Shown here in pieces: positions 1 through 64,000 of a stretch of DNA of 64,000 nucleotides (the first letter of the stretch is position 1; the number at the start of each line of letters is the position of its first letter). The stretch spans positions 14,833 to 78,832 of the forward strand of contig JAPPAB010000099.1 of the NCBI GenBank assembly GCA_026705765.1, in the 5' to 3' direction. The notes beneath the pieces were generated by a model, which was given only the letters and a program-made list of their open reading frames with translations, did not search any database and was not told where the DNA came from. Source of the DNA: Gemmatimonadota bacterium. GTDB lineage: Bacteria > Latescibacterota > UBA2968. The position numbers were made by a program, and so were the translations under genes.

Positions 1-327
1 CAGTGACATAACAGTGATAGCATCGCAATATAATTCATTTTTTTTTGAAATCAAGTTAAACTCATAGAGGTGATGAATGTTTTTTACGCTATGAGTCATC
101 TTTGGGATCGTGATGAACCGGTGAATAGGATAAGAAATACGATGACTTGATATGTAAAAATATCAAAAATACCTTCCATACCGCTGAAAATTTGTGTAAC
201 ATCGAGAAGCAGTATAAACTACATTGGATTATGAAATTAATATTGATACACGCCGAGCGAGGCGGCCCGATTTTTCTATTGCAAAATAAATTGGGTGTGC
301 TCAGGCGCAACTTTTGATTAATGGCTA

Positions 328-2121
328 TTGAAAACGTTTATGTTCTCTTTCTCTCCCAACGATTTTCTCGCCTGTAATGGCACGCGCATTGGTGCTGAGC
401 ATCTGCATGGGCGCATGCAAGTCCTGCGCGATGAGATCGAACCCGTCCTGACGAAACAGCATCCAGACCTCACGGCTGTTATTTCTCCTGTTTACGCGAC
501 GACGAATTTTCGCTCCAATCCCAATCGGCCGCGGGATCACGCGTGTCTCTATTTTGTCGATCGCAAGCTGAAGAAGAGCGCGTTTCCCCGGTTGCCCCAA
601 CTGGGTATTTATTTGCATCACAATGCCCTCGCTATTGGCTTTTACTCTGGGTGGTGGACATTTGAGGCGATGCAAAAGGCGATTGCGGATCGCAAGAAGT
701 TTCGCGGTCTGGTGCCGCGCAAGGGGTATCGCTGTTTGGCAGGTGATATTATTGTGGCGTCACCGGGTCGTTCGGTGCCGTGGTCGCCATCCAGACTTGA
801 CGGGGTTGATCGCTCGCTGTTTGTCGGGTCGATTCTCACGCCGGATGAAGCTGCGGTGCCGACGCTTGTCGATGATATTGAGATGGTGCTGGAGGATCTC
901 TACGCGCTGTATGCGGTGTTTACAAGGGTGAGATACCAGACTTCTAAAAGCAGTGTCGTGTATCATGTGCCCGATCCCGCAGAAGTCGGTGTTGTGCGGG
1001 ATGCGCTTGTGCCTGTGGAGGCCGAGTTGTTGTGCGATCTTTACCGGTTTACGGTGCTGAAGAATTTCCAGGTTGAGGCGGGGATGTTGTTCAATCTCTA
1101 TTTGTGTTTGAAGACCAAACCTTTTCTCATTCTGGCGGGGATATCCGGGACGGGGAAGAGTACTGTGATTCGGCTTTTGGCCGAGGCGGTCAATGGTCTG
1201 GATGAGGGGCGGGCGAGAGGGTATCGCCTTATTCCCGTGCGTCCGGATTGGAACGATGTGCGCGATTTGCTCGGGTTTGAAAATTTGCTTACGGGGGTGT
1301 TTCGTCCAGGGGCGTTGCTTCAGGCGATGTGCGAGGCACAGGACGATCCGAATCGTCCATATTTTGTGTGTTTGGACGAGATGAATCTCGCCCGGGTGGA
1401 GCACTATTTTGCCGATTTTTTGAGTGTTATGGAGACGGCGAGGCGCTCGCCCGATGGGGCGTGGACGACAGATCCGATTGAATTGGCGCAGGGTGGGGAT
1501 GTGGTGTCAACGGATGAGATGGGAGATGTGCCTTCGCGTTTGCCCATTCCGCCCAATTTGTTTGTTGCAGGTACGGTTAATATGGATGAGACGACGTATG
1601 CGTTTAGTCCCAAGGTGCTGGACAGGGCAAATACGGTTGCTTTTGATCGCGTTGATCTGGGGTTGTCGGATTATGATCCCGAGGTGCAGATTGATTCGAC
1701 GGCTCTGCGCGCCCTCGGTTCAGCACTTATTGACCGTCCCTATCGGCAGTTGGAAGATGTTCGCCACCGCGATGAGGTTGTTGCGTGGAATGAGCCGTTG
1801 GAGGAGATTAACGCGGTGCTCGCGAAGGAGGATTTGCATTTTGGCTATCGCATTCGCGATGAGGTTCTCATCTATATGGCGTATGCGCTGGATTTGATTG
1901 AGGGGCTGCCTTCAAATGCGCCGGCGTTTACGCCCCGAGATGCTTTTGATTATCAGATTTTACAAAAAATTCTCCCACGCCTGTCCGGCGCAGGAGATGA
2001 ACTTGCCGGTCTGCTGGACGCGCTGATCGCTTTTTGCGATGCCACCTATCCCCGCTCAACACACAAACTCCAGCGCGTGAAACGCCGTCTTGAACTCACG
2101 GGGTTTGTCAGTTTTTGGTAG
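328..2121 (+). CDS. McrB-family AAA+ ATPase/GTPase domain protein with an uncharacterised ~250-aa N-terminal domain; no McrC-like partner adjacent
   Basis: Walker A LILAGISGTGKST. Walker B in VCLDEMNLARVEHYF, resembling McrB DEINRA. Downstream NxxD-like VNMDETT/DRANT. TTG start at 328 or ATG at 340. Upstream sequence is AT-rich and non-coding. Confidence 0.6.
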   Translation: MKTFMFSFSPNDFLACNGTRIGAEHLHGRMQVLRDEIEPVLTKQHPDLTAVISPVYATTNFRSNPNRPRDHACLYFVDRKLKKSAFPRLPQLGIYLHHNALAIGFYSGWWTFEAMQKAIADRKKFRGLVPRKGYRCLAGDIIVASPGRSVPWSPSRLDGVDRSLFVGSILTPDEAAVPTLVDDIEMVLEDLYALYAVFTRVRYQTSKSSVVYHVPDPAEVGVVRDALVPVEAELLCDLYRFTVLKNFQVEAGMLFNLYLCLKTKPFLILAGISGTGKSTVIRLLAEAVNGLDEGRARGYRLIPVRPDWNDVRDLLGFENLLTGVFRPGALLQAMCEAQDDPNRPYFVCLDEMNLARVEHYFADFLSVMETARRSPDGAWTTDPIELAQGGDVVSTDEMGDVPSRLPIPPNLFVAGTVNMDETTYAFSPKVLDRANTVAFDRVDLGLSDYDPEVQIDSTALRALGSALIDRPYRQLEDVRHRDEVVAWNEPLEEINAVLAKEDLHFGYRIRDEVLIYMAYALDLIEGLPSNAPAFTPRDAFDYQILQKILPRLSGAGDELAGLLDALIAFCDATYPRSTHKLQRVKRRLELTGFVSFW

Positions 2122-2124
2122 GTT

Positions 2125-2445
2125 CTATTGTATGACAGACCTCGGTGTTGCATTGAGGCGCGTTACGACGATGCGCTCTCGGTCGATCAATGTACCTACC
2201 TGGTCGCTCAATGTGTCGGTCCAATACGGGTCTTCATAGACGGCTTTGTAGAGTTGCTCTCTTTGTTCTTCGCTCTCAAATCGGCGAATCCACACGTAGA
2301 GGTCTTCTTCTTCTTCGCCGACAAAGCTGCCTATGACGACCATGCCTTTTGATATTTGAAATGGGATGATTTCACTTTCCATAAATGCAACCCATTCTTC
2401 GCGTTTTCCCGGTTGGGTGCGATATTGACGTAGTTCAAAGAACAT
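2125..2445 (-). CDS. NIPSNAP family protein
   Basis: 106 aa with the ELRQYRTQPGKREEWVAFMES dimeric alpha/beta-barrel signature typical of NIPSNAP. Confidence 0.55.
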   Translation of the reverse strand: MFFELRQYRTQPGKREEWVAFMESEIIPFQISKGMVVIGSFVGEEEEDLYVWIRRFESEEQREQLYKAVYEDPYWTDTLSDQVGTLIDRERIVVTRLNATPRSVIQ

Positions 2446-2489
2446 GTTTTTCTCCTTTGTGAGTGTTGTGAGGGGAATAATGAGACGAT

Positions 2490-2822
2490 TTATTCCAAAG
2501 TAAAAAAAGATGTGGTTTCGCTTTGCTCAAATCTCAAAATTGCATCGTGATGTGTGCGAAGAAGAGATAAAATTGTGTTCGTTGAACAATTGCCTAAGCG
2601 AAGCCAAATGACTTTGGGCGGATGACCATATAGAAAGCTTTTTTGGTGAAAGTCCGAGTCTTTGGAAACAATGACATAGCCGTTTTGGGCTGCATAATCC
2701 CAAATATCCGAGTCATCCGCTTCTTCCATGCCTATATCTCGGATGTGTGAAGAATTCGGATACAGGTCCTTCAAGTCTGTAACCAATCTGTAAGAGAGGT
2801 TTTGATCGAAGAGAAATCTCAT
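2490..2822 (-). CDS. DUF5615 family PIN-like protein, putative toxin of a DUF433/DUF5615 pair
   Basis: 110 aa with RFLFDQNLSYRLV...VSKDSDF. Overlaps the upstream DUF433 gene by 4 nt (ATGA). Confidence 0.55.
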   Translation of the reverse strand: MRFLFDQNLSYRLVTDLKDLYPNSSHIRDIGMEEADDSDIWDYAAQNGYVIVSKDSDFHQKSFLYGHPPKVIWLRLGNCSTNTILSLLRTHHDAILRFEQSETTSFFTLE

Positions 2823-3046
2823 GTCGAAGAAACAGACATAAGTCTGCGCTCTCGGTCTGCAGCAAATGCCAGGCAGGCGCGGATGTCTTCTCGTGTAAGT
2901 TCGGGAAAATCGCTCAATATTTCTTCAACAGACATGTCTGAGGCAAGATAGTCAAGTACGTCATAAACGGTGATCCGCATGCCGCGAATACACGGTTTTC
3001 CACTGCGTTTGCCCGGTTCAATGGTGATGATGTCTTGATAGTCCAT
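2819..3046 (-). CDS. DUF433 family protein, putative antitoxin
   Basis: 75 aa with IEPGKRSGKPCIRGMRITVYDVLDYL, characteristic of DUF433. Translationally coupled to the DUF5615 gene. Confidence 0.6.
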   Translation of the reverse strand: MDYQDIITIEPGKRSGKPCIRGMRITVYDVLDYLASDMSVEEILSDFPELTREDIRACLAFAADRERRLMSVSST

Positions 3047-3069
3047 TGTCTTCCTTTTTTTGAGACGAT

Positions 3070-4254
3070 TTAAATCTGTTCATACCACCGCACATTGCCC
3101 GTTGACATGCCGCTTGCGGCGATGTCCAATTTGCCGTTGCCGCTGAGATCTGCGATTGCCATTTGCCCCATGCCAATGCGGTTGTCAATTTGTTCAATGT
3201 GCCAGGTGTCTGTTTCTAAATTTTCTGGGCGATAGATGTTGAGGGCTGTGCCGGGTCCGTTGTATCCGGCGATGACTTCCAGTGCGTTGTCGCTGTCTAT
3301 GTCGCCACACCAGAGCGAATGTCCGCGGTTGAGTTTGTCGCTGATCAGATGCCGTTCCCAGGCGTCTGCTCGGATGTCGCCGGTGGCTTTGTACCAGACG
3401 AGTTCATTGCCGTGCCAGGGTTCGATAGAGAGTATTTCATTGATGCCATCGCCATCCATATCTACGGCAAAGGTTTCACTGCTTTCGCGGGGGCTTATGG
3501 TCCATCGGTTCCATTTTTCCTCGAATCCATCCCCTTTGGGCGGTTCAAACCAGATCAGGCCGTCACGCGTGCCGAGCAGTAAGTCCAGGCGGCCATCGCC
3601 ATCTACGTCGCATACGCTCAGGCCGTGGTTGAGTCTCAATTGCCCGTCGATTAACCGCTTTTCCCACGGTTCATTTACCGGGTCTTGTGGTATGCGGTAA
3701 CACCACAGTTCCCCCGGCGCATCAAAGTCGTTGATCTGGCTTCCCGGTCCTTGCAGTGTTGCGACAAATAGCAGGGGTTGATTGTTGACATCTACCATTG
3801 CAATGCGGTGTGAATAGGGTACCCAGTCGATGAAGTGCTGTGTCCAGATGTCGCTTTCTTCAGATGCTTGAAACCAGTGCAGATATTCCGGCGGTATCCG
3901 CTGTCTTCGTCCAAATCCGCTGCTCGCAATGACGTCTTTGCGACCGTTGCTCGTGATGTCGAATACCGATAGTGAGATGGTGCCGGGGTGCGCTTCTGAT
4001 ATGATTTGTTTTTCAAAATGGGGTCCTTCGTACAGGGCGATCATCGAGGTTCCCATAGAACCGGCTACGATGTCCAGGTATCCGTTGTTTGTGACATCGG
4101 CGACTGTCATGCCATAGGCGCTGCGGATGTTGTCGTCTATTTCGTGAATTATGAACATTTGTTTTCCTATTTTGACGGTTCTCCTTATCGGTCGTGGTTC
4201 AATATACCGCGTGTTCAGGGTAAAATCAAATGTAGATCGCCGAATTCGTGCCAC
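3070..4254 (-). CDS. FG-GAP repeat protein (VCBS/ASPIC-like)
   Basis: Repeated DxDGDGxxD calcium-binding FG-GAP motifs (DVDGDGRLDLL, VDMDGDGINEI, GDIDSDNALEV, ADLSGNGKLDI). The 5' end overlaps queA by 40 nt, so the true start is probably internal. Confidence 0.6.
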   Translation of the reverse strand: MARIRRSTFDFTLNTRYIEPRPIRRTVKIGKQMFIIHEIDDNIRSAYGMTVADVTNNGYLDIVAGSMGTSMIALYEGPHFEKQIISEAHPGTISLSVFDITSNGRKDVIASSGFGRRQRIPPEYLHWFQASEESDIWTQHFIDWVPYSHRIAMVDVNNQPLLFVATLQGPGSQINDFDAPGELWCYRIPQDPVNEPWEKRLIDGQLRLNHGLSVCDVDGDGRLDLLLGTRDGLIWFEPPKGDGFEEKWNRWTISPRESSETFAVDMDGDGINEILSIEPWHGNELVWYKATGDIRADAWERHLISDKLNRGHSLWCGDIDSDNALEVIAGYNGPGTALNIYRPENLETDTWHIEQIDNRIGMGQMAIADLSGNGKLDIAASGMSTGNVRWYEQI

Positions 4255-5324
4255 AAATAATTTTTGTTGAGTGCGGCTTCATAGGTCAGTTTGAGGTGAT
4301 CTAATCCCGCCAATGCCTGGAGCATGGATAGATGTGTGGCACTCGGTTCGTGCATTCCGGTGAGTAAGCTATCTACGGTCTGCATGGTGTGACCGGGTGA
4401 GATTATCAGGGATGTCCATCCTTCGCCCTGAGAGACTTGTCCGGTTTTGTCGGCGACGGTTTCGAGTGCGCGCACGACTGTTGTGCCAACGGCGATGATT
4501 CGTCCGCCGTTTTTTCGCGCGTTGTTGATTGTCCGCGCTGTTTCGGCTGGTACGCGGTAGTATTCCTCATAAGGCGGTTCATCGGCTTCCAGGCTCGCCA
4601 CGCCGGTGTGCAAGATCAGGGGGGCAATTTGTATGCCTTTTGCGACTAATTTTGTGATGATTTTGGGTGTGAATGCTCTGCCTGCTGATGGCATTTCAGC
4701 GCTGCCTACTTCTGTTGCATATACGGTTTGATAATAGTCGATAGGCCAGTCGTTTTGCACATAGCCATACCGGATGGGCATGCCGTATATGTCCAGGTAG
4801 GTGTCCAGGTCATAGGGCAGGTTCAGGGTTGCTACCCACAGGCGAACAGAAGCGTCGGGGTTGTGCCGCAGTTCGGGGCGATAGGGGGCGTGTAGTTGTG
4901 CTGATCCACTACCGGGTAATGTGAAGATTTCGCCTGCCTGTGCGTGGTAAAACGGTTGCGTTGCGATACCGTTGGGTTGACGTATTTCAACTGCCCACAT
5001 GTCGGCGGGCAGTTGCGTTGATAGATGCAGTCTGAGTTCTGTTCCATCGGGCCTAATGATGGGCAGAGATGCTTTGCGCGTGCCACTGGTGTTGATGACG
5101 ACGACGTCGCCCGCATGTAATACGTCGGGCAGGTCGCGAAATGCGATGTGTTCTATCGCATCATTTTTTTGCCAGGAGACCATCAACCGAACCTGGTCCC
5201 GGCTGAGTCCGCGCGCTTCGGGCGGTTCGCCCGCTTCCAGGTTGGATGGCAGGTCGAATATTAGAGAGTCCAGTTTTGAGTCCATCATTGTGATGGGGAG
5301 TACTGTGTTGGGTATTATGGACAT
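4215..5324 (-). CDS. queA: S-adenosylmethionine:tRNA ribosyltransferase-isomerase
   Basis: Matches E. coli QueA along its length: YQTVYA, ILHTGVASL (TLHVGAGTF), IIAVGTTVVRALE (VIAVGTTSVRSLE), LTGMHEPSATHLSMLQALAG, YEAALNKNYLWHEFGD. Confidence 0.8.
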   Translation of the reverse strand: MSIIPNTVLPITMMDSKLDSLIFDLPSNLEAGEPPEARGLSRDQVRLMVSWQKNDAIEHIAFRDLPDVLHAGDVVVINTSGTRKASLPIIRPDGTELRLHLSTQLPADMWAVEIRQPNGIATQPFYHAQAGEIFTLPGSGSAQLHAPYRPELRHNPDASVRLWVATLNLPYDLDTYLDIYGMPIRYGYVQNDWPIDYYQTVYATEVGSAEMPSAGRAFTPKIITKLVAKGIQIAPLILHTGVASLEADEPPYEEYYRVPAETARTINNARKNGGRIIAVGTTVVRALETVADKTGQVSQGEGWTSLIISPGHTMQTVDSLLTGMHEPSATHLSMLQALAGLDHLKLTYEAALNKNYLWHEFGDLHLILP

Positions 5325-5338
5325 GAGATGTCTCCTTT

Positions 5339-6040
5339 CTATTTTGCGAGGGTGGTGAGTAGTTCGCGTGCGGCATAGCGTCCACTGGGATAATTGCCGT
5401 TCAGGAGTTCGATGAATCCCGGTACACTCGTTTCCGGCAAGGGGCGGTCACTGATGTCTTCAAAGGGGAATGCTTCTCGGTGCATTTGCGTTCGCATGTC
5501 GCCGGGATCTACCCAGTAGATGCGCCAGTCGGGGCGTTCTGCTGCGAGTACGTTTGAGAGTTGTTCAAGCGCGGCTTTCGAAGAGCCGTATCCGCCCCAG
5601 CCGGGGTACGGCTCGCGAGCAGCGTCGCTGGTGATGTTGATTACGCGGGCGCCTGATTTTAAGGTGTGTTGGAGTGCCTGGAGCACACCCAGGGGCGCGA
5701 TTGTGTTGGCGCGATAGACGTCTGCCAATATATCGAGGGGGTAGTCGAGCAGTTCGGGCTGGGGACTCGGTCCCAATATGCCCGCGTTGTTGATTACGGC
5801 GTCGAGGTCCCCTATTTCTTTTGCTGCGTGCGCCAGTGCTTTCCGGTGTTGGGGGTCTGTTACGTCTCCGGCGATGGCGGTGACTTCGGTCCATTTGGCC
5901 AGTTCTTTGCGCGCGTGTTCGAGTGCGTCTGCGCCTCTTGCGTTGATGATCAGTCGCCAGTTTTGCTGTGCGAGTTCGCGCGCGAGAGCGAGACCCAGTC
6001 CGCGAGATGCGCCGGTGATGAGAGCTGTTTGTGTGGACAT
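5339..6040 (-). CDS. SDR family NAD(P)-dependent oxidoreductase
   Basis: N-terminal TGASRGLGLALAREL Rossmann motif; 233 aa. Confidence 0.75.
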   Translation of the reverse strand: MSTQTALITGASRGLGLALARELAQQNWRLIINARGADALEHARKELAKWTEVTAIAGDVTDPQHRKALAHAAKEIGDLDAVINNAGILGPSPQPELLDYPLDILADVYRANTIAPLGVLQALQHTLKSGARVINITSDAAREPYPGWGGYGSSKAALEQLSNVLAAERPDWRIYWVDPGDMRTQMHREAFPFEDISDRPLPETSVPGFIELLNGNYPSGRYAARELLTTLAK

Positions 6041-6168
6041 GTTGAATCCTCCTGTAAGGATGAGAAACTATCTGTTTGTTGTGGTCAAAATGTAGCATAA
6101 AAAAAAGCCCTCTGCATCGCACAGAGGGCGTGTTTGATACCCGTTCTTTAGGACAGGAGAGTGCCTGT

Positions 6169-7230
6169 CTATCTGAGCAGCGCACCACAATCCCAATCCT
6201 TATACGCTTTCATCGCATTCCGAACCGAGAATGCACGCTTCCATAAGATCGGGCAGAAGACGCACGATAGCACAGATAGACGATAATCGTATTCGAATTG
6301 GTCTCGGCTGTAATTTTCGATGCCACCAGCTATGAGCTTTCTATAATAGAAATTCATAAGGGGCGTTTCGAGTGCTTCTCGTTCGGATGTTCCGTGGATC
6401 AGCATGTAGGCGAGGTCGTAAGCACCAAGTCCTCGCTTGTAGGTTTCCCAATCGAAGAGAATGATCTGGTCCTTTGATGGATCCTTCGGGTAAAACAGGT
6501 TCCACAGATGCGCGTCGCCGTGTAGCATTGTGATATTTTTCCCGTTTGCGACACGCGCCAGGAATATATCGGGATATCCGTGAATCACGCGTTCCATTAT
6601 CTCGATGTGAGCGGAATCGAGGTCGTCGCCCAGTTCTCGTGCCAGTGGCTTCAGGGCTTCTTCAAAGCTGGCGCAGCTATCGCGTATGTCTTTTTCGGAT
6701 ATTGCCTGGGCCATGCGGAGTGGACCACCGGCCTGCATCATGAACGGCCACTCGTCCAGACGTGGATCATTCCACCATTGAATGTGATATTTGAGCAGTT
6801 CTTCAATTACGGCTTTGTGAAGTTGTTCGGTGGCCTCCTTTGGCCCATCTTTATGTGTCACCGACAGGTCTGGCATGAGATAGTGACAGTTTTTCTCATT
6901 GTGATCGAATCCACAGTCGAAAACGGGACAGACAGATGCGTCCGGCGTTTTGGGCGCGAGGTCATCGTAAAATGTCCATTCGACGACTCCGCCTCCGAAC
7001 CATCCCTTTCGATAGACCTTTAACACAATCGCATTTGGAATATCACCCACGTAGTCGTCGCTGAATGTCAGCGAGAGCCTGTCCCATTCCGCGCACGATG
7101 ATCCGAACGAGTCCGTTTTTTCTACGGATGTGACCGAACCCGATTTCAGGAATCCGTTACGACTAAATCGATCCGTTAGGAGCGCAGGCGTCAGTTGTTC
7201 GGCATGGGTGATGGGTTCCGATAATTTCAT
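6169..7230 (-). CDS. Aminoglycoside phosphotransferase (APH)-family kinase-like protein
   Basis: HGDAHLWNLFY Brenner motif and DWETYKRGLGAYDLAY. Confidence 0.6.
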   Translation of the reverse strand: MKLSEPITHAEQLTPALLTDRFSRNGFLKSGSVTSVEKTDSFGSSCAEWDRLSLTFSDDYVGDIPNAIVLKVYRKGWFGGGVVEWTFYDDLAPKTPDASVCPVFDCGFDHNEKNCHYLMPDLSVTHKDGPKEATEQLHKAVIEELLKYHIQWWNDPRLDEWPFMMQAGGPLRMAQAISEKDIRDSCASFEEALKPLARELGDDLDSAHIEIMERVIHGYPDIFLARVANGKNITMLHGDAHLWNLFYPKDPSKDQIILFDWETYKRGLGAYDLAYMLIHGTSEREALETPLMNFYYRKLIAGGIENYSRDQFEYDYRLSVLSCVFCPILWKRAFSVRNAMKAYKDWDCGALLR

Positions 7231-7392
7231 TAGCTCTTTTCTTGGGAATAAGGACGTATTGAAGGAAGAGAGATTATTTTGTATTCATTAAGGGATCATG
7301 CTATAATGCGTTCCTGAAGGCTGGGACAAAATCGTTGTTATAAAAAATAAAGCCAGAGTTTTGCGTGGCGTCAAGGATGAAAGGAGAAAATT

Positions 7393-9024
7393 ATGTCGGG
7401 TATAGATGTGGGTCAAATTGGATGGAAGGCTGAGAGTAAGACGGGTGTTGTGGCTGCAGGTGGTGCAGGTGCTGTGGCTGCGGGGATTGAGATTCTGGAT
7501 AGGGGTGGCAATGCGGCCGATGCAGCCGCTGCGACTATTTTTGCGCTGAATGTTACGGATCACGGTGCGTGTTCGATTGGCGGGGAGGTTCCGCTTCTTA
7601 TTTTTGATGCTGGGACTTCGGAGGTGAAGGCTTTGAGCGGACAGGGGCGGGCACCGCGTTCTCAGGAGGCGATTGACTGGTATATGGAGCATGGTATTCC
7701 GGGGGATGGCGATATGAAGATGGCACCCGTGCCTTCGGTTGTGGATTTGTGTATTACGACGCTTAAGCGATACGGTACGATGTCGTTTGAAGAAATTATC
7801 GCTCCTGTGCTCGCTTTGCTCGATGCGGGGGAGGATGACTGGCATCCCAATCTTGCGAGGACGTTGCGAAAACTCGTTGAGGAGGAGCATCTTACGTCGG
7901 GGAGTCGGGAGGAGAAGTTGCAAGCTGCCGCGGATCGCTTTTACGGGCGGAATAAGTATCGCAATGATATTGCGGAGGAGCTTGAGGCTTTTTATGTCGC
8001 AAAGGGGGGGTTTTTGCGTCGGGAAGATCTGGCGACGCATGTTACGACGATTGAAGATCCGGTTACGGTTTCTTATCGGGGATATACGGTTTGCAAGTGC
8101 GGGCCGTGGACGCAGGGTCCGTATTTGTGTCAGGCACTGCGCTTGCTCGAGAAGTTCGATGTCAAGGCTATGGGCCATCTTTCGGCTGATTATGTTCACG
8201 TTGTTACCGAGGCGATCAAGCTGGCGATGGCGGATCGCGATGCGTATTATGCCGATCCCGATTTTTCAGGTGTGCCTCTGGGGGGATTGCTCTCTGATGC
8301 TTACACGGATTTGCGCGTGCCGCTTATCGATATGCAAGCGGCTTCTCTGGAGGCGCGTCCGGGGGATCCTTATCTGATGCAGCCAGTTGTGGATGGTGGT
8401 GTGTTCCGTCCGGGTACGGGGGGGACGACGACTTGTGTGGTGGCGGACTGCTGGGGCAATGTTGTCGCGGCGACACCGAGTGCCAATGTTCACCGGCCTA
8501 CGATTGATGGGGGGAGTACGGGGGTTACTTATGGGAATCGCCTGCGGAGTCTCAATACGACGGCGGGTCATCCGAATTGTATCCAGCCGGGGAAGCGTCC
8601 GCGCATTACGCTGACGCCTACGCTGGTGTTGAAAGATGGGCGACCGATTCTGGGTATTAGTGTTGCGGGTGGCGATTTGCAGGATCAGACGACGTTGAAT
8701 TTGTTGCTGGATTTTGTGGAGTTTGGGATTATGCCGGAGGAGGCTGTTACTGCGCCCCGTTTTGCGACGGCGCATCACAACGATTCTTTTGATCCCAATC
8801 CCATCCGCGAGCAGACGTTCAAACAGGCCGGGTCGCTGACGCTGAATGATGCGATAGATCGGGATGTGCAGGATGATCTCGCCAGACGAGGACATCAGGT
8901 CGAGGCGAAAGCATCTAATATTGCGACGCCTGTTATGGTTTATGTGGATCGAGAAGAGGGCAGGTATTACGCGGCAGGCGATCCCAAAGCGGGGCGTCAC
9001 GCCGCGGGGGTGGAAGATGGGTGA
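7393..9024 (+). CDS. ggt: Gamma-glutamyltransferase
   Basis: GGT fold; putative Thr nucleophile in GGTTTCVVAD; 543 aa. Confidence 0.75.
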   Translation: MSGIDVGQIGWKAESKTGVVAAGGAGAVAAGIEILDRGGNAADAAAATIFALNVTDHGACSIGGEVPLLIFDAGTSEVKALSGQGRAPRSQEAIDWYMEHGIPGDGDMKMAPVPSVVDLCITTLKRYGTMSFEEIIAPVLALLDAGEDDWHPNLARTLRKLVEEEHLTSGSREEKLQAAADRFYGRNKYRNDIAEELEAFYVAKGGFLRREDLATHVTTIEDPVTVSYRGYTVCKCGPWTQGPYLCQALRLLEKFDVKAMGHLSADYVHVVTEAIKLAMADRDAYYADPDFSGVPLGGLLSDAYTDLRVPLIDMQAASLEARPGDPYLMQPVVDGGVFRPGTGGTTTCVVADCWGNVVAATPSANVHRPTIDGGSTGVTYGNRLRSLNTTAGHPNCIQPGKRPRITLTPTLVLKDGRPILGISVAGGDLQDQTTLNLLLDFVEFGIMPEEAVTAPRFATAHHNDSFDPNPIREQTFKQAGSLTLNDAIDRDVQDDLARRGHQVEAKASNIATPVMVYVDREEGRYYAAGDPKAGRHAAGVEDG

Positions 9025-9142
9025 TTGTTTTTTCAGGCGCAGAAGAGCGACGATAAGATGAAAAAATCAATTTTTCGATTTTATTCGTCAATTAGATGAT
9101 TTATATTTCAGGAGTTGCCAAAATAGTGGTAAATGGGTAGTT

Positions 9143-9829
9143 TTGGTGCGTTCAACTTTCTATTTTTTTATTGCGGGAAGAATTATAATGTTTCCCATCA
9201 ATACCATAGATGATTTGTTCCAAACTCTGGACGAAAATCCCAGGATACTGGAAGCTGTGCGTGCTCGCTTGCTCACGTCCGAACTCCTCGAATTGCCTCA
9301 GGTGTTTGCCGAGTTTGTCAAAACTACGGATAAACGGTTTGAAGCTATTGAAAAACGTCTGGATGGGCACGATACGCACTTAAGAAGGATAGACAACAGC
9401 CTTGGCGTGCTCAAAGGCGGCCATGCGAGAAGTGCCGCGCTTAGAGACACGGCTTTGATTGCCGATAGTATGGGATTCGATTTGGTGCGAACAATGTCTC
9501 AACGGGAAATCATTTCTTTGGCCCGGTCGCAAAATGCCCGGGGGATTCCCAAAAACGAATTGCAGAGTTTTGTCAGGGCTGACCTGATTATGGAAGTGGT
9601 GAATGGGTCAGAGGAAGTTTGTTATATCGCTGTCGAAATTTCCTTCACTGTGGATGAGCGGGACACGCACAGGGCGATTCGCAATGCCAAATTTTTGACG
9701 CAGTTCACGGGCAAGCCTGCTTATGCGGCAGTGGCTGGCATGGATAGGGATAACAGGATACAGAGCCGTATTGAAGCGGGAGATGTGTTCTGGCATCAAC
9801 TGGATTCCGAAGACTTGGAAGTGGATTGA
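9143..9829 (+). CDS. Hypothetical protein, possibly a PD-(D/E)xK nuclease-like fold (DUF3782-like) with an N-terminal coiled coil
   Basis: ADLIMEV...AVEISFT...RAIRNAKFL spacing resembles a D..E.K restriction-endonuclease-like core. No confident family match. The true start may be the internal MFPIN. Confidence 0.35.
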   Translation: MVRSTFYFFIAGRIIMFPINTIDDLFQTLDENPRILEAVRARLLTSELLELPQVFAEFVKTTDKRFEAIEKRLDGHDTHLRRIDNSLGVLKGGHARSAALRDTALIADSMGFDLVRTMSQREIISLARSQNARGIPKNELQSFVRADLIMEVVNGSEEVCYIAVEISFTVDERDTHRAIRNAKFLTQFTGKPAYAAVAGMDRDNRIQSRIEAGDVFWHQLDSEDLEVD

Positions 9830-9918
9830 TGGAACGCAAAGGGTCTGGTCTTTACGGAATAGATAGATATTGGGCAATTTGCCCGCTGTGGGAATAGCGG
9901 ATAGTGAAAGAATAACAT

Positions 9919-12810
9919 GTGAGTAAACATCCCGGAAAATCCTTCCCCATAACGCAGCATGTCACCGCGCTGATATGTTTTTTTTTGTCGGGTTTTGCCG
10001 GGCTGGTTTACGAAGTTGTCTGGATACGGCAGGCCGCGCTTTTGTTTGGGTCAACGACGTTTGCGGTGAGCGCGGTTTTGGCTGTTTTTTTTCTGGGTCT
10101 GGCCATTGGTGCGTATCTTTTCGGGCGCATTGGTCAACGGACTTCCCGACCGCTTATTCTTTTTGGATATGTCGAGATTGGTCTGGGTGTTCTGGCTCTG
10201 ATCAGTCCCTATGTTTTTGATTTTGCAGATTTTCTCTATGGCATCGCGTATAGACTGTTGAGCGATGCTCCTTTCCTGCGGTTTACTACCCGTCTTCTTC
10301 TGGTTGCGCTCGTCGTCCTGCCGCCTACTGTTCTGATGGGCGGTACGCTTCCTCTTTTTTGTCGTCAGTATTCGCGCGATAGCGGTAGAATTGCACGCGC
10401 TGTTGGTCTTCTTTACGGTGTCAATACGCTTGGGGCCGCATTGGGTTGTGCGGCTGCGGGTTTTGTTTTTTTGCCGGATCTGGGTCTGCGCGGTGCGATT
10501 TATATTGGTGTGGTGTGCAATATTTTGAGTGGTGTTGTTGTTCGCGCGCTGTCCATTGCCCGGGAGGATGTGTTTCCCGATTCGGGAGCGTCCCGTGGTG
10601 TGAGTGGCGGACTTCCGCGGAGCAGGGTTGTATTTGTTCTGTTTTTTGCGATTGGTTTTGTGGCTCTGGGCGCAGAGGTGCTGTGGGTGCGGTATCTGGG
10701 GCTTCTGATCAATAATACGGTTTATACTTATACGCTGACGCTGGGCGTTGTGCTGGTTGGGCTGGTTCTGGGGAGTGTTCTCGCTGCTCAGTTTTCGGAT
10801 AGGACGGATAGACGGGCGTATTATTTTGGCGCGTTTCAGGTTGCGACGGGTCTCATTGTGCTGGCTCTTTTGATGCTTTCGCCCGGGGCATGGCGAGGAT
10901 TGGGCAGTGATTTGTATATTTACTTTGCGGTGCTTTTGCCCCCTGCTGTGTTGAGTGGTGCGGCTTTTCCGCTTGCGATTCGGCTGGTGATTCGCAATGC
11001 GGCATATACGTCCGGGGTGGCTGGGAATCTGATTGCGGTGAATACGCTTGGGGGTATTCTCGGGTCTCTTTTGATTGGTTTTGTGGGGATTCCCTTTTTT
11101 GGTCTTGAGAAGAGTTTGTTTTTTATTACGGGTGCGAATCTCGCCATTGGCATTTCTGCGTGGTTTTTGCTGGATCAAAGATATCGCGTGTTCAAATATG
11201 CGGCTGCGCTGGTTGCTGTTCTGGTTTATCTGGGGATTCCGTATTTTTCGCAGACGCGGGTGCCTGCGGATTTTATCGGTGAGGGACGGGATCTGGTGGC
11301 GTTTCGAGAGGGTTATGGCGCGAATATGGCGGTTGTGCGGCGGGAGGATGATCTGGAGCTTGAGATCGATCGCTGGTGGCAGGGTGGGAGTAAGAAGAAT
11401 CATCAGATTATGGCGGCGCATGTGCCGATGCTTTTGCATCCGGATCCGAAACGGGTCGTTGTTGTGGGTGCTGGTACGGGGCAGACGGTTAGTCGTTTTT
11501 TGATGTATCCCATCGATTATCTGGCGTGTGTGGATATCGAGCCTGCGCTTTTTCCTTTTATTCGGGAATATTTTGAGACGGATTGGATGGGGGATTCGCG
11601 CGTGGAGATTATCGCTGAAGATGGGCGCAATTTTCTGCGTCATACTGCGGCGTCTTATGATATTATTTCGCTTGAGCTTGGCGAGGTGTCCCGTCCGGGT
11701 GTGGCGTTTTTTTATACGGTTGATTTCTATGCGCGTGCCCGAGAGCGCCTGAGGCCAGGTGGGTTTTTGGTGCAGTTTGTGCCGCTGCGCTTTCTGACGG
11801 AGGACCAGTTCCGCGGTGTTGTGCGCAGTTTTTTGACGGTTTTTCCGCAGAGTGTTTTGTGGTATAATACGTCTGAGCTTTTGCTTATTGGTGCGGTGGA
11901 TGATGTTTTTAATATTGCTGAGGGGAAATTGTTGGGTGTGGATGAGGCGGTGCAGGCGGATCTTCAATATAGCCACTGGGGCGGGGTGGCGTATTCTCTC
12001 AATCAGCCGCACGTTTTTTGGGGTGGTTATTTGATGGGGGCGGAGGGTCTGGCTTCTGCGACGGTTGAGGCAGATACGTATTGGGATGACCGACCGATTC
12101 TGGACTATGAGTCGGTTCAGAATGCGGAGAGCGATGAGCTTGCGTTTGCGGAGTTGCTGTATAAATATCGGGATTCTATTGATGTGTTGATGCCGGGTGA
12201 GGTGGATGCGCGTATTGCAGAGGTTCAAAATAAAAATTTGAGGGAGATCGCTGCGCGCGTTTTTGTTCGCGAGGCGTCGGATTTGATTCCCGCGCGAGAA
12301 CACAGACGTATTGCAACGCTTTGTGCCGAGGCGATTCGCCGGCTTCCCGAGTATGTGGATGCGCATCGCATGTTTGCGGATGCGATGATGCAACTGGGGC
12401 GTTTACAGGATGCGGAGAGACACTATGCGCGGGTTTTGGAACTCGATCCGACAGATGCACGCGCGCTGAATGGTCGCGCTGTGGCGTTTCACCGCGCGGG
12501 ACGGCTTGTGGAGGCGGTTCGTTCCTATGAGGATGCGATTCGCTACCATCCGGACAATGCGCTGTCGCAAAATGGTATTGCTATGGCGCTTCACAGGCTG
12601 GGGCGCTTTGATGAAGCGATTCAACACTACAAGGAGGCGATTCGCTTGCATCCGGATAGGCCCGATACGCATGCCGACCTGGGTACGGCGCTGGCACAGG
12701 CGGGGAGGTTGCGAGAGGCTGTTCCCTATTTGGAGAAGGCGCTCGCTCTTCGGCCGAATTTTACACGGGTGCAGCGGGTTCTTGAGCAGATACGCGAAGA
12801 ATTGAAGTGA
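9919..12810 (+). CDS. Fused MFS/spermidine synthase-like protein with C-terminal TPR repeats
   Basis: N-terminal polytopic membrane region, VVVVGAGTGQ SAM-MTase/spermine synthase motif, and 5-6 C-terminal TPR repeats. Confidence 0.7.
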   Translation: MSKHPGKSFPITQHVTALICFFLSGFAGLVYEVVWIRQAALLFGSTTFAVSAVLAVFFLGLAIGAYLFGRIGQRTSRPLILFGYVEIGLGVLALISPYVFDFADFLYGIAYRLLSDAPFLRFTTRLLLVALVVLPPTVLMGGTLPLFCRQYSRDSGRIARAVGLLYGVNTLGAALGCAAAGFVFLPDLGLRGAIYIGVVCNILSGVVVRALSIAREDVFPDSGASRGVSGGLPRSRVVFVLFFAIGFVALGAEVLWVRYLGLLINNTVYTYTLTLGVVLVGLVLGSVLAAQFSDRTDRRAYYFGAFQVATGLIVLALLMLSPGAWRGLGSDLYIYFAVLLPPAVLSGAAFPLAIRLVIRNAAYTSGVAGNLIAVNTLGGILGSLLIGFVGIPFFGLEKSLFFITGANLAIGISAWFLLDQRYRVFKYAAALVAVLVYLGIPYFSQTRVPADFIGEGRDLVAFREGYGANMAVVRREDDLELEIDRWWQGGSKKNHQIMAAHVPMLLHPDPKRVVVVGAGTGQTVSRFLMYPIDYLACVDIEPALFPFIREYFETDWMGDSRVEIIAEDGRNFLRHTAASYDIISLELGEVSRPGVAFFYTVDFYARARERLRPGGFLVQFVPLRFLTEDQFRGVVRSFLTVFPQSVLWYNTSELLLIGAVDDVFNIAEGKLLGVDEAVQADLQYSHWGGVAYSLNQPHVFWGGYLMGAEGLASATVEADTYWDDRPILDYESVQNAESDELAFAELLYKYRDSIDVLMPGEVDARIAEVQNKNLREIAARVFVREASDLIPAREHRRIATLCAEAIRRLPEYVDAHRMFADAMMQLGRLQDAERHYARVLELDPTDARALNGRAVAFHRAGRLVEAVRSYEDAIRYHPDNALSQNGIAMALHRLGRFDEAIQHYKEAIRLHPDRPDTHADLGTALAQAGRLREAVPYLEKALALRPNFTRVQRVLEQIREELK

Positions 12811-12832
12811 GGGCTAAAACAAGGAGGGTTCT

Positions 12833-13786
12833 ATGTCCAAATTTATCTGTTTTCTGTTCGTTGTTTTGGTGTTTCAGTCTGTTGATGCGCAGCAACCACA
12901 ACAGCCACAACAAAATCGACGTCAGCAACGCACAGTTACCGTGGAGCAAATTATGCAACAGGTACCCGAAGGTGTGACTTTTATTCCGGATATTGCGTAC
13001 CGCGAGGGCAACGAGGCATGGAAACTTGATCTCGCTATGCCCACAGAGCGCGGTGAGACGTCCCGTCCAGCCCTTGTGTTTATTCACGGAGGGGGATGGA
13101 GAGGTGGGGATAAACGCCGGGGAGGTTTTCTTCGTCCTACTATCAGCTATGCAGCAAAGGGCTATGTTTGTGTTACGGTGAACTATCGGATGCTCGATGA
13201 GGCACCTATTACGGCGTGTGTTGAGGATGTGAAGAATGCGGTGCGCTGGTTGCGCGCCCATGCCGAGGAGTACAATATTGATCCGGAACGGATTGGCGCG
13301 AGTGGAAATTCCGCGGGGGCGCATCTGGCTGTTATGCTGGGTGTTTGTCCGCCTTCAGCCGGTCTGGAAGGGGATGGTCCCTATCAGGAGTATTCCAGTA
13401 TGGTTCAGGCTGTTGTGGCGAGTGCTACGCCTACCGACTTTCTGTCTGCTATGAGTGACCGCCAGCGCAATCAGCAGCGAGCACGTCCGCCTCGCAAAAA
13501 CGAGCTTAGACTGGAGTCTGAAGAGGTTCGCGCTAAGACTTCTCCTGTGACTTATGCTTCGGCCAATGCACCGCCTATTTTGCTCGTTCACGCAATATCT
13601 GATCGCACGGTTGGCGTCTATCATTCGGACAAGTTGGTCAGGGCACTGCGAGAAGCCGGTGCCAAGAATGTCAGTTATATTCTTCTGGGCGATGAGAGTG
13701 GACACGGTGCTTTTCAGCGCAATATCGCGTTTACCGAGCCTGCCCGTGAAGCTTTTTTTAATCGCGTGTTAAAGCCGGGAAATTGA
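12833..13786 (+). CDS. Secreted alpha/beta-hydrolase carbohydrate esterase (BD-FAE-like)
   Basis: Signal peptide, HGGGW oxyanion motif, GNSAGAH nucleophile elbow. Confidence 0.7.
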   Translation: MSKFICFLFVVLVFQSVDAQQPQQPQQNRRQQRTVTVEQIMQQVPEGVTFIPDIAYREGNEAWKLDLAMPTERGETSRPALVFIHGGGWRGGDKRRGGFLRPTISYAAKGYVCVTVNYRMLDEAPITACVEDVKNAVRWLRAHAEEYNIDPERIGASGNSAGAHLAVMLGVCPPSAGLEGDGPYQEYSSMVQAVVASATPTDFLSAMSDRQRNQQRARPPRKNELRLESEEVRAKTSPVTYASANAPPILLVHAISDRTVGVYHSDKLVRALREAGAKNVSYILLGDESGHGAFQRNIAFTEPAREAFFNRVLKPGN

Positions 13787-13787
13787 G

Positions 13788-15104
13788 ATGAAGTCTTTGT
13801 CTGAACTTGAAGAGCGGATGGCTGAGGCGCAGCCGGGTGATGTGATTGGGCTGGCCGACGGCATGTATGATGGTGAGAGGTGCAGGCTCGCGGCAAGGGG
13901 GACCGCAGATCAGCCGATTGTTATTCGGGCGGAGGGTATGGGAAAGGCGGTTATAAAGGCGCCGTTGTTGCTGGTGGGAGATTATATCAGTCTTGTGGGG
14001 TTGCACTTTGTGGAAAAGGGGAGTGTGGAGATTCGGGGGCGGGGTTGTCGCATAAGTCGCTGTGTGATGACGGATGTGCAGGTTGGCAAGTGGATACGGG
14101 TGAGGGCAGAGAGTCGGGAAGTTGAGATTGATCGCTGCCGGTTTGAGAATAAGACCAATAATCTCGAGGAGACGCGCGGCTGCCAGTTGATGCAGATTTA
14201 CGTTCGCAATCAGGGCGAGAGGCACCTTGTTCACCACAATTATTTTGTCGATGTTCCGGATGGTAAGGAGAGCAATGGGTACGAGACGCTTCAGCTTATT
14301 ACGGAGGGGAATCCGTACGATCCAGAGCCGGGTGATTGTGAGACGGTTGTTGAGTACAATCTTTTTGTGCGTTGTAGTGGGGAGGCGGAGATTATTTCTG
14401 TGAAGTCCAATGGCAATATTCTCCGCAGGAATACGTTTCGCGATTGCCGGGGCGCGCTGGTGCTTCGGCATGGGGATGGCAATGTGGTGTCTGAGAATTT
14501 CTTTTTTGGCGAGGGCGAACGCCGGGCTGGCGGTGTGCGCTTGCAGGGGACGGATCAGGTTGTTGTGAATAATTTGTTCCATTCGCTCAATGCGTTTGGC
14601 GTGGGGATGATGGATGGGGCATCGGATGATCTCTATGTGCGGGTGGAGCGCGCGCTGATTGCGTTTAATACGTTTGTGGGGTGTAGTCCGGCGATGGATG
14701 TGGGGCTAAATCACAGCAGGTATCCCAATGGTACAGTGCCTAAAGATTGTGTGGTTGCGAATAATGCTTTTGTGAGATCCGATGGGACTGTGCGGCTGGT
14801 GCAGGACGATGAGCCAGTGAATTGGCGATGGGAGGGGAATGTGACAGATGGGGATTTGGGTATGCCCGATCGGGATGGGATAAAAACTGGGCGGGTCGAT
14901 GTGGATTATCTGCCCAATGGGGTTGTTGCACCGGGAGAGTCCAGTGGTTTGATTGGCAATGCCGAGGGGCATTATCCAGAGATAACGACGGATATTTTGG
15001 GGCATTCACGGGGCGAACAAAAGACGATTGGTTGCGTTGAGTTCCCGACGGGAACGGAGGACGGCGGTCCCTTAACTGCGGCAGATGTGGGACCAAGGTG
15101 GTAG
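13788..15104 (+). CDS. Right-handed parallel beta-helix polysaccharide lyase (PL6/chondroitinase-B-like)
   Basis: Repeated beta-helix rungs with NNxF/NNLFH motifs; start codon abuts the esterase stop. Confidence 0.5.
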   Translation: MKSLSELEERMAEAQPGDVIGLADGMYDGERCRLAARGTADQPIVIRAEGMGKAVIKAPLLLVGDYISLVGLHFVEKGSVEIRGRGCRISRCVMTDVQVGKWIRVRAESREVEIDRCRFENKTNNLEETRGCQLMQIYVRNQGERHLVHHNYFVDVPDGKESNGYETLQLITEGNPYDPEPGDCETVVEYNLFVRCSGEAEIISVKSNGNILRRNTFRDCRGALVLRHGDGNVVSENFFFGEGERRAGGVRLQGTDQVVVNNLFHSLNAFGVGMMDGASDDLYVRVERALIAFNTFVGCSPAMDVGLNHSRYPNGTVPKDCVVANNAFVRSDGTVRLVQDDEPVNWRWEGNVTDGDLGMPDRDGIKTGRVDVDYLPNGVVAPGESSGLIGNAEGHYPEITTDILGHSRGEQKTIGCVEFPTGTEDGGPLTAADVGPRW

Positions 15105-15106
15105 CA

Positions 15107-15439
15107 TCAATCAATAGAAACAACGAGGTTCAAGTTTTCTTTTCTTAGCGTGTCCTGCAAGGCAAGCTGCACCCAGAAGCTTTCTGGCTCGCCGAGTTGT
15201 CTGGCAATTTTGGCTGCCCTGCTGGGGCTTGGGATTCTTCTTTCTTTTTCTATATCACAAAGGCTTTGAGGGGAGATTCCCAAAAAATCAGCAAACGCTC
15301 GCTGGCTTTTTTCTTCTCCTGTTCGATAGCTGGCCAAGGCATTTCCAAATGTGAGACACCCAAAGTCTCTCTCCAGTTCAGAAGTTCCATATTGTTCTTT
15401 AGTAATCATGTTTATTGATCTCCTTAATTCCCAAATCAT
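15107..15439 (-). CDS. XRE-family helix-turn-helix transcriptional regulator
   Basis: HTH_3-like segment QRAFADFLGISPQSLCDIEKERRIPS. Sits at the edge of the low-GC islet, divergent from repeat copy A. Confidence 0.65.
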   Translation of the reverse strand: MIWELRRSINMITKEQYGTSELERDFGCLTFGNALASYRTGEEKSQRAFADFLGISPQSLCDIEKERRIPSPSRAAKIARQLGEPESFWVQLALQDTLRKENLNLVVSID

Positions 15440-15472
15440 ACGTCAAAATGACGTATGCAGCAAGTTCAACCT

Positions 15473-15527
15473 GCCTTGATATGTTTTGAAATGCGATTGA
15501 CAATATCGCGTTGTTGCTACATTTTTT
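15473..15527 (+). promoter_or_regulatory. Repeat copy A of a promoter/operator-like element (TTGACA 15497-15502, TACATT 15518-15523)
   Basis: gccttgatatgttttgaaatgcgATTGACAAtatcgcgttgttgcTACATT. Nearly identical to copy D and related to copies B and C. Confidence 0.5.
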
Positions 15528-15734
15528 ATCGGATAGTATGGATATAGTGAGAGATAGCGCAATACGATGATGCCCTGCATATCGCTTTGGCTTCGGTTGC
15601 AGAAGTCGATGTGTTGGTTAGCTGGAACTTCAAGCACATCGTACACTTTGACAAAATACGTCTATTCACCGCTGTGAACATTGAACTTGGCTATAAACCA
15701 TTACAGATATACTCTCCGCGTGAGGTGACTAATT

Positions 15735-15911
15735 ATGGAGACGAAAAAGACGTTTGATGCGGTTAAGATTGTGCGTCGGATTCGAGACGCGCACTATGAG
15801 CAACTCAAGGATAGAACGGTAAAAGAGCAATTGGCATTTTACCAAAGCAAGTCTCAGGCATTGCGTAACGACTTAAAAAAGAAATTGCAAGAGCATTATG
15901 ACGACGAATGA
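15735..15911 (+). CDS. Small hypothetical protein (58 aa), paralogue of the 62-aa ORF at 16943
   Basis: SD GAGGTGA 8 nt upstream of the ATG. Shares a VRxxRDxHxxQ core with the 62-aa protein. Below the 60-aa ORF-track cutoff. Confidence 0.5.
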   Translation: METKKTFDAVKIVRRIRDAHYEQLKDRTVKEQLAFYQSKSQALRNDLKKKLQEHYDDE

Positions 15912-16042
15912 TCCCATTGTTTCGGAAGTCCGAAAAGAGATGTGGCATAAATTTGGTCAAAAGGATTAGGCATAATTCAATATAGAAAAGGAGAGGAATC
16001 TCGATCTACTTTGATACCCATATTGTGGTGTGGTTATATGCT

Positions 16043-16090
16043 GGTCAAACCGAAATGCGGTTGACAAAATCGTGTCGTTACTACACTTTT
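16043..16090 (+). promoter_or_regulatory. Repeat copy B of the promoter/operator-like element (TTGACA 16061-16066, TACACT 16082-16087)
   Basis: gaaatgcgGTTGACAAaatcgtgtcgttacTACACTtttt upstream of the UPF0175 gene. Confidence 0.45.
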
Positions 16091-16132
16091 TCTTTCTAAG
16101 CGTAATTCAAATATGGATGAAACGGGGCGCGC

Positions 16133-16393
16133 ATGTTAAAAATTACATTTGAATGTCCAGATGATATTCTGCAGATCCTCAGTGAAACGCCTGAACAATT
16201 CGCCGAACAAGGCCGCATGCTCATCGCCGTCAAACTGTTTGAACTCGGACGTTTGTCATCGGGTCAGGCGGCTCGGTTTGCGGGCATGGAGCACGTTGTA
16301 TTTTTAGATGCCTTAAAATCCTACCAGGTATCTCCTCTCAATCTGACTCCAGAAGAATTGGCAAAGGATATTTCCAATGCTAGGAATCTGTAA
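16133..16393 (+). CDS. UPF0175 family protein (putative antitoxin)
   Basis: 86 aa with GRLSSGQAARFAGMEHVVFLDALKSY, matching the UPF0175 core. Classic partner of DUF3368/PIN-like proteins. Confidence 0.6.
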   Translation: MLKITFECPDDILQILSETPEQFAEQGRMLIAVKLFELGRLSSGQAARFAGMEHVVFLDALKSYQVSPLNLTPEELAKDISNARNL

Positions 16394-16467
16394 TGTCGAT
16401 GCGTTCCACAACCCTATTTCTACTGAATTGACCAACTGGCCTTGTTACATTGGATACGCCTCTTATT

Positions 16468-16956
16468 ATGAAACCAAAGGTATATATCGAAACCACCGTT
16501 ATTAGCTACTTGACAGCCCAACCTTCTCGCGATGTCGTAATTGCGGGACATCAACAGAGTACTCGAGATTGGTGGAAGAACGCAGCTGATCGGTTCGAAC
16601 TCGTAGCTTCACAACTGGTCCTTACCGAAGCCAGTGCTGGCGATCCGGAAGCTGCTCGTGCCCGCCTCGCAGCACTCAACTCACTGACGCTTCTCGACGC
16701 CACAGAGGAAGCCCTTGAATTAGCACAACAATTGGTCAACGCTGGCGTTGTGCCTGCAAAGGCAGCAGAAGACGCCGCTCATATTGCCATTGCAGTTGTC
16801 AACGGTATCGAATATTTGGTAACTTGGAATTATCGGCATATCGCCAATGCGACGATCCGATCACAAATCGAAACTGTATGTCGGAATGCGGGATTTGAAC
16901 CCGCGATCATCTGCACACCTGACGAACTCATGGAGCGTGATCATGACGACGAATGA
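16468..16956 (+). CDS. PIN-like (DUF3368/VapC-like) putative toxin
   Basis: N-terminal VYIETTVISYL, internal LTEASAGD, AAHIAIA, and C-terminal LVTWNYRHIAN resembling the VapC LxTRNxxDF motif. ATG at 16468 preferred over TTG at 16450. Confidence 0.5.
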   Translation: MKPKVYIETTVISYLTAQPSRDVVIAGHQQSTRDWWKNAADRFELVASQLVLTEASAGDPEAARARLAALNSLTLLDATEEALELAQQLVNAGVVPAKAAEDAAHIAIAVVNGIEYLVTWNYRHIANATIRSQIETVCRNAGFEPAIICTPDELMERDHDDE

Positions 16957-17131
16957 TCCCATTGTTTCGGAAGTCCGAGCAGTACGCGACAAACACGCTG
17001 CTCAATTCGGCTACGATCTCAAAGAGATATTCCGCGATATTAAGAAAAAACAAAAATCATCTGGTCGTAAATACGTGCAGTATCCTTCCCGTGCGGCTGT
17101 TGTAACAACTGTCACAACTTCAGACCAGTAG
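16943..17131 (+). CDS. Small hypothetical protein (62 aa), translationally coupled to the PIN-like gene
   Basis: ATGACGACGAATGA start/stop overlap with the upstream gene. Its first 12 codons are duplicated at 15899. Confidence 0.5.
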   Translation: MTTNDPIVSEVRAVRDKHAAQFGYDLKEIFRDIKKKQKSSGRKYVQYPSRAAVVTTVTTSDQ

Positions 17132-17147
17132 CTATAAAGGCAATATC

Positions 17148-17711
17148 ATGACAACGGTTTTTATTGGCGGTTCTCGTAGCATCACACGCTTGAACGACAC
17201 CATCAGGTCCACAGCGGATAACATCACGCGTCAGCATTTTGATATCGTTATCGGAGATGCAAATGGTGCTGATAAGGCTGTACAGAGCTATTTAGCAGAA
17301 AAAGCATATCGGAATGTTATCGTCTATTGTATGGATGATCACTGTCGGAACAACGTGGGAAGTTGGCCAGTAGAACAGATATATGCAGATAATCAGGTAA
17401 GGGACTTTGCATACTACACAACTAAGGATGCAAAGATGGCTCAAGTAGCGTCCTATGGCTTCATGATTTGGGATGGAAAGAGTAAGGGAACTTTGAACAA
17501 TATTCTCAACTTATTGCAGCTACAGAAGAATATCCTGGTTTATTTTTCGCCCGATAAGTCTTGTTATAAGCTCAAATCACTCAACGATCTTGATACACTC
17601 TTAGAAAAATGTAGCAGCGATATGATAGAAAAGTTCGAAAAGGAGTTCTCACTACTGGTCCCAGCGAGTTTAGAAGGTTCGAATTTTGAGATCGCATTTC
17701 CTGAAAGATAG
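17148..17711 (+). CDS. Stand-alone SLOG-domain protein (DprA/Smf- and LOG-like Rossmann fold)
   Basis: FIGGSRSI and VIGDANGADKAV resemble the DprA GSR...sGlA.GiD motif. MIWDGKSKGTLNNI resembles the LOG PGGxGTxxE motif. Local GC is low. Confidence 0.5.
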   Translation: MTTVFIGGSRSITRLNDTIRSTADNITRQHFDIVIGDANGADKAVQSYLAEKAYRNVIVYCMDDHCRNNVGSWPVEQIYADNQVRDFAYYTTKDAKMAQVASYGFMIWDGKSKGTLNNILNLLQLQKNILVYFSPDKSCYKLKSLNDLDTLLEKCSSDMIEKFEKEFSLLVPASLEGSNFEIAFPER

Positions 17712-17746
17712 GAACATGCCTTAATATGTTTTGAGATGTGGTTGAC

Positions 17747-17790
17747 AAAAGCGTACGTGTTAAACATTGACAAGTACGCTTTTTTGTTTT
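17747..17790 (+). terminator. Rho-independent terminator-like hairpin embedded in repeat copy C (TTGACA 17742-17747)
   Basis: AAAAGCGTAC-(17 nt loop containing TTGACAA)-GTACGCTTTT followed by TTGTTTTC. Lies 36 nt after the SLOG gene stop. Confidence 0.5.
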
Positions 17791-18112
17791 CTTTGACTTT
17801 CACAAGGTTATTGTGAAGTGGTCTATTTGCTTGGTTTTCCGATGAAGCAGTGCACAGCGCGTGAGTCCGTCTCGCAGCGGATGTTTTTATGGCATTTCAA
17901 CTGTGCAGGCCATTGTATAGCGCATTACCACAGAAACGATTTGCGCTGTGCCAGCCCCTCGGCGTTTGAGAGCGGCATTTTTTGCCTACTTTTTTTTGCT
18001 GTTGAAAAAAAGTAGGTCGCCGAAGGCATAAAAAGGAAAATATTTAAAAAGCTTTATACGTCGTTACACCACCACAAATGAATTATGCATATCCCTGAAA
18101 TAAGTATCCTCA

Positions 18113-18165
18113 AAAACCGAATTGCGGTTGACAATCTCGCGTTGTTGCTACATTGTTTATTTTTG
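18113..18165 (+). promoter_or_regulatory. Repeat copy D of the promoter/operator-like element (TTGACA 18127-18132, TACATT 18149-18154)
   Basis: gcgGTTGACAATctcgcgttgttgcTACATT. A 27-nt block is almost identical to copy A. Lies about 45 nt upstream of the enolase-superfamily start. Confidence 0.5.
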
Positions 18166-18197
18166 AGGAGTATTCCAATACGAGAAAAGGAAAATAT

Positions 18198-19406
18198 ATG
18201 AAAATTAAATCCGTCGAAGTCGTTCGCGTTGAACGGCCAGATACAAGCCAGGCCTCAACGGGGTCCGGTACGACGCTCGCTGCTTCAACAGGTGCAGCCC
18301 CGAGGACAAAGGGGTATCGAAAGGCGTGGCCCACGCAGATAGAGGTGGCAAATCCGATGTCCAGGTTCCCGCGGTTTAAGGCGCGTCGGCAGCTTTACGG
18401 TGCCAGACAGTGGCCCAGGTTCTCGGTTAAGGTGACCGCTGAAGATGGGACCTGGGGCCTCGGCACGTCGGCGGGACGCCCGGTTGCTATGGTGGTGGAA
18501 GATGCTTTCGCGCATATATTGGAAGGGGAGAGTTGCCTGGCTATTGAAAAGCTGTGGGATATGATGTTTCGCGTGTCCAAATCTTTTGGGACTGTGGGGA
18601 TTGCCTCGTTGGCGATTAGTGCTGTGGATCTGGCGCTGTGGGATCTGGCGGGGAAATTGCAGGGCAAGCCCGTTTATGAACTTCTGGGCGGTCCGGCGCG
18701 CGATCGTTTGTTTGTGTACGCGACGGGTGATGATGTGGATTGGTACAAGGAGTTGGGGTTTCGGGCGTTTAAGTTGCCCTGTCAATACGGTCCGGTTGAT
18801 GGGTTGTGGGGATTGGGAGAGAACGAGAGGCGAATAGCCGAGGTCCGCGAGTTGATCGGCGATGATTGCGATCTCATGCTGGATTGTTATATGGCTTTGG
18901 ATGTGGAATATACCGCGCGTTTGGCCAATCGCCTGCGTCCTTATAATCTGCGGTGGATGGAAGAGTGCCTGATTCCCGAGGATGTTGGGGGGCATATTGA
19001 ACTCAAGAAACGCCTGCCGTGGTTGACGCTTGCCAGTGGCGAGCATTTTTACACGCCGTATCCCTACCAGTTGATGATCGAAAATCGGTGTCTCGATATT
19101 CTCCAGCCCGATATTCAGTGGGTGGGGGGTTTGACTGCTTGTGTCAAAATTTGTAATATGGCTGCCGCTGCGGGGCTGGAGGTTTGTCTGCACGGCGGGG
19201 GACGCGATGCGTACGGTCAGCATTTGAGCTGGGCAATGCCCAATACCCCCTGGTGTGAGTATTTTATCGGTTCTGATCCGGGGGTACCACTTGAAGAAGT
19301 GGCGCAACCCGGCGCGTGCGTGCCGCACAATAGCTATCTGGCGTTTGCGCCGACAGGTCCGGGTTTTGATCTGGGGATTGAAGAGGATTGGTTGGTGCCG
19401 TTTTAA
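18198..19406 (+). CDS. Enolase-superfamily enzyme (mandelate racemase/muconate lactonizing enzyme family)
   Basis: MR/MLE N-terminal capping domain and TIM-barrel ligand region; start MKIKSVEV with SD GAAAAGGAAA. Confidence 0.65.
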
Positions 19407-19423
19407 TTTTAAAAGAGGAAAAA

Positions 19424-20257
19424 ATGGATAAGACAATTATTTCTGTGGCGGTTGTGGGGTCGGGTCCTACGAAGGATATGAATCCGGCTGTGCCTTATAC
19501 GCCAAAGGAGATTGCAGAAGCAGCTATTGAGTGCCATAAGGCGGGTGCGGCTATTACGCATATCCATGTGCGCGATCCCGAGACGGGTATTGTGTGTTCG
19601 CGGATTGAGCTTTTCAAAGAAGTGGTGGACCGGATTCGGCAAGCTTGTGATATTGCGATTAATTTGACGACGAGTGGGGGAAATATTAAAGGGGAAAATA
19701 TTATTGAGGAGCGGCTTGAGCCGGTTGCGCTGAAGCCCGAGATTTGCTCTCTGGATATCGGTTCGGTAAATTTTGGCACTCGGGTGTTTATGAATCCACC
19801 CGAATGGGGTGTTGCCGCGGCAAAGCGCATGCGCGAGCATCGCGTTAAGCCGGAGATTGAGGTTTTCGATGCCGGTCATATTCGCCAGGCGCGGTATATG
19901 ATTGCGGAGGGGTTGTTCGAAGATCCCCCGTTTGTCCAGTTGTGTATGGGCCCCGGATGGGGTATTGAAGCTACGCCTGAGAACATCGTTTTTATGAAAA
20001 ATCTCTTGCCGCCCGATGTGATCTGGTCCGCTCTGGGTGTGGGAAAAGCACAGTTGCCGATGATTACTATGGCTTTTCTCATGGGGGGGCATATACGGGT
20101 GGGTTTTGAAGATAATATTTATCTTCGGAGAGGTGTTTTGCTCAAGAGCAATGCACAGATGGTCGATCTCGCGGCGAGTCTTGTGGAGAAACTTCAGGGC
20201 GAGATTGCCACGCCAGATGATGCCCGGGAGATGCTGGGGCTTACGTATCCGGGGTGA
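19424..20257 (+). CDS. BKACE family (3-keto-5-aminohexanoate cleavage enzyme-like, DUF849)
   Basis: [45 protein letters not shown], typical of the BKACE TIM barrel. Confidence 0.65.
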
Positions 20258-20368
20258 GCAGGTTTCGCGGTGCGTTGCGTTTTTATCACTGCAATGGCGA
20301 TGGCACGCGCAGCGAGCGGATTTCTATGGCTATGGAAACGCGCGGTCCTCTGGTGGATGACCTGTGAA

Positions 20369-20998
20369 TTATTTGGGGAGGTCCGCGAGATGGGCAATAT
20401 CGTTGAGTGCCATGAAGGTGGGTTCGCCTCCGGGGTCGAGTTGAAGGTGATGAATGGAGGCCGTGTGGCACGCGAATTGGGGTTTGTGTTCGTCTTCGGG
20501 CGTGTATCCCATGATCGCTTGCAGGCAGGCGACAATGGGGCGAACGTGTGTGATGCACGCAATTTGCTGATCGGGCGCTTCGTCGACGAGTTGGCTCACG
20601 GTGTTGGCAACGCGGGTGTGCAGGTCGGCATAGGTTTCGCTGCCTGGAACGCGCGCCTCTTCGAGGGATTGTCCGCCCAAAAAGCCGGGATAATATTTTC
20701 GAACTTCTTCGCGGGTGAGTGTGGCGAGGTCGCCGCTTTCGAGTTCGCGCAGGTCATTTTCTACTTTGGGCGCGATATGGAGTATATCGCCTATCCATTC
20801 GGCTGTTTGATGGGCGCATTTTTGGGGGCTGGTGTAGAGGCCGCGAATGTCAAAGTCCCTTCTGAGGCGTTCGCCAGTGAGCAGGGCTTGTTGTTTGCCC
20901 CGGTGCGAGAGGGGCAGGTCGGCCCACCAGCCGTAGTGGTTTTCGCCATCGCGTTCTCTGGCCTGTCCAGGGCAGATTAGTATGAGGTCGGTTGGCAT
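20369..20998 (-). CDS. Histidine phosphatase (PGM-like) family protein with an atypical first catalytic motif
   Basis: LILICPGQ occupies the position of the canonical LxRHGE motif (RH replaced by CP). The rest of the fold is retained. Confidence 0.5.
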   Translation of the reverse strand: MPTDLILICPGQARERDGENHYGWWADLPLSHRGKQQALLTGERLRRDFDIRGLYTSPQKCAHQTAEWIGDILHIAPKVENDLRELESGDLATLTREEVRKYYPGFLGGQSLEEARVPGSETYADLHTRVANTVSQLVDEAPDQQIACITHVRPIVACLQAIMGYTPEDEHKPQFACHTASIHHLQLDPGGEPTFMALNDIAHLADLPK

Positions 20999-21026
20999 GT
21001 GTGTTCCTTATTTTTTGGGGGTATGT

Positions 21027-21581
21027 ATGAAGTCAATGGTTGCGGTGTTTTTTTTCACAATGGTCGCGTTTTCAGGTCGGGCAGATGCACAGTTGGATGT
21101 CAAGATCGGCGGGGGTGCGCTTCTCGATCCCACGCGCGGTGGCGGACATCTATCCATAGAGGTTCCCATTGGAGATCTGTATCCGACGTATTTGGCACCT
21201 TTTGTTGAGTTTTATCGGAAGGACGGTATTTCAGAAATTCCTGCGGGTGTTAGTCTGGTTTACAAAGCTCCTTTGTCCGATCAATACGGCACGGTGTTTT
21301 TTGGGGTTGCCGGCGGCGTGTTGCACGCTCGGGGTTTTCCCGTGATTGTCGATGTACTGATTGACGGAACGGTGCTTTACCTCGTAGATACAACGACCGG
21401 AGACTTTGTAAGAGAAACGTCAACCGAGGCGTTGATTGCCGTAGCAGGCGGCATGCGGTTTGATGTTTCCGAGGGCATAGGTGCATTTGTGCAGGGGCGC
21501 TGGTTTCGCGCTTTTGCGTCTGGTTCAACAAATAATTTTGGCATCCACGCAGGGCTGATGTTCTCTTTGGGTGAAAGATAG
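21027..21581 (+). CDS. Putative outer-membrane beta-barrel protein
   Basis: Signal peptide MKSMVAVFFFTMVAFSGRADA, alternating hydrophobic beta strands, C-terminal aromatic-rich end. Confidence 0.4.
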   Translation: MKSMVAVFFFTMVAFSGRADAQLDVKIGGGALLDPTRGGGHLSIEVPIGDLYPTYLAPFVEFYRKDGISEIPAGVSLVYKAPLSDQYGTVFFGVAGGVLHARGFPVIVDVLIDGTVLYLVDTTTGDFVRETSTEALIAVAGGMRFDVSEGIGAFVQGRWFRAFASGSTNNFGIHAGLMFSLGER

Positions 21582-21607
21582 TAGATGAATCCAAAGTTTA
21601 TATTCAG

Positions 21608-21634
21608 GCCGGGATTTATGTCCCGGCTTTTTTT
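21608..21634. terminator. Bidirectional rho-independent terminator
   Basis: GCCGGGA-tttatg-TCCCGGC followed by TTTTTTT, between convergent genes. Confidence 0.6.
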
Positions 21635-23129
21635 ATGTAGCCGATTGATGGCGCAGGAAATCGATCAATAATCGCACGCCAACGCCCGTGGCTCCGATGG
21701 GGGTGTCGGGTTTGGCGGAACTTGTCGATGCGGTGCCGGCGATGTCGAGGTGTGCCCAGGGAAAGTTCTGGACATAGGCTTCGAGGAATGCGGCGGCGGT
21801 GAGTGCGCCCGCGGGCCGACCGCCTGAGTTTTTGAGGTCGGCCACATTGCTTTTGATGCTGTTTCTGTGGTCATCCAGAATGGGAAGATGCCAGGCAATT
21901 TCACCGGTGCGATTGCCCGCTTCGTGGATTTGACCGATGAGGTCGTTGTCGTTGCCCATCAAGCCACTAACTTCGTTGCCAAGTGCGGTGACACATGCAC
22001 CGGTTAGCGTGGCCAGGTCGATGACTGCTTTTGGCTCATAGCGCGCGCTGTATGCGATGGCGTCGATGAGGGCGAGGCGGCCTTCGGCATCTGTGCTGTG
22101 GATTTCAACGGTTTTGGTGCCGAGGGGATGCAAGATGTCGCCGGGCCGATACGCGCGGCCATCGGGCATGTTTTCTGCGGCGGCAACCATGCCGATGACG
22201 CGGTGGGGCAGGTCGAGTTTTGCCACGGCTCGCATTGCGCCGATGACGGCTGCGGAGCCACTCATGTCAAATTTCATGTTCCACATGCCGTCGCCGCCTT
22301 TGAGGGATATGCCACCCGTGTCAAAGGTTATGCCTTTGCCAATGAAGATGATGGGCGCGGCATTGGGATCGGCACCCGGGTGTTCCAGGATGACAAAACG
22401 AGGCGGTCGGGCACTCCCCTGTCCCACGGCGCTGAGGGCGCCCATGCCCTCATTTGAGATGCGCTGTTCGTCAAATATTTCGCAGGAGAGGCCGGTTTCA
22501 CGGGCCATTTCCAAAGCCTGGTCGGCCAGTGCCGCCGGTGGCAAGTCGTTGCCGGGGGTGTTGCTCAGGTCGCGGGCGAAACACACGCTTTCGGCGATGA
22601 TTTGTCCGGTATTCGCGCCTTTTTCCACATCGGTTTGTTTGGTTGTGTCAAATTCGACGAGGGTAAATGTGTCGAGGTGTTTGGGATTGTCATTATTTGT
22701 TTTGTAATTGGTGAATTTGTAGTTGCCGAGAATGGCGCCTTCAACGGTGGCCTGTGCGGCGTCTGAGACATCGAGACCGCCTATGCCGCCGCCGTGGATG
22801 ATGGAGGCGAGGGTTTTTGCGCCGAGTTTGATGGCTTCTCTGGTCGCAGATGCAGATGCGAGGCGCACACGATTGGGGGTGAAGTCTTCTCGTTTGCCCA
22901 GGCCAACGAGAATGAGGCGCGCTATGCCTCGACGGGGATAGAGTACGGCGGTCTGGTTGCGTTTGCCGCTGAAGTCGCCGCCTGCGATGAGGTCGGAAAT
23001 AAGCCCGTCCAGTGCGCGATTGGCGGCACCTGTTGCGCCGCCCGGCTCTGTGACGCCTTCAAAGAGGTTGAGCACGATGGCGTCTGTCGTACTTTCGAGG
23101 ATGTTGCCGATGGTGGTGGAGATGTTCAT
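21633..23129 (-). CDS. pepA: Leucyl aminopeptidase (M17 family)
   Basis: NTDAEGRL signature within HSTDAEGRLALIDAIAY; 498 aa. Confidence 0.85.
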   Translation of the reverse strand: MNISTTIGNILESTTDAIVLNLFEGVTEPGGATGAANRALDGLISDLIAGGDFSGKRNQTAVLYPRRGIARLILVGLGKREDFTPNRVRLASASATREAIKLGAKTLASIIHGGGIGGLDVSDAAQATVEGAILGNYKFTNYKTNNDNPKHLDTFTLVEFDTTKQTDVEKGANTGQIIAESVCFARDLSNTPGNDLPPAALADQALEMARETGLSCEIFDEQRISNEGMGALSAVGQGSARPPRFVILEHPGADPNAAPIIFIGKGITFDTGGISLKGGDGMWNMKFDMSGSAAVIGAMRAVAKLDLPHRVIGMVAAAENMPDGRAYRPGDILHPLGTKTVEIHSTDAEGRLALIDAIAYSARYEPKAVIDLATLTGACVTALGNEVSGLMGNDNDLIGQIHEAGNRTGEIAWHLPILDDHRNSIKSNVADLKNSGGRPAGALTAAAFLEAYVQNFPWAHLDIAGTASTSSAKPDTPIGATGVGVRLLIDFLRHQSAT

Positions 23130-23142
23130 GTGAGCATTGGTC

Positions 23143-23760
23143 CTATATGAGAAATGGGTTGATGCGTTTTTCGCGGTCTATGGTTGTGTCTGGCCCATGT
23201 CCGGGGTGGAGTATTGTGTCGTCGGGGAGGGTGAGGATTTTGGTGTGGATGGCGTCCATGAGCGTTTGCAGGTCTGCGCCTTCGAGGTCGGTTCGGCCAA
23301 TAGAGCCGGCGAATACAGTGTCGCCGACAATGGCGTGGCCCGGCCATGTGAGGGCGATGTTGCCGGGCGCGTGACCCGGTACATGGAGGATGGTCAGGGT
23401 TTCGCAGCCAAAGACTATGGTGTCGCCTTCATCGATAAAGCGGTCGATTTTGGGCGGTGGATCGGTTTGAAGGCCCAGGGGTGCGACAATGTCTGTAAGT
23501 GCCTCGACCATGAATACATCGGCTTTGTGGATGGCGAATGGTGCGCCTGTTTTTTCTTTTAGAGATGCGACGCGTCCTATGTGGTCAAAATGTCCGTGTG
23601 TGGCAATTATTTCGACGATCTCGATGTCGTGATCTTCGATGAGTTGAAGTATGGTGTCGGTATCGTCTCCGGGATCTATGACAATGCCTTTGCGCGTTTT
23701 TTCGCAGGCGAGGATGTAACAATTGACTTCGAGCGGACCGACGATGGTGGATATAAAGAT
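23143..23760 (-). CDS. MBL-fold metallo-hydrolase (glyoxalase II-like)
   Basis: THGHFDHIG metal-binding motif. Probable GTG start at 23760 with SD AGGA; the longer ORF to 23907 is likely an artefact. Confidence 0.7.
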   Translation of the reverse strand: MFISTIVGPLEVNCYILACEKTRKGIVIDPGDDTDTILQLIEDHDIEIVEIIATHGHFDHIGRVASLKEKTGAPFAIHKADVFMVEALTDIVAPLGLQTDPPPKIDRFIDEGDTIVFGCETLTILHVPGHAPGNIALTWPGHAIVGDTVFAGSIGRTDLEGADLQTLMDAIHTKILTLPDDTILHPGHGPDTTIDREKRINPFLI

Positions 23761-24827
23761 CACGATGATTCCTGTGCGATTTTTACTTCTTCGCCCGTTT
23801 CCTGGCTGCGATAGATGCCGTCGAGGATTGCCATGACTTGCAGCGATTGCTCGGCGGGTACGGGTGATGGCTTGCCTTCGGCGACGGCCCGGGCAAATTC
23901 GACGCATTCCTGGGCGTGGGGTTCGAGCAGGTCGCGGGTATTTTGCAGGGTGCGGTTGTAGTGTTGTTGTATGTCGTTGTTGGTTTGATAGATTTCACAA
24001 CTGGGCCAGTGGCTGCCTCCTCTGGTGCCGTAGAGCCACATTTGCATGTCTTCGCCCTGCGTTTTGTGGTGGAGCAGCCAGCTGACTTCGAGCACGAGGG
24101 TTGCCCCATTTTCAAAGCGCACAAATGCCGCGGCGAAGTCTTCGACATCAAACTGCGCCGATGGGATGAGTCCCCAATTGCTGAAGGCACCTTTCTGGTG
24201 GGCGATTTCTGCACGGGCGACACCGGTGACGGATACGGGGTTGGGGTTGTTCATGAACCAGAGTGTGAGATCGAGGATGTGAACGCCGATGTCGATACAG
24301 GGGCCGCCACCGCTGTGTTGTTTTTGTATAAAGCCGGGTGTGTTTGGTGCCCCTGAGCGGCGGAGCATCCAGCTTCGCGCGTGGTATATGTCTCCGAGTA
24401 TGCCTGTGTCGAGTTCGGCTCGCATGGCTTTTGATTTGCCCGAGAAACGAAAATGCTGCGCTGTCATCAGGGTTTTGCCAGATTTGTCGCGTGCGGCAAT
24501 CATGTTTTTGATGAGTGCCGGGTTGGGGGCGAGTGGTTTTTCGCAGATGACGTGTTTGCCCGCTTCAAGCGCGGCAATGGCCAGTGGGGCGTGATAGTTG
24601 TTGGGGGTGCAGATGTCGATGATGTCGATATCGGGATTTTTGAACAGGTCTTCCGGATCTGTGGATAGGATGGATATGTTGTTATTTTTGCCCCAATGGT
24701 TCAGTACGTCTGCATTGATATCGCTGCCGGCTATCAGGTCGGCATGTTCGGAAGCGGCCCATCCAGGCATGTGGGTGCGCGCGATGCCGCCAACGCCGAT
24801 GATGCCGACTTTGAGTTTGTCTGCCAT
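23760..24827 (-). CDS. Gfo/Idh/MocA family oxidoreductase
   Basis: N-terminal GIIGVGGIARTH Rossmann motif. Start ATG at 24827 with SD AAGGAG. Confidence 0.75.
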   Translation of the reverse strand: MADKLKVGIIGVGGIARTHMPGWAASEHADLIAGSDINADVLNHWGKNNNISILSTDPEDLFKNPDIDIIDICTPNNYHAPLAIAALEAGKHVICEKPLAPNPALIKNMIAARDKSGKTLMTAQHFRFSGKSKAMRAELDTGILGDIYHARSWMLRRSGAPNTPGFIQKQHSGGGPCIDIGVHILDLTLWFMNNPNPVSVTGVARAEIAHQKGAFSNWGLIPSAQFDVEDFAAAFVRFENGATLVLEVSWLLHHKTQGEDMQMWLYGTRGGSHWPSCEIYQTNNDIQQHYNRTLQNTRDLLEPHAQECVEFARAVAEGKPSPVPAEQSLQVMAILDGIYRSQETGEEVKIAQESS

Positions 24828-25079
24828 GATGCTCCTTTCTGGTTTCAGTTGGAATCTCTTATTGAGGGCAAAAGATAATATCACAGCGCATTGAGGGAAA
24901 GTTTTTTTTAGGATAAAAATGACATTTACCCTTGACGCATATACAAATGTTCACTATATTTATAGCGAGTGGAAGATGGAATATAATATTCTGTAAAAAT
25001 TGAGTTTAGGAAAGTTTTTGTGATTATATACGACGATTTATGTCGGTATATTCACCTAACTTAGATAGGAGATGTTCCC

Positions 25080-25409
25080 ATGAGACGCATTGTTCCCATG
25101 TTGGGTATCGATTCAGGATCAAAGAAGTTACAACGGGCTACTTCCCGGTCCCGTTTTATCCCTCAGTTTCGTCGGGAAGTCTGCGAGGTGATTAATCGCG
25201 TTCGCGCCGCTTATGGTCCCGTTCCCATGAAGACTGTGGCCGATTACCCCGAGGTCAAGGCCGCAGAAGCGACGATTGAACAGGCCGCGCGATTGGTGTG
25301 TAGCGGGCTTGAAAATGTCAAAGTGTGGCGCGGTGCGCTGGTGGTCTATGAGTTGACCTGGATGTCTGCACTGAAAAAGGTGCGTCCGTCGGATAAGTCA
25401 GCTGCTTAA
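25080..25409 (+). CDS. Hypothetical protein
   Basis: 109-aa ORF followed by a strong terminator; no recognisable domain. Confidence 0.35.
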   Translation: MRRIVPMLGIDSGSKKLQRATSRSRFIPQFRREVCEVINRVRAAYGPVPMKTVADYPEVKAAEATIEQAARLVCSGLENVKVWRGALVVYELTWMSALKKVRPSDKSAA

Positions 25410-25430
25410 GTGTATTTTTTAACTCAAAAA

Positions 25431-25466
25431 GGCCGAGATTCTCTGTGGATCTCGGCTTTTTTTTTG
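25431..25466 (+). terminator. Rho-independent terminator
   Basis: GCCGAGAT-tctctgtgg-ATCTCGGC followed by nine T residues. Confidence 0.65.
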
Positions 25467-25549
25467 TCATTGACGGGATTGGACAATTTCAGGAACTTTT
25501 GGCGCCTTGTGATATATAACTATCAATTGCTACAACGGAGAAATGATGT

Positions 25550-26953
25550 ATGCAAAGATGGATTTGGATACTGATTGCGGGATTTATGGTTTTGCAGGTT
25601 GAGGCAAAAATCGATCCCGAATCTCAGGCGACGATCGCGCAAATGGAGAAGTTCAGCGAGGCTTTTGCCGCGGTGGCTTCCGAGGTCAATCCAGGTGTGG
25701 TCGCGGTGATTAAGAAAAGAGATGTGCTGGTTGGGGTGCGAAGATCAACGGGCGATCCGTTTTTCGATCGTTTTTTTGGCGGTGGTCTGCAGTATCGGAG
25801 AGAACAGCGGCAGCAGAGTTTGGGTTCGGGGGTTATTGTTTCTCGAGATGGCTATGTTTTGACCAATAATCACGTTATTGCAGAGGCCGATGCTATTGAA
25901 GTGGAACTCGGCGATGGCAGGACATTTGGCGCAACGCTGGTGGGTACAGATCCACAGAGCGATGTCGCGGTGTTGAAAATTGATGGGCGCGATTTGCCCG
26001 CGCTGAAGATGGGCGATTCGGATAAGTTGAAGGTCGGTGTCTGGGTGCTGGCGATCGGCAATCCGTACGGTTTGCGACATACGGTGACGTACGGTATTGT
26101 GAGCGCGATTGGACGGGGCAATTTAGATATTGTGGATTACGAAGATTTTATTCAGACAGATGCGGCGATTAACCCGGGTAATAGCGGTGGGGCAATGGTG
26201 AATTTGCGCGGGGAACTGGTGGGCCTGAATACGGCAATTTTGTCGCGCAGTGGGGGCAGTCAGGGCATTGGGTTGGCTGTGCCAATTAATATGGCGCGCA
26301 ATATTATGCAGCAGATTATAGAAGATGGAGAGGTAAAACGCGGGTATCTGGATGTGGTGGTTCAAGATTTGACGCCGGAGCTTTCCGAACCATTGGGATT
26401 GTCTGTGAATCGGGGTGCGTTGATTCAGGAGGTGGGGGAATTTGCCGAGCAGACGGGTTTGCAGCCGGGCGATGTGATTGTGGGGTTAAACGACCGGGAA
26501 ATTTCCAGTGCAGATGAGTTTTTGACGCGTATTGCGCGAACCCCTCCGGGCGCACAGGTGATCATTGAAGTGGTCCGAAGTGGGGTAAATAAAAAGTTGC
26601 GCGTAACGGTGGATGCGTTCGATCCTTTTCGCGGTCTGAAAGAGATCGAGCGACAACGCGTCCTGGGGCTGAATGTTCAGGAGATGACGCCCACAATTGC
26701 CCGTCAGTTTGGCTATAATGCACAATGGGGCATGCTTATTACCGATGTGAGAGGGGGAAGCGCGGCCGATGCGGCGGGTTTGCAGCGGGGAGATGTGATT
26801 CGCGAGATGAATCGCAAAGCCATGCGTTCGATGGAAGATTATGAAGATGTATTGGCGGAGTTGAAACCCGGTGACGAAGTCGGCATAATCATTCGCAGAG
26901 AGACCCGCCGGCAATATGCCAATTTTTACGCCGTGCTCAAGGTGCCGAAGTAG
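25550..26953 (+). CDS. htrA: Do/HtrA family serine endopeptidase with two PDZ domains
   Basis: Trypsin-like catalytic motifs including GNSGGAMVN; signal peptide; two PDZ-like C-terminal regions. Confidence 0.8.
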   Translation: MQRWIWILIAGFMVLQVEAKIDPESQATIAQMEKFSEAFAAVASEVNPGVVAVIKKRDVLVGVRRSTGDPFFDRFFGGGLQYRREQRQQSLGSGVIVSRDGYVLTNNHVIAEADAIEVELGDGRTFGATLVGTDPQSDVAVLKIDGRDLPALKMGDSDKLKVGVWVLAIGNPYGLRHTVTYGIVSAIGRGNLDIVDYEDFIQTDAAINPGNSGGAMVNLRGELVGLNTAILSRSGGSQGIGLAVPINMARNIMQQIIEDGEVKRGYLDVVVQDLTPELSEPLGLSVNRGALIQEVGEFAEQTGLQPGDVIVGLNDREISSADEFLTRIARTPPGAQVIIEVVRSGVNKKLRVTVDAFDPFRGLKEIERQRVLGLNVQEMTPTIARQFGYNAQWGMLITDVRGGSAADAAGLQRGDVIREMNRKAMRSMEDYEDVLAELKPGDEVGIIIRRETRRQYANFYAVLKVPK

Positions 26954-27074
26954 AAGTGAAATGCAACCACAGATGAACACCGATAAACACCGATAAACAG
27001 TAAGATACAAGAAGTGTGAAGTGATAGTACCCGTCATCGCGGCATGGTGTTGAGCCGCGATCCAGTGGTTTTAT

Positions 27075-28484
27075 TTAATCCACATCCTTCTCATACCGCT
27101 CGTCTTCTACTTTTGCCTGAAGGCGGTAGAGTTCGTCTTTGAGTTCGCGCACGATATCGGCGTATTCGGGGTCATCGTACACGCTGTTGAGTTCATAAGG
27201 GTCTTTTTCGAGGTCGAAGAGTTCCCATTCGGGTTCTTTGGTGTCTTCGATTGATCCTTTTTGTTTGAGGCCATCGGCGTAGTAATAGATGAGTTTGTAC
27301 TGGTGGGTTCGCACGCCGTAATGGGCGTAAACATGATGGTGCGTCAGGTGCATCCAGTAGCGATAATACATCGATGTTTGCCATCCTTCAGGTGTTTCGC
27401 CGTTGAGCAAGGGGCGAATGCTCGATCCCTGGAAGGTTTCGGGGATGTCAATGCCCGCGTAGTCGAGGAAGGTGGGGGCAAAGTCGGTGTTGAGAATCAT
27501 GTCGGTGTTGATACTGCCGGGTTTGATTTCTTTGGGATAGCGAATGATGAAGGGCATGCGCAGGGATTCTTCGTACATGAAGCGCTTGTCATACCAGCCG
27601 TGATCGCCCAGGAAAAAGCCCTGGTCAGATGTGTAAATGACGATGGTGTTGTCGGTGAGGCCTTCTGCGTCGAGATAGTCGAGCATGCGCCCGACGTTGT
27701 CGTCGATGGAGGCCACACAGCGCAGGTAGTCTTTGATGTAGCGCTGGTATTTCCATTTTTTATCTTCTTCTGGTGAGAGACCCTCGGGGGGTAGTCCCTT
27801 GAGGTCATTTTTGTTCATGTCTCGGTCAACGCGCATTTGGGCGGCTTCGGCAGCGCTGGCGCGGTTGCTGTAGTCGTCCCAGAAGGTTTCGGGTTCAGGT
27901 ATGTCTTCGTTTTCATACATGTGGGCGTGTTTTTCGTCGGGTTCCCAGGCGCGGTGGGGCGCTTTGTGGTGGTACATGAGCATGAAGGGACGATTTGTGT
28001 CCCGCGCTTTGAGCCAGTCGAGGCATAAGTCTGTGATGATGTCGGTGACATAGCCTTGATAAACTTTTTCTTCACCCATTTCTATCATTTCGGGGTTGTG
28101 GTATAATCCCTGCCCGGGCAGGACATTCCAGTAGTCAAAGCCGGTGGGGTCGTGGATGCCGCCGTGTCCAAGATGCCATTTGCCGATCATGGCGGTTTGA
28201 TATCCCGCCTGTTGGAATAATTTGGGAAATGTGAGTTGCCTGCCATCGAGATGGGTCGATAGGGTGGTTACGCCGTTGATGTGGTTGTATGTGCCGGTGA
28301 GGATTACGGCTCTGCTGGGGGCGCAGATTGAGTTGGTGCAAAAGCAGTTGTCAAAGCGCATGCCTTCATTTGCTATGCGGTCGAGGTTGGGGGTCTGGTT
28401 GATGCGGCTGTTGTAACAACTCATGGCATGCGATGCGTGATCGTCGGACATGATAAAGAGGATGTTGGGACGGTCTGTAGGCAA
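27075..28484 (-). CDS. Sulfatase (formylglycine-dependent)
   Basis: [11 protein letters not shown] CxPxR formylglycine motif; 469 aa. Confidence 0.8.
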
Positions 28485-28736
28485 GAGAGACTCCTTTTGA
28501 AGTGTGAAGTTAGAAGTGTGAAGTAGGGAACGGTGTGCAACTGGTAGCGGTCAAAGTTCTGTGAATCCGATTTGTAGGGGCGACCCCCTGTGGTCGCCCG
28601 CCGCATAAAATATGACATTGCATGTGGGATATCAAGTGGGACGAATGGCGGGCACAGGCGTTTATTCTTTGTGGGGGGTGCAATGAGTGGTATTATATAT
28701 GGATGTTGCGATGTGAACTATGAAGGAGTGAAGTAA

Positions 28737-31700
28737 ATGGGCGGTCAAAGATTTTTGTTTTTTAGATGGATACTCGTTGGGCTGTTTTGCCTCAATGCCG
28801 AGGTTTTTGCAGGCGAGGCCAGGCATGTGTGGACGTCCTTTCGGCAAGAAGATGGACTGGCGCACAATGTGGTGACGGCTGTGTTGCAGACACCCGATGG
28901 GGCGATGTGGTTTGCCACGCTGGGTGGGGTGTCGCGCTATGACGGGCGTTTATGGAAGAAGTACGGGGTTGAAGATGGGCTGCCGGGAAATGCTATTCAG
29001 GATCTGGTTGCCGCACCCGATGGGGCATTGTGGGCTGCTGTGGGACGGGGTTTTGGTCGTGAAGCACGACAGGGACTGGCTTATTTTTTTGGCGAGGAAT
29101 GGAGGGGGATTGATCTGCCAGAAGAATTGAGGGGGCGAGGGGGCTTGCGCCAGATTTTGGGGCTGGATGGTGGTCGCTCCTGTCTGGTGACCGATGCAGG
29201 TCACTTGTTGCGCTTTGATGGCGCAGATCTTTATTTGGTGATGTTAGATGGTCAGCCGCTTCAAGGTGTTCAGAGCTTGATGGCCGATGCAAATGGGAAA
29301 GTGTGGGTCGCTTATGGGGGGCGAGGGGGCAATGTTTTGTTTGGCCCGGGAATGGGACGGGGGGGACGCGGTGAACCGGGTGGCAGAGGCAGGCGCGGTG
29401 GTTTTAGAGGGGCAGACGGTCCCGAAGGTGGCAGAGGGCGAGGTGATTTTAGAGGGGCAGACGGTCCCGAAGGTGGCAGAGGGCGAGTTGAACTGGGTGG
29501 TCGGGGCAGGCGTGGTGATTTGAGGGATATGGACGGTCCTGATGGTCGTGGAGGGCGAGGTGGAAGACCTGACGAGTTTGAGCAGGGTATGGGGTTATTG
29601 GATGTGGATACGGGGGAATGGACGACGATAGCAGATATGGATAGTTTGAGCAATGTATCTGTGTGGGCGATGGCGCAAAGTGCCGATGGCGCGCTCTGGT
29701 TTGGTACCGATGAGAACGGGCTTAAGCGGTATTATTCGGGACAATGGGAAACATTTACAACTGAGGACGGGTTGCCTTCTAATCGGGTGCAGGTGATTCG
29801 CTTTGCACAGGATGGAACGGTGTGGATTGGTACGCCGGCTGGCGCAGCTTTTCGAGATGCGGGCGGACAATGGCGAATTTTTACAGAGCGCGAGGGATTG
29901 CCCAATAGCTATGTGGTCGATATCTGTATTGCTGCGGATGGGGCAATTTGGGTGGGTACGCGTGGGGGGGTTGCGCGTTTGGGGCTTTCGGGGTGGTTGC
30001 ACCACAGGAACTGGCCAGGGATGAATGATCGCGGTGCTTCGATTTTCGCTCTCGGTGAAGATGGTCAGCTCTGGGTTGGCAATGATGCGATTTACAAATT
30101 TGAGCGGGATTCCTGGCATGTGGCACATGGGTTAGAAGATGTGCGCGGGCGTTTGATCGATTTGTTTGTCGATGGAAAAGGACACCTCTGGACTGTAACG
30201 CCGTTTCAATTGTTGCGTTATGATGGCGAGGTATGGGAGGTGATAAGGCCCGATCGTCGAATGGGATTGGGATTTCGAGCCGTGTGCCCTGCACAAGATG
30301 GCGGCGTGTGGGCAATTACGCGCTCAGGTGTTCAGCGATTCGATGGGCAGGTATGGACGGCTCTGTTTTCCTCACAGGGTCTGGCGCAGATAGAGAGCAA
30401 TCCCGAAAGGTCCAGCATTTCGATTTGCGAGGCGAGCGATGGCAGTTTGTGGCTGGGGCAGGTGGATGGCGTGATGCATCTGATGGATGGGGAGCAGCGG
30501 AAATACACTGCTGCTGATGGGATACCAGGTGGGCCGATTACTGTGGTTGCCGAAGATATTGGTGGACAGATATGGATTAGTTCACTGCTTGAAGGGGTAG
30601 CGCATTTTAATGGGCAGCGATGGCGACGGGTTCCGGGCGCAGATCAGGCGCAGTTTAATGGGGTGAATCGGATATTTCCCGCCAATGATGGCAAGGTGTG
30701 GTTGGCTTCGCCGATTGATGGCGCGATTCACACCGATGGGTTTGCCTGGGTGCGCTATACGGTTCAAGAGGGGTTGCCGAGTACACAGGTTTGGGATGTG
30801 GCACAAGATGCCGAGGGTTTGTTGTGGTTTGCGACGTCTGATGGGTTGGGGTGTTATGATCCCGATGGCGATGCGCCCGAGACACTTCTTTTGGCTCCGC
30901 CAGTTCAAATTGCGCCGTATCAAAATGCGTTGTTTGAATTTGCAGGGCAGGATGTGTGGAAGCAGACGCCAGATGGGTCATTGCAATATTCATGGCGGCT
31001 CGACGAGGGGGCGTGGTCCTCTTTTTCGCGCAATAACCGGGTTTTGTTGGAGGACATTGATGCTGGCGGTCACAAATTTGAAGTGCGCGCTATGGATCTG
31101 GCTTTTAATGTGGATAAGACCCCCGCTGTGCAGGTGTTTGAGGTGTTGGCGCCTGTGTGGCAACGGCCCTGGTTTGTGGGATTGAGTGGCGTTTCGTTGC
31201 TCATCGTGCTGGTTACGACGGGATATGCGTTTCAAAAGCACAAGCGCTGGCGCATAGCACAGACGCAGTTGATCGATGAGTTGGAGACGGAACTTCAGGA
31301 AGCCCACGATATGCAGATGGGGCTGTTGCCCCGAGATCCCGTGCGCGAGAGAGGGTTTGAGGTGGTGGGCAGGTGTTTGCCAGCCAATCATGTCGGCGGT
31401 GATTATTTCACGTATTTCTGGTTGGACGACGATCGGAAAATACTGGGGTTTGGAGCCGCAGATGTGTCGGGTAAGGCGATGCAGGGTGCTGTGCGGGCTA
31501 TGCAATTGAGCGGGATGTTGCACTATGAGGTTCGCGCGGCACAGACGCCGATAGATGTGTTGCGGAATTTGAATCTCGTTTTGCAAGAGCAATTTGATGC
31601 GGCGAGTTTTGTGACGTGCTGTTTGGGGACGCTGGATTTAGAGACGGGAGAGATTGTTCTGGCCAATTCCGGGCATCCCTATCCCTATCGGGTGTCTGTG

Positions 31701-32021
31701 GGCGGTGATTTGCAGATGATAGAGTTGATGTCTGTGCCTCTGGGTATGACGTTGCCGCCCGAGGTGGATACCGAGCCTAAAGAAACGCGTGCGTTTTTGG
31801 ATTTTGGCGATATGCTGGTGCTCTACAGCGATGGGGTGACGGATATGCAAAATGCCGCGGGAGAGTTTTACGAGGAGGCGCGGTTGGAGGCTTTGCTAAA
31901 AGAACACGCGGGCGCGAGTGCCGATGTTTTGATCGATACGGTGATTGATGATCTGGTTCGGTTTCGCGCGTCGGCGGCACAGACAGATGATGTGACGCTT
32001 CTGGTTATTAAGAGGCGGTAG
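28737..32021 (+). CDS. Two-component-regulator beta-propeller (Y_Y_Y-type) protein fused to a PP2C/SpoIIE-family phosphatase, with an RG-rich low-complexity insertion
   Basis: Repeated propeller blades with conserved W/G positions, a transmembrane segment, and a C-terminal PP2C core (GDYFTYFWLDD, LYSDGVTD). An RG-rich tandem repeat lies in the propeller region. Confidence 0.65.
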   Translation: MGGQRFLFFRWILVGLFCLNAEVFAGEARHVWTSFRQEDGLAHNVVTAVLQTPDGAMWFATLGGVSRYDGRLWKKYGVEDGLPGNAIQDLVAAPDGALWAAVGRGFGREARQGLAYFFGEEWRGIDLPEELRGRGGLRQILGLDGGRSCLVTDAGHLLRFDGADLYLVMLDGQPLQGVQSLMADANGKVWVAYGGRGGNVLFGPGMGRGGRGEPGGRGRRGGFRGADGPEGGRGRGDFRGADGPEGGRGRVELGGRGRRGDLRDMDGPDGRGGRGGRPDEFEQGMGLLDVDTGEWTTIADMDSLSNVSVWAMAQSADGALWFGTDENGLKRYYSGQWETFTTEDGLPSNRVQVIRFAQDGTVWIGTPAGAAFRDAGGQWRIFTEREGLPNSYVVDICIAADGAIWVGTRGGVARLGLSGWLHHRNWPGMNDRGASIFALGEDGQLWVGNDAIYKFERDSWHVAHGLEDVRGRLIDLFVDGKGHLWTVTPFQLLRYDGEVWEVIRPDRRMGLGFRAVCPAQDGGVWAITRSGVQRFDGQVWTALFSSQGLAQIESNPERSSISICEASDGSLWLGQVDGVMHLMDGEQRKYTAADGIPGGPITVVAEDIGGQIWISSLLEGVAHFNGQRWRRVPGADQAQFNGVNRIFPANDGKVWLASPIDGAIHTDGFAWVRYTVQEGLPSTQVWDVAQDAEGLLWFATSDGLGCYDPDGDAPETLLLAPPVQIAPYQNALFEFAGQDVWKQTPDGSLQYSWRLDEGAWSSFSRNNRVLLEDIDAGGHKFEVRAMDLAFNVDKTPAVQVFEVLAPVWQRPWFVGLSGVSLLIVLVTTGYAFQKHKRWRIAQTQLIDELETELQEAHDMQMGLLPRDPVRERGFEVVGRCLPANHVGGDYFTYFWLDDDRKILGFGAADVSGKAMQGAVRAMQLSGMLHYEVRAAQTPIDVLRNLNLVLQEQFDAASFVTCCLGTLDLETGEIVLANSGHPYPYRVSVGGDLQMIELMSVPLGMTLPPEVDTEPKETRAFLDFGDMLVLYSDGVTDMQNAAGEFYEEARLEALLKEHAGASADVLIDTVIDDLVRFRASAAQTDDVTLLVIKRR
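29403..29491 (+). repeat. Intragenic tandem repeat (about 45 bp x2, 43/45 identical) encoding FRGADGPEGGRGRGD
   Basis: tttagaggggcagacggtcccgaaggtggcagagggcgag occurs twice in tandem, within a broader Gly-Arg-rich segment. Confidence 0.8.
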
Positions 32022-32027
32022 AGAGAA

Positions 32028-33929
32028 GTGAAAAAGGAGATCGATATGCGGATTTTTGTCGCGGTATGTGTTTTGATGATGCTTCAGAGCAGTGCTGTAA
32101 TGGCTCAGAATGAGGCTTCGTTTGGTGTGATGGTGGAGCCAAAGACGGCGCGCGTTGGAGAGGCTGTTGCGGTGTGGATTGATGTGGATCTTTCCGATGA
32201 TTGGCATATTTATTCGGCGACCACACCGCCGGGTGGTCCCTATCCCACAGAGATTGCGCTGTCGGGCGCGGGATTTCGGCAGGTGGGGGCGGTGGTTCAG
32301 CCTGAGCCTATTGTGGAGTACGATCCTAATTTTGAGATGAATGTGGAATATTATCATCCCAAAGTGCGGTTTGGGGTGCGGGCTGAGGTGGGTGAGGGGA
32401 TGCCGGGTGAGCGGGTGCTGTCGGGTGAAGTGATCTATATGCTTTGCAATGCGACGCAGTGTTTGCCGCCAAATACATACGCATTTGAGATTCCCGTGGT
32501 GGTGGAGGCGGGACCTGCGCGGGCGGAGTTTGTGTTTTCTGCTGATGCGACACCCCCAGTGTCGTTGGATGGTACGGGTAGCGTGGCCGATGTTGAGCGC
32601 GCGATTACAGAGGGTTTGAGTGCGTTTTTGTACCTGTCTTTGTGGATGGGTTTTCTGGCTTTGCTCACGCCGTGTGTGTTTCCGATGATTCCCATTACGG
32701 TGTCGTTTTTTACCAAGCAGGAAACGCAGAGCCGGAGGGAGTCTGTTACCAAGTCGCTGGCTTATTGCGGGGGTATTATTTTTACGTTTACCGGGTTGGG
32801 TATGGTGTTGGCGGCGACCCTGGGCGCTTCTGGTGCGGCTCTGTTTGCGGCAAATCCCTGGGTCAATTTGTTGATTACTGCGATTTTTGTGGCTTTTGCG
32901 CTGGCGTTGTTTGGGCTGTTTGAGATTCGATTGCCTTATGGTTTGCTCAATAAGTTGAACCAGGTTCAGGGGGGCAGTTATGGCGCAATTCTAATTATGG
33001 GATTCACGTTTTCGCTCACATCGTTTACGTGTACTGCGCCTTTTGTGGGGACGCTGCTGGTGCTGACGGCTCAGGGAACGTGGGCGTGGCCCATTTTGGG
33101 CATGCTGGTATTTTCGGCTGCTTTTGCCTCTCCGTTTTTCTTTTTGGCACTTTTTCCGCAGTCGCTTGCTGCTCTGCCCCAAAGCGGTGGCTGGTTAAAT
33201 TCCGTGAAGGTTGTGATGGGGTTTTTGGAATTGGCCGCTGCGTTGAAATTTTTGAGCAATGTCGATCTGGTGTGGCAGTGGGGTATTATTTCGCGCGAGG
33301 TCTTTATTGCGGGGTGGATCGCGATCTTTTTGTTGTGTGGTTTTTATTTGTTGGGCAAGATCCGCTTGCCGCACGATTCTGTGCTCGATACAGTTGGTCC
33401 GCTGCGTTTGCTGGCGAGTAGTGGATGTTTGGCTTTTGGGCTGTATTTGATGACGGGTCTTTTTGGCGCACCTCTGGGCGAATGGGACGCATTTTTCCCG
33501 CCTTATGGAAGTTATGGGGAGATTGCCAAGATAAGGAGCGGTGAACCGGAACTGACCTGGCGCGATGATTATGAAGCGGGTTTGGCAGAAGCAAAGGCGA
33601 CGGGTAAACCGGTATTTATCGATTTTACGGGCTATGCGTGTACGAATTGCCGCTGGATGGAGGCGAATATTTTTCCCGAAAAGGAGGTGCATGCGTTGTT
33701 AAAGCAGTTTGTACGGGTTCAGTTGTACACAGATGGGCGGGGAGAAAAATACAAGCGCAATCGCGATTTGCAGGAGGCTAATTTTGGTACGGTTGCTCTG
33801 CCTTTGTACGCGATTATGACACCCGGGGGAAAAGAGATTACACATTTTCCGGGGATGACGCGCGATGTGGATGTTTTTGTGCGCTTTTTGAAACAGGGGC
33901 TTGATCCGACAGTGGCGAGTGTGGAGTAA
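32028..33929 (+). CDS. dsbD: Protein-disulfide reductase DsbD family (membrane transporter with C-terminal thioredoxin-like domain)
   Basis: Polytopic core with LTPCVFPMIP and FTCTAPF Cys motifs, and a C-terminal CTNC thioredoxin motif. Confidence 0.7.
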   Translation: MKKEIDMRIFVAVCVLMMLQSSAVMAQNEASFGVMVEPKTARVGEAVAVWIDVDLSDDWHIYSATTPPGGPYPTEIALSGAGFRQVGAVVQPEPIVEYDPNFEMNVEYYHPKVRFGVRAEVGEGMPGERVLSGEVIYMLCNATQCLPPNTYAFEIPVVVEAGPARAEFVFSADATPPVSLDGTGSVADVERAITEGLSAFLYLSLWMGFLALLTPCVFPMIPITVSFFTKQETQSRRESVTKSLAYCGGIIFTFTGLGMVLAATLGASGAALFAANPWVNLLITAIFVAFALALFGLFEIRLPYGLLNKLNQVQGGSYGAILIMGFTFSLTSFTCTAPFVGTLLVLTAQGTWAWPILGMLVFSAAFASPFFFLALFPQSLAALPQSGGWLNSVKVVMGFLELAAALKFLSNVDLVWQWGIISREVFIAGWIAIFLLCGFYLLGKIRLPHDSVLDTVGPLRLLASSGCLAFGLYLMTGLFGAPLGEWDAFFPPYGSYGEIAKIRSGEPELTWRDDYEAGLAEAKATGKPVFIDFTGYACTNCRWMEANIFPEKEVHALLKQFVRVQLYTDGRGEKYKRNRDLQEANFGTVALPLYAIMTPGGKEITHFPGMTRDVDVFVRFLKQGLDPTVASVE

Positions 33930-35231
33930 TTACCGTGCCAGGCCGATAAATGCGCCCAGGACGAGGGCAACGACGCCGAGCAGGGATAGGAGAAGGGCGC
34001 CGATGGCGATGTGAAGCATTTTGGGTTCAAGTTGGTCGAGATAGGCTTCGAGTGTTTCGATGCCCGAGCGCATAGCGCGTTCGATGGGGTCGGGGAGGTG
34101 CTCGACGAAGGGTATTTTTCGCCGAGAGAGTTCGTCGATGTATTGAATATTTTTGATGTTGTGACGGGCGTTGAAGGTGTGTTCGACGAATTTGCGAGTT
34201 GCAAAGCGCTGTACCGGATCGCGAATTTCGGACAGGTGAAGGGTTTGTGGGTCGATGGTGCTGGATAGTTTGAAGCAGTGTGTGGTTTTGTCGGGGTCGT
34301 CTGGATCGGGTTCGATTTCGCCTTTGACAATGCGTCCCAATATGGTGAGGTCGTGATAGTTGAGGTAGTGATAGCGCCCGCCTTTTTCGCGGCCCAACAG
34401 GCTTTCAATGCGCTGGCGCAAGATGTCGGGGTCGTCTTTGCTCTGGCGGAGATGTTCGGAAATTTTGGCGTTGAAGCATCGCGCATAAAATTTTAGAAAG
34501 TCCCGGACTATGGGCGAGGTATAACTGCCTTTGGCGTTGATGAGACGACGCACAAAGCCGAGGTAACGGGGATTTGTGTATAGCCGCGCAGCGATGTCGA
34601 ATGAACCTCTGGTGAGTGCTGTCGATTCGCGCATCTGTGACTTGATGGCGGTGTCGATTTGCACGCTCATCTGGATCAGTGCGGTGTCTTCGTCGTCTTC
34701 GCGCACGATGGACCGGGTTGGGTCTTCGGGTTCGTCGCGGGCGAGAAAGGGCGTGGTTTCGCCCGAGGCAAAGCTGCCAAGCCCGCCTTCTATACCCTGT
34801 CTGATCATGATTCGAGAAGCGGCTTCTTCTATTTCCGCTTCTGTTTTTTTTAAGAGCTCTTCGGGGAGTTCTGCGTCCTGTTCGGGTACGAGGGCAGAGA
34901 TGTTGTCTGCAAAGATTTGAACTTGAGATTTGTTGTCGAATACGTTGAGATAGGGTTGTTGCATGACTTCGGGCAACAGATGCTGTGTGAGGGTGTTGCC
35001 CCGCTGTCCTTTGAAGGCGGTGTAGAGTGCTTCGTGCAGTGAGGTGAAGGGAACCACGCGCGTTGCGACGAGTGCGCGATCTGTGCCGTAGGTGAAGACG
35101 TAGAGATTTTCCCAATAGCACTTGCGGTAGTATGGCCGGCCGGTTTTGGAGGAGAAGGCGAAGCGGTATTTTGGATCGACAATGCGTTCCATCGGTTCCT
35201 CCTGTTGGAAATGGATGGTTTCAGGGTACAA
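33930..35231 (-). CDS. Hypothetical protein with a C-terminal transmembrane anchor
   Basis: 433 aa with no recognisable domain; C-terminal IAIGALLLSLLGVVALVLGAFIGL. Its stop codon abuts the dsbD stop. Confidence 0.4.
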   Translation of the reverse strand: MYPETIHFQQEEPMERIVDPKYRFAFSSKTGRPYYRKCYWENLYVFTYGTDRALVATRVVPFTSLHEALYTAFKGQRGNTLTQHLLPEVMQQPYLNVFDNKSQVQIFADNISALVPEQDAELPEELLKKTEAEIEEAASRIMIRQGIEGGLGSFASGETTPFLARDEPEDPTRSIVREDDEDTALIQMSVQIDTAIKSQMRESTALTRGSFDIAARLYTNPRYLGFVRRLINAKGSYTSPIVRDFLKFYARCFNAKISEHLRQSKDDPDILRQRIESLLGREKGGRYHYLNYHDLTILGRIVKGEIEPDPDDPDKTTHCFKLSSTIDPQTLHLSEIRDPVQRFATRKFVEHTFNARHNIKNIQYIDELSRRKIPFVEHLPDPIERAMRSGIETLEAYLDQLEPKMLHIAIGALLLSLLGVVALVLGAFIGLAR

Positions 35232-35256
35232 TAATACGTTATTTTGGAAGGGAAAG

Positions 35257-37326
35257 ATGAACTATTTTCGGAGCAATCGGTTTCTCAATACGTTGCCCGA
35301 TTGGGAAACGGGTGAGCCGATAGAAGGTGCGCTGGAAAATTATTTACCGCGTGTGCGCGCACTGTTACATCGCATGGATAATCCCCAGGCGCGGTTTAGC
35401 TCTGTTATTGTTGGGGGGACAAATGGCAAGGGTACGGTGAGTTATTTGCTGGCTGAGTTGTTGCGGGCAGCGGGTTTTCGCGTGGGGCTTTATACGTCGC
35501 CGCATTTGCACACGGTGCGCGAGCGGATATGCGTTGATGGCGAGGTGCTCGCGCGCGATGTGTGGGCTGAGGGCGTCGCACATTTTTACGAGAAAAGCCG
35601 CGATTTTGAGCGCGAAGGCTGGGGTGCGTTTAGCAAGTTTGAGGCGCTCACGGTTTTGGCGGCGCATCATTTTGCGCGGGCAAATGTGGATTGGGCTGTT
35701 TTTGAGGTGGGGCTGGGTGGGCAATTTGACGCGACCAATGCGTGGGATTCGAAGGTTGCTGTGTTGACGGCGATTCATCTGGATCACACGGATGTGTTGG
35801 GCAATACGCTGCGCGAGATTGCAGCGGATAAGGTACATATTGCGCGTTCGGGAAGGCCGCTGTTTACGGGGTCAGGACAGGTGCCTGAGGTTTTGAAGTT
35901 ATTGGAAAGAGAATGCGCGCTTCGGGGTGCGGCATTGCATGTGGTCGATGAGAAAATGGACGATATGGCGGATCGACCAGTTACTTTTCGGGAGAATGCC
36001 GCGCTGTCGGTTGGTGTGGCGCGTCATGTTGTAGATGGGTGCGGGATGGTGTTGGCAGATGAATGGGTGCGGGATGTGGTTTTGAATCGGGCTCTGCCCG
36101 GGCGCTTTGAGGTGGTTCGGAAGACGTTGATTTTAGATGGGGCCCACAATCCGGATGCGGTTCGCGCATTGGTCCGCGATTTGCAAGTTCTATCGGATAA
36201 GTGGCGATTTGTGGTGGGTGTTAATAAGGGGCACGATGCACGGGGTATTTTGCAGGCTCTTTCGCCTCTGGCCGCCGAGGTTGTTTTGACGCAGTCGGCG
36301 CATCCGAAGGCCATTTCTGTGGCGCGTTTGAGCGCGCTGGTTCCAGAGGGGCTGTGTGTGCGGTGTGAGACAGGGGGTTTGAGTTTTTTGACGGAGGTTT
36401 CCCAACAGCCTACGTGTGTCCTGGGGTCGCTGTATCTGGTGGCGTTGGCCCGCGAGGTGCTGGATTTGCCCGGGGAGGCGGACAGTTTTGGCGAGGATGT
36501 GATTTTAGAGAGTTTGCGGTGTTTTGAGATCGCGTGTCGGCAGTTGGACGTGGGGTATGAGGCGGTGTCGGCAGATGGCAATGTGATTCGGGTGGAGAGA
36601 GAGAGAAAGCCGCTGTATTTTTTGCGAAATAAACATCCGTTTAACGATTATGTTTCTGGAAGATTGGCGGAGGATAAGGGGTATCAATACGAGGTGTTTG
36701 ATCGGGCGAATATTACAGTGCCCAAAACGATGACGGTGTTCAATCCTCTATCTGATCGGCGGTTTGATCGGTATAAGACGCATGCTTCTGTCTCAGATAT
36801 TGTAAGTGATGTGGTGCAACACATGTCTTTTCCGGTTGTGGTGAAACGCAATCGCGGATCTATGGCACAGGGCGTGTATCTGGAGGCGAATGCAGAGGGT
36901 TTGCATTCGCGCTTGCAAGACTTGTGTGTGGAAAGCAGCCGATTGGACAATGTGTTGTTGATCCAGGCTTATGTCGAGGGACCTGAGTATCGCATTGTGG
37001 GCAGCGAGGATGAGTTGTTGCTCGCATATGAAAAACAAAATGACTCAGATATTGAAGGAGAGGATATCAATCCCCTGCATCGGGTGGGGGGCAGGGCGGT
37101 TGCGGTCGTGGATGAGGGGTTATTGGAGGAGTTTCGAGTATTGACACGGGCGTTGAATCGGGTGTTGAATTTGGGATTTTACGCAATTGATTTGATCGCG
37201 AGTTCCGATGGGTTTTTTGTTTTGGAAGTGAATCCCAATCCCATATGTCACTTTTATAATGCGGATAATGGACGCGGCGATTTTGTGCAAATTTATCGGT
37301 ATCTGATACGAAAATATTTGCTGTAG
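35257..37326 (+). CDS. Mur-ligase (FolC/CapB-like) domain fused to a C-terminal ATP-grasp (RimK-like) domain
   Basis: GGTNGKGT P-loop and DGAHN Mur-ligase motif in the N-terminal ~450 aa. ATP-grasp features (FPVVVKRNRGSMAQGVYL, IQAYVEGPEYRIVG) in the C-terminal ~230 aa. ATG at 35257 with SD GGAAGGGAAAG. Confidence 0.6.
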   Translation: MNYFRSNRFLNTLPDWETGEPIEGALENYLPRVRALLHRMDNPQARFSSVIVGGTNGKGTVSYLLAELLRAAGFRVGLYTSPHLHTVRERICVDGEVLARDVWAEGVAHFYEKSRDFEREGWGAFSKFEALTVLAAHHFARANVDWAVFEVGLGGQFDATNAWDSKVAVLTAIHLDHTDVLGNTLREIAADKVHIARSGRPLFTGSGQVPEVLKLLERECALRGAALHVVDEKMDDMADRPVTFRENAALSVGVARHVVDGCGMVLADEWVRDVVLNRALPGRFEVVRKTLILDGAHNPDAVRALVRDLQVLSDKWRFVVGVNKGHDARGILQALSPLAAEVVLTQSAHPKAISVARLSALVPEGLCVRCETGGLSFLTEVSQQPTCVLGSLYLVALAREVLDLPGEADSFGEDVILESLRCFEIACRQLDVGYEAVSADGNVIRVERERKPLYFLRNKHPFNDYVSGRLAEDKGYQYEVFDRANITVPKTMTVFNPLSDRRFDRYKTHASVSDIVSDVVQHMSFPVVVKRNRGSMAQGVYLEANAEGLHSRLQDLCVESSRLDNVLLIQAYVEGPEYRIVGSEDELLLAYEKQNDSDIEGEDINPLHRVGGRAVAVVDEGLLEEFRVLTRALNRVLNLGFYAIDLIASSDGFFVLEVNPNPICHFYNADNGRGDFVQIYRYLIRKYLL

Positions 37327-37359
37327 GGGCGGGTTTTAAACCCGCCCCTACAGGCGATT

Positions 37360-40300
37360 TTATATCTCTACTGGAACTATTTTTTGCGTTTTCGGCTGAT
37401 ATACCATGCCTGTAAGTAATTTTTCGAGTGTGTTGGTGACGCGGAAGACAACGCGATTTTTGCCCTGTTTGAGGTGGACTGTTTTTCCAGTCCAGCAATA
37501 GGGCGCCCAGGCGCGTACGCCCAGAGACTGTCCGTTGATTGTTATTTCGACGATGTCGGAGAGGGTTTTCACGGTGCGTTCGAGGTCTATTTTGAAATGC
37601 GCGGTTTTGGGCAGGGTTTTGAAATCGATGTCCCGGGTATATGACACGGTGCCAGCATAGAAGGGCAGTCCCTGCGCTTTGAGGTCAAAAATAGGACCGC
37701 TATCTTGAAGGGGTGTTAGTTTGGGATATACGCTGCGCCAGGATTTGACCTGAAAACGTCCAAAGAGATACAGGGCATCGACGAGGCCATCGCCCGGGTT
37801 GTTGGCTTCCACGCGGATGGCGATCACATTTTTGCCCTTGTTTATGCGCTGTCCCACGGAACACGTCGCGTTGGCGTGATCGAATCGGAAGGTGGGACGA
37901 AATGCATTGCTCGGCAATTTGGAACCGTTGATGTAGATCTGATGCTCTCCCTGAATAGCACTTCGATCCATGACCAGGGAGAGTTTGCTGGGGACGATGT
38001 CTGCGATAAAGGTTGTTCGGTACCAAAAAATCGTTTTTTCTGCTGAATCGTCAAGAGGTTGTGGGCGCGTTTCGGACCATCTGCTATCGCTATAAGTCGG
38101 TTGATGCCAGTTCTGGCGCAGGCCTGTGTTAGACGGGTCGATTTTTGTTTTGAATTTGTCCAGGCGCAGTGCGTTATCTTCTTCTGGGTCAACTTTCCAG
38201 TGGCCTGTTAAATTGAGTTTGAGCGTTTCTACCGGAAGCTCTTCTTTTTTTGTTTTTGCAGGGCCTGTTACGATCATGTGTGATTGCAGCCGATCAAAGG
38301 AGAGGTCGATGCGGCTCATTTCTCCGGTGGATTTGACCACAAGGGGTGTGCGGTTGCCCGTTTCCAAATCCCATTTTTCTATTTTTCTACTGGTGGGAGG
38401 TATATAAATTTGCGTTGTAATGGGTGAATTTCCCCGATTGGCAAAAAAGAATATGTGGTGCTTTTCATCTGTGCGGTGGTGATATTGTATCGCGTCGGCG
38501 TTTTTTCCGTCGGACATGATGCGTACTCGCCGGGGCAGAATTTCGTCGAGCAGGCGTTCCAGCATGAATGTCGCCTGATTTTTTTCTACCGTACCCCCCG
38601 TACGGATAAACATGAAGTTGTCTCGACTCAGCAGGTGGACGCCCGATTCGTGGCCGGTGTAATCGCGAATCATTCGCCCCGGTTCCATGTCGGTTAACCG
38701 CGAAAATCCCTCGACGATTGATGCGCCTTCTTGAATATCCTCAATGGGCAATAATCCCAGGGCGATGACGAGGCCGCCTGCATTGATAAATGCGCGTAGC
38801 TTATCAAAAGCTTCGCGTTCCAGATTGGTGATGGGGGGAAGGACCAGGACCGTGTAGCGCGTTTTGCCGATCTGCAATTGGCGGTTGATGATTTCCGCCT
38901 GGGCGAGGAGGGCCGGGTCAAGGCTTTGAAATGGCCGTTGCATCTGATACAGGGCGCGGGCAATACAAGCCCAGTCGGCAACGAGGTTATTGGTCAGTGT
39001 TTCTTCATCGGGATCATAGCCGACATAAGACCAGTTGTGAAACGGGTGTGCGAGGTGTGCCCACAAGCTGGTGACAGGGTCGAGGAGTGCAATATCGGCT
39101 ACTTGCTGACCCCGGCACAAGAGATGGGCAAGTCGCCCCGCGTAGTCAGACAGCAGGTGAAAGTGTTTCCAGTAGGGATTTTGATGAAATAGAGATGTGG
39201 CGTGTTTGCGCAATCCGTCGAGTGTGTAGTAGAGGGCGTGGGGCGCAAAGAAGTTGGTGCCGTGGGTGCCGAGGGTATCGAGCTGTGCTTTCATATCTTG
39301 CAGCGTGGTTGCCCAGCCCGTGTTTTGAAAACAGGTATTGATTATGCGCGAAGTGTTTGTCTGGGCGGCGAGTGCCGTTGCAAATTCAGGGCTGTGGCGA
39401 TATGATATGACGTTTTCTCTGGTGCTTTCAACGTCGAGACTGCCGCCTGTACCAGGTATGGGTATGGAAGTGCGATGAGCATTGCGAAGCGGGGTTATAT
39501 CGCTCGCGTAATTGAGGTCGTGCTCTTTGCACCAGTCGGCACTGCGCGCGCTGTCGTGCCGCTGTTGCAGTTCGCTCAGGGTTTGAAAATAGTCGTAGCG
39601 AATGCGACCCGTGTTGGGACCAAAGTAGGTTATGAGGGCAGGCAAGCAGGACAGGAGATTGTAGCCGTTGCGCGTTTGGAAGTAGTCGGGCAATACGGAT
39701 GACCAGGGCAGGCGATCTTTGGGGAAATGCGTTTCCGAGGTTAAAATGCCCTTTAAGGTTTTGCCCTGATAAGCGGAAAATTGTTCGATGTAGGGCTGTT
39801 GAATGGTCTGATGCAGGGTGCGGACAGACTCTGGATTGAATCGATCGAGGTGTGAGCCGGGACAATCGCTATTTGCCGAGGGTTCTTGTAAAAAAACGAG
39901 CACGCGCCAGCGTCCGGCAGGTGCTTTCCAGTACAGGCGGCGGGTGGGGTTAAAAGATACGTAATTGTAGGGATGGTGGGCGGACACAGCACTGTTGTTG
40001 CGCAATGCGTGGTGTTGATGATTGACGCCTAGATAAGCGCTGATATCTTGTTTGTCTTCCCACAAACAGCGGTCTCTTCGCAAGGGAACAGCGAATGCTT
40101 GCAACACGGGTGCCCAGGGTAGCGTAAGGTCAACTTGTTGGCCGCCCTGTACAACGGTTTCGCGAAAGGTGAGTTGTTGTGCGACGAATTGGGGGTGGTT
40201 TAAGGTGATCTGGGTTGATCCAATACCACCTGGATAGCGGTATTCGTCGTGGATCCAGACATGGAGGCCATTTTCTTCTGCGGTTTCGAGTGCCAATTTT

Positions 40301-40527
40301 ACGCGCTCGAACCAGATGTGCGACAAATAGGGCGTTTTTAGCCCGGGACCTGTTGATAGGCAAAATCCACCCAGCCCTTTTTCGCTCATTTCGCGGATTT
40401 GGCGGACGAGTTCGTTTTCTTCTATGATGCCGTTCCATATCCAAAATGGAACGAGGCGATCAGCAGCAGGGGGATTGATGAAGTTTTTGAGGTCCATAAG
40501 TTCAGGGGATTTAGCTTGTGTCAGCAC
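37360..40527 (-). CDS. Large glycoside hydrolase-like protein (family uncertain)
   Basis: 1055 aa. N-terminal PFWIWNG...GLGGFCLSTGPGL region typical of a family of big bacterial GHs, with probable galactose-binding-like beta-sandwich C-terminal domains. Confidence 0.45.
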   Translation of the reverse strand: MLTQAKSPELMDLKNFINPPAADRLVPFWIWNGIIEENELVRQIREMSEKGLGGFCLSTGPGLKTPYLSHIWFERVKLALETAEENGLHVWIHDEYRYPGGIGSTQITLNHPQFVAQQLTFRETVVQGGQQVDLTLPWAPVLQAFAVPLRRDRCLWEDKQDISAYLGVNHQHHALRNNSAVSAHHPYNYVSFNPTRRLYWKAPAGRWRVLVFLQEPSANSDCPGSHLDRFNPESVRTLHQTIQQPYIEQFSAYQGKTLKGILTSETHFPKDRLPWSSVLPDYFQTRNGYNLLSCLPALITYFGPNTGRIRYDYFQTLSELQQRHDSARSADWCKEHDLNYASDITPLRNAHRTSIPIPGTGGSLDVESTRENVISYRHSPEFATALAAQTNTSRIINTCFQNTGWATTLQDMKAQLDTLGTHGTNFFAPHALYYTLDGLRKHATSLFHQNPYWKHFHLLSDYAGRLAHLLCRGQQVADIALLDPVTSLWAHLAHPFHNWSYVGYDPDEETLTNNLVADWACIARALYQMQRPFQSLDPALLAQAEIINRQLQIGKTRYTVLVLPPITNLEREAFDKLRAFINAGGLVIALGLLPIEDIQEGASIVEGFSRLTDMEPGRMIRDYTGHESGVHLLSRDNFMFIRTGGTVEKNQATFMLERLLDEILPRRVRIMSDGKNADAIQYHHRTDEKHHIFFFANRGNSPITTQIYIPPTSRKIEKWDLETGNRTPLVVKSTGEMSRIDLSFDRLQSHMIVTGPAKTKKEELPVETLKLNLTGHWKVDPEEDNALRLDKFKTKIDPSNTGLRQNWHQPTYSDSRWSETRPQPLDDSAEKTIFWYRTTFIADIVPSKLSLVMDRSAIQGEHQIYINGSKLPSNAFRPTFRFDHANATCSVGQRINKGKNVIAIRVEANNPGDGLVDALYLFGRFQVKSWRSVYPKLTPLQDSGPIFDLKAQGLPFYAGTVSYTRDIDFKTLPKTAHFKIDLERTVKTLSDIVEITINGQSLGVRAWAPYCWTGKTVHLKQGKNRVVFRVTNTLEKLLTGMVYQPKTQKIVPVEI

Positions 40528-40744
40528 AGGCCTGACATATATATGTAACTACCCGGCCGTGCGGGCGAATACGGGTGAGTTTTATCTCGCCTTCCCGCTG
40601 TTTGCACTGCGCGCAGGGTCGGTCTAATTTGGGGGCGTTTAGGCCCGCGCAGGTATCACAGCGATAAAGGACGCGCTTGATGCCGTTTTCGATATGCGTT
40701 TGTGCTTTTGTTGCTGGAACTTTGCCACATTGTTCGCAAATCAA
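40511..40744 (-). CDS. Small double zinc-ribbon protein
   Basis: Four CxxC pairs in 77 aa (CEQC, CDTC, CAQC, CQAC). Overlaps the GH start by 17 nt. Confidence 0.4.
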   Translation of the reverse strand: MICEQCGKVPATKAQTHIENGIKRVLYRCDTCAGLNAPKLDRPCAQCKQREGEIKLTRIRPHGRVVTYICQACADTS

Positions 40745-40935
40745 TGGCGTGACCTCGCGTTTTGAGATGCCCGCATTCCGTTTGTTTATAACCCCGAAAA
40801 ATTTAATGCCTGAATAGAAAAAGTCAAGTTATTTTAATAAAATGTTGTTTTATTATAAGTTTATAGAATGATATATAAGCTGTTAAAATACGCACTTGTC
40901 AACAGTAAGCCTTATCATTATACTACCGAGGTGTT

Positions 40936-41547
40936 ATGAACGAGCAAATTTACGGTCTTGTACTGGCCGCGGGTATGGCGCGGCGCATGGGGTCAACTAA
41001 GCAGTTGTTGCCCTTTGGTGACCGAACGGTTCTTCAAACGGTGGTCGATACGCTAAATGGTGCTGATCTGACTGGCGTTGTGGTGGTTTTGGGGCACGAT
41101 GCAGATGCTGTGCGCGAGAGTTTGCGCGGTCGGCCCGTGCTGTGTTGCGTGAATGATGCGTACCGCGAGGGGATGTTTTCCAGTGTGCTTTGCGGTCTTC
41201 GCCATTTGCCCGGGGATGCAGATGCGGTGCTGATCGCTCTCGGGGATCAGCCTCAGATTGAGTTGCGCGTTGTTCAGGCTGTGGTGCAGGCATACCGCGA
41301 GGGGGAGAGGGGTATTGTGATTCCCGTTTCGGGTGGAAAGCGCGGGCATCCGGTGTTGATCAATTTGTCGCGTTACCGGGGCGAGATTCTAAGGCTTTCT
41401 GGGGATGAGGGTCTCAAGCCGGTTATGCGCGGGCATCCGCAAGATACGCTGGAGGTGCCGGTGGGTGATGAGGGTATTTTGCGGGATCTGGATACGCCAG
41501 AAGATTATCGGGCGGAGATGGAGAGGCGAGGGATAAATGGAGAATAG
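40936..41547 (+). CDS. MobA-like NTP-transferase (molybdenum cofactor cytidylyl/guanylyltransferase-like)
   Basis: GLVLAAGMARRMGSTKQLLPF nucleotide-binding N-terminus. Confidence 0.6.
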   Translation: MNEQIYGLVLAAGMARRMGSTKQLLPFGDRTVLQTVVDTLNGADLTGVVVVLGHDADAVRESLRGRPVLCCVNDAYREGMFSSVLCGLRHLPGDADAVLIALGDQPQIELRVVQAVVQAYREGERGIVIPVSGGKRGHPVLINLSRYRGEILRLSGDEGLKPVMRGHPQDTLEVPVGDEGILRDLDTPEDYRAEMERRGINGE

Positions 41548-41550
41548 AAG

Positions 41551-42600
41551 ATGTTGAAAAAAGATGTTGAGATTGCATTGAAGAAGGGGCAGGTGATTCC
41601 CGCACATCCGCTGGCGCTGACCGCAGCGCGGAAGCTGGATGCCCGGCGTCAGCAGGCGTTGTCGCGCTATTATATTGCTGCTGGTGCGGGGGGATTGGCC
41701 GTGGGGGTGCATACGACGCAGTTTGAAATCCGCGATCCGAAATGGGATTTGTATCGGCCGGTTCTGGAACTGGCTGGGGATGTGATGGATGCCGAGGCAC
41801 CGGCTGATTTTATCCGCGTGGCTGGCATTGTGGGCAATACGCGACAGGCGGTGGCAGAGGCAGAGGTCGCGCGCGATTGCGGCTATGAGGTCGGGTTGGT
41901 GAGTTTGCGTGCTTTTGCCAATGCAGATGTCGATGCGATGGTTGCACATTGCCGCGCTGTGGCCGATGTGATTCCGGTGATGGGGTTTTATCTGCAGCCG
42001 GCTGTGGGGGGATGTGTGTTGCCGTTTGATTTTTGGCGGCGTTTTGCAGAGATTGAGTCTGTGGTGGGTATTAAGATTGCGCCTTTTAATCGGTATCAGA
42101 CGCTGGATGTGATTCGCGGGGTTGTGGCGGCGGGGCGGGTGGCGGATATTGCGCTTTATACGGGTAATGACGATAATATTGTGATGGATTTGCTGACGTC
42201 GCATCGGTTTTGGTGCGATGATGCGTGTGTGGATGTGCGTATTGTAGGTGGGCTTTTGGGGCATTGGGCGGTGTGGACAAAGAAGGCGGTGGAGATATTG
42301 AGGACGTGTCGCGAAGTTGCGCAATCGGATGCTGTGCCAGGGGAGATGCTGACGCGGGCGATTGAGGTGACGGATTGCAATGCGGCGTTTTTTGATGTGG
42401 CCCATGATTTTCACGGGTGTATTGCCGGCGTTCACGAGGTGTTGCGAAGGCAGGGGCTTTTGGAGGGTGTGTGGTGTTTGAATCCCGAGGAGGGTCTGTC
42501 GCCGGGACAAGCAGAGGAGATCGACCGCGTGTATGATGCTTATCCGCATTTGAATGACGACGATTTTGTGGCGGCGCATTTGGATGCGTGGTTGGGGTGA
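41551..42600 (+). CDS. Dihydrodipicolinate synthase-like TIM-barrel protein (DUF993-like)
   Basis: Length and N-terminal region resemble the DapA-family-related DUF993; catalytic Lys not verified. Confidence 0.4.
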   Translation: MLKKDVEIALKKGQVIPAHPLALTAARKLDARRQQALSRYYIAAGAGGLAVGVHTTQFEIRDPKWDLYRPVLELAGDVMDAEAPADFIRVAGIVGNTRQAVAEAEVARDCGYEVGLVSLRAFANADVDAMVAHCRAVADVIPVMGFYLQPAVGGCVLPFDFWRRFAEIESVVGIKIAPFNRYQTLDVIRGVVAAGRVADIALYTGNDDNIVMDLLTSHRFWCDDACVDVRIVGGLLGHWAVWTKKAVEILRTCREVAQSDAVPGEMLTRAIEVTDCNAAFFDVAHDFHGCIAGVHEVLRRQGLLEGVWCLNPEEGLSPGQAEEIDRVYDAYPHLNDDDFVAAHLDAWLG

Positions 42601-42708
42601 GGCGAGGGATGAATTTTGTTGACTTGCAGGGGGTCGCTGTGCATGATGAGTGGTCTGAGATGAAATTGAAGTTCGAGAATGGCAATTTTTAATTGAAGGA
42701 GGTTTGTC

Positions 42709-44118
42709 GTGAAGATGCATATTGGTGGTCAATGGGTGGATAAGGCTGAGAAGATCGATGTGATCAATCCATTTGATAATTCGGTGGTGGATACGGTGCC
42801 AAAAGGCGATGCAGCAGATGCGGAGGTGGCGATTGCGACGGCTGTGCGCGGTGCCAGAGCGATGGCGGCTTTGACGGCTTATGAGCGGTATGAGATTTTG
42901 CATCGGGCTGTGAATTTGATGCGGGAACGGGTCGAGGATTTAGGGCGTACGATTACGCTGGAAGAGGGCAAGGTTCTGGCGGAGGGTATCGGCGAGGCCG
43001 GGCGTGCGATTGAGACGATGACGCTGTCTGCAGAGGAAGCCAAGCGGTTGTACGGCGAGACCATTCCGCTGGATGGCGGTTCGGGCGTGCGCGATCAGTT
43101 TGGTTTTACGCTGCGCGTGCCGTGTGGGGTGGTGCTGGCGATTACGCCGTTTAATTTTCCCCTGAATCTGGTGTGTCACAAGGTGGGTCCTGCACTCGCT
43201 GCGGGCAATGCGGTGATTGTGAAGCCGGCGACAGATACGCCGCTTTCGGCGCTGAAGCTGGTGGAGATTCTGGTGGAGGCCGGTGTGCCTGCCGAGGCAG
43301 TGCAGTGTATTACGGGTCCGGGGAATGAATTGGGCCAGGCACTGTGTTCTGATGGCCGTGTGCGCAAGATCAGTTTTACGGGTAGCCGCGATGTGGGTGA
43401 GGAGATTTGCAATATGGCGGGGTTGAAGAAGGTGACGATGGAACTCGGGTCCAACGCGCCTTTGATCGTGATGCCGGATGCGGATCTGGATCAGGTGGCT
43501 GCTGCGACCGCGACGACGGGTTTTGCCAATGCCGGGCAGGTGTGCATTTCAGCGCAGCGGGTGATTGTCAATGACGCGGTTTACGGCGATTTTATCGATG
43601 CGTTGACGCCAAAGGTCGAGGCGCTGGCGACGGGCAATCCCGTTGATGATGGCGTGATGATGGGTCCGATGGTACGGGAACGCGATGCCGTGCGCGTGCA
43701 GGCGTGGATTCAGGATGCGGTGGGTGCTGGCGCGCGTCTGGTGACGGGCGGCGAGCGCGATGGTGCGATTTATCAGCCGACGATTCTGGCCGATGTGGAT
43801 CCGAGTATGAAAATTTCGTGCGATGAGTTGTTTGGTCCCGCGGTGGGTATTACGCGGTTTGACGATATCGACGCTGCGATTGCGATGGCCAATGATACGA
43901 ATTACGGTTTGAGTGCGGCACTATTTACAGAGAATATCCACTGGGCGATGCGGTTTGCACGAGAGGTCCATTCGGGTAATATCCACGTCAATTGGGGCAC
44001 GCAGTGGCGCGCGGATTTGATGCCTTACGGCGGGCTGAAGGATAGCGGGATGGGCAAGGAGGGTCCAAAGTACGCGGTGGAGGAGATGACGGAGACGAAG
44101 ATGGTGGTGTTTCATTAA
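42709..44118 (+). CDS. NAD(P)-dependent aldehyde dehydrogenase
   Basis: MELGSNAP (ELGGK-like) motif and catalytic Cys in GQVCISAQR. Confidence 0.8.
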   Translation: MKMHIGGQWVDKAEKIDVINPFDNSVVDTVPKGDAADAEVAIATAVRGARAMAALTAYERYEILHRAVNLMRERVEDLGRTITLEEGKVLAEGIGEAGRAIETMTLSAEEAKRLYGETIPLDGGSGVRDQFGFTLRVPCGVVLAITPFNFPLNLVCHKVGPALAAGNAVIVKPATDTPLSALKLVEILVEAGVPAEAVQCITGPGNELGQALCSDGRVRKISFTGSRDVGEEICNMAGLKKVTMELGSNAPLIVMPDADLDQVAAATATTGFANAGQVCISAQRVIVNDAVYGDFIDALTPKVEALATGNPVDDGVMMGPMVRERDAVRVQAWIQDAVGAGARLVTGGERDGAIYQPTILADVDPSMKISCDELFGPAVGITRFDDIDAAIAMANDTNYGLSAALFTENIHWAMRFAREVHSGNIHVNWGTQWRADLMPYGGLKDSGMGKEGPKYAVEEMTETKMVVFH

Positions 44119-44141
44119 AGTTGTTTGTAAGATGCGAAAAA

Positions 44142-44173
44142 ACGGCTCCTTTATTGAGGAGCCGTTTTTTTTT
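44142..44173. terminator. Bidirectional rho-independent terminator
   Basis: ACGGCTCCT-ttattg-AGGAGCCGT flanked by an A-run and a T-run, between convergent genes. Confidence 0.65.
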
Positions 44174-45713
44174 ACCAGTTTTCGACGGGTCCAGCATAAG
44201 GCGCGTGTTCGAATCGACAGGGCGATTCGACGAGGCGCGGGTCGCTTTGTTCGCGCAGGGTTTGCATGAGTGCGGTAGAGAGTTCTTTGCGAGTGGGGGC
44301 GTATTCGGGGTCGTCGGCGATGTTGTTCATGTAGTGCGGGTCCACGCGCAGGTCGTAGAGTTCTTCACGCGGACGTTTGCCAAAGCCGATTTCGAATAGT
44401 TCCTGTACGTCTTCTTCTGCGCGGTGGAGGATCATATAGGATTTTGTGGGGCTGGCGTCCATGTCGGGATAGGCGATGAAGGTTTTCCCTGCCAGGTCTT
44501 CGGCAGAAGGGGCTTCTGCATGGAGGTCATCGAGTCCCTGGGGATCGCCCATGGGCCAGCGGTCGGGTGCAAAGTTGTGGATGTAGAGAAAGTCGGCCGT
44601 GCGGATGGCGCGTTGCGGGTAGGGTAGCTGGCCTTCTCTTGCAGTGCCAACGTGCCGTTCTCGGCCGGTGATGACAAAGGTGCGGTCGGGATCAACGAGG
44701 CCGCTCTGGTCGCTTTTGAGTACGGGGAGCAGGCTTTTGCCGGTCATGGTATTGGGGATGTCTGCGCCCGCGGCTTCGAGGAATGTGGGGGCGAGGTCCA
44801 TGAGATTAACAAAGTCTTCAACGGTGCGTCCCGCGGGGATGTTGTTGGGCCAGCGCGCGGCGAGGGTGACTTCGCAGCCGATGTCGTAGAGGTTGCATTT
44901 GCCGCGGGGAAAGCCCGGTATGCCGTGGTCGCCGCTGACGACGATGAGGGTGTTGTCGAGTTCGCCGATTTCTTCGAGGCGCTGGATCAAGACGCCGAGG
45001 CCCGCGTCAACGGCCTGACATTCGCCCAAGTAGTCGGCTACGTCTTCTCGGATGTCGTGTACATCGGGCAGGAAGCCGGGTAAGCGGCCTTTGAGGTCGT
45101 CGGGTTCCAGATCCCATAAGGCTTTGCCGGAGCCGCGTTCCCAGGAGCGGTGGGTGTTGGTGGGTCCCCACCAGTAGCAGAAGGGTGTGTTTTGGGGACG
45201 GGCGTGGAGGAATGCGTTGAAGTTGTCGCGGGTTTCGTTTAGCAGGGCTTGTTTGGCGCCTTCAACGCCCAGTTCGTCAGCGTTTTTGGTTACCCAGTGG
45301 GAGAATCTGCGGTAGTTGTTGCCGGCGGTTTCATAGCATGTTCGCTCTGCGCCATAAGGGGCGTTGACGGCTTTTCCGGGGGACCAGACTTTGTAGGTGT
45401 AGCCGATGTGGTATCCGGCTTTTTCGAGTTCGAGGGGGTAGGTGGGGATGCTTTCGTCCCATATCGCGCCTTGTAAGATGGCACCGAGGCCGGTTTGCCA
45501 GAAGTATTGTCCAGAGAGGATAGAGCTTCGGCAGGGGGTGCAACTCGGTGCTGGTACAAAGGCGTTGGTGAATAGTGCGCCTTCGCGGGCTATGCGGTCA
45601 AAGTTGGGGGTGTCGATGAGGTGGTTGAGTGAGTCGGGGCCTTCTATGCGCTGATATGCGCTGGCGTAACGCCCCCAGTCGTCGGCAAAAGCAAAGAGGA
45701 TGTTGGGTTGCAT
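44172..45713 (-). CDS. Sulfatase (formylglycine-dependent)
   Basis: PSCTPCRSS CxPxR motif; 513 aa. Confidence 0.8.
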   Translation of the reverse strand: MQPNILFAFADDWGRYASAYQRIEGPDSLNHLIDTPNFDRIAREGALFTNAFVPAPSCTPCRSSILSGQYFWQTGLGAILQGAIWDESIPTYPLELEKAGYHIGYTYKVWSPGKAVNAPYGAERTCYETAGNNYRRFSHWVTKNADELGVEGAKQALLNETRDNFNAFLHARPQNTPFCYWWGPTNTHRSWERGSGKALWDLEPDDLKGRLPGFLPDVHDIREDVADYLGECQAVDAGLGVLIQRLEEIGELDNTLIVVSGDHGIPGFPRGKCNLYDIGCEVTLAARWPNNIPAGRTVEDFVNLMDLAPTFLEAAGADIPNTMTGKSLLPVLKSDQSGLVDPDRTFVITGRERHVGTAREGQLPYPQRAIRTADFLYIHNFAPDRWPMGDPQGLDDLHAEAPSAEDLAGKTFIAYPDMDASPTKSYMILHRAEEDVQELFEIGFGKRPREELYDLRVDPHYMNNIADDPEYAPTRKELSTALMQTLREQSDPRLVESPCRFEHAPYAGPVENW

Positions 45714-45746
45714 GGGTTCTCCATTTTTGGTGTGGATGTTGAAAGC

Positions 45747-47093
45747 CTATTTCGGTGTGGTGTATTCCGCCGCGCTTTCGCCCGCGATGAGGCCATACGC
45801 GAGGCCCATGCACAAACCGCCCGTGTAGCCGCGGGTGTAGATGCCGCCACAGTCGGCGCCGGCTGCGTAGAGGCCCGGGATGGGCTGGTCGTTTTTGTCT
45901 ATGACTTGTGCCTGGGCATTGACTTTGGCACCGCCGTAGGTGAAGGTGATGCCGGGGCGTGTGCGGATGGCGTAATAGGGCGGTGTGTTGAGGGGGATGA
46001 GGCCGCCGGTTTTTGGTATTGAGAGGGTTTGGCCGTTGCCGGTGGCGCAGGCGGTTGCGTATTCGGCCATTGTTTTTTTGAAGGTGTGAGCGGGGATGTG
46101 CCAGCGGTTGGTCAGTGCGCGGGTGAGTTCTTCAAGGGATGGTGTTTTGATGACTTCGCCGCCTGCTTCGCGGATGTTTTTAACGCGGTCGTTGTCTGGC
46201 GTGGGCCATTGGGAGAGCGCGTTCTGGTTGTCGCGGATGTGCTGGTCAAAGATGAGGATGGCAGTGGCCCGGGGTTGCTGGACGAGGGTGTGGCAGGTGA
46301 CTTCGTCGCCGAGATATTCGTCGTCGAATCGCTCGCCTTTGAGGTTGATTAAGATGGCGTATTCGCTGAAGTCGGGTTTGACTGTGAGGAAGTTGTGGAG
46401 GCCGACTCGTGCGGGTGGTGCGGGCAGGAGATGGCCGTAGAAACGGTTGAGGGGGCCTGTGGGTTGCGCGCCTGCTTCGAGTGCGCTTTGAAATCCTCCG
46501 CCGGTGTTTTGGGGTACGCCTCGGACGATCATGTGATCGGATTCTGTGCCGAAGTACTGCGCGCGCAATTCGGGGCTGGCCTGGTATCCGCCGGTTGATA
46601 GGATGACGGAGCGGGCTGTTATTTCTGTATGTGTGGTTTTGACGCCTGTGATGGGTTTGCCGTTGCCGCCGACGAGGCCGGTCAGGCCGGTGTGTGTGAG
46701 GATGGTGCCGCCCATGTGTTGGAACTGGTAGCCGAGGATTTCCATTGCGGTGCGGGCGTCGGGTGTGAATTGGTAGATGGTGCGTTGAAATTTGTACGGT
46801 TTGTCTTCGCGCGCTTGTAGGGATACGCCCTGTTTGCGGAGCCATTCGATGCCTGTGTAGAAGCGGTCGATCAAGGCGGAGCCAAGTGCTGTGTCGCCGT
46901 TGGGCTGCACTTTGAGCCATTCGTCGATGTTTTTTGCACACCAGATGGTGCCGCCCGATGCGGCTGCAGATCCGCCGATTGTTTCGGCTTTTTCGATGAG
47001 GGCTACGGATGCGCCTTTTTCCCGGGCACGCAACGCCGCACACAATCCGCCTATGCCCGCGCCCGCTACTATGACGTCGTAATGGTTGGACAT
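45747..47093 (-). CDS. FAD-dependent oxidoreductase (FAD_binding_2 / flavoprotein dehydrogenase family)
   Basis: DVIVAGAGIGGLCAA dinucleotide-binding motif; 448 aa. Confidence 0.7.
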   Translation of the reverse strand: MSNHYDVIVAGAGIGGLCAALRAREKGASVALIEKAETIGGSAAASGGTIWCAKNIDEWLKVQPNGDTALGSALIDRFYTGIEWLRKQGVSLQAREDKPYKFQRTIYQFTPDARTAMEILGYQFQHMGGTILTHTGLTGLVGGNGKPITGVKTTHTEITARSVILSTGGYQASPELRAQYFGTESDHMIVRGVPQNTGGGFQSALEAGAQPTGPLNRFYGHLLPAPPARVGLHNFLTVKPDFSEYAILINLKGERFDDEYLGDEVTCHTLVQQPRATAILIFDQHIRDNQNALSQWPTPDNDRVKNIREAGGEVIKTPSLEELTRALTNRWHIPAHTFKKTMAEYATACATGNGQTLSIPKTGGLIPLNTPPYYAIRTRPGITFTYGGAKVNAQAQVIDKNDQPIPGLYAAGADCGGIYTRGYTGGLCMGLAYGLIAGESAAEYTTPK

Positions 47094-47283
47094 TCTGTTT
47101 CTCCTGTGAATATCGGGATGCCATCCTAATACAGTTTATTCCCGCTGTCAAGGCAAAGAAAAAAGAGGTGAAATTATCTCACCTCCTTGAGTGCAGAAAT
47201 CAAGCGGAAATAATACCCTATATGTCCACAGCAATTTTAAAAAATGGGCTTACGCCATCCCGACGTAAGCCCTTGTGTTTTTA

Positions 47284-47373
47284 TGGTGCCGAAGGTGGGA
47301 CTCGAACCCACACGGCCTTGCGGCCACTGGATTTTGAGTCCAGCGCGTCTACCAATTCCACCACTTCGGCACC
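47284..47373 (-). tRNA. tRNA-Leu (anticodon CAA)
   Basis: Manual fold of the reverse complement: 7-bp acceptor stem, anticodon stem CTGGA/TCCAG with loop CTCAAAA, long variable arm, TTCGAGT T-loop, CCA end; 90 nt. Confidence 0.8.
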
Positions 47374-47416
47374 TGAAGTCCTGTGGTCAAGAATATCCCA
47401 AACACGGGATTGTGTG

Positions 47417-47980
47417 TCAAGGGTTTTTGAAGTGATCTGTTTCGGCGCGTGGCGGTCCGATGATTTCGTTGTAGATGATGGCTTTGCGGATGGTGTTGGG
47501 TTCAAAATCGAGTTTTATGCGTCGTTTTTTGCGTTTGGGACGCAGGAGTCGTTGGGTTTCTGATGCGCGTGTAAATGAGGTTTTGCCTTCGATGTAAGAC
47601 GATTCATCAGAGACCGGACGTTTGCCCTCTACTTCCTGGAATTCCGGTCCGGTATCCGCTTCGGAGACGGGACGCTTGCCGTGTATTTCTTGAAATTCTG
47701 GTCCTGTGTCCGCTTCGGAGACCGGGCGTTTGCCGTGTACCTCCTGGAATTCCGAAGGGGTTTTGGGTTCGGGTTCAGGTTCGGGAGATCCGAAGAGTAC
47801 TTCCCATTCAGAGAGGTCAAATTCCTCTTCAAAGGGGTCGTCGGCACCTGCGTCGCGGGACGTTTGCCTGCGCCGGAGTTTGGTTTCGTCGGGTTCTCTG
47901 GCGCCTCGCAGTTTTTTTATGAGCGAGGATAAAAGGCTAACGACGATAAAGATTATCGGTATGAGGAGTTCCAGGTCCAT
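47417..47980 (-). CDS. Membrane-anchored hypothetical protein with three tandem ~19-aa repeats (PEFQEVHGKRPVSEADTG)
   Basis: N-terminal transmembrane helix; three ~57-bp tandem nucleotide repeats at about 47605-47760. Confidence 0.45.
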   Translation of the reverse strand: MDLELLIPIIFIVVSLLSSLIKKLRGAREPDETKLRRRQTSRDAGADDPFEEEFDLSEWEVLFGSPEPEPEPKTPSEFQEVHGKRPVSEADTGPEFQEIHGKRPVSEADTGPEFQEVEGKRPVSDESSYIEGKTSFTRASETQRLLRPKRKKRRIKLDFEPNTIRKAIIYNEIIGPPRAETDHFKNP

Positions 47981-48075
47981 GATGTCGAGCCGCTATAAGG
48001 TTATGGTGTGTGTAAGAGGTGAGACGTAAGACGTAAGAGGACCGCCCGCCCCTCTCACGTCTCACGTTTTACGTC

Positions 48076-49062
48076 TTACCTGCCTTCATTATCGTCTTCT
48101 TCTTCGGTTTCACCGGCGATGCCTTCGCGCATTTGCGTGTCGGCTTCGATGTTGCGCATGCGGTAGTAGTCCATGATGCCCATGTTGCCACTGCGGAAGG
48201 CGTCGGACATTGCAAGCGGGACTTCGGCTTCGGCTTCGACGACGCGGGCGCGCATTTCTTCAACACGGGCTGCCATTTCTTGTTCGAGTGCAACGGCCAT
48301 TGCTCTGCGTTCTTCGGCGCGCGCCTGTGCGATGTTTTTGTCGGCTTCGGCCTGGTCTGTCTGGAGTTTTGCGCCGATGTTGTCGCCCACATCCACGTCG
48401 GCGATGTCGATGGAGAGGATTTCGTAGGCGGTGCCCGAGTCGAGGCCCTTGTCGAGTACGGTTTTGGAGATCATGTCGGGGTTTTCGAGTACGTCTTTGT
48501 GGGTTTCCGAAGAGCCGATGGTGGTGACGATGCCTTCGCCTACGCGGGCCATGATGGTTTCTTCACCTGCACCGCCGACGAGGCGTTCTATGTTGGCGCG
48601 AACCGTGACGCGAGAGGTGGCTTTGACCTGTATGCCGTCTTTGGCTACGGCGGTGACCATGGGGGTGGAGATGACTTTGGGGTTGACGCTGACCTGTACG
48701 GCTTCGAGTACGTCGCGTCCGGCAAGGTCGATGGCGGCGGCGCGTTCGCCGGTGAGGCCAATGCCGGCTTTGTCTGCGGCGATGAGTGCGTTGACGACGT
48801 TTTCGACATGTCCGCCGGCGAGGTAGTGGGCTTCGAGAAATGCAGTGGGGATGTCGAGGCCCGCTTTGGTTGCGTTGATTTGCGAGCCGAGGATGATGCG
48901 CGGGGGCACGCGACGCAAGCGCATGCCGATGAGTTCGATGATGCCGATGCGCACGCGCGCAGCCAGGGCAGAGATCCAGAGGCCCACGGGGATGAAGTAT
49001 AAGAAGAGGGAGAGTGCCAGAATACCTGCAGCAACTATAAGAAGGGGAATAATCGCTTCCAT
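48076..49062 (-). CDS. floA: Flotillin-like protein FloA (UPF0365/SPFH family)
   Basis: Near-collinear similarity to Bacillus FloA/YqfA: [76 protein letters not shown]. Confidence 0.85.
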
Positions 49063-49089
49063 GAAAAGCTCCTTAAAAAATGGTCGGTC

Positions 49090-50424
49090 TTATGTGTCTT
49101 CTATTTTTCGCACAATGACGCGACTGCCTTCGACTTCGATGATTGTGACGGGTGTGTCTTTGGTTAAGTATTCGCCTTCGGTCGATACGCTGATGCGACG
49201 ACCATCAAATACGCCAGTGCCTCCGGGGCGCAGGTCTGTGAATGCGGTGCCCGATACGCCTAAGAGGTCGCTGTAGGGGGCCGCGACATATCCTTCGGAA
49301 GATTTTTCTTCGATGTCGAGTACGAGGCGGTTCCACATTCTGGAGTTCGGGAGGGATCGCAGGATGAGTATGGCCAGGACACCGGTGAGGATCACAGAGA
49401 GGAGCAAGGGGGTGAGTGCGGCGCTGATGTCGTCCCAGGTCCAGAGGTCAAAGCGGCCCATGAGGCTTAAGAACAGGCTGGTTAAGACCAGGATTGCGCC
49501 GGGAATGGCGAGCAGGCCAAAGCCGACGACAAAGAACAGGTCGAGGAGGATGAGCGCGATGCCGAGAAAGAAGATGAGTATTTCAGACCAGCCAGCGAGG
49601 TTGACGAGGAGGTGGCTGCCGAAGAACAGGCCCAGGCAGATTAAGCCGATGGTGCCGCCGATGCCCCAGCCCGGGCTTTGGATTTCGAATATCAGGCCCA
49701 GAAATCCCAGGGTCATGAGCAGCGAGGCCAGGTAGGGGTTGGTGAGATAGCGCACGACTTGTTCGGCCCAGTTGGTCGATTGGTGGATGACGCTGGCTTG
49801 CACGAGGTCGTAGTGTTTGAGTACGGCGATGAGTTTTTCCGATTCGTTTTTTTCGGAGATTTTGTGGTCGGCGATGCCCTGTTCAACAGCTTCTTTAGTG
49901 GTGAGGGTGAGTAGCTTGCCTTTGGGTGCCAGGCCCTCGATATCGACGTCTTCATCGACCATGGCTTCGGCCAGTTTGGAGGAGCGCCCGGTTTTTTCGG
50001 CTGTGGCTTTCATTTCGTTGCGGAAATACGAGATGATTTTTTCACTGGCTTTGTTGCCCTGCATATCGACGGCTGTGGCCGCGCCAATGGTGCCGCCTTC
50101 GACCATGATGATGTGGTCGGCAGACAGAGAGATGAGGGCGCCTGCAGATATGGCGCGGGGGTTGATGAAGGCGATGGTTTTGATTTCGCTGTAGAGGATG
50201 GCGTCCCGGATGGTGAGCGCGGCATCGAGGGCACCGCCAGGGGTGTCGATTTCAAAGATGACGGCTTTGACGCCCGCGTCTTCTGCGTCGCTCATGACGC
50301 GCGTGACAAAAGCGGCAACGCCGCCCTCAATGGTGCCGTTGATTTTGGCGACGTGTACTTCTTCTGCCCGGGCGGGCAAACCGAGTCCGAGAAGGAGTAC
50401 GAGGAGTGTGAGTACGGGTTTCAT
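49090..50424 (-). CDS. nfeD: NfeD family membrane protease (FloA partner)
   Basis: Signal peptide, ClpP-like domain (IDTPGG), membrane segments and a C-terminal OB-fold. Start ATG at 50424 with SD GGAGG. Confidence 0.7.
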   Translation of the reverse strand: MKPVLTLLVLLLGLGLPARAEEVHVAKINGTIEGGVAAFVTRVMSDAEDAGVKAVIFEIDTPGGALDAALTIRDAILYSEIKTIAFINPRAISAGALISLSADHIIMVEGGTIGAATAVDMQGNKASEKIISYFRNEMKATAEKTGRSSKLAEAMVDEDVDIEGLAPKGKLLTLTTKEAVEQGIADHKISEKNESEKLIAVLKHYDLVQASVIHQSTNWAEQVVRYLTNPYLASLLMTLGFLGLIFEIQSPGWGIGGTIGLICLGLFFGSHLLVNLAGWSEILIFFLGIALILLDLFFVVGFGLLAIPGAILVLTSLFLSLMGRFDLWTWDDISAALTPLLLSVILTGVLAILILRSLPNSRMWNRLVLDIEEKSSEGYVAAPYSDLLGVSGTAFTDLRPGGTGVFDGRRISVSTEGEYLTKDTPVTIIEVEGSRVIVRKIEDT

Positions 50425-50578
50425 GAATAAGTTCCTCCACAATATATTCTCATATACCGTATATTGAGGTCGTTGTCAATGGTTTTGAGGTTTGATGCGC
50501 GAGGCGAGGGATGGGTTGCAGATGGAAGGCTATTGCTTGACACTATAAGCGTTTTCCTGTATTTTTCTCGCCCTGATA

Positions 50579-52216
50579 TTATGTGGCGGCATAGCTCAGC
50601 TGGTAGAGCAGTGGAATCATAATCCATGGGTCGGGGGTTCGAGTCCCTCTGCCGCTACCAAACGTATCGTCTCGCAGAACTTCTGACCTGTCCGGTTCAT
50701 GACAGGAACGAAATAAAGCGAGTTGAATCTCATCAGGGGTATAAATCAGTTGGTTGATGTGTAGCCTTAACAGGTCTTTCTGTTCCTCTGGTGTGGCTTC
50801 ATTATATAATTCTTCAAAGGTCATAAGTTTTTGCTTCATTTGAGCAACACTTATGGCCTTTTGTTTTGCCTCTGCCAGAGTTGCCTCGTTCTCCATCATC
50901 TCCTGTTCTATTTGGCTTTTTTGTTCTTCGAGGGCAATAATTTTCTGACTGATGGTTTTAAGGCCGACCTGCTGACCAGCGATGCTTTCCACCAGGACAT
51001 CCAGCTTCTTCTCAATATCTTTGAGGTTCCTGCGATGATTTTCCTGTGCTTGCCTTAAGGTTTTCATACGCTCCGATTGGCTTGTCGTAGCTTCTGCGAT
51101 AAGCTCTTGAACACGTTTTTGATCATCACTGAGTTGAATTAACCGATCAGCGACTACTTGTTCAAGGGCCGGTGCAGACACCGGCTTCATTTTGCATTCT
51201 TCGTTTCCACGATGGATTTTACAGGTGCAATGGTAGTAGAAATAGGGCTTTTTTTGGTGGTTTCGAGCCTGCGAAGGGGTCATGTGAGACTGGCACCAGC
51301 CACATTTAATCAGACCTTGAAGTAAGAAGGGGTGAAGGTTTTGTTTCCTCCCTCTTGTCCCAGAGACTCGGTTCGTTTCTATAACGGCTTGCACTTTATT
51401 CCACAATTCCATCGGGACAAGAGGATCATGCTGGCCTTCATATACCTTACCTTTGTGAGTAATTTTTCCAATATAAAATTCATTTTGGAGCATACGCATA
51501 ATCTGTGTCTTATTGAATTTTTTGCCAGAATAGACCTTATCCCTTCTCGACACATACGATTTTGTACGATAGCCTTTTTCATTTATGATTCGGGCTACGG
51601 CACGAAAACTTTGCTCTTTGACGTACGTCTGAAAAATTAAGATCACCAGTTCTCGTTCTGCTTCATTGGGCTTTAGAACGCCCTTGTTGTCCGGATCAAT
51701 GTCGTATCCAAGGAGGTGCTGTCCGCCATTACGTAGGCCCTTCTCAGCACGCCACTGCATTTTTTCTTTCGTGCGCTCACTGGTACGTTCTCTTTCTAAT
51801 TCAGCCGTTGCGAGAGAAATTGAGAGAGCAAACCGACCCATAGCGGTTGAGGTATCCCAATTCTCATTGATTGAAATGAATATGGTTTCGTTTTCTTCTA
51901 AAAATTCGTGGAATTGATAAAAGTCGATGATAGACCGGCTGACGCGATCAATTTTTGTGCATAACACCGCGTCAATCTTACCCTGCTCAATGTCTCGAAC
52001 CATTCGCTTGTATCCAGGGCGGTCTAAATTCTTACCCGATTTGCCTTCCTCACGATAGATTGCCACCGCTTTCCATTCTTCTTCTGGCGATGTGGAATCC
52101 TTGATTTCGACGTACTTCTGAAGCAGATCAATTTGGGTGTCCAAACTGCCATTTTTCACTTCGGCTTGCAGGTCGGTTGAGACCCGTGCATAAAGGCCAC
52201 ATTTTACCATATCCAT
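50579..52216 (-). CDS. Large serine recombinase (resolvase/invertase catalytic domain, recombinase domain, zinc ribbon)
   Basis: N-terminal YARVSTDLQ catalytic Ser motif, recombinase domain, Cys-rich zinc ribbon (CGWCQ...CTC), coiled coil. The last ~26 codons run antisense through the tRNA-Met gene with no in-frame stop. Confidence 0.8.
   Translation of the reverse strand: MDMVKCGLYARVSTDLQAEVKNGSLDTQIDLLQKYVEIKDSTSPEEEWKAVAIYREEGKSGKNLDRPGYKRMVRDIEQGKIDAVLCTKIDRVSRSIIDFYQFHEFLEENETIFISINENWDTSTAMGRFALSISLATAELERERTSERTKEKMQWRAEKGLRNGGQHLLGYDIDPDNKGVLKPNEAERELVILIFQTYVKEQSFRAVARIINEKGYRTKSYVSRRDKVYSGKKFNKTQIMRMLQNEFYIGKITHKGKVYEGQHDPLVPMELWNKVQAVIETNRVSGTRGRKQNLHPFLLQGLIKCGWCQSHMTPSQARNHQKKPYFYYHCTCKIHRGNEECKMKPVSAPALEQVVADRLIQLSDDQKRVQELIAEATTSQSERMKTLRQAQENHRRNLKDIEKKLDVLVESIAGQQVGLKTISQKIIALEEQKSQIEQEMMENEATLAEAKQKAISVAQMKQKLMTFEELYNEATPEEQKDLLRLHINQLIYTPDEIQLALFRSCHEPDRSEVLRDDTFGSGRGTRTPDPWIMIPLLYQLSYAAT
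50585..50660 (+). tRNA. tRNA-Met (anticodon CAT; elongator Met or tRNA-Ile2 type, probably not initiator)
   Basis: Manual fold: acceptor GGCGGCA, D-arm GCTC/GAGC, anticodon stem GTGGA/TCCAT with loop ATCATAA, T-arm GGGGG-TTCGAGT-CCCTC, CCA. G1-C72 pairing and absence of a 3xGC anticodon stem argue against initiator. Confidence 0.8.
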
Positions 52217-52314
52217 CCCCTTTGCTCTGTATTGTTTTATTTGGGAATTATATATAAATATATCTCCCGTCTATTTATTACAAATATACTTAAAAACAAT
52301 GCTTTATGCAACAT

Positions 52315-52524
52315 TTAATCACTGCCTTCACTTCCAGAAATACTGTTCAGAGTTGGTTTTTCCAACCTCCTCATATAAATGGTTTGACAGAGTTCTTTCA
52401 AGTGATCCATCCGTTCTTCGGGGGATAATTGGGCATAGGGGTTTTGGAGATTTGGAGCACCTTCTTCTATGACCGTAACAGGGATATTGTCCCAGTCGAT
52501 TTTTTGTCGTTTTGCCATAATCAC
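52315..52524 (-). CDS. Small hypothetical protein
   Basis: 69-aa ORF in an AT-rich region. Confidence 0.3.
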   Translation of the reverse strand: MIMAKRQKIDWDNIPVTVIEEGAPNLQNPYAQLSPEERMDHLKELCQTIYMRRLEKPTLNSISGSEGSD

Positions 52525-52594
52525 ACCTTTCTTTTTCTCAGGTGTGGTTTTTCCTACTCCCTGATATTGTTTTTAATGATTTGTTTTTGGAGTT

Positions 52595-52759
52595 TTATTT
52601 GTGCTGCACATCTTGTTTCAGAGCGTCTATTTTAATGGACTGCTCTTTCACAATATTGATTAACTCACCTTTCTGAATACGCAGTGTAATTGACCCCCAA
52701 AAAGAGGTGTCGAGTTCTTTCAGAAGTTGCGAAATTTCTTTGATTACCTGTGTTTTCAT
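52595..52759 (-). CDS. DUF2292 (YezD-like) small protein
   Basis: 54 aa MKTQVIKEISQLLKELDTSFWGSITLRIQKGELINIVKEQSIKID, with SD GGAG 7 nt upstream. The WGSITLxIQxGxLxxI core resembles YezD. Not in the ORF track (under 60 aa). Confidence 0.45.
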   Translation of the reverse strand: MKTQVIKEISQLLKELDTSFWGSITLRIQKGELINIVKEQSIKIDALKQDVQHK

Positions 52760-53633
52760 TTGTTGATCTCCTTCAGCGGCGTTGGCATTCAGCTTTGCCC
52801 ATTCGTCATCAAAGCCGCCTGATCTTGTCCAAATACGCCTTCACTTGGCCTCGAAAGATGCCGTGCTGGTGGCCCGGAAATAACTTGTCTGTCAACGCAT
52901 TTGCCGCCCGTTGAGATACACCCGCCTTTTTCTTATCGACTCCCAAAAGCCTTCTGATCTTGTCCTCATTGTAATCTGTCCAATTATCAAACCGATCCAG
53001 TGCCCAGCGATATGTTCAATTTTCACCATGCCCAAATAACCTCATTTGATAACAAGCCTGCCTGTCCAGTGCCCGACCACGCCGCCTGGTGGTCCTCTCT
53101 TTTTCCCTCTCAATCTCAATCACTTGGTTCAATGCCTGAGCAGATTTTGCCAAGCTCGCCGCATCAATTCGATAAGGCATTGTCGCCCATTGGATCACAA
53201 GTTTCTGTAAAGTCATTTTTGCCCTCACAGGTTGGGGGGTTTTTGGTTGCCGTTGTCCTTTGGTTTTTGCGCTATATTTTTCGACGCTCCGCGCCGGTCA
53301 GTTTGACTCTCGGTTTCCATAAGCTCGAGTACGCCGCCATCCCGAAATCTGTCTCCCTTCACCAACAGGTGCTATAGGTGTGCGAGGATCTTCATCATGT
53401 GCATCTTCCTCCTCGTACTCTGTACCTCCGCAGTGACTGCGGAGAGGGTTTTTGAAGTCAAGATTTTCCCAGGGACTCACACAGTGCGTTTTATATTGAC
53501 GCCTACAATCTTCTATTCAGTACTTCTTATATTATGTCCACCTCTAGAGCGGGTATCCTACCAGACGTAGAGGTGGTAAGTTTCAACCAGATGGTCGCAC
53601 GGAAGCCTACCACCTCTAGAGCGGGTATAGGTG

Positions 53634-54161
53634 TTAGAGGGGCGGAAAGGGTTTAAATTGTTTGTATTCCTGATGGCGGATCGCATCTGCTGCATAGATC
53701 GCTTCATTCCGCTCAAGCAACTTCGCTCGCTCTTCAGCCCTCAAGGCTTTGGCAGCGGCAAAGTCATCCATCCACTGGTGTCTGCGCAGGTAGTGTACAG
53801 ACGATACATTACCGGTACTAAAGAAGCCTTTTCCCTTTCCTTTTCGCCTTATGCGACCAATAAGCCCTAGGTCTAAGAGTTTTTTGGTTGCCTTCTCGAC
53901 GGTTGTCTTGCTCTTGGCACCTATGTCCTGAGCGATTGTTACATTGCTTACCCAGGTGAAAGCCCCATTTCCATATCCCATAGACATACTGCAATAGGTC
54001 TTGAGGACGCCATAGACACATTTTGCACTGTAGGGCACTTCATTGACGGGACGGCACATCAGCCACTTGGGTGTCATAAAAAACTCTTCATCGGACACAT
54101 TCAGGGCCTTGTCGTCCTTTTCTATCTCCTCCTGATAATACTTCATGACATCACTAAACAT
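53634..54161 (-). CDS. Hypothetical protein with probable winged-helix DNA-binding region
   Basis: Central helix-turn-wing segment (VTIAQDIGAKSKTTVEKATKKLLDLGLIGRIRRKG); basic region follows. Confidence 0.4.
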   Translation of the reverse strand: MFSDVMKYYQEEIEKDDKALNVSDEEFFMTPKWLMCRPVNEVPYSAKCVYGVLKTYCSMSMGYGNGAFTWVSNVTIAQDIGAKSKTTVEKATKKLLDLGLIGRIRRKGKGKGFFSTGNVSSVHYLRRHQWMDDFAAAKALRAEERAKLLERNEAIYAADAIRHQEYKQFKPFPPL

Positions 54162-54546
54162 CTCTCTTTCCCTCTTGTTGTACCCCCGACCGGGTACGGA
54201 GACAGATTAAAAAAACATTTTTATTTGCTAATTTCATTTTCGTTCGTATCTTAACATTGAATACTCAATGGGGGTTCTTTGGGTGTTCTTTGCAAGCTAT
54301 TCTCTGTGCCGTCGGCTCCCTACAAGCCTGACGGCACTTTTTTTACCTCTCGTCGGATGATAAAAAACATAGGTCGTTGCAACTCAAATTTCAACCCCAA
54401 AAATAATTTGTCGCAAATTTCCCACTTTTTCTGATAGAAAAACTTTTTTCTTGTCTGCTGTGGAAAGTTCTGCGTATATTTACGTATATACACAATAGGA
54501 ATTTTCTAAGTATCGGTCAAGTCAAACACGAGAGAGGAAGCCAAGT

Positions 54547-55590
54547 ATGGACAACGCATTGACCACCAGGCCGCACAGCGCGGTCGATAAAACGTCCCAG
54601 ACACTTCAACCGGGATCCATCGCCCACAACACAAAGCGGATGTATTGCCACGCTACCACGCACTTTTTGAATTGGTGCGAGAAGATCGACCAGGCCGCAC
54701 AAACCAGCGGCGACCTCGACGGGGTACTTATGCAAGCCGCCGTGCGCTTTCACGGCAAACATGTCACGCCCGAAGAAATCAATCAATATCTGACACATCT
54801 GCACCTCAATGGCAAAAGCCCTGCATCCATCGCTAGCGTCCTGACAGCGATCAAATTCATGGCCCGACACACAGGCACGTCCATTGACTTTTTGCCAGCA
54901 GACACAACGCTGAAGGGCATCAAGCGCAATGCCGAGGCGCAAGCGCGAGGTCGCGGCCAAGCCACTGGTATCAAAGTCGATGACGCTATAACGATGGCGA
55001 CCATCGCAGACAGTCCCGCGCATACCTCACCGACCGACAGCAAAGAGACACCAGAGAAGGCATGGATCCGCCGAGCGCGTGATGCCGCTATCATTCTCAC
55101 AATGAGCAATGGACTTTTGAGGATTTCAGAGGTTGGCGCGATCCTATGCGAGCATATCAGTACTCGAGAAAACGGATCGGGCAGTCTTCTAATCCCGCGC
55201 TTAAAGACTGACCAAGAAGCCGAAGGGCGAGAAGTCTATCTGCAAAAGCGGACAATCAAAGCAATCGAAAAATACCAGCGGCTCTCTGGCGTGAGTGACG
55301 GCCCACTGTTCAGGCGCATCTATCAAAACAGCAAAATGGGCAAAGACGCGCTCGGTATCACTGCGATACGGGATATGATCAAAGACGTGGCCGAAAAAGC
55401 GCAAATAGATGTTACCGGAATTTCAGGCCACAGCTTCAGGGTGGGAACAGCGCAAACACTCGTGGAGAAAAAAGCGACAATGCTACAACTCCAGACGGCT
55501 GGCAGGTGGAAAGATACGCGAATGCCAGCCAGATATACCGAGAAAGAGGAATTGGCAAAAGGTGTGATTGCCACAATCCTAGGGGAATAG
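54547..55590 (+). CDS. Tyrosine-type site-specific recombinase/integrase
   Basis: GHSFRVGTAQ (HxxR) and C-terminal RMPARYTE catalytic Tyr region; N-terminal core-binding domain. Confidence 0.8.
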   Translation: MDNALTTRPHSAVDKTSQTLQPGSIAHNTKRMYCHATTHFLNWCEKIDQAAQTSGDLDGVLMQAAVRFHGKHVTPEEINQYLTHLHLNGKSPASIASVLTAIKFMARHTGTSIDFLPADTTLKGIKRNAEAQARGRGQATGIKVDDAITMATIADSPAHTSPTDSKETPEKAWIRRARDAAIILTMSNGLLRISEVGAILCEHISTRENGSGSLLIPRLKTDQEAEGREVYLQKRTIKAIEKYQRLSGVSDGPLFRRIYQNSKMGKDALGITAIRDMIKDVAEKAQIDVTGISGHSFRVGTAQTLVEKKATMLQLQTAGRWKDTRMPARYTEKEELAKGVIATILGE

Positions 55591-55662
55591 AAAAGGGACC
55601 AAACAATTTGAATTGTTCAAACGTATCAACCTCAAAATTCAGAGTGAGCGCACAAAAAAGTC

Positions 55663-55699
55663 TGGCGAGCCATTCGATTAAAATGGCTCGCCAGACTCA
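55663..55699. repeat. Perfect 15-bp inverted repeat (stem-loop)
   Basis: GTCTGGCGAGCCATT-cgattaa-AATGGCTCGCCAGAC, preceded by an A-run. Confidence 0.7.
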
Positions 55700-55973
55700 G
55701 CACGACACAATTTTGTATTGACTTCATGCTGGCAAATGTACAGTGTTTACAAGAGCAAGTTTTGGCTTCAACTGTTCAGCATTCGCAATAACACTTTCGA
55801 CTCCAGAACTGATATTGCATGTCTCTTTGATGTTGCTGTTCTATACGCTAGAATTTCCAGAATAGATCGTGCTGGTCTAATTCATTGTCCAGCAATTCAT
55901 TTTGTAATCGCACAGGCTCAGGCAACCGACACAGCGATTCGATAAGCAGAAACAAACTTTTAGCTCAATGAGT

Positions 55974-56633
55974 TTATATTTCAAATCCTCCTCTTTTATC
56001 AATGCGAGAAATAACACCTTTAAATTCAAAAATTATTTTAATCTTCTCCAATATCATTAACATAAATATCATTCGTAAAGATTCTTTAGGAAACACCGCC
56101 TCAATTTCTTCTATCAATTTTCGTTTACCATCGTCTCTGTGGTATTCGTACGCATTTAACCATGCCATCAAAACTTCCTCACTGTTGACCATCAATTCTC
56201 CATAAGTAATTCTCAACGATTTCCGAAAATGTTTATTAGAAAACACATCTTTGACAGATCGGAAGTATTGAGTCATCAATGGGTGTCTCATATTACAACT
56301 AAGCAAATCTACCATCTTATTAAAATAAAAAGGCTCTGGATACCTCCTACTCCCCTGAAGTATAAATGGTCTCAACCTATGTAAGATTCCTGAACGACGT
56401 AAAATATCAATATTTGATTTCTCCACCAATTCAACACTATCATCATCAAAATCTATCTTCACGCTCCCACTAACTTTCAAACCTCCACATCTCTGAATCA
56501 AATTAAAAAATTCATCTACTTCATTACAGAACCCTAATAGCGTTTCCCATGCCTCACCAGGAATATTTCCTCTAATTGTTTTTCCAGAGGACTCACCTTT
56601 TATGGTAATACTGTACGATTTATCCATTATCAA
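55974..56633 (-). CDS. Hypothetical protein, very AT-rich cargo gene
   Basis: 219 aa with no recognisable domain; about 30-35% GC versus about 58% for the host. Confidence 0.45.
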   Translation of the reverse strand: MIMDKSYSITIKGESSGKTIRGNIPGEAWETLLGFCNEVDEFFNLIQRCGGLKVSGSVKIDFDDDSVELVEKSNIDILRRSGILHRLRPFILQGSRRYPEPFYFNKMVDLLSCNMRHPLMTQYFRSVKDVFSNKHFRKSLRITYGELMVNSEEVLMAWLNAYEYHRDDGKRKLIEEIEAVFPKESLRMIFMLMILEKIKIIFEFKGVISRIDKRGGFEI

Positions 56634-56828
56634 TACCCAATTTCTCTTTCGCTTCTTCTGACTTAACAGGCGTCACTACCACCTTTGCCAATTCCTCAGC
56701 CGTATAAGGAAATTGAGGCCACCCTACCTCCTCATTTCCCTGCTCTTTACACTACTAATCACCTATACTATAAACCAAAATCAATCACCCCAAAATCACC
56801 GGCACTATTGAATATAAGTCCCATTTGT

Positions 56829-57323
56829 TTAGCTATCGCCTCCGGTATATTTCTTCGCTCGTTTACCTGTCTGTTTTATGTCAATAAAGAACGATGTTGC
56901 AAGGAATCCAGTGATAAAAGAGAATAGCCAGAGAATGAAATAAAACACATTGCCATTGTCTCGATAACGCTTCAAATCTTCCGTTTCTTTGTCAAATTCC
57001 GCTTTCTTTCTTTCGATTTCCTCTTGCTCTTTCTTTCTCGCCTCTATTTTTAGTTTGGGCACGTCATATTTTCGCATAAATGTATATGCGACCTCTTTTT
57101 CCTCAGTACCCCTCTTAAACCATCGGTATTCACCAGCCAGAATTTGATATGGCTCTCTGCCGCTATGTGGTTCTCTAATAATCGCCTTTGCCATAATGCG
57201 AAGATTGAGATTAGGCGAGTCTATGTATTCCCTCATATCCTCTCGGATAGACTCATTGATTTGTTCTCGTGTCATCACATCCACTTTCTGAAGGAAATTA
57301 CTGGAAAGCCCATTACTCAGCAA
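56829..57323 (-). CDS. Hypothetical coiled-coil protein with C-terminal transmembrane segment, AT-rich cargo gene
   Basis: KEQEEIERKKAEFDKETEDLKRY coiled coil and FYFILWLFSFITGFLATSFFI transmembrane helix; the start may be the internal Met (MTREQ). Confidence 0.4.
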   Translation of the reverse strand: MLSNGLSSNFLQKVDVMTREQINESIREDMREYIDSPNLNLRIMAKAIIREPHSGREPYQILAGEYRWFKRGTEEKEVAYTFMRKYDVPKLKIEARKKEQEEIERKKAEFDKETEDLKRYRDNGNVFYFILWLFSFITGFLATSFFIDIKQTGKRAKKYTGGDS

Positions 57324-57426
57324 ACACTTGATTATATATAGTTGAAGTTATGGTTGGTTGTCAATAAAGTCTTTGATAGCGAGGCTGGCAAAGTCAGATC
57401 GTATTGTTGAGACAGATACCCGATAA

Positions 57427-57639
57427 AGCGGAGCGCAAGGCCCGCTCTTTCGGCGGATGTGGAGTAATGGCCGCCTGGGGGATAATGCTATCATAGTCAA
57501 CGCTGTGCGCGATATAATCAAATCCTGCGCCCGCGACGCCGGGGTTGACGGCTATATCTTCGGGCACTCGCTCCGGGTTGGATCCGCTCAAGGCCTAGCC
57601 GAAAAAGGCGCAATAGCCCGCCTCAAATATGGTCACTAA
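57427..57639 (+). pseudogene. Truncated tyrosine-integrase remnant (internal HxxR region only)
   Basis: DNAIIVNAVRDIIKSCARDAGVDGYIFGHSLRVGSAQGLAEKGA aligns with KDALGITAIRDMIKDVAEKAQIDVTGISGHSFRVGTAQTLVEKKA of the intact integrase at 54547. The N-terminal domains and catalytic Tyr are missing. Confidence 0.65.
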
Positions 57640-57692
57640 ATGCCCCCTTTTCGGTAACACCTAAACTTTCAGGCTCACGATCTGGAGAAAAC

Positions 57693-57983
57693 ATGTCAAA
57701 ATCTAAACGTCCGGTCGGGCGGCCAAAGACAACCGACCTTGTAACGTTCTCCATAAAGATACCTCGCAAGCTACAAGCCCAACTCGACAAGGCCGCTGGT
57801 AACTCGCTCGATAGCCGAAATATGATCATCAGGCGAGTACTCGAGCAATACTTCAATGGCGAATTGTCCAGGGCTGATTTGACGCCGCTTGATTATGGAC
57901 ACAGTATCAACTTTGATGCACCGGCGGTACGGCGAGAAGTGCCGCACCAGCACCCACAGGAGAAATTGTCTTACAGCGAATAG
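57693..57983 (+). CDS. Ribbon-helix-helix (CopG/Arc-like) DNA-binding protein with N-terminal AT-hook-like RPVGRPK
   Basis: TFSIKIPRKLQAQLDKAAG...SRNMIIRRVLEQYF fits the RHH beta-strand plus two helices. Confidence 0.5.
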   Translation: MSKSKRPVGRPKTTDLVTFSIKIPRKLQAQLDKAAGNSLDSRNMIIRRVLEQYFNGELSRADLTPLDYGHSINFDAPAVRREVPHQHPQEKLSYSE

Positions 57984-58186
57984 ACCCGCCCGCGCCCGCG
58001 CTCGAATACAAAAAAACAGCCCGTTGGTCTTAACCGATCGACGGGCTATTTGTTTGTGCGAATCTTCAGCTTTTCAGGCACAAACATAATGGAGAGCAGG
58101 AAAAAAGCCCCAGTGAGTGCCGACACACTCACCAGGGCAAAACAATGCACACCTTGACAGGTGCATCACCACGAAAGGAGATCTCG

Positions 58187-58639
58187 ATGGAGAACGCAAC
58201 AGAAAAACCGACCGACAAACAACGCGCTTTGCTCAACAAGCTGATGTTGTCAAGCACGTTCACCGCGGAAGAAGCACACCGTACTGCCATTTGGATGAAT
58301 AGCCCGCGAGCTACGAGGGACAAAGCCACCGAGATAATCGACAATGCAATGGCGAGAATCAAAAAGCGTGACGGCGACAAAAAAGCCAGTGCCGACCGCA
58401 AGGCCGAGTATCACGCCAATAAAGCCAATGGCGAAGGCGAATATCCCCCCAAACGGTACAGCCAGGACCATCCCCCGCCCAACGGGAAATCGACCGCAGA
58501 CACCCCACCAGAAACAACGCCAGATCCCCCACCAGTTCGCAAAGCCGAAAATGAGGGCAAAATCTACGTCATTAACGGCATCGAATACACCAATCCCAAT
58601 GAGGCTGCCGCCGCTGCATCCAAAGCCATCTTCGGGTAA
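58187..58639 (+). CDS. Hypothetical protein (Pro/Thr-rich linker)
   Basis: ORF starting MENATEKPTDKQRALL, with a charged N-terminal region and a low-complexity middle. Confidence 0.4.
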   Translation: MENATEKPTDKQRALLNKLMLSSTFTAEEAHRTAIWMNSPRATRDKATEIIDNAMARIKKRDGDKKASADRKAEYHANKANGEGEYPPKRYSQDHPPPNGKSTADTPPETTPDPPPVRKAENEGKIYVINGIEYTNPNEAAAAASKAIFG

Positions 58640-58663
58640 CACAACCAATAGGAGACCCCCTCG

Positions 58664-59362
58664 ATGTATAAGATCAATGGCGTGTACGAAATTGAGCAAC
58701 CCGTTTATAAAATCCAGAAGACTGGAGCCGAGAGTTTGCCAGATGATGAGCTTCTTGCCCTCGTTCTCCGAATGCCCCAACGCAATGGTAGCGACGTGCT
58801 GGCGAAGTGCCGCGCTTTTCTCAAAAAGAACCCCATCGACAAACTCGCAGACTTTCAGCTTGAACATCCGCCCGGGCAAATCATCGACCGCAGACTCGAA
58901 GGGAATGATCTGACCAAATCCCAACAAATCACCCTGCAAGCCGTACTCGAGTTTTCCCGTCGTGTGCTTAATCAGGGCATGGGGATAGATAAGCCGGTCA
59001 CGTCGCCCGCGGAAGTCTTGCCAGAGCTTCGCCACATCCGCGACCTCAAGCAAGAGCATTTTGTCACGATCTTTCTGAATGCCAGGAACCAGGTCATAAA
59101 GACCGAGACAATCAGCATCGGATCCCTCAACGCGAGTCTTGTGCATCCGAGAGAAGTGTTTGCGCCAGCCGTTGGGATAAGCGCGGCCAGTGTGATACTC
59201 GGACACAACCACCCCTCTGGCGATGTAACGCCCTCTCGTGAGGACATCGAGCTTACGCGCCGGATGGTTCAGGCTGGCGAGATAATGGGGATCGAGGTGG
59301 TCGATCACCTCATCATCGGATCCGAGCGGTTCATCAGCATGAAGGAAGCGAATGTTTTCTAA
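58664..59362 (+). CDS. radC: RadC-like JAB/JAMM domain protein
   Basis: LGHNHPSGDVTPSREDIELT JAMM motif (HxHxxxxxxxxxxS..D) in the C-terminal half. Confidence 0.8.
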   Translation: MYKINGVYEIEQPVYKIQKTGAESLPDDELLALVLRMPQRNGSDVLAKCRAFLKKNPIDKLADFQLEHPPGQIIDRRLEGNDLTKSQQITLQAVLEFSRRVLNQGMGIDKPVTSPAEVLPELRHIRDLKQEHFVTIFLNARNQVIKTETISIGSLNASLVHPREVFAPAVGISAASVILGHNHPSGDVTPSREDIELTRRMVQAGEIMGIEVVDHLIIGSERFISMKEANVF

Positions 59363-59422
59363 TCCACCTGGGCGGCCCGCGCGGTCGCCCAATCACCCCC
59401 AACAGAAAGGACGTGCAAAACA

Positions 59423-59608
59423 ATGTGGGTAGAAAGCCGCCAGCGGCTGATTGCTCTTGAGAGCAGAGACATCAAGCTGGAATGCCGCGAGATCGTCTTC
59501 GACAATGGCCGCAACATCGAGGTCGTGCGCTATCCATCACCACAAGCCGCCGCCGTCCGGTATAACGCCATAGTCCAACGCCTCACAGAAAGCGGCCTGA
59601 TCATCTAA
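59423..59608 (+). CDS. Small hypothetical protein, paralogue of 60394..60600
   Basis: MWVESRQRLIALESRDIKLECREIVFDNGRNIEVVRYPS versus MWLQNGRRLLALEGRDISLTGRDIVFEGNTRNTEVVRYPS. Confidence 0.5.
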   Translation: MWVESRQRLIALESRDIKLECREIVFDNGRNIEVVRYPSPQAAAVRYNAIVQRLTESGLII

Positions 59609-59642
59609 CTCCCCAACGCAAGCGTAGAAAGGAACCCCACCA

Positions 59643-59879
59643 ATGCCAGAATATGAGGCCGCGCCGCCAGAGATCGCCGAGGCGATTGAGATAGCTACGC
59701 CCGTAGAAACCACCACCAACCACACACCGGAAAAGTTCGTTGTCCGTCTGAAGTTCTTCGGATTGGTCACGCTCAAGCCCGAGGATTTTGTGAAACGGCT
59801 TGAGGAATTGTGTCAGGAGTTCACCGAGTCCAAAGAGGAATACAGCTTCAGTTGGGATACAGACTTTGCCGCGGAATAA
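59643..59879 (+). CDS. Small hypothetical protein, paralogue of 60214..60390
   Basis: FVVRLKFFGLVTLKPEDFVKRLEELCQEFT versus LTVKLKLSGQVARRQAFVKHLDRLCQTFT. Confidence 0.45.
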   Translation: MPEYEAAPPEIAEAIEIATPVETTTNHTPEKFVVRLKFFGLVTLKPEDFVKRLEELCQEFTESKEEYSFSWDTDFAAE

Positions 59880-59933
59880 CCCCAATCATCTGGGCGACTT
59901 CGAGAGTTGCCCACATCCAACAGGAGAACCACA

Positions 59934-60203
59934 ATGTCACAGCCAGAGATCACGTTTAGGCATGGGCTATGCTCGGCCTCGATCTACGAGAATGAATACA
60001 CACGCGGAGAGGAAAAATTCACTGTCCGCACTGTCACGTTTCAGCGCAGTTACCTGGACAAAGACGGCAACTGGCAGACCACCAACAGCTTGAAGGTGAA
60101 CGATATACCGAAGGCCATCCTCGTTTTGCAAAAATCGTACGAATTTCTCACATCGAACAGCATGGCCGATGTGGGCGCCGATGCTGAATTTGATGGCGAA
60201 TAG
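59934..60203 (+). CDS. Small hypothetical protein
   Basis: MSQPEITFRHGLCSASIYENEYTRGEEKFTVRTVTFQRSYLDKDGNWQTT, about 90 aa. Confidence 0.4.
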   Translation: MSQPEITFRHGLCSASIYENEYTRGEEKFTVRTVTFQRSYLDKDGNWQTTNSLKVNDIPKAILVLQKSYEFLTSNSMADVGADAEFDGE

Positions 60204-60213
60204 GGAGACATCA

Positions 60214-60390
60214 ATGGCAAAAGAAAAGGTAACACCTGCCGCGCCTGACGGCCTCACAGTGAAGCTGAAACTCTCGGGACAGGTCGCCAGGCGCCAGGCG
60301 TTTGTCAAGCACCTCGATAGGCTCTGCCAGACGTTCACAAATGGCCGTGTGGTCTGCTCAATGACTCACGCGCCCAACGAAAGGAACTAA
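60214..60390 (+). CDS. Small hypothetical protein (paralogue of 59643..59879)
   Basis: Begins MAKEKVTPAAPDGLTVKLKLSGQ within the ORF listed from 60169. Confidence 0.4.
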   Translation: MAKEKVTPAAPDGLTVKLKLSGQVARRQAFVKHLDRLCQTFTNGRVVCSMTHAPNERN

Positions 60391-60393
60391 ACA

Positions 60394-60600
60394 ATGTGGC
60401 TTCAGAATGGCCGCCGGTTACTGGCACTTGAGGGGCGCGACATCTCCCTGACAGGACGGGATATTGTCTTTGAAGGTAATACCCGCAACACGGAGGTCGT
60501 GCGATACCCTTCATCCAAAGCCGCCAGTGAGCAATTCAGCACGATCATAAAGGCTATTGGAGAGGATCGAATCATCATTCAGGACTTCGAGGACGAGTAA
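60394..60600 (+). CDS. Small hypothetical protein (paralogue of 59423..59608)
   Basis: Paralogous similarity (aligned under 59423..59608). Confidence 0.5.
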   Translation: MWLQNGRRLLALEGRDISLTGRDIVFEGNTRNTEVVRYPSSKAASEQFSTIIKAIGEDRIIIQDFEDE

Positions 60601-60657
60601 CCACCAGGGCGGCCCCAGTGGTCGCCCATAACCCCCAACCATTGAAAGGAATATCCA

Positions 60658-61404
60658 ATGGAAGCAATCAGCGCAGAAACCGCTCTACTGCCAGAGGTCG
60701 ATGTTGAGGCTATCGTTGGCGAGTGCTATGTACCGTTCCCCCAGGACGTGATAAAGATTCGCCAGGATGCAGGAACCGGCAACAAGCCGCTCTCGTATGT
60801 CGGGCATCCCGAATATACCCGCCGTCTGGATCGAATGTTTCCCTTCGCCTGGGACTTCCGTACCGAAGTGGTCGGCCTTACCGATACCACTGTGGGCGTG
60901 AAAGGGTCGCTGAGCATAACGCTCGAAGATGGTCGAGTAATCACCAGAGAGAACTACGGGCACGGCAACATAAATCGTGGGTTTCCCCTGGGCGATGCAA
61001 TGAAAACCGCCTGTGTCGATGCGCTCAAAAAGTGCTGTTCGATGTTCGGTATTGGTCTGCATCTCTACGACGGAGACGACGACAACGCCAGCCGCGCCAG
61101 CAACGGACGGCATCACAACGGGCACAACGACGACCCGCTTTCTGACCCCGGCCATGACTGGATAGACGACCCTAACCCGCCACCGCGCGAGCAGGGGCCA
61201 GAACGTTATGAGGTAGGGCCTGGAGAAGCGGCCACCTCAAAGCAGATCGTCGCCTTGCAGAACATCGCCAAGTCCTCAAAGACGGATGGCGACCTTGCCG
61301 ACGAGATTAACCGCAAGTTGAAGACTCCCCCCAAAGATGGCGAGGTGCGTATCACCAAAAAGGAAGCATCAGACCTCATAAGCCGCGCATTTGGGGAGAA
61401 ATAG
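60658..61404 (+). CDS. Rad52/Sak-type single-strand annealing protein
   Basis: GHPEYTRRLDRMF, VGVKGSLSITLEDG and ALKKCCSMFGIGLHLY (GIGxxLY-type) motifs typical of Rad52-family phage SSAPs; acidic/Asn-rich C-terminal tail. Confidence 0.65.
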   Translation: MEAISAETALLPEVDVEAIVGECYVPFPQDVIKIRQDAGTGNKPLSYVGHPEYTRRLDRMFPFAWDFRTEVVGLTDTTVGVKGSLSITLEDGRVITRENYGHGNINRGFPLGDAMKTACVDALKKCCSMFGIGLHLYDGDDDNASRASNGRHHNGHNDDPLSDPGHDWIDDPNPPPREQGPERYEVGPGEAATSKQIVALQNIAKSSKTDGDLADEINRKLKTPPKDGEVRITKKEASDLISRAFGEK

Positions 61405-61554
61405 AGGATTGGATGCGTCTGGGAGCGATTATTTGAAAAGTGCCTGGGGGAGACACTTGTTAATCGCTCTCAGAACGCTTAACATGAAGTGTTTCGTAGC
61501 TTTTGCGTACATCTCGACCTTCAGGCGCGGAGCAAGGCCCACTGTGGAGGGGAT

Positions 61555-62007
61555 ATGAAAAAACACTGGGGAGTTATTGCAATTTTTGTGCTGGTGATTG
61601 CATTGGGAATGATAGGCGAGTCCAAAAGGTTCCTGGGCGACAATGCGCCTGTTGAAGTTTCGCAGGTGACGACGGGCGAGAAGATGCTGGAAAAATTACT
61701 CGTGGATGCGTACGAGAAACACGCCGCCCTGCCTGTCTTTAAGACGCTTTACGAAGGTTCGGATGCAAAGGTGAAATTTCATTCGTATCGGAACAGAATT
61801 GTTGAAAGACTCAGAGAACCCAACAGGCTGGTTCACGGGGATCCGCCCTTCAATCAGGGCGCGAAATATGCCTATTGGTTCATCGAGATTAACGGACGTA
61901 AGCACACTGTCAGTTTGTCTTTGCGTGGCGTGAGCGCCCATTATCGAAAGCAAGGCATCACCCCCATCATCGACTTCTCTTTGAGGCAAGGTCACGATAC
62001 CTTTTAA
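61555..62007 (+). CDS. Hypothetical membrane-anchored protein
   Basis: N-terminal transmembrane helix WGVIAIFVLVIALGMI; no recognisable domain. Confidence 0.4.
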   Translation: MKKHWGVIAIFVLVIALGMIGESKRFLGDNAPVEVSQVTTGEKMLEKLLVDAYEKHAALPVFKTLYEGSDAKVKFHSYRNRIVERLREPNRLVHGDPPFNQGAKYAYWFIEINGRKHTVSLSLRGVSAHYRKQGITPIIDFSLRQGHDTF

Positions 62008-62078
62008 TTTGGTGTTACTCCGAACACGACCCCAACGATCGGGGAGAATATGTCAACAATCAAAAGAAGGAATACCGC

Positions 62079-63980
62079 ATGCGTATAGGTGCAGTAGTAA
62101 CAATGCTATTGGTAGGGATCGTCACCCAGTCGTGCAGGATTGAGATGCCGTCGCTGGTCGAGTTAATGATACGGGACTTCAAGCCGGGAACGGGAGTTCG
62201 GTTTCCGTCAATCTATGACCTCGGCAAAAGCAGGGCCGTTGCTCTACAAAGTGGCTTCAAGGACACACTGATCATTGCCGATGATCCAACTACAGGTCAC
62301 GGCAAAGCGATGAAAGACATATTCATAAACACTGGCGTATCCGATAGAAATATCTTGTTTGTAGAGCGCTTCGGCTACGTGGATCTGATTGGGAATGTAG
62401 GTCTGAGAGAGCTCATTTCAAATGAACAGGAGAATCTGCGGAATGCAACAAGGGTGGTGCATATACCACGACGTACGCCGCTTGATACGTCTGAAGACCC
62501 GGCCAGATTAAGAAGCACTGATAACATCCTGTTTATCTTATCCGCTGGCAATACATATTCTGTAGATTCAACATACATCACCGATCAAAGAGAAGCTGAT
62601 CGTGACCTCTACAACAAAAATCATCAGCACTGGAGGGACGGAAATTACGAATTCTTGTTGGAAGTGCGAAACACCAACAAAGTCCTCTGGGCTACCAGCG
62701 CTCACATAACCAGAACGCATGATATTGAACCGAACAGGAATGTCGTCTCATGTGGAGACATCAAAGAGAATTGCTTCACAATAATACCAGGACAATACAC
62801 CTCTGACGCCTCTGCCCGTCTCTCCGCTATGGCATTCTACCTCTCACAACTTTATCCGACTGAGGAAGAAGTACGGGAGACACTGGAAGTCTGCGCGGTC
62901 GATATAGGCGAACCCGGCATTGACCGAGAATACGGAAGGGGACTCGCCAACCTCTTATGCCCTCGCATCCTGGAAAAAGAGCTAAGTATCGTTTCACAGT
63001 ACCTGCAAAAAGAAGGGGAGACGTTCACGCCAAAAGGAGGGGTACTGACAGGCACTTGGGAGGCGAAGGGTAGCGCACTAAAGGTGTATATGCCGCTCGC
63101 ACTCGAAGAAACGCTTCAGCCGCAATACAGCGGCACTGTGAACGGCAAGATCACCTTCAAAGCCGACAGCGATAGCGTCACGGCTAACTTCCGAGCAGAG
63201 GCAGACATAGAGGCGACGTTTCTGATGTCGATAACGGCAACGGCAAAGGATACCCTGAAGGGTGCAGGTACTTACAGCACCTCCCCGGCAACAGTGCTTA
63301 CCCTCAAGACAGGGGAGAACACCTCTCGATCATATACCTACACGGCAACAGAAGACTCACTCCATCTTGTTCACTCACTTACGCTGAACGAAATGCTGGC
63401 ACTTTTGTCTGGACCGATAGGAGACCTTGCAGATACAGTCACCAAAGACCTGTTTGCCAGCAATCCCATTCAGATCAAAATGAGTTTTGCAAAGAGGCCA
63501 GAGCCAAAGGCGCCGAGTATGCCCCAGAATGTGCGACAGGCAGGTGTGACCGCAACGACAATCACTCTGCAATGGGATCCGCCAGCGGATGATGTGCCCG
63601 TATTCGCATACCACATCGTCCGCTATACGGACAACTCCTGCACAGACATTGCTGAGTCCAAAGGCAGCGCAGAGCAGCGCGTCCTTTTCACTGACCTTGT
63701 TGCAGACACGGAGTATTACTTCAGCGTCCAGGGAGCCAACCTTAGCGGCTGGAGTCCACAGAGTAGCTGTATAACAGTGAGAACGCAAAAGACGCTTCTC
63801 CCTGCTGATTTCAACAGTGATGGTATTGTCAATATCCCTGATTTCCTGCTCTTTGTTGATGTGTTTGGCACACGAGAAGGGGATCAAAACTTCGATGCCC
63901 GTATGGATCTCGACGGCAACGGCATTGTCGGCATAGAAGACTTTCTCATCTTCACCGCCGCCTTTGGTCAGACTGCATAA
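62079..63980 (+). CDS. Secreted/lipoprotein-like protein with a C-terminal fibronectin-III domain, two dockerin-like calcium-binding repeats, and an N-terminal region with weak subtilase-like motifs
   Basis: FN3 (TATTITLQWDPP...YYFSVQGANLSGWSP). Dockerin-like DFNSDGIVNIPDFLLF and DLDGNGIVGIEDFLIF. N-terminal SAGN and GHG segments are only vaguely S8-like. Confidence 0.5.
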   Translation: MRIGAVVTMLLVGIVTQSCRIEMPSLVELMIRDFKPGTGVRFPSIYDLGKSRAVALQSGFKDTLIIADDPTTGHGKAMKDIFINTGVSDRNILFVERFGYVDLIGNVGLRELISNEQENLRNATRVVHIPRRTPLDTSEDPARLRSTDNILFILSAGNTYSVDSTYITDQREADRDLYNKNHQHWRDGNYEFLLEVRNTNKVLWATSAHITRTHDIEPNRNVVSCGDIKENCFTIIPGQYTSDASARLSAMAFYLSQLYPTEEEVRETLEVCAVDIGEPGIDREYGRGLANLLCPRILEKELSIVSQYLQKEGETFTPKGGVLTGTWEAKGSALKVYMPLALEETLQPQYSGTVNGKITFKADSDSVTANFRAEADIEATFLMSITATAKDTLKGAGTYSTSPATVLTLKTGENTSRSYTYTATEDSLHLVHSLTLNEMLALLSGPIGDLADTVTKDLFASNPIQIKMSFAKRPEPKAPSMPQNVRQAGVTATTITLQWDPPADDVPVFAYHIVRYTDNSCTDIAESKGSAEQRVLFTDLVADTEYYFSVQGANLSGWSPQSSCITVRTQKTLLPADFNSDGIVNIPDFLLFVDVFGTREGDQNFDARMDLDGNGIVGIEDFLIFTAAFGQTA

Positions 63981-64000
63981 ACCCGTACTCGAGAACACAA

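Follow-up and report, generated by a model that had tools for sequence, protein, structure and literature searches.

A 36-nucleotide repeat in a small-gene islet of a Latescibacterota genome as a probable relic of toxin-antitoxin cassette erosion

The window considered here, meaning the whole 64-kb stretch of DNA that was analysed, carries at 15.1-18.2 kb an islet of small genes whose left border is an XRE/HTH_3 regulator gene (15107..15439, reverse strand; Pfam HTH_3, 1e-9) that is divergent from the first cassette and has orthologues at the same position in the related loci L024, L065 and L066. The remaining features of the islet all lie on the forward strand. The first group comprises a promoter-like element, D1a (15483..15549), a 5'-deleted PIN-A gene that lacks a start codon and retains the C-terminal ~64 codons (15563..15757), its partner, an intact 58-aa ORF (15735..15911), and a 23-codon ORF (15898..15969). 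The second group is headed by another promoter-like element, D1b (16047..16113), and consists of a UPF0175 antitoxin-like gene (16133..16393; Pfam PF03683, 4e-25), an intact PIN-B gene encoding a putative VapC-family PIN-like toxin of 162 aa (16468..16956), its partner, an intact ORF of 62 aa (62b; 16943..17131), and, in last place, a 187-aa gene whose family is unknown (17148..17711). A third promoter-like element, D1c (18114..18180), lies directly upstream of a conserved MR_MLE (enolase-superfamily) gene at 18198-19406. The 58-aa, 23-codon and 62-aa ORFs are as given in a first-pass annotation of this DNA; the gene upstream of 62b, taken there for a small paralogue, is in fact the 162-aa PIN-like gene.

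The feature that links the two groups is a 36-nt segment, ATGACGACGAATGATCCCATTGTTTCGGAAGTCCGA, that is present at two positions in the window and no others, 15898-15933 and 16943-16978, with all 36 nt identical. The first-pass annotation had reported this repeat, placing the start of the first copy one nucleotide further on, at 15899. No match was found in 100 dinucleotide shuffles, and none is expected by chance. If one mismatch is allowed, the repeat extends by 3 nt leftward to 39 nt (15895-15933 and 16940-16978, 97%). Low-stringency self-BLAST of the 15.4-17.2 kb region recovers this repeat and one promoter-like repeat, and nothing else. Copy 2 (16940..16978) consists of the native overlap of the PIN-B stop with the 62-aa start, followed by codons 1-12 of the 62-aa gene. 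This overlap is 14 nt in the window and in L003, L016, L017, L019 and L021, and the PIN-B/62 pair, with the same type of junction, is canonical in that it is also present at unrelated loci. Copy 1 (15895..15933) consists of the last codons of a deleted PIN-B gene and codons 1-12 of a lost 62-aa gene, 62a. Copy 2 is thus the true, undamaged PIN-B/62b junction, and copy 1 is a relic lying between two deletion scars. The HDDE/YDDE tails noted earlier in the two genes that run into the repeat are present, but they (H(Y/D)DDE and stop) are what the repeat encodes over its first 14 nt in the alternative frame, and therefore do not constitute independent evidence of relationship.

At the left edge of copy 1 (~15895), the 58-aa gene is joined to the last codons of the deleted PIN-B and to the 62 start, with the last 4 codons and the stop of the 58-aa ORF being read from the PIN-B tail. 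The breakpoint, between CATT and ATGA, is common to six diverged lineages (the window, L009, L010/L011, L024, L029/L030 and L031/L032), two of which carry it at non-syntenic loci, and the left junction is therefore old. On the 3' side of this breakpoint the 62 gene is either intact (L009, L024) or cut after 60, 36, ~20 or 18 nt. In L012, where the 58-family gene is unfused, homology to the window ends at the left breakpoint, and other distant homologues have different C-termini: the closer 58-aa homologues (86-91% identity) end in H[YC]xxE, whereas the more distant, unfused ones have other endings. A scan of JGI metagenomes with a degenerate pattern for the 58::62 junction returned 31 loci, all of them chance matches, none of which encodes p58, p62 or PIN proteins.

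The right edge of copy 1 (15925-15933) was formed by a deletion, specific to the window, in which ~368 nt were lost between a pair of 9-nt microhomologies, GAAGTCCGA. The 9-mer at the deletion junction (15925..15933) codes for E-V-R in both parent genes, representing codons 10-12 of the 62-aa gene and part of AEVRKE in a second 58-type gene, 58'. The parental order, with 58' directly downstream of the 62 gene, is found in L003, L015, L025 and L064; the two 9-mers are spaced 366 nt apart in L015 and 368 nt in L025, and the window keeps one copy. The 58' 3'-end relic and its downstream flank (15925..15987) are 95.7% identical to L025 (47 nt), 91.5% to L015 and 95.2% to L064 (62 nt). In the deletion product, codon 12 of the 62-aa gene is joined to the last 11 codons of 58', and the 23-codon frame is therefore a chimera; in agreement, tblastn of the ORF region matches p62 residues 1-12 and p58' residues 37-58, and a three-way alignment shows the same join. 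The earlier description of this frame as a truncated copy of the 62-aa gene thus holds for codons 1-12, but codons 13-23 come from 58'. The chimeric ORF is probably without function.

The presence of the same 9-mer in both parents, with one retained in the product, is as in illegitimate or slipped-misalignment deletion between short direct repeats, and compared with an ordinary microhomology deletion there is nothing unusual in the islet junction. The same signature is seen at a second junction of the islet, between 62 and 187, with the 7-mer AAAGGCA. The two small proteins in which the 9-mer codes for the same EVR are possibly related, so that the match between the 9-mers may reflect common ancestry. 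A paralogous relationship between the 58- and 62-aa proteins, as previously suggested, has moderate support: BLASTP finds no homology, a narrow hhalign comparison gives 8% probability and an HMM search ~5 bits, whereas in a profile-profile comparison with a broader profile the probability rises to 65%, across 15 columns with the motif VxxVRxxRDxH.

These junctions bear on the proposal of the first-pass annotation that the repeat reflects a recent tandem duplication or recombination between module copies. Copy 1 is indeed a scar of recombination or deletion. A recent tandem duplication, however, is not what is seen: the copies are not head to tail but are separated by 1,009 nt of unrelated sequence (the 58' relic, a relic of a 196-aa type gene, D1b, UPF0175 and PIN-B), the left junction is shared among lineages while only the right one is specific to the window and is a microhomology-mediated deletion, and divergence is uneven across the sequences that both cassettes share, with only 76% identity over 67 nt between D1b and D1c against 100% over 36 nt for the 62 stub.

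The sequence on either side of copy 1 retains further remnants. Upstream, the PIN-A relic corresponds to residues 95-158 of the PIN-A of L009 (97% identity), which is intact at 158 aa and is likewise preceded by a homologous copy of D1a; ~322 nt (L009 3509-3830) are missing from the window. The relic is 35% identical to the C-terminus of PIN-B, and PIN-B and PIN-A are 28% identical (E = 1e-13). Downstream, in order, are the 3' end of 58', a fragment of the 187 leader, the last 8 codons of the 196-type gene, a segment X, and D1. The '196-aa type' gene is a homologue of the 187-aa gene; all that the window retains of it are these codons and the stop (KERNLDLL; 15988..16014), and the relic can be aligned to the end of the L009 196-aa gene (KEVNLDLP and stop) and to the intergenic region beyond. 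L009 has the order D1, intact PIN-A, 58::60, 196-aa gene, segment X, D1 and MR_MLE, and the window holds a relic of every one of them in the same order.

A series of small deletions in one ancestral cassette would account for this arrangement. Little is left of cassette 1, which would originally have carried PIN-A, 58, 62a, 58' and a 196-type gene. In an old deletion, inherited by several lineages, PIN-B would have been lost except for its last codons, to which, along with the 62a start that overlaps them, the 3' end of 58 became joined in frame. In the lineage of the window, the ~368-nt deletion between the GAAGTCCGA 9-mers would then have removed 62a from codon 13 together with most of 58'. 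A third deletion, of ~322 nt, would have taken the 5' two-thirds of PIN-A, and a fourth nearly all of the 196-type gene, leaving the 58-aa gene as the sole intact survivor; the order of these events is our inference. Cassette 2, consisting of UPF0175, PIN-B, 62b and 187, would simply adjoin cassette 1. Built on the repeat and its two junctions, on the parental gene orders found in relatives and on the repeated loss of toxin genes described below, the explanation that we favour combines an old left fusion, a microhomology deletion on the right, an eroded cassette 1 and an intact cassette 2, and is probable as a whole. It jointly takes the islet to be a series of small toxin-antitoxin (TA) cassettes with a D1 element in front of each, the two 36-nt copies to be one conserved gene start that is present in two related modules, whole in cassette 2 and cut to a stub in cassette 1, and the stub to be a product of ordinary genome erosion in a decaying TA cassette.

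Comparison with relatives is consistent with modular change at this site. Ten related islets occupy the same chromosomal site, between a Chondroitinase_B-like gene and the MR_MLE enolase gene, and their cassette sets differ; cassette content and order also vary among related Latescibacterota genomes. This comparison, which recovered the parental arrangements, bears out the earlier view that the islet evolves by cassette shuffling, and supports cassette gain, loss and reshuffling.

Closest to the earlier idea of a recent duplication is a recent insertion that split a single 62-aa gene in an L009-like ancestor (58, 62, 187). Here, a circular or one-side-anchored DNA with the 58' relic, X, D1b, UPF0175 and PIN-B would have entered the first 36 nt of the 62 gene, duplicating them, by Campbell-type or homology-facilitated illegitimate recombination. 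Such an event would leave perfectly identical copies, and L009 and L024 have the expected layout of the window minus a 1,045-nt unit: a single 62 gene with the 58 flank on its left and a 62b-type flank (187 or the post-187 segment) on its right, which is exactly the structure that recombination between two repeat copies would yield. The 62-187 spacer is also the same in the window and L009. However, that junction can arise independently, by deletion at the 7-nt microhomology AAAGGCA, and only a very particular circular permutation of the incoming element would give the order of sequences right of copy 1. In addition, cassette 2 stands alone, without cassette 1, at four loci (L064, L065, L066 and L025), 58::62 is found without 187 in four lineages, and D1b and D1c are only 76% identical. 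Independent cassettes are preferred over either an insertion or a pop-out deletion because the cassette 1 relics, including the DNA right of copy 1, are colinear with the L009 and L064 cassettes, as erosion in place predicts. The direction of change between the window and the L009/L024 arrangements is a reading from parsimony only, and an insertion appears unlikely.

The identity of the two copies might alternatively be the result of gene conversion, with copy 1 being an old relic that was lately overwritten by copy 2. Relative to the canonical junction, copy 1 of the window shows no differences, whereas the remaining 58-linked copies have 2-4 within their first 16 nt. A perfect match is somewhat above expectation if 62a and 62b split long ago, and together with the changes in the other 58-linked copies leaves some room for a recent common origin or for conversion. 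Identity over so short a stretch nonetheless says little about age, as the estimated probability of a 36/36 match is 0.02-0.4 for copies that are 10-2.6% diverged. A tract of 36 nt, with a mismatch 1 nt upstream, would be very short for conversion. MR_MLE identities, moreover, suggest that L009, L010 and L024 group together to the exclusion of the window, in which case one substitution in their common ancestor plus lineage-specific changes suffice to explain the differences. Gene conversion is accordingly the less likely of these two alternatives to in-place erosion, and quite improbable.

Selection on the 36-nt segment as a cis element, for instance as a hairpin that couples translation by masking the start codon, or as a regulatory-RNA target, is very improbable. 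GAUCAU...AUGAUC can pair across the 62 start and the PIN-B stop, UCGGAAGUCCGA is a small palindrome, and 20 nt (CCATTGTTTCGGAAGTCCGA) are invariant in 7 of the 10 related lineages compared. Yet the predicted folds of both copies are no better than those of shuffled sequence (z = -0.25 and -0.65), and the only Rfam match is sub-threshold, to tmRNA at 18 bits against a cut-off of 47 bits, which is noise. After 58, moreover, the segment is truncated at 18, ~20 or 60 nt in other lineages, and L025 has 4 substitutions within it while the rest of its 62 gene is 97% identical. An assembly artefact, either a chimeric join or a collapsed repeat, is scarcely credible: the window does derive from metagenomic data, and three Logan contigs (L006-L008) end 25-30 nt inside copy 1, as is usual for k=31 graphs at a 36-nt repeat, but two further metagenomes from different samples, sponge metagenomes assembled independently (ERZ27276941 and ERZ23500055), contain the 3.3-kb islet at 100% identity (one contig being named k141, a k longer than the repeat), and the sequences on either side of each copy have orthologues in other genomes.

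The assignment of the PIN genes and their partners to TA systems is putative. A protein identical to PIN-B is named by NCBI 'type II toxin-antitoxin system VapC family toxin'. Pfam PIN_3 matches PIN-B of the window at E = 0.04, below the gathering score, and in the PIN-B family (n=16) PIN_3 matches 14 and PIN matches 8 of the 16 members, with a best E of 5e-4 and all matches below the gathering score. NCBIfam and PDB sequence and profile searches with PIN-B gave no meaningful match, nor did Foldseek find a PDB match at E <= 0.001 with a poor AlphaFold (AF2) model (mean pLDDT 59). In alignments, E8 (D in PIN-A), E54 and D102 are conserved, and the fourth acidic position is an invariant Asn, N121. 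For the small proteins, Pfam, NCBIfam and PADLOC searches gave only far-sub-threshold matches to the 58- and 62-aa proteins, and a PDB profile search with the latter yielded nothing meaningful; the 62-aa family, for which there is no curated model, falls into 3,920 clusters at 50% identity. The 187-aa protein, which has homologues in L009, L010, L025, L064, L065 and L066, is likewise without a match in Pfam, NCBIfam or PADLOC.

In both PIN-B/62 and PIN-A/58 the small partner gene adjoins and overlaps the PIN gene and is in this sense translationally linked to it, the PIN-A/58 overlap being 23 nt in L009 and L010 and 11 nt in L012. The combination of a ~160-aa PIN-like protein with a small overlapping gene, and the multiple paralogous copies, resemble VapBC-type modules in TA islands. 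The order of toxin then partner, however, is that of higBA or hicAB and unlike that of vapBC: rather than an upstream antitoxin with a DNA-binding domain, there is a downstream partner in which Pfam, NCBIfam and PADLOC recognise no such domain. Islet PIN-B also differs from VapBC-type toxins in the invariant N121 at the fourth acidic site and in sub-threshold profile matches being the basis of its PIN membership.

What distinguishes the two components is their fate. PIN-A is deleted in the window, L024, L029 and L031. PIN-B is lost through a deletion of 490 nt in L025, L064, L065 and L066, one of 433 nt in L015 and a third in L026, with the old fusion to 58 representing a fourth case. The PIN genes have been lost independently at least seven times, with the partner genes remaining intact, which argues that the 58- and 62-aa proteins are putative antitoxins, and that the PIN proteins would be the corresponding toxins. 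Orphan antitoxins have been described as being for the most part remnants of degraded TA systems (PMC7354431), and the islet resembles the degraded loci in surveys of Klebsiella pneumoniae and Mycobacterium tuberculosis reviewed there, in that the toxin is inactivated or deleted while the small partner stays, remnants of the former partner lie beside the survivor, and partial systems are many in one genome. It differs in that the 58- and 62-aa families lie outside every curated antitoxin family.

The element that recurs at the head of each group has the core GAAATGCGGTTGACAAnATCGCGTTGTTGCTACAyTTT, and homology to the UPF0175 cassettes of L022, L023, L025, L064, L065 and L066 begins inside D1b, at 16052-16054. 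A scan with the sigma-70 consensus did not flag D1, owing to the 15-nt spacer to TACAyT; from its sequence, D1 may be read as a Bacteroidota-like TTG-N18-TAnnTTT promoter. No D1 copies were found in viral contigs. Sedentary chromosomal integron arrays, which are rich in TA genes, are similar in having small, mostly TA-type cassettes at one site, with content and order that vary among close relatives, and a conserved repeat at every cassette boundary. D1 differs from attC sites, which lie at cassette 3' ends, in that it is promoter-like, lies at the 5' ends, contains no inverted-repeat pair that would resemble attC arms, and is also present before a flanking housekeeping-type gene. For an IntI-type recombinase, tblastn of one Phage_integrase protein (from L016) against the 64-kb window gave no match. 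Beyond a shared promoter, D1 is conceivable, though rather unlikely, as a candidate recombination site of an integrase-independent or unrecognised cassette-capture system in Latescibacterota.

In itself, the finding is ordinary, a pseudogene stub in a decaying TA cassette. As about a dozen related loci keep intermediate states, however, the sequence of erosion can be read directly, and the islet represents a worked example of a TA life cycle in which the toxin would be lost first, the orphan partner would persist, and deletions at microhomologies would follow. The comparison also revealed D1, which is conserved at the head of every cassette and may explain how the islet is reshuffled. If D1-mediated capture were true, resident genes such as MR_MLE would receive circular TA cassettes, with one D1 each, at their D1 promoters; a functional promoter would come in with every cassette and be left behind by it, and the 36-nt scar would be collateral debris.

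The 36-mer ATGACGACGAATGATCCCATTGTTTCGGAAGTCCGA is found at exactly two positions in the window, 15898-15933 (copy 1) and 16943-16978 (copy 2), where none would be expected by chance; allowing one mismatch extends the repeat by 3 nucleotides leftward (15895-15933 versus 16940-16978). The first-pass annotation had reported an identical 36-nt segment in these two places, and the self-comparison it proposed recovers it: a word-7 self-BLAST of 15.4-17.2 kb returns this repeat, one promoter-like repeat, and nothing else. The reading frames that it described are likewise present, with a 58-aa ORF at 15735-15911, a 23-codon frame at 15898-15969, and a 62-aa ORF at 16943-17131. Structured RNA in the repeat was considered and rejected (z = -0.25 and -0.65), and the repeat matches no Rfam family.

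The surrounding 3-kb islet has a low G+C content (0.39-0.45, versus 0.52-0.58 in the flanks) and is bounded by a Chondroitinase_B-like gene (13788-15104) and an MR_MLE enolase-superfamily gene (18198-19406). Elsewhere in the window, the 10000-11200 segment has a strongly negative AT skew (about -0.5) and a positive GC skew inside a 963-aa TPR/spermine-synthase-like gene, which probably reflects codon or amino-acid composition. Copy 2 is the natural junction between PIN-B (16468-16956), a 162-aa PIN-like gene, and the 62-aa gene, whose start codon is 11 nucleotides upstream of the PIN-B stop codon. The same overlapping pair is found at the unrelated loci L016, L017, L019, L021 and L003 (L-numbers denote related genomes or metagenome contigs). 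An identical PIN-B protein is named a VapC-family toxin at NCBI, and matches of the PIN-B family to Pfam PIN_3 or PIN are sub-threshold, yet recur in most members. A second PIN-like gene, PIN-A, is represented upstream of the 58-aa gene only by its C-terminal third (15563-15757), which is 35% identical to the PIN-B C-terminus; in L009, L010 and L012, an intact PIN-A (154-158 aa) precedes a 58-aa family gene. The modules are thus of two related kinds, PIN-A/58 and PIN-B/62. The DDE* tail that had been pointed out on both upstream genes is indeed shared, but is not independent evidence, since the first 14 nucleotides of the repeat encode it in the other frame. In addition, a 42-codon ORF (16377-16505) with no family match overlaps the UPF0175 stop codon, sits where the cognate toxin of this antitoxin family would be expected, and could be what is left of a further toxin gene.

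At E <= 1e-3, 3,920 cluster representatives of a 50% identity library belong to the 62-aa family, a large one (consensus DPIVaEVRavRDaHAArFnYDl.AIFrDi....SGR.yVryPpR) that has no curated model in Pfam or NCBIfam. It has in common with the 58-aa family only the N-terminal motif VxxVRxxRDxH. Paralogy of the two, as the first-pass annotation had it, is plausible from an hhalign match with a broad profile (65% probability, E = 6e-5, 15 columns), but is not established; BLASTP found no match. Next in the islet is a 187-aa ORF (17148-17711) that carries a GGSR...GDANGAD motif and has no match in Pfam, NCBIfam or PADLOC. Its residues 1-164 are ~87% identical in L009, L010 and L025 (~90% DNA identity in L064), its homologues have alternative 3' ends, termed 187-type and 196-type, and in L010 the homologue is a stand-alone cassette headed by the promoter-like element D1.

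At the left edge of copy 1, the 58-aa gene runs into the PIN-B tail and 62 start (...CATT|ATGAnGAnGAATGA...), and the same breakpoint is found in six lineages. The 62 gene that follows is intact in L024 and in L009 (a 60-aa family member), and is a stub of 60 nucleotides in L010/L011, 36 in the window, ~20 in the non-syntenic L031/L032, and 18 in the non-syntenic L029/L030. The C-terminus H[YC]xxE is common to every 58-family protein at 86-91% identity, and more distant members (L012 and the proteins P0079, P0080 and P0082) have other C-termini; DNA homology of L012 to the window is lost around 15889-15897. The single breakpoint, together with the differing ends of the distant members, points to a deletion that removed PIN-B down to its last codons and set a complete 62 gene immediately behind 58, the fused 58::62 unit afterwards being spread or inherited. 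This part of the scar is therefore old and shared rather than recent.

The right edge has a different origin. From 15925 on, the window sequence corresponds to the 3' end of 58', a small gene (...DIAEVRKEMWH(K/R)FDQKD) that lies just downstream of a 62 gene in L003, L015, L025 and L064, with identities over 47-62 nucleotides of 95.7% to L025, 91.5% to L015 and 95.2% to L064. The 9-mer GAAGTCCGA occurs in both the 62 and 58' genes, 366-368 nucleotides apart, encoding E-V-R in both proteins, and the window retains one of the two, at 15925-15933. The right edge is thus a window-specific microhomology deletion, and the 23-codon ORF a chimera of 62 codons 1-12 and 58' codons 13-23, rather than the truncated 62-aa gene first proposed. 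Copy 1 is a scar, as the first-pass annotation held, but its old fusion on the left, common to six lineages, and its deletion on the right do not bear out a recent tandem duplication.

The remainder of this first cassette is similarly eroded. The ~20 nucleotides after the 58' stop match the L064 flank between 58' and the 187 leader; these are followed by the final 8 codons and stop codon of a 196-type homologue of the 187-aa gene (15988-16014; KERNLDLL*, versus KEVNLDLP* in L009) and the intergenic segment X that trails that gene in L009. Relative to L009, the window lacks 322 nucleotides covering the PIN-A leader and first ~95 codons. Overall, window 15483-16113 is colinear with D1, PIN-A, 58::60, 196, X and D1 of L009 minus four internal deletions, and the 58-aa gene is the only one left intact. 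A similar scar is found in L022 (~1975-2060, minus strand), where a D1 copy is joined, at the shared heptamer TGCGGTT, to the first ~10 codons of a 58-aa gene preceded by a PIN-A 3' end; a 58' 3' end is just upstream.

What the perfect identity of the two copies implies depends on divergence. Outside the repeat, the 62 genes of these genomes share 90-97% identity, and within the 36 nucleotides they have 0-4 differences; a perfect match has a calculated probability of roughly 0.4 for 2.6% divergence and 0.02 for 10%. The identity therefore mildly favours close relatedness of the lost (62a) and intact (62b) genes, or gene conversion, and requires neither. The arrangements in L009 and L024 are what recombination between the copies would yield, and could point to a history of insertion or pop-out. 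We consider this improbable, since the gene remnants to the right of copy 1 follow the same order as in L009 and L064, each cassette is found elsewhere without the other, and the 62-187 junction is itself a microhomology deletion that can recur: the 17-nt spacer (within 17129-17150) is a deletion scar with the 7-mer AAAGGCA at both breakpoints, 58' being kept between 62 and 187 in L064 (2955-3250) and after 62 in L003 (630-720). Two independent cassettes remain the preferred reading. An assembly artefact, raised in the first-pass annotation, is very unlikely, because the islet (15000-18300) is 100% identical to contigs of two further metagenome assemblies (L001/L004 and L002/L005), and three Logan contigs stop 25-30 nucleotides inside copy 1, the usual behaviour of k=31 graphs when a repeat is 36 nucleotides long.

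Comparison of the islets also reveals an order of loss. PIN-B has been lost through at least three different deletions, with the old 58::62 fusion as a fourth: an identical 490-nt deletion in L025, L064, L065 and L066 (...AACC|TCATAGGGCGCGATC; compared with window 16437-16926), one of 433 nucleotides in L015 (4880-4895), and another in L026 (~3230). The window is the sole compared islet at this site with PIN-B still intact, in a second cassette of UPF0175, PIN-B, 62 and 187. PIN-A is removed or truncated in the window, L024, L029/L030 and L031/L032, and in every PIN-A or PIN-B deletion the adjoining 58- or 62-aa gene is intact. If the PIN proteins act as toxins and the small proteins as their antitoxins, such asymmetry would be expected; it also agrees with published accounts in which orphan antitoxins are what is left of degraded systems (PMC7354431). 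With no toxin remaining, loss of the partner can follow, and this would account for the stubs of 60, 36, ~20 and 18 nucleotides. Elsewhere in the window, a DUF433-like ORF (2861-3028, minus strand), 50% identical to an L010 DUF433 protein, suggests a further toxin-antitoxin (TA) locus.

The cassettes are headed by D1, an element of 50-65 nucleotides (core GAAATGCGGTTGACAAnATCGCGTTGTTGCTACAyTTT) present at 15483-15549, 16047-16113 and 18114-18180, with a partial copy at 17713-17753, and also in L009, L010 and L022-L028. In a scan of a genome collection, D1 was confined to chromosomes of Candidatus Latescibacterota, 5.6-6.3 Mb in size; no copy was found in viral contigs. In at least five Latescibacterota genomes it precedes unrelated TA-type cassettes (UPF0175, DUF433, PIN-A, 187-aa family, DUF2442 and Phd-like genes) and the flanking MR_MLE gene, which always has D1 ahead of it, and between genomes homology starts at the D1 5' edge and is absent upstream. 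D1 may serve as a shared promoter or operator, provide portable homology for recombination, or itself be a recombination site. A tblastn search of the window with one phage-integrase protein, from L016, found no tyrosine-recombinase homologue.

The proposal that the islet evolves by cassette shuffling is well supported by comparison with related genomes, as ten versions at one chromosomal site differ in their cassette sets. Between the flanking genes (some contents given in part), L009 has PIN-A, 58, 62 and 196; L010 has 195, then DUF433 and DUF5615, then PIN-A, 58 and a 62 stub, and further DUF433 cassettes; L024 has DUF433, then 58 and 62; L026 has DUF433, then a deleted PIN-B and 62; and L023 has UPF0175. 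UPF0175, a deleted PIN-B and 62 are followed by 58' and, further on, 187 in L025, by 58' and 195 in L064, and by 187 in L065 and L066. Downstream of the 187-aa gene, the partial D1 copy includes a 17-nt inverted repeat with a 3-nt gap (AAAAGCGTACGTGTTAA / TTGACAAGTACGCTTTT, 17747-17783), in a segment ~90% conserved in L010, L024, L025 and L026, that may be a terminator or protein-binding site. Beyond it, a 189-nt non-coding segment (17852-18040; no Rfam match) is 90% identical to one that in L025 lies upstream of the 187-aa homologue rather than downstream, another rearrangement.

The source organism is probably sponge-associated, as literature on the phylum suggests (PMC12993501); its placement in the phylum is taken from the nearest genomes. 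The repeat is an unexceptional outcome of the erosion of a TA cassette in a Latescibacterota genome, and what merits a further look is D1, as the element at the head of the cassettes, and the 62-aa partner family, which is uncharacterised.

What the first reader, a model, noticed from the sequence alone, without database searches (positions are those of the whole stretch)
17148..17711. Stand-alone SLOG (DprA/LOG-like) protein with an uncharacterised ~60-aa C-terminal extension and locally low GC
Its motifs (GGSRS and GDANGADKAV; MIWDGKSKGTLNNI) place it in the SLOG superfamily, but it lacks the DprA SAM and winged-helix domains and the full LOG active site. Stand-alone SLOGs are predicted ligand (nucleotide) sensors. 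Linkage to a PIN-like nuclease gene suggests a sensor-effector arrangement split across separate polypeptides.
Basis: inference. Interest (0 to 1): 0.6.

Follow-up and report, generated by a model that had tools for sequence, protein, structure and literature searches.

The report
Orphaned SLOG partner of lost PRTase
This is a real gene for a small nucleotide-binding-fold (SLOG) protein that elsewhere almost always sits right behind a phosphoribosyltransferase gene, an arrangement that resembles known toxin-antitoxin phage-defence pairs; here that partner has been cut out and replaced by an unrelated PIN-like cassette, leaving the SLOG gene on its own.

Summary
The ORF at 17148-17711 (+, 187 aa) is real. 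It has more than 5,000 homologues. An AlphaFold model (pLDDT 89) gives a SLOG Rossmann fold, with YpsA, DprA, ShosA, LOG and the ThsA SLOG domain as top matches. No Pfam, NCBIfam or PADLOC model reaches threshold.

The proposed PIN sensor-effector link is not supported. PIN-like and UPF0175 genes lie near a homologue in one locus each out of 81, both in the same clade.

The true partner is a roughly 197-aa ComF/ShosT/PsyrT-like phosphoribosyltransferase (PRTase). It lies immediately upstream, mostly with a 4-nt ATGA overlap. It is full length in 62 of 81 loci found by searching with the SLOG protein. In the reverse search from the PRTase, 0 of 79 assessable loci lacked the SLOG gene. That asymmetry fits a toxin (PRTase) with an antitoxin (SLOG), as in ShosTA and PsyrTA/RqlHI.

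A close relative at the same chromosomal site (L167) carries UPF0175-PRTase-SLOG. In the window, 16407-17135 (PIN-like gene plus a 62-aa gene) replaces the PRTase ORF and leaves only its last 13 nt. The orphan is intact, keeps all 31 family-conserved residues, and evolves under purifying selection (dN/dS 0.15-0.46).

It is an orphaned member of an unnamed, minimal variant of a known kind of system. Interest is moderate.

The parts
17148..17711 (+). SLOG-fold protein gene (187 aa). It is an orphaned second gene of a PRTase-SLOG two-gene module.
17166..17177 (+). GGSR loop after strand 1 (residues 7-10).
   Evidence: F5, G7, G8, S9 and R10 are invariant in the 44-sequence alignment. The loop follows strand E3-8 in the model.
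17253..17273 (+). GDANGAD motif (residues 36-42). It includes the GxD signature of the YpsA clade (G40, D42).
   Evidence: G36, D37, A38, G40 and D42 are at least 90% conserved in 150 representatives. The GxD/E signature is described in PMC6459960.
17343..17366 (+). CRNNxGxW loop (residues 66-73), a family-specific conserved motif.
   Evidence: R67, N68, N69, G71 and W73 are at least 90% conserved.
17469..17501 (+). WDGxSxGTLNN motif (residues 108-118). It is positionally equivalent to LOG PGGxGTxxE, with Asn118 in place of the catalytic Glu.
   Evidence: W108, D109, S112, G114 and N118 are at least 90% conserved. The motif equivalence is my own inference from alignment of the GT dipeptide.
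17580..17648 (+). Two C-terminal helices (residues 145-167). This is the family-specific structured part of the 'extension'.
   Evidence: Helices H145-152 and H157-167; block pLDDT is 94 for residues 141-160 and 76 for 161-170. L151 and C155 are nearly invariant.
17655..17708 (+). Disordered, variable C-terminal tail (residues 170-187).
   Evidence: pLDDT is below 50 for residues 170-187. The tail is replaced by unrelated sequence in L003-L006.
17136..17151 (+). AAAGGCAATATCATGA. This is the last 13 nt of the lost PRTase gene, including its TGA, overlapping the SLOG ATG. It is also the likely ribosome-binding region.
   Evidence: The block is identical in the window, L001-L006 and L167, and is the 3' end of the PRTase ORF in L002 and L167.
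16407..17135 (+). Replacement segment that occupies the slot of the PRTase ORF. It carries the PIN-like gene (16450-16956) and a 62-aa gene (16943-17131).
   Evidence: Window 16052-16406 matches L167 7025-7379 at 89%. Window 17133-17785 matches L167 7986-8638 at 91%. Between those blocks L167 carries the PRTase gene at 7414-8004.
16133..16393 (+). UPF0175 gene, the left flank shared with the intact UPF0175-PRTase-SLOG locus L167.
   Evidence: Pfam UPF0175 E 3.9e-25. Homology to L167.
15105..18197 (.). Low-GC, hypervariable cassette islet between the chondroitinase-B-like gene (13788-15104) and the MR_MLE gene (18198-19406).
   Evidence: GC is 0.433 against 0.54-0.56 in the flanking genes. Cassette content differs among the window, L001, L003-L005 and L167 while the flanks are 91-98% identical.
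15468..15549 (+). Copy 1 of a promoter-like repeat (core TGCGGTTGACAATATCGCGTTGTTGCTACA) at a cassette border.
16047..16113 (+). Copy 2 of the repeat, 20 nt upstream of UPF0175. It is the likely promoter of the UPF0175/PIN-like/62-aa/SLOG gene string.
   Evidence: No terminator-like site was found between 16113 and 17711 on the + strand.
17713..17753 (+). Diverged copy 3 of the repeat, directly after the SLOG stop codon.
   Evidence: Repeat family D3.
18114..18180 (+). Copy 4 of the repeat, directly upstream of the MR_MLE gene.

Best explanation
What it is. The gene encodes a minimal, single-domain SLOG protein. It is YpsA/DprA-like, has a GxD pocket signature, and lacks the LOG catalytic Glu. 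It belongs to a large, unnamed family.

Normal context of the family. The family's normal state is a translationally coupled two-gene operon. A roughly 197-aa type-I phosphoribosyltransferase (ComF/ShosT/PsyrT-like, with an intact PRPP loop LLFDDLYRSGAT) comes first, and the SLOG gene follows with an ATGA overlap.

Likely mechanism (inferred). ShosTA and PsyrTA/RqlHI are the two characterised PRTase plus DprA-like SLOG pairs. By analogy with them, and from the gene-loss asymmetry seen here, the PRTase is the toxic, PRPP-dependent effector and the SLOG protein is its neutraliser (antitoxin).

What happened in this window (shown by sequence comparison). The lineage once carried UPF0175-PRTase-SLOG at this site. 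The PRTase ORF was then replaced by a PIN-like plus 62-aa cassette. Only the last 13 nt of the PRTase gene remain, and the SLOG gene is now an orphan. It is probably read through from the upstream cassette promoter.

State of the orphan. It is intact and under purifying selection, so it probably still binds its ligand or partner.

Shown versus inferred. Shown: the fold, the conserved PRTase partnership, the loss asymmetry, the replacement junctions and the selective constraint. Inferred: toxin and antitoxin roles, and the mode of neutralisation. For the latter I favour binding or reversal of the PRTase's phosphoribosylated product or target at the conserved SLOG pocket. A ShosA-like nucleic-acid-binding role is the alternative.

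For: Conserved partner. A same-strand ORF of about 197 aa lies immediately upstream in 70 of 81 loci, and 58 copies show the 4-nt overlap. By HMM the partner is full length in 62 loci, partial in 11, absent in 8, with 1 locus at a contig edge.

Identity of the partner. PADLOC matches the PsyrT PRTase domain at E 7e-21 to 6e-15 and ShosT at 2e-9 to 2e-5. Pfam Pribosyltran and PRTase_3 hits fall just below threshold. Database sources name the protein ComFC, ComF family or amidophosphoribosyltransferase. The AF2 model has pLDDT 93. Its Foldseek hits are OPRT, PurF, H. pylori ComF (E 5e-5) and ShosT (E 1e-4). D159, D160, S164, G165 and T167 of the PRPP loop are invariant.

Reciprocal test. Of 80 PRTase-seeded metagenome loci, 70 have a full SLOG gene downstream, 9 have a SLOG gene cut by the contig end, and 1 has no room. 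None of the 79 assessable loci lacks it. Fisher p is 1.1e-6 against 19/80 SLOG loci without an intact PRTase, and 0.0026 when the Latescibacterota clade is counted once.

PRTase remnants next to intact SLOG genes. Seen in L004-L006, L010, L021, L059, L075 and L077.

Replacement junctions in the window against L167.

No PRTase-like ORF occurs anywhere in the 64-kb window.

Constraint. dN/dS is 0.15-0.46 for the orphans and 0.10-0.28 for paired copies, against 0.04-0.09 for the neighbouring MR_MLE gene. The window copy keeps all 31 residues that are >=85% conserved.

Functional analogy. The RqlH PRTase domain is required for RqlH toxicity, and the DprA-like RqlI binds it (PMC4670107). ShosT is a PRPP-binding toxin neutralised by the DprA-like ShosA (PMC11961720 and PMC12961424). 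A PRTase-coupled branch of the YpsA family has been noted computationally (PMC6459960).
Against: No experiment exists for this family, so toxicity of this PRTase and neutralisation by this SLOG protein are analogies.

The SLOG protein does not reach ShosA or PsyrA HMM thresholds. The window protein gives no hit, and 10 and 4 of 150 representatives give weak hits. It also lacks the SAM domain of ShosA.

The mode of neutralisation differs even between the two characterised relatives: direct binding in RqlHI and indirect action through DNA and RecA in ShosTA. It cannot be transferred with confidence.

The loss asymmetry has an ascertainment caveat. The PRTase-seeded sample kept the 80 best full-length matches, and many of its contigs are short.

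Neighbourhoods of the pair are not enriched in defence genes, and the family is nearly absent from viral contigs. A phage-defence role is therefore not shown.

A PRTase partner elsewhere in the source genome cannot be excluded from a 64-kb window.
Confidence: 0.7

Rival explanations
1. The protein is a stand-alone SLOG ligand sensor that works with the neighbouring PIN-like nuclease (and UPF0175) as a sensor-effector system split over separate polypeptides.
Against: PIN-like and UPF0175 homologues accompany the SLOG gene in only 1 locus each out of 81, both in the same clade. The syntenic L001 has neither. L167 shows a PRTase, not a PIN, in this slot. The PIN-like gene comes with its own overlapping small partner gene, and a paralogous PIN-like plus small-gene pair occurs in L003. 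It therefore looks like a self-contained cassette.
Confidence: 0.05
2. The orphan is retained because it has an active function of its own. Either it protects against PRTase toxins encoded elsewhere in the genome or brought in by mobile elements (an anti-addiction or immunity role), or it serves a PRTase partner in trans.
For: Six related genomes keep an intact orphan ORF. dN/dS is 0.15-0.46, no higher than for paired copies in the same clade (0.28 to 0.33). All conserved pocket residues are kept. The ribosome-binding stub is preserved at every junction. A minority of RqlI-only strains also exists in the PsyrTA/RqlHI family (1.2%; PMC4670107).
Against: No PRTase of this family occurs in the 64-kb window, and the rest of the genome is not available. 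The divergences are small (dS 0.09-0.33), so the dN/dS estimates are noisy. The window copy has lost the family's usual net positive charge: core charge is -0.4, against a family median pI of 9.2.
Confidence: 0.2
3. The orphan is a functionless relic of a degraded toxin-antitoxin module that has not yet accumulated disabling mutations.
For: The toxin gene is gone. The C-terminal tail has been replaced in L003-L006. L006 carries R67Q at a position that is 99% conserved, and L001 carries N39D. The window and L003 copies have lost net positive charge. The islet is in constant flux.
Against: The reading frame is intact in all six orphan genomes. dN/dS is clearly below 1 and similar to that of paired copies. 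All 31 conserved residues are retained in the window copy.
Confidence: 0.15
4. It is a housekeeping LOG-type nucleotide phosphoribohydrolase, or a DprA-type transformation protein.
Against: There is no LOG Pfam hit, and the PGGxGTxxE Glu is an invariant Asn here. The DprA Pfam hit is E 0.18 and there is no SAM or winged-helix domain. The gene lies in a low-GC variable islet and the family is patchily distributed across phyla. The conserved partner is a PRTase, not competence or cytokinin genes.
Confidence: 0.03

Closest known systems
ShosTA (ShosT PRTase toxin with ShosA DprA-like antitoxin; type IV toxin-antitoxin and anti-phage system of E. coli)
   Different: The window protein gives no ShosA HMM hit. 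It has 187 aa against roughly 310-320 aa for ShosA and lacks the SAM domain. The partner is about 197 aa with a small N-terminal beta subdomain; the N-terminal pyrophosphatase-fold domain described for ShosT is not evident in it, and the solved ShosT chains are about 390-420 residues. YpsA-type GxD and CRNN motifs are present. In the window the PRTase gene is absent.
PsyrTA / RqlHI (RecQ-like helicase-PRTase toxin with DprA-like RqlI/PsyrA)
   Same: The partner PRTase is most similar by sequence to the C-terminal PRTase domain of PsyrT (E 7e-21). That domain is required for RqlH toxicity and is the part bound by RqlI (PMC4670107). One family member (P0149) carries a C-terminal region matching the PsyrA C-terminus (E 8e-10). 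Antitoxin-only genomes also occur in that family (1.2%).
   Different: The partner here has no helicase domain. The SLOG protein is half the size of PsyrA and does not hit the PsyrA HMM. In RqlHI, toxin-only genomes are common (55%), whereas no PRTase of this family was found without its SLOG gene.
YpsA clade of the SLOG superfamily, in particular its PRTase-coupled branch noted by Burroughs/Aravind
   Different: The YpsA Pfam model (PF06908) is hit, sub-threshold, by only 5 of 150 representatives, and DprA by 55 of 150. Sequence models therefore do not place the family in YpsA proper. I could not check whether this is the same branch, because the 2015 paper is not held.
ThsA SLOG domain (Thoeris type I sensor of 3'cADPR)
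   Different: The window protein has no fused SIR2 or other effector. No TIR (ThsB-like) gene is a conserved neighbour. The conserved partner is a PRTase.
ComFC plus DprA of natural transformation
   Same: Both pair a ComF-type PRTase-fold protein with a DprA-type SLOG protein. H. pylori ComF is a top structural match of the partner (E 5e-5).
   Different: The partner lacks the ComF N-terminal zinc-finger cysteines: no conserved Cys appears in the partner consensus. The SLOG protein lacks the DprA SAM and winged-helix domains. The genes overlap as a mobile, low-GC pair and are not part of competence loci.

Membership tests
SLOG superfamily (SMF/DprA-LOG Rossmannoid fold) | Rossmann-like parallel beta-sheet fold that matches several solved SLOG members. 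| tested here: met
SLOG superfamily | Glycine-rich loop after strand 1, and conserved G-x-(T/S)-type loop motifs lining the pocket. | tested here: met
   GGSR (7-10), GDAxGxD (36-42) and WDGxSxGT (108-115) are invariant or at least 90% conserved.
DprA (PF02481, DNA_processg_A) | Score above the Pfam gathering threshold. | tested here: not met
   E 0.18 and 11.4 bits against a cut-off of 29.6. The best E among 150 representatives is 0.0011.
DprA | N-terminal SAM domain, with or without a C-terminal winged-helix (DML1) domain, flanking the Rossmann fold. | tested here: not met
   The protein is 187 aa, strand 1 starts at residue 3, and only two short helices and a disordered tail follow the fold.
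LOG (cytokinin riboside 5'-monophosphate phosphoribohydrolase) | PGGxGTxxE motif with the catalytic Glu, and a Pfam Lysine_decarbox match. | tested here: not met
   No such Pfam hit at E<=1 for the window protein, and the family is not among the top families for 150 representatives. The aligned position is an invariant Asn118 (the motif alignment is my inference).
YpsA family (PF06908) | Pfam model match. | tested here: not met
   No hit for the window protein. 5 of 150 representatives hit, best E 0.044.
YpsA clade | Conserved GxD/E substrate-binding signature. | tested here: met
   G40 and D42 are invariant. The signature is described in PMC6459960.
ShosA antitoxin (PADLOC PDLC03961) | HMM match to ShosA. 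| tested here: not met
   No hit for the window protein at E<=1. 10 of 150 representatives give weak hits, best E 2.9e-4.
ShosTA-type system | Adjacent PRTase toxin gene in the same operon. | tested here: not met
   No PRTase-like ORF occurs in the window. For the family as a whole the feature is met: 62 of 81 full-length partners, and 70 of 70 assessable loci in the reciprocal search.
ShosTA-type system | PRTase is toxic, the SLOG protein neutralises it, and the pair protects against phage. | not testable with these tools
   This needs expression and phage-challenge experiments. Only the gene-loss asymmetry supports it indirectly.
PsyrTA/RqlHI | Toxin combines a RecQ-like helicase with a C-terminal PRTase domain; the antitoxin matches PsyrA. 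| tested here: not met
   The partner is 197 aa and matches only positions 537-685 of the 689-position PsyrT model. The window SLOG protein has no PsyrA hit.
Thoeris ThsA-type SLOG sensor | SLOG domain fused to or partnered with an effector (SIR2, TM, Macro), plus a TIR signal generator. | tested here: not met
   The protein is single-domain. No TIR or SIR2 cluster appears among conserved neighbours. A single locus, L083, has a TIR gene nearby.
Type I phosphoribosyltransferase (for the family's partner gene) | PRTase fold and a PRPP-binding loop (hydrophobic x4, then D-D-x3-S/T-G-x-T). | tested here: met
   AF2 pLDDT 93. Foldseek matches OPRT, PurF, ComF, ShosT, APRT and HGPRT. LLFDDLYRSGAT has D159, D160, S164, G165 and T167 invariant. 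Pfam PF00156 is just below threshold for four members and is assigned to several others in the database.

The most novel reading that the evidence does not exclude
The unnamed PRTase plus mini-SLOG pair is a third, minimal branch of the PRTase-toxin systems alongside ShosTA and PsyrTA. It has thousands of members and no Pfam, NCBIfam or PADLOC model. In this reading the SLOG protein does not act through DNA and RecA. It uses its conserved YpsA-type pocket to bind or hydrolyse the phosphoribosylated product of the toxin, which would be LOG-like chemistry reversing a PRTase. Orphan copies such as this one would persist as stand-alone immunity genes against incoming PRTase toxins. A still bolder version is that the SLOG protein was captured by the PIN-like toxin cassette that replaced the PRTase at exactly the same slot.
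Probability: 0.15. Interest if true: 0.6.

Novelty: new variant of a known kind. Interest (0 to 1): 0.42.

Why it matters
If the inference holds, several thousand 'hypothetical protein' genes across many bacterial phyla, together with their ComF-annotated neighbours, form a compact PRTase/SLOG toxin-antitoxin family that current defence-system and domain libraries miss.

Both proteins are single-domain and about 190 aa. This would be the simplest available system for two questions left open for ShosTA and RqlHI: what a PRTase toxin actually phosphoribosylates, and how a SLOG protein counteracts it.

The window also gives a nucleotide-resolved example of a toxin gene swapped for a different toxin cassette inside a chromosomal cassette islet, with the former antitoxin left behind under selection. 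That bears on how orphan antitoxins arise.

For this genome's annotation the practical result is narrower. The gene should be described as an orphan SLOG partner of a lost PRTase, not as a sensor for the PIN-like gene.

Tried and rejected
- Sequence libraries gave no family assignment for the SLOG protein. Pfam, NCBIfam and PADLOC gave nothing significant. PDB sequence searches found nothing, with a single sequence or with a 44-sequence profile.
- The afdb50 fold library was not available.
- The defining SLOG paper (Burroughs et al. 2015, PMC4678834) is not held. I could not check whether its PRTase-coupled YpsA branch is this family.
- A viral-contig scan found only one short, partial match. 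A phage origin is not supported.
- I tested whether the pair sits in defence islands by scanning 141 nearest neighbours against Pfam. The result was heterogeneous (MFS, ECF sigma factors, SAICAR synthase and others; Fic and GIY-YIG twice each). There is no enrichment.
- I considered that orphaning relaxed selection or removed a DNA-binding surface. The window copy has pI 5.4 against a family median of 9.2, and core charge -0.4 against +14.7 in paired L002. However, the paired copy at the same site (L167) has only +6.6, and paired-copy dN/dS (0.28 to 0.33) overlaps the orphan values. Conserved basic positions are also retained, 12 of 14. The charge loss is therefore specific to the window/L003 sub-lineage and is not evidence of decay.
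- I looked for PRTase-SLOG fusion proteins among the long family members and found none. The fusions are to NADAR, DUF4326, DUF488-N3a, Abi_alpha and HEPN-AbiU2.
- Weak PADLOC hits to type IV Cas5 (E 0.035) were treated as chance.
- The sigma-70 and terminator scans were no better than shuffled sequence and were used only to note the absence of a terminator inside the gene string.
Full report
**1. The observation**

The ORF at 17148-17711 on the + strand exists and encodes 187 aa. It is not a chance ORF. A database search returns 5,062 homologues at E<=1e-3, the best at 1.7e-103. All are unnamed or 'hypothetical' and none has a precomputed Pfam domain. A profile search of 1.8 billion cluster representatives finds 2,375 clusters.

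Sequence libraries do not name the protein:
- Pfam gives only sub-threshold YAcAr (E 0.1) and DprA (E 0.18) hits.
- NCBIfam gives nothing.
- PADLOC gives nothing meaningful.
- PDB sequences give nothing, even with a profile.

The local GC is low. The ORF is 0.411 GC, the 15105-18197 islet is 0.433, and the window is 0.518.

**2. Fold**

An AlphaFold2 model built on 44 homologues is confident (pLDDT 89.1, pTM 0.85). It shows a Rossmann-like alternation of strands and helices, then a beta-hairpin, then two short helices (145-167). Residues 170-187 are disordered.

The '60-aa C-terminal extension' shrinks on inspection. It is a roughly 25-aa family-conserved helical pair plus an 18-aa variable disordered tail. 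In L003-L006 the tail is replaced by unrelated sequence.

Conserved family residues are GGSR, GDAxGxD, CRNNxGxW, K93-D94 and WDGxSxGTxxN. The GDAxGxD motif contains the GxD signature of the YpsA clade (PMC6459960). The position equivalent to the catalytic Glu of the LOG motif PGGxGTxxE is an invariant Asn. That equivalence is my inference from the motif alignment.

**3. The real partner**

I fetched 81 genome loci that encode homologues. They span Latescibacterota, Desulfobacterota, Nitrospirota, Planctomycetota, Acidobacteriota, Chloroflexota and Proteobacteria. I then clustered all neighbouring ORFs.

One cluster dominates. It is an ORF of about 197 aa immediately upstream on the same strand, present in 70 loci. 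In 58 copies its stop codon overlaps the SLOG start by 4 nt. With an HMM of this partner, 62 loci have a full-length copy, 11 a partial or frameshifted one, 8 none, and 1 is at a contig edge.

The partner is a type-I phosphoribosyltransferase:
- Its consensus carries an intact PRPP loop, LLFDDLYRSGAT.
- PADLOC matches the PRTase domain of PsyrT (E 7e-21 to 6e-15) and ShosT (2e-9 to 2e-5).
- Pfam Pribosyltran and ComF-like PRTase_3 hits fall just below threshold.
- Database sources call it ComFC, ComF family or amidophosphoribosyltransferase.
- Its AF2 model (pLDDT 93) matches OPRT, PurF, H. pylori ComF and ShosT.

No other gene is conserved next to the pair. The next-nearest neighbours are heterogeneous. 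The pair has lower GC than its flanks in 71 of 75 loci, with a median difference of -6.6 points. This is the signature of a small, self-contained, horizontally moving module.

**4. Which gene is dispensable**

The SLOG-seeded sample cannot reveal PRTase-only loci. I therefore ran the reciprocal search with the PRTase alignment against metagenome contigs.

Of 80 loci, 70 have a full SLOG gene directly downstream. Nine have a SLOG gene cut off by the contig end, and one has no room. None of the 79 assessable loci lacks it. In the SLOG-seeded sample, 19 of 80 loci lack an intact PRTase. Fisher p is 1.1e-6, or 0.0026 if the Latescibacterota clade counts once and only clear absences or remnants are used.

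Short PRTase remnants sit next to intact SLOG genes in several unrelated lineages: L010, L021, L059, L075, L077 and L004-L006.

So the PRTase is never found without the SLOG gene, while the SLOG gene is sometimes found without the PRTase. That is the pattern expected if the PRTase is the harmful component and the SLOG protein protects against it. One caveat applies: the reciprocal sample kept the best 80 full-length matches.

**5. What happened in this window**

The window has no PRTase-like ORF anywhere in its 64 kb.

A close relative, L167, shares 84% SLOG identity and the same downstream MR_MLE gene. It carries UPF0175 (7100-7366), PRTase (7414-8004) and SLOG (8001-8564). The DNA homology between the window and L167 runs as follows:
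- Window 16052-16406 matches L167 7025-7379 at 89%. This block covers the promoter-like repeat and UPF0175, and runs about 14 nt past the UPF0175 stop.
- Window 17133-17785 matches L167 7986-8638 at 91%.
- The shared right-hand sequence begins at AAAGGCAATATCATGA (17136-17151), which is the last 13 nt of the PRTase ORF overlapping the SLOG ATG.

Between those two blocks L167 has the PRTase gene. The window instead has 729 bp (16407-17135) carrying the PIN-like gene and an overlapping 62-aa gene.

Other relatives lost the PRTase differently. L004-L006 keep about 70 nt of its 3' end (81% identical in translation to the L002 partner). L001 has unrelated sequence up to the same AAAGGCAATATC stub. 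L003 shares the window's 62-aa-gene junction.

PIN-like and UPF0175 relatives occur near a SLOG homologue in only one locus each out of 81, both in this clade. The sensor-effector reading is not supported.

**6. State of the orphan**

All six orphan copies have intact reading frames. Pairwise dN/dS values are:
- 0.15-0.46 among the orphans;
- 0.33 between the window and the paired L167 copy, and 0.28 between the two paired copies L002 and L167;
- 0.10-0.25 among paired copies in other phyla;
- 0.04-0.09 for the adjacent MR_MLE gene and 0.15-0.18 for the chondroitinase-B-like gene.

The window copy keeps all 31 residues that are >=85% conserved in 150 representatives, and 12 of 14 conserved basic positions.

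Its net charge is unusual. The pI is 5.4 against a family median of 9.2, and the core charge is -0.4. However, the paired L167 copy is only +6.6, and the drop is confined to the window/L003 sub-lineage. I do not read it as decay.

The gene follows the 62-aa gene after 16 nt with no terminator-like site between them. It can be read through from the repeat element upstream of UPF0175. That is an inference.

**7. Mechanism**

Established knowledge covers two PRTase plus DprA-like SLOG pairs:
- In RqlHI (PsyrTA), the PRTase domain and its PRPP pocket are required for genotoxicity, and RqlI binds that domain (PMC4670107).
- In ShosTA, ShosT binds PRPP and disturbs purine metabolism and DNA replication. 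ShosA neutralises it without binding it, through ssDNA binding and RecA. ShosA has an unstable C-terminal tail (PMC11961720 and PMC12961424).
- Both pairs protect against phages (bioRxiv 10.1101/2022.05.11.491447).

By analogy, and from the loss asymmetry, I assign the PRTase as the toxin or effector and the SLOG protein as the antitoxin.

How this mini-SLOG neutralises its partner is not shown. Two groups of observations point to ligand or product binding, or N-glycosidic chemistry:
- The pocket residues are strictly conserved.
- Family members occur fused to NADAR (E 2e-23), DUF4326 and DUF488-N3a. SLOG fusions to NADAR and DUF4326 are read in the literature as ribosyl- and ADP-ribose-processing contexts (PMC9503650).

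Three observations point to ShosA-like nucleic-acid binding:
- The family is generally basic (median pI 9.2).
- 55 of 150 representatives give weak DprA hits.
- ShosA is the best Foldseek match.

Rare fusions to Abi_alpha and HEPN-AbiU2 show that the domain can also serve as a regulatory module. I favour pocket-mediated neutralisation, with low confidence.

**8. Comparison and novelty**

The family works like ShosTA and PsyrTA but is not a member of either:
- It has no ShosA or PsyrA HMM hit.
- It has no SAM domain, and its partner has no helicase domain.
- The N-terminal pyrophosphatase-fold domain described for ShosT is not evident in the 197-aa partner.

A PRTase-coupled branch of the YpsA family has been mentioned computationally (PMC6459960). 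I could not verify that this is the same branch. I found no experimental work on this family.

I class it as a new, minimal variant of a known kind of system. The window's copy is an orphan left by a toxin-cassette swap.

**9. Verdict**

- Best explanation: an orphaned antitoxin-like SLOG partner of a lost PRTase gene, inside a hypervariable cassette islet. Confidence is 0.7 for this anatomy and history, and lower for the biochemical mode.
- Interest is moderate (0.42). The window gene itself is a leftover. The family it exposes is large, unannotated and experimentally tractable, and the replacement junctions are unusually clean.

Noticed in passing
window 15468-15549, 16047-16113, 17713-17753, 18114-18180; also L003 (1526, 5064, 6682), L004 (3639, 5559, 6694), L005 (5559, 6696), L006 (5865, 6633), L167 (about 301, 7025, 8675): A promoter-like repeat of about 30-80 nt (core TGCGGTTGACAATATCGCGTTGTTGCTACA, always on the + strand) heads each cassette of the islet and also lies directly upstream of the conserved MR_MLE gene. 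In the 64-kb window it occurs only in this islet, and it is absent from the 75 non-Latescibacterota loci. It may be both the cassette promoter and the homology used for cassette exchange.
   Followed up: partly
window 15895-15933 and 16940-16978: A 39-nt direct repeat (97% identical) spans the last codons of the upstream gene (...DDE*) and the first 12 codons of the 62-aa gene. One copy follows the 58-aa gene and the other follows the PIN-like gene. L003 has the arrangement PIN-paralogue / 58-aa gene / 62-aa gene / SLOG without the intervening 1,045 bp. This looks like a recombination joint between two cassette arrangements.
   Followed up: partly
window 16450-16956 with 16943-17131; 15587-15757 with 15735-15911; L003 5191-5652 with 5633-5806: There are two paralogous 'PIN-like gene plus overlapping 58- or 62-aa gene' cassettes. 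One is truncated in the window and full length in L003. The PIN assignment is weak (PF13470, E 0.044) and the small proteins match no family. This may be an undescribed toxin-antitoxin pair.
   Followed up: partly
proteins P0171, P0154, P0238, P0204, P0201, P0149 (family representatives); L085/L086 for P0171: Members of the same SLOG family occur fused to NADAR (E 1.8e-23, next to an IS21 IstB gene), DUF4326, DUF488-N3a, Abi_alpha (E 2e-14) and HEPN-AbiU2 (weak). One carries a C-terminal region matching the PsyrA C-terminus (E 8e-10).
   Followed up: partly
L083 4502-7113: In one metagenome-assembled genome the PRTase-SLOG pair is followed by a 211-aa gene and a CAP12-PCTIR_TIR gene, with a group II intron reverse transcriptase 3 kb upstream. 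This may be a defence-island context or an extended system.
   Followed up: no
L003-L006, SLOG residues about 160-196: Four orphan copies share a different, longer C-terminal tail (...MREMFKLRNLRNRKHVIKGDPEDLVHITWDKAVNIDLP) in place of the family-typical ...KFEKEFSL tail kept by the window, L001, L002 and L167. The tail was therefore replaced in that sub-lineage.
   Followed up: no
L167 3500-6940: A 1,146-aa gene with no Pfam hit lies upstream of the intact UPF0175-PRTase-SLOG locus. Its N-terminus shows a GHKL/sacsin-like ATPase motif (...NAHDAG...GRFGTGF...), identified by eye. DUF433 genes lie further upstream. The islet in that relative is larger and richer in toxin-antitoxin or defence-like genes.
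   Followed up: no
window 17786-18087: About 300 bp between the SLOG downstream region and the MR_MLE promoter repeat has no counterpart in L167. It contains only a 65-aa ORF (17818-18015) and is possibly a remnant of another cassette.
   Followed up: no

What the first reader, a model, noticed from the sequence alone, without database searches (positions are those of the whole stretch)
35257..37326. Reverse-order cyanophycin-synthetase-like architecture: Mur-ligase (FolC/CapB-like) domain followed by an ATP-grasp domain
Cyanophycin synthetase is ATP-grasp then Mur-ligase. Here a FolC/CapB-type Mur ligase (P-loop GGTNGKGT, DGAHN) is followed by a RimK-like ATP-grasp. Both domain types catalyse amide-bond amino-acid ligation (poly-gamma-glutamate synthesis, folate polyglutamylation, RimK). 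The fusion could make an unusual poly-amino-acid or modified cofactor.
Basis: partly seen in the sequence, partly recalled or inferred. Interest (0 to 1): 0.5.

Follow-up and report, generated by a model that had tools for sequence, protein, structure and literature searches.

The report
FolC fused to an ATP-grasp ligase
This gene encodes a complete folate-glutamylating enzyme (FolC) fused to a second, intact ATP-grasp ligase; every sampled member of the uncultured phylum Latescibacterota has it, nobody has characterised it, and it may build an unusual glutamate tail on folate.

Summary
Window 35257-37326 (+) is one 689-aa gene. Residues 1-402 are a full-length FolC, scoring above NCBI's curated cut-off. 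Residues 415-689 are a short ATP-grasp ligase whose nearest solved folds are ArgX/LysX/RimK. It is neither cyanophycin synthetase nor CapB/PgsB, which score far below their cut-offs.

The fusion is not an assembly accident. At least 110 genome-collection hits and more than 120 protein clusters share it, almost all from Candidatus Latescibacterota. All 81 compared orthologues (80 loci plus the window copy) keep every catalytic residue of both halves. Both halves are equally conserved, and the junction has an identical length in all of them.

The tail is a whole member of an uncharacterised family of ~270-aa standalone ATP-grasp proteins, so its function cannot be transferred by homology.

My best-supported mechanism is inferred, not shown. 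FolC adds gamma-linked glutamate, and the ATP-grasp half then ligates a further, probably alpha-linked, glutamate onto the same tail. This would resemble CofF on F420, MptN on methanopterin, and the alpha-linked folylpolyglutamates reported in E. coli.

I could not test whether a second folC exists in these genomes. I rate it a new variant of known kinds, of moderate interest.

The parts
35205..35235 (+). Promoter-like sites (TTGGAA-16-TACAAT and an overlapping variant) 22-25 nt upstream of the ATG, in the 64-nt divergent intergenic region.
   Evidence: consensus scan only, 9/12 matches; weak evidence. The upstream gene call ends at window 35192.
35257..37326 (+). CDS of the 689-aa FolC::ATP-grasp fusion protein, stop codon included.
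35257..36462 (+). FolC (dihydrofolate synthase/folylpolyglutamate synthase) half, aa 1-402. It is complete: it aligns to within a few residues of the natural C-termini of the solved FolC/FPGS proteins.
   Evidence: TIGR01499 scores 272.9 bits against a cut-off of 162.65. It aligns to 1o5z residues 29-431 of 442 and to 1fgs residues 24-422 of 428. The 17 best Foldseek hits are all FolC/FPGS, with TM 0.73-0.80.
35413..35436 (+). FolC P-loop GGTNGKGT (aa 53-60). G54 and K58 are invariant in 81 orthologues.
35830..35832 (+). K192, which aligns with K185 of L. casei FPGS. That this is the carbamylated active-site lysine is from my own knowledge. It is invariant in 81 orthologues.
   Evidence: Alignment; conservation.
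36136..36150 (+). DGAHN motif of the Mur-ligase C-terminal domain (aa 294-298). D294 and H297 are invariant.
36463..36498 (+). Junction (aa 403-414, DLPGEADSFGED). pLDDT is low in the model, yet the sequence is conserved (64% mean identity) and the length is fixed.
   Evidence: The stretch from reference aa 390 to 425 is exactly 36 residues in all 81 orthologues.
36499..36654 (+). Short N-subdomain of the ATP-grasp half (aa 415-466): one helix and three strands. It replaces the ~100-aa pre-ATP-grasp domain of RimK/LysX.
   Evidence: Secondary structure. The rimK_fam match starts only at profile position 83 of 276. The same short N-subdomain is present in the standalone homologues.
36655..37323 (+). 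ATP-grasp central and C-terminal domains (aa 467-689). The ATP and Mg ligand positions D473-K474, K530, Q570, E577, D645, E657 and N659 are all invariant.
37321..37353 (.). Perfect 15-bp-stem hairpin (10 G-C pairs) overlapping the stop codon, flanked by T-runs on both strands. It is a likely bidirectional terminator between the convergent fusion gene and the GH106-like gene.

Best explanation
The gene encodes a bifunctional, two-active-site ligase that acts on the glutamate tail of folate.

The N-terminal 402 residues are a complete FolC. FolC uses ATP to activate a carboxylate (of dihydropteroate, or the gamma-carboxylate of the last glutamate of a folate) and adds L-glutamate.

The C-terminal 275 residues are a catalytically intact, short ATP-grasp carboxylate-amine ligase of the RimK/LysX/ArgX structural class. 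Its characterised relatives all work on a terminal glutamate. I infer that this half takes the folyl-(gamma-Glu)n made next door, activates the free alpha-carboxylate of its terminal glutamate, and adds one or more further amino acids, most likely alpha-linked L-glutamate. The result would be a capped or mixed gamma/alpha-linked tail.

Shown: both halves are complete, both keep all catalytic residues, they are equally constrained, and they are rigidly joined across a whole phylum.

Inferred: that the ATP-grasp substrate is the folate tail, that the incoming amino acid is glutamate, and that the linkage is alpha.
For: - FolC identity is secure. TIGR01499 scores above its cut-off over the full length. 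The sequence aligns end to end with solved FolC/FPGS proteins. The top 17 structural matches are all FolC/FPGS.
- Both halves look catalytically competent and under equal selection. All 81 species-level orthologues keep G54, K58, E150, H177, K192, D294 and H297 in FolC, and D473, K474, K530, Q570, E577, D645, E657 and N659 in the tail. Mean pairwise identity is 58.2% for FolC and 58.5% for the tail, and 21.9% and 21.8% of columns are invariant.
- The fusion is structurally integrated. The junction has no length variation in 81 sequences.
- Among the best 150 representatives found with the tail, FolC is the only recognisable fusion partner. Four hits of 354-390 aa carry ~85-95-aa N-terminal extensions that match no Pfam family.
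- There is precedent for an ATP-grasp alpha-L-glutamate ligase finishing a cofactor tail started by a gamma-glutamyl ligase: CofF on F420 (PMC8498797) and MptN on methanopterin (PMC3249071).
- Alpha linkages have been reported in the distal folate tail of E. coli (PMC1971073; Ferone et al. 1986, PMID 3536925 and 3536926, cited).
- Anecdotal context support comes from distant standalone family members. One sits next to a CofE/FolC2-type gamma-glutamyl ligase (L091; also L102 and L160/161). One overlaps folD (L092).
- In 32 Latescibacterota loci the fusion is followed, with overlapping stop and start, by a Cys/Met-metabolism PLP enzyme. That is a gene of the methionine/one-carbon area.
Against: - No experiment exists, and no characterised close homologue of the tail exists. 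The tail and its standalone relatives fall below every curated NCBIfam cut-off: rimK_fam 40-62 bits against 143, CofF and MptN 25-39 bits against 300-350.
- The closest standalone clade (33-37% identity) sits in a context of pentose-phosphate genes, SOD, YebC, LexA and MutS, with no folate gene.
- A systematic scan of 80 metagenome loci of the standalone family found no FolC or FolD neighbour. Only 3 loci had a CofE-like neighbour (L102, and L160/L161, which gave identical hit coordinates and scores). The commonest neighbours were XRE-HTH and ImmA/IrrE genes. The family is therefore functionally heterogeneous.
- The conserved neighbours of the fusion itself are molybdenum-cofactor genes (moaA, xdhC, mocA-like), not folate genes.
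- The Arg of the RimK 'fRSNLHRGG' motif appears to be replaced in the tail ('EDINPLHRVGG', read by eye from the alignment), so details of catalysis may differ.
- I could not inspect model coordinates to see whether the two active sites face each other.
Confidence: 0.4

Rival explanations
1. The two halves work on unrelated substrates. The FolC half is the ordinary housekeeping enzyme. The ATP-grasp half ligates an amino acid onto something else, such as a protein C-terminus (as RimK does on ribosomal protein S6), a peptide, or a small metabolite such as a low-molecular-weight thiol. On this view the fusion only ensures co-expression or a shared supply of glutamate and ATP.
For: Standalone relatives of the tail occur in contexts that have nothing to do with folate. 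One group lies next to SOD and thioredoxin genes. Another lies in XRE-HTH and ImmA/IrrE cassettes. One is downstream of NagZ, a phosphoribosyltransferase and PNP_UDP in a Methylococcales genome. The top fold matches ArgX, LysX and RimK all act on protein C-termini.
Against: The junction is rigid and fixed in length, and the two halves evolve at the same rate across 81 species. That argues for a single functional unit. Among the best 150 representatives FolC is the only recognisable fusion partner, and fusions of two ligases that use the same co-substrates usually reflect consecutive steps (general Rosetta-stone reasoning, an inference). The tail has only a ~50-aa N-subdomain in place of the ~100-aa pre-ATP-grasp domain of RimK/LysX.
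Confidence: 0.25
2. The ATP-grasp half acts elsewhere in folate metabolism, not on the finished tail. It might make p-aminobenzoyl-glutamate or a Glu-Glu dipeptide for the FolC half. Alternatively it might carry out all polyglutamylation while the Mur-ligase half is only a dihydrofolate synthase.
For: The fusion evidence is the same as for the main explanation. RimK-type enzymes can polymerise free glutamate (PMC8141765, citing Kino et al. 2011). FolC-like proteins can be mono- or bifunctional, and this cannot be told from sequence (PMC1971073).
Against: There is no precedent for an ATP-grasp in these particular steps. The FolC half has the complete C-terminal glutamate-ligase domain expected of an enzyme that adds glutamate itself.
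Confidence: 0.12
3. The enzyme makes a non-folate polymer. This would be a cyanophycin-like or poly-glutamate-like poly-amino-acid, built by alternating use of a Mur-ligase site and an ATP-grasp site. It is the first reader's 'reverse cyanophycin synthetase' idea, and it matches the name NCBI gives some orthologues.
For: The protein combines the same two ligase superfamilies as CphA1. NCBI labels some orthologues 'cyanophycin synthetase' (P0035 and P0058).
Confidence: 0.06
4. The tail is not a catalyst. It would be a regulatory or oligomerisation module, for example one that senses ATP or glutamate and tunes FolC activity.
For: None directly. ATP-grasp folds are sometimes recruited as non-catalytic modules (my own knowledge).
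Against: Every ATP- and Mg-binding residue tested is invariant in 81 orthologues that have diverged to 47% identity. That is not expected of a pseudo-enzyme.
Confidence: 0.07

Closest known systems
FolC (bifunctional dihydrofolate synthase / folylpolyglutamate synthase; Mur-ligase superfamily, TIGR01499)
   Same: Residues 1-402 are a full-length member. The score is above the curated cut-off, the P-loop, SPH loop, E150, K192 and DGAHN are all present and invariant, and the fold matches solved FolC/FPGS at TM 0.73-0.80.
   Different: It carries an extra 287 residues, which form a second, independent ATP-dependent ligase. In most Latescibacterota loci the neighbours are moaA and a Cys/Met PLP enzyme.
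CofF (gamma-F420-2:alpha-L-glutamate ligase) and MptN (tetrahydromethanopterin:alpha-L-glutamate ligase)
   Same: They are ATP-grasp ligases that add an alpha-linked glutamate to the end of a cofactor side chain (PMC8498797; PMC3249071). For CofF the chain was started by the gamma-glutamyl ligase CofE. This is the reaction logic I propose for the tail.
   Different: They are separate proteins of methanogenic archaea, acting on F420 or methanopterin. The tail family scores only 25-39 bits against their cut-offs of 300-350, and neither appears among the 25 NCBIfam matches listed for the window protein. The resemblance is one of mechanism, not of family membership.
RimK / LysX / ArgX (ATP-grasp ligases acting on a C-terminal glutamate of a protein)
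   Different: The rimK_fam score is 53 bits against a cut-off of 143. The N-terminal domain is cut down to ~50 residues. The Arg of the RimK 'RSNLHRGG' motif appears not to be conserved (read by eye). The tail is fused to FolC, not free-standing.
Cyanophycin synthetase CphA1
   Same: One polypeptide combines an ATP-grasp ligase and a Mur-type ligase, both forming amide bonds.
GshF/GshAB (bifunctional glutamate-cysteine ligase / glutathione synthetase)
   Same: The design is the same. A first ATP-dependent ligase is followed by a C-terminal ATP-grasp that performs the next ligation on the first enzyme's product. Standalone relatives of the tail give weak matches to the ATP-grasp part of GshAB, including its short N-subdomain (NF002688, profile 437-586).
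   Different: The first domain there is a glutamate-cysteine ligase, not a Mur ligase. The tail matches are far below the cut-off (30-34 bits against 425).
The alpha-carboxyl-linked folylpolyglutamate-forming activity of E. coli (Ferone et al. 1986)
   Same: It is the chemistry proposed here: addition of alpha-linked glutamates to the distal part of a gamma-linked folate tail (PMC1971073).
   Different: It is known only as an enzyme preparation. To my knowledge no gene has been assigned, and I did not find one in the literature searches. No sequence comparison is therefore possible.

Membership tests
FolC (DHFS/FPGS), NCBIfam TIGR01499 | Whole-protein score above the curated cut-off, with full-length coverage of the model. 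| tested here: met
   272.9 bits against 162.65; aa 30-401 match profile positions 1-399 of 400.
FolC (DHFS/FPGS), NCBIfam TIGR01499 | Mur-ligase catalytic residues: the P-loop GTNGKG, the acidic Mg ligand, the lysine at the carbamylated-Lys position, and DGAHN in the C-domain. | tested here: met
   G54, K58, E150, D176-H177, K192 (aligned to K185 of 1fgs), D294 and H297 are all invariant in 81 orthologues.
FolC (DHFS/FPGS), NCBIfam TIGR01499 | FolC fold. | tested here: met
   The 17 best Foldseek hits are all FolC/FPGS structures, with TM (target-normalised) 0.73-0.80.
FolC (DHFS/FPGS), NCBIfam TIGR01499 | Enzymatic activity on dihydropteroate or folate, and being the organism's functional folC. 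| not testable with these tools
   Only 64 kb of the genome is available. No second folC or other folate gene lies in the window.
ATP-grasp superfamily (carboxylate-amine ligases) | ATP-grasp fold with conserved Lys, Glu/Gln and Asp/Glu/Asn ligands for ATP and Mg. | tested here: met
RimK family alpha-L-glutamate ligase (TIGR00768) | Score above the curated cut-off, and a full three-domain architecture that includes the N-terminal pre-ATP-grasp domain. | tested here: not met
   53.4 bits against 143.4. The match starts at profile position 83 of 276. The N-subdomain is only ~50 aa.
CofF (TIGR04443) / MptN (NF040720) cofactor alpha-L-glutamate ligases | Score above the curated cut-off. | tested here: not met
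   Neither is among the 25 matches listed for the window protein. Standalone relatives reach 23-39 bits against cut-offs of 300-350.
Cyanophycin synthetase CphA1 (TIGR02068 / NF010623) | Score above the cut-off, and N-domain, then ATP-grasp, then Mur-ligase order. | tested here: not met
Poly-gamma-glutamate synthase PgsB/CapB (TIGR04012) | Score above the curated cut-off. | tested here: not met
   32.3 bits against 222.7, as a partial match to aa 165-258.
Uncharacterised short (~270 aa) ATP-grasp family (this work; labelled 'glutathione synthase/RimK-type ligase-like' by JGI) | End-to-end homology including the short N-subdomain, with shared motifs (T/H)PFN, DK, EYR, YEK, (S/N)PLH, E-x-N-x-x-P and DNG. 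| tested here: met
   222 representatives have E<1e-10. The full-length ones listed cover tail residues ~16-287 at 23-37% identity. The motifs are visible in alignment A3.

The most novel reading that the evidence does not exclude
Latescibacterota make a folate whose side chain differs from the textbook all-gamma polyglutamate: an alpha-capped, mixed gamma/alpha, or non-glutamate-terminated tail. One bifunctional enzyme would build it. The short ATP-grasp family to which the tail belongs would then include the first sequence-defined folyl-glutamate alpha-ligase. That would give a handle on the alpha-linked folylpolyglutamate activity seen in E. coli extracts in 1986, to which, as far as I know, no gene has been assigned.
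Probability: 0.3. Interest if true: 0.7.

Novelty: new variant of a known kind. Interest (0 to 1): 0.5.

Why it matters
Folate tails control how well the cofactor is retained in cells and how tightly one-carbon enzymes bind it. The textbook picture has a single enzyme, FolC, making an all-gamma tail.

A phylum-wide, strictly conserved fusion of FolC to a second active ligase suggests that a whole uncultured bacterial phylum finishes its folate differently. It also offers a ready-made protein that can be cloned and tested for alpha-glutamylation of a folate. The biochemistry was reported forty years ago, but to my knowledge no gene has been assigned to it.

The work also corrects database names. 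The same protein family is currently labelled 'cyanophycin synthetase', 'ATP-grasp domain-containing protein', 'Mur ligase family protein', 'hypothetical protein' and 'dihydrofolate synthase'. It flags an uncharacterised family of ~270-aa ATP-grasp enzymes as well. If the tail turns out to act on something unrelated, the finding reduces to an unusual but harmless gene fusion.

Tried and rejected
- **Cyanophycin synthetase or CapB membership.** Rejected on curated scores, domain order and fold ranking.
- **Transferring function from standalone homologues of the tail.** The closest clade (P0127, P0128, P0130, P0133, P0134) is uncharacterised. It always lies in a Trx, transaldolase, transketolase, SOD, YebC, LexA, MutS neighbourhood with no folate gene.
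- **Systematic context scan of the standalone family.** The first attempt failed because the alignment was too diverse. The second returned 80 loci. None had a FolC or FolD neighbour, 3 had a CofE-like neighbour, and the commonest neighbours were XRE-HTH and ImmA/IrrE genes. This gives no general folate link.
- **A 'split' version of the fusion.** P0124 (264 aa) looked like a free-standing tail. It is a contig truncated by adapter-derived sequence, so it is not evidence for a split.
- **N-terminal extensions on some standalone homologues** (P0164, P0167, P0213, P0247). They match no Pfam domain.
- **Literature.** No paper in the held library describes a FolC-ATP-grasp fusion or links RimK to folate.
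- **The AFDB fold library** was unavailable.
- **Inter-domain geometry.** Model coordinates are not exposed, so I could not examine it. I have only pTM 0.67 for the whole protein against 0.82 for the tail alone.
Full report
**1. What is there**

The ORF list shows a 726-codon frame from a TTG at 35146 to the stop at 37326. The true start is the ATG at 35257. In an alignment of 30 homologues, 27 begin at the corresponding Met. The public gene call on the source contig, an ENA metagenome contig of 286 kb, is the same 689-aa protein.

An identical protein is in NCBI as 'MAG: ATP-grasp domain-containing protein [Gemmatimonadetes bacterium]'.

**2. Domain identity**

Pfam finds Mur_ligase_M, Mur_ligase_C and RimK, all above their gathering scores. 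NCBIfam places aa 30-401 in the FolC subfamily. TIGR01499 scores 272.9 bits against a cut-off of 162.65 and covers profile positions 1-399 of 400.

Other candidate families fall far short:
- cyanophycin synthetase: 43.6 bits against 850
- PgsB/CapB: 32.3 bits against 222.7
- MurE and relatives: also far below their cut-offs

The FolC half aligns to within a few residues of the natural C-termini of solved FolC/FPGS proteins: 1o5z to residue 431 of 442, and 1fgs to residue 422 of 428. The extra sequence therefore starts exactly where an ordinary FolC stops. The precomputed domain PF27239 seen in all homologues is 'FOL3_C', which is part of FolC.

An AlphaFold model of the whole protein has pLDDT 81 and pTM 0.67. 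Its best 17 matches in the PDB are all FolC/FPGS structures, and no solved structure covers both halves.

**3. The tail**

A profile of the tail matches RimK in the PDB at E=8e-6. That alignment puts K530 on the 'VVK' lysine and puts D645, E657 and N659 on the 'VDIL...EVN' Mg ligands.

The tail is not RimK proper. rimK_fam scores 53 bits against 143, and the match begins at profile position 83. In place of the ~100-aa N-domain there is one helix and three strands (aa 415-466).

**4. The tail is a whole protein of an uncharacterised family**

An exhaustive search of 1.84 billion representatives with the tail found 537 hits, 222 of them with E<1e-10. Apart from fragments of the fusion itself, most are free-standing proteins of ~265-320 aa. 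They cover tail residues ~16-287 at 23-37% identity.

They share the short N-subdomain and a set of motifs: (T/H)PFN, DK, EYR, YEK, (S/N)PLH, ExNxxP and DNG. None reaches a curated cut-off. Sources call them 'glutathione synthase/RimK-type ligase-like ATP-grasp enzyme'.

FolC is the only recognisable fusion partner among the best 150. Four hits of 354-390 aa carry ~85-95-aa N-terminal extensions that match no Pfam family.

**5. How widespread and how constrained**

The species-representative genome collection holds 110 relatives. The 80 fetched are nearly all Candidatus Latescibacterota MAGs. A few are labelled Gemmatimonadota or Planctomycetota, but most of those labelled loci share the same moaA-fusion synteny. 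All match at full length, at 47-93% identity.

In 81 orthologues every catalytic residue of both halves is invariant. The region spanning the junction (reference aa 390-425) is exactly 36 residues in all of them. The two halves are equally conserved: mean pairwise identity is 58.2% and 58.5%, and 21.9% and 21.8% of columns are invariant.

This is a single, rigidly joined, two-active-site enzyme under purifying selection. It is not a misassembly or a decaying appendage.

**6. Context**

In the window the gene is monocistronic.
- A divergent 420-aa unknown gene starts 64 nt upstream.
- A promoter-like site lies at 35205-35235.
- A perfect 15-bp hairpin at 37321-37353 separates the gene from a convergent GH106-like gene.
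- No other folate gene lies in the 64 kb.

Across the phylum there are two arrangements.
- In 45 loci a true moaA lies immediately upstream on the same strand, with a median gap of -19 nt (TIGR02666, 350 bits against a cut-off of 284). In 32 loci a Cys/Met-metabolism PLP enzyme follows with overlapping stop and start. xdhC, coxE-like and coxD-like genes lie nearby.
- In the window's arrangement (27 loci) the GH106 gene follows, and a MocA-like cytidylyltransferase lies ~3.5 kb downstream (window 40936-41547).

The persistent company of molybdenum-cofactor genes is unexplained. Molybdopterin has no carboxylate for either ligase to act on (my own knowledge). I therefore treat this as conserved synteny of pterin-cofactor housekeeping genes, not as a functional clue.

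**7. Trying to learn the tail's function from relatives**

The closest standalone clade is small (11 clusters, some on ~1-Mb contigs). It always lies after SOD in a Trx, transaldolase, transketolase block and before YebC, LexA and MutS.

More distant members gave two suggestive cases. One lies in a CofE/FolC2-type gamma-glutamyl ligase, Pth, ATP-grasp, MFS string (L091). One overlaps the start of folD (L092).

A systematic scan of 80 metagenome loci did not generalise this. It found no FolC or FolD neighbour and 3 CofE-like neighbours. The commonest neighbours were an XRE-type HTH gene and an ImmA/IrrE metallopeptidase. The family is evidently diverse, and function cannot be transferred by homology.

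**8. Mechanism**

These points are shown:
- a complete FolC
- a complete, catalytically competent ATP-grasp ligase of the structural class whose characterised members act on a terminal glutamate (RimK, LysX, ArgX) or add glutamate to cofactor tails (CofF, MptN; PMC8498797, PMC3249071)
- a rigid fusion that is conserved across the phylum

This part is inferred. The second site works on the product of the first, adding an alpha-linked glutamate or a short alpha-linked run to folyl-gamma-glutamates. This is the CofE-then-CofF logic of F420. It also matches the report that E. coli folates carry alpha linkages in the distal tail (PMC1971073; Ferone et al. 1986, PMIDs cited).

I put about 0.85 on 'both halves are active ligases in one functional unit' and about 0.4 on the specific folate-tail reaction.

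The rivals are:
- an unrelated substrate for the tail (0.25)
- another step of folate metabolism (0.12)
- a non-catalytic module (0.07)
- a non-folate polymer (0.06)

**9. Comparison with the known, and novelty**

The protein is a member of FolC and of the ATP-grasp superfamily. It is not a member of RimK, CofF, MptN, CphA or PgsB: the curated cut-offs were tested and not met.

It works, I propose, like FolC plus a CofF/MptN-type capping ligase. Its design resembles GshF, in which a first ligase is fused to a C-terminal ATP-grasp that does the next step.

Searches of the held literature found no description of this architecture. Database names for it are inconsistent, and 'cyanophycin synthetase' among them is not supported here.

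I class it as a new variant of known kinds and score interest at 0.5.

**10. Limits**

I could not test whether it is the only folC of these genomes. I could not see model coordinates. There is no biochemical evidence.

Noticed in passing
window 1-50000; also L001-L011, L014, L017, L039, L047: The GC skew is extremely strong. (G-C)/(G+C) is +0.22 over the first 50 kb, up to +0.37 in 2-kb windows, and positive inside genes on both strands (for example +0.185 in the minus-strand gene 37360-40527). The same +0.24 to +0.28 appears in the 22-kb loci of the closest relatives, while other Latescibacterota clades are near 0. This is an unusual strand asymmetry restricted to one sub-lineage.
   Followed up: partly
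window ~50500-57500: The skew collapses and GC drops to 0.42-0.47. This stretch holds a large serine recombinase (50579-52216, minus strand) and a tyrosine integrase (54547-55590, plus strand). It is probably an integrated mobile element.
   Followed up: no
window 40936-41547; L021 3532-4584; L026 1510-2961: The fusion gene keeps molybdenum-cofactor neighbours in both syntenies. In 45 loci a true moaA lies immediately upstream, with xdhC and coxD/E-like genes nearby. In the window's arrangement a MocA-like cytidylyltransferase lies ~3.5 kb downstream. No biochemical link to FolC is apparent.
   Followed up: partly
window 37321-37353: A perfect 15-bp-stem hairpin (10 G-C pairs, 3-nt loop) overlaps the stop codon of the fusion gene. 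T-runs lie on both strands between the convergent genes.
   Followed up: no
window 28737-32021: A 1094-aa protein with Reg_prop-like propeller repeats and a C-terminal SpoIIE phosphatase domain carries a long Gly/Arg-rich low-complexity insert (GRGGRGEPGGRGRRGGFRGADGPEGGRGRGDFRGADGPEGG...).
   Followed up: no
L101, L107 and about a dozen more of L093-L172: In 11-15 of 80 metagenome loci the standalone members of the short ATP-grasp family are preceded on the same strand by an XRE-type HTH gene, an ImmA/IrrE (M78) peptidase and two small unknown ORFs. This cassette resembles mobile-element or stress-response modules.
   Followed up: partly
L082-L089: The closest standalone relatives of the tail come from a lineage in which some members sit on ~1-Mb contigs. 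There the gene always follows an Fe/Mn SOD at the end of a Trx, transaldolase, (PGI), transketolase, (6PGD) block. The same loci carry a single called gene with both Ribosomal_S6 and Ribosomal_S18 domains.
   Followed up: no
L173 1-104: This public 1087-bp metagenome contig begins with adapter-like sequence that translates to AEDGIRDLVRSRGLGDVYKRQ. This makes a truncated fusion gene look like a free-standing 264-aa ATP-grasp protein (P0124).
   Followed up: yes
window 7393-9024: A gamma-glutamyltranspeptidase homologue lies 26 kb upstream. It acts on gamma-glutamyl compounds, but there is no evidence linking it to the fusion gene.
   Followed up: no
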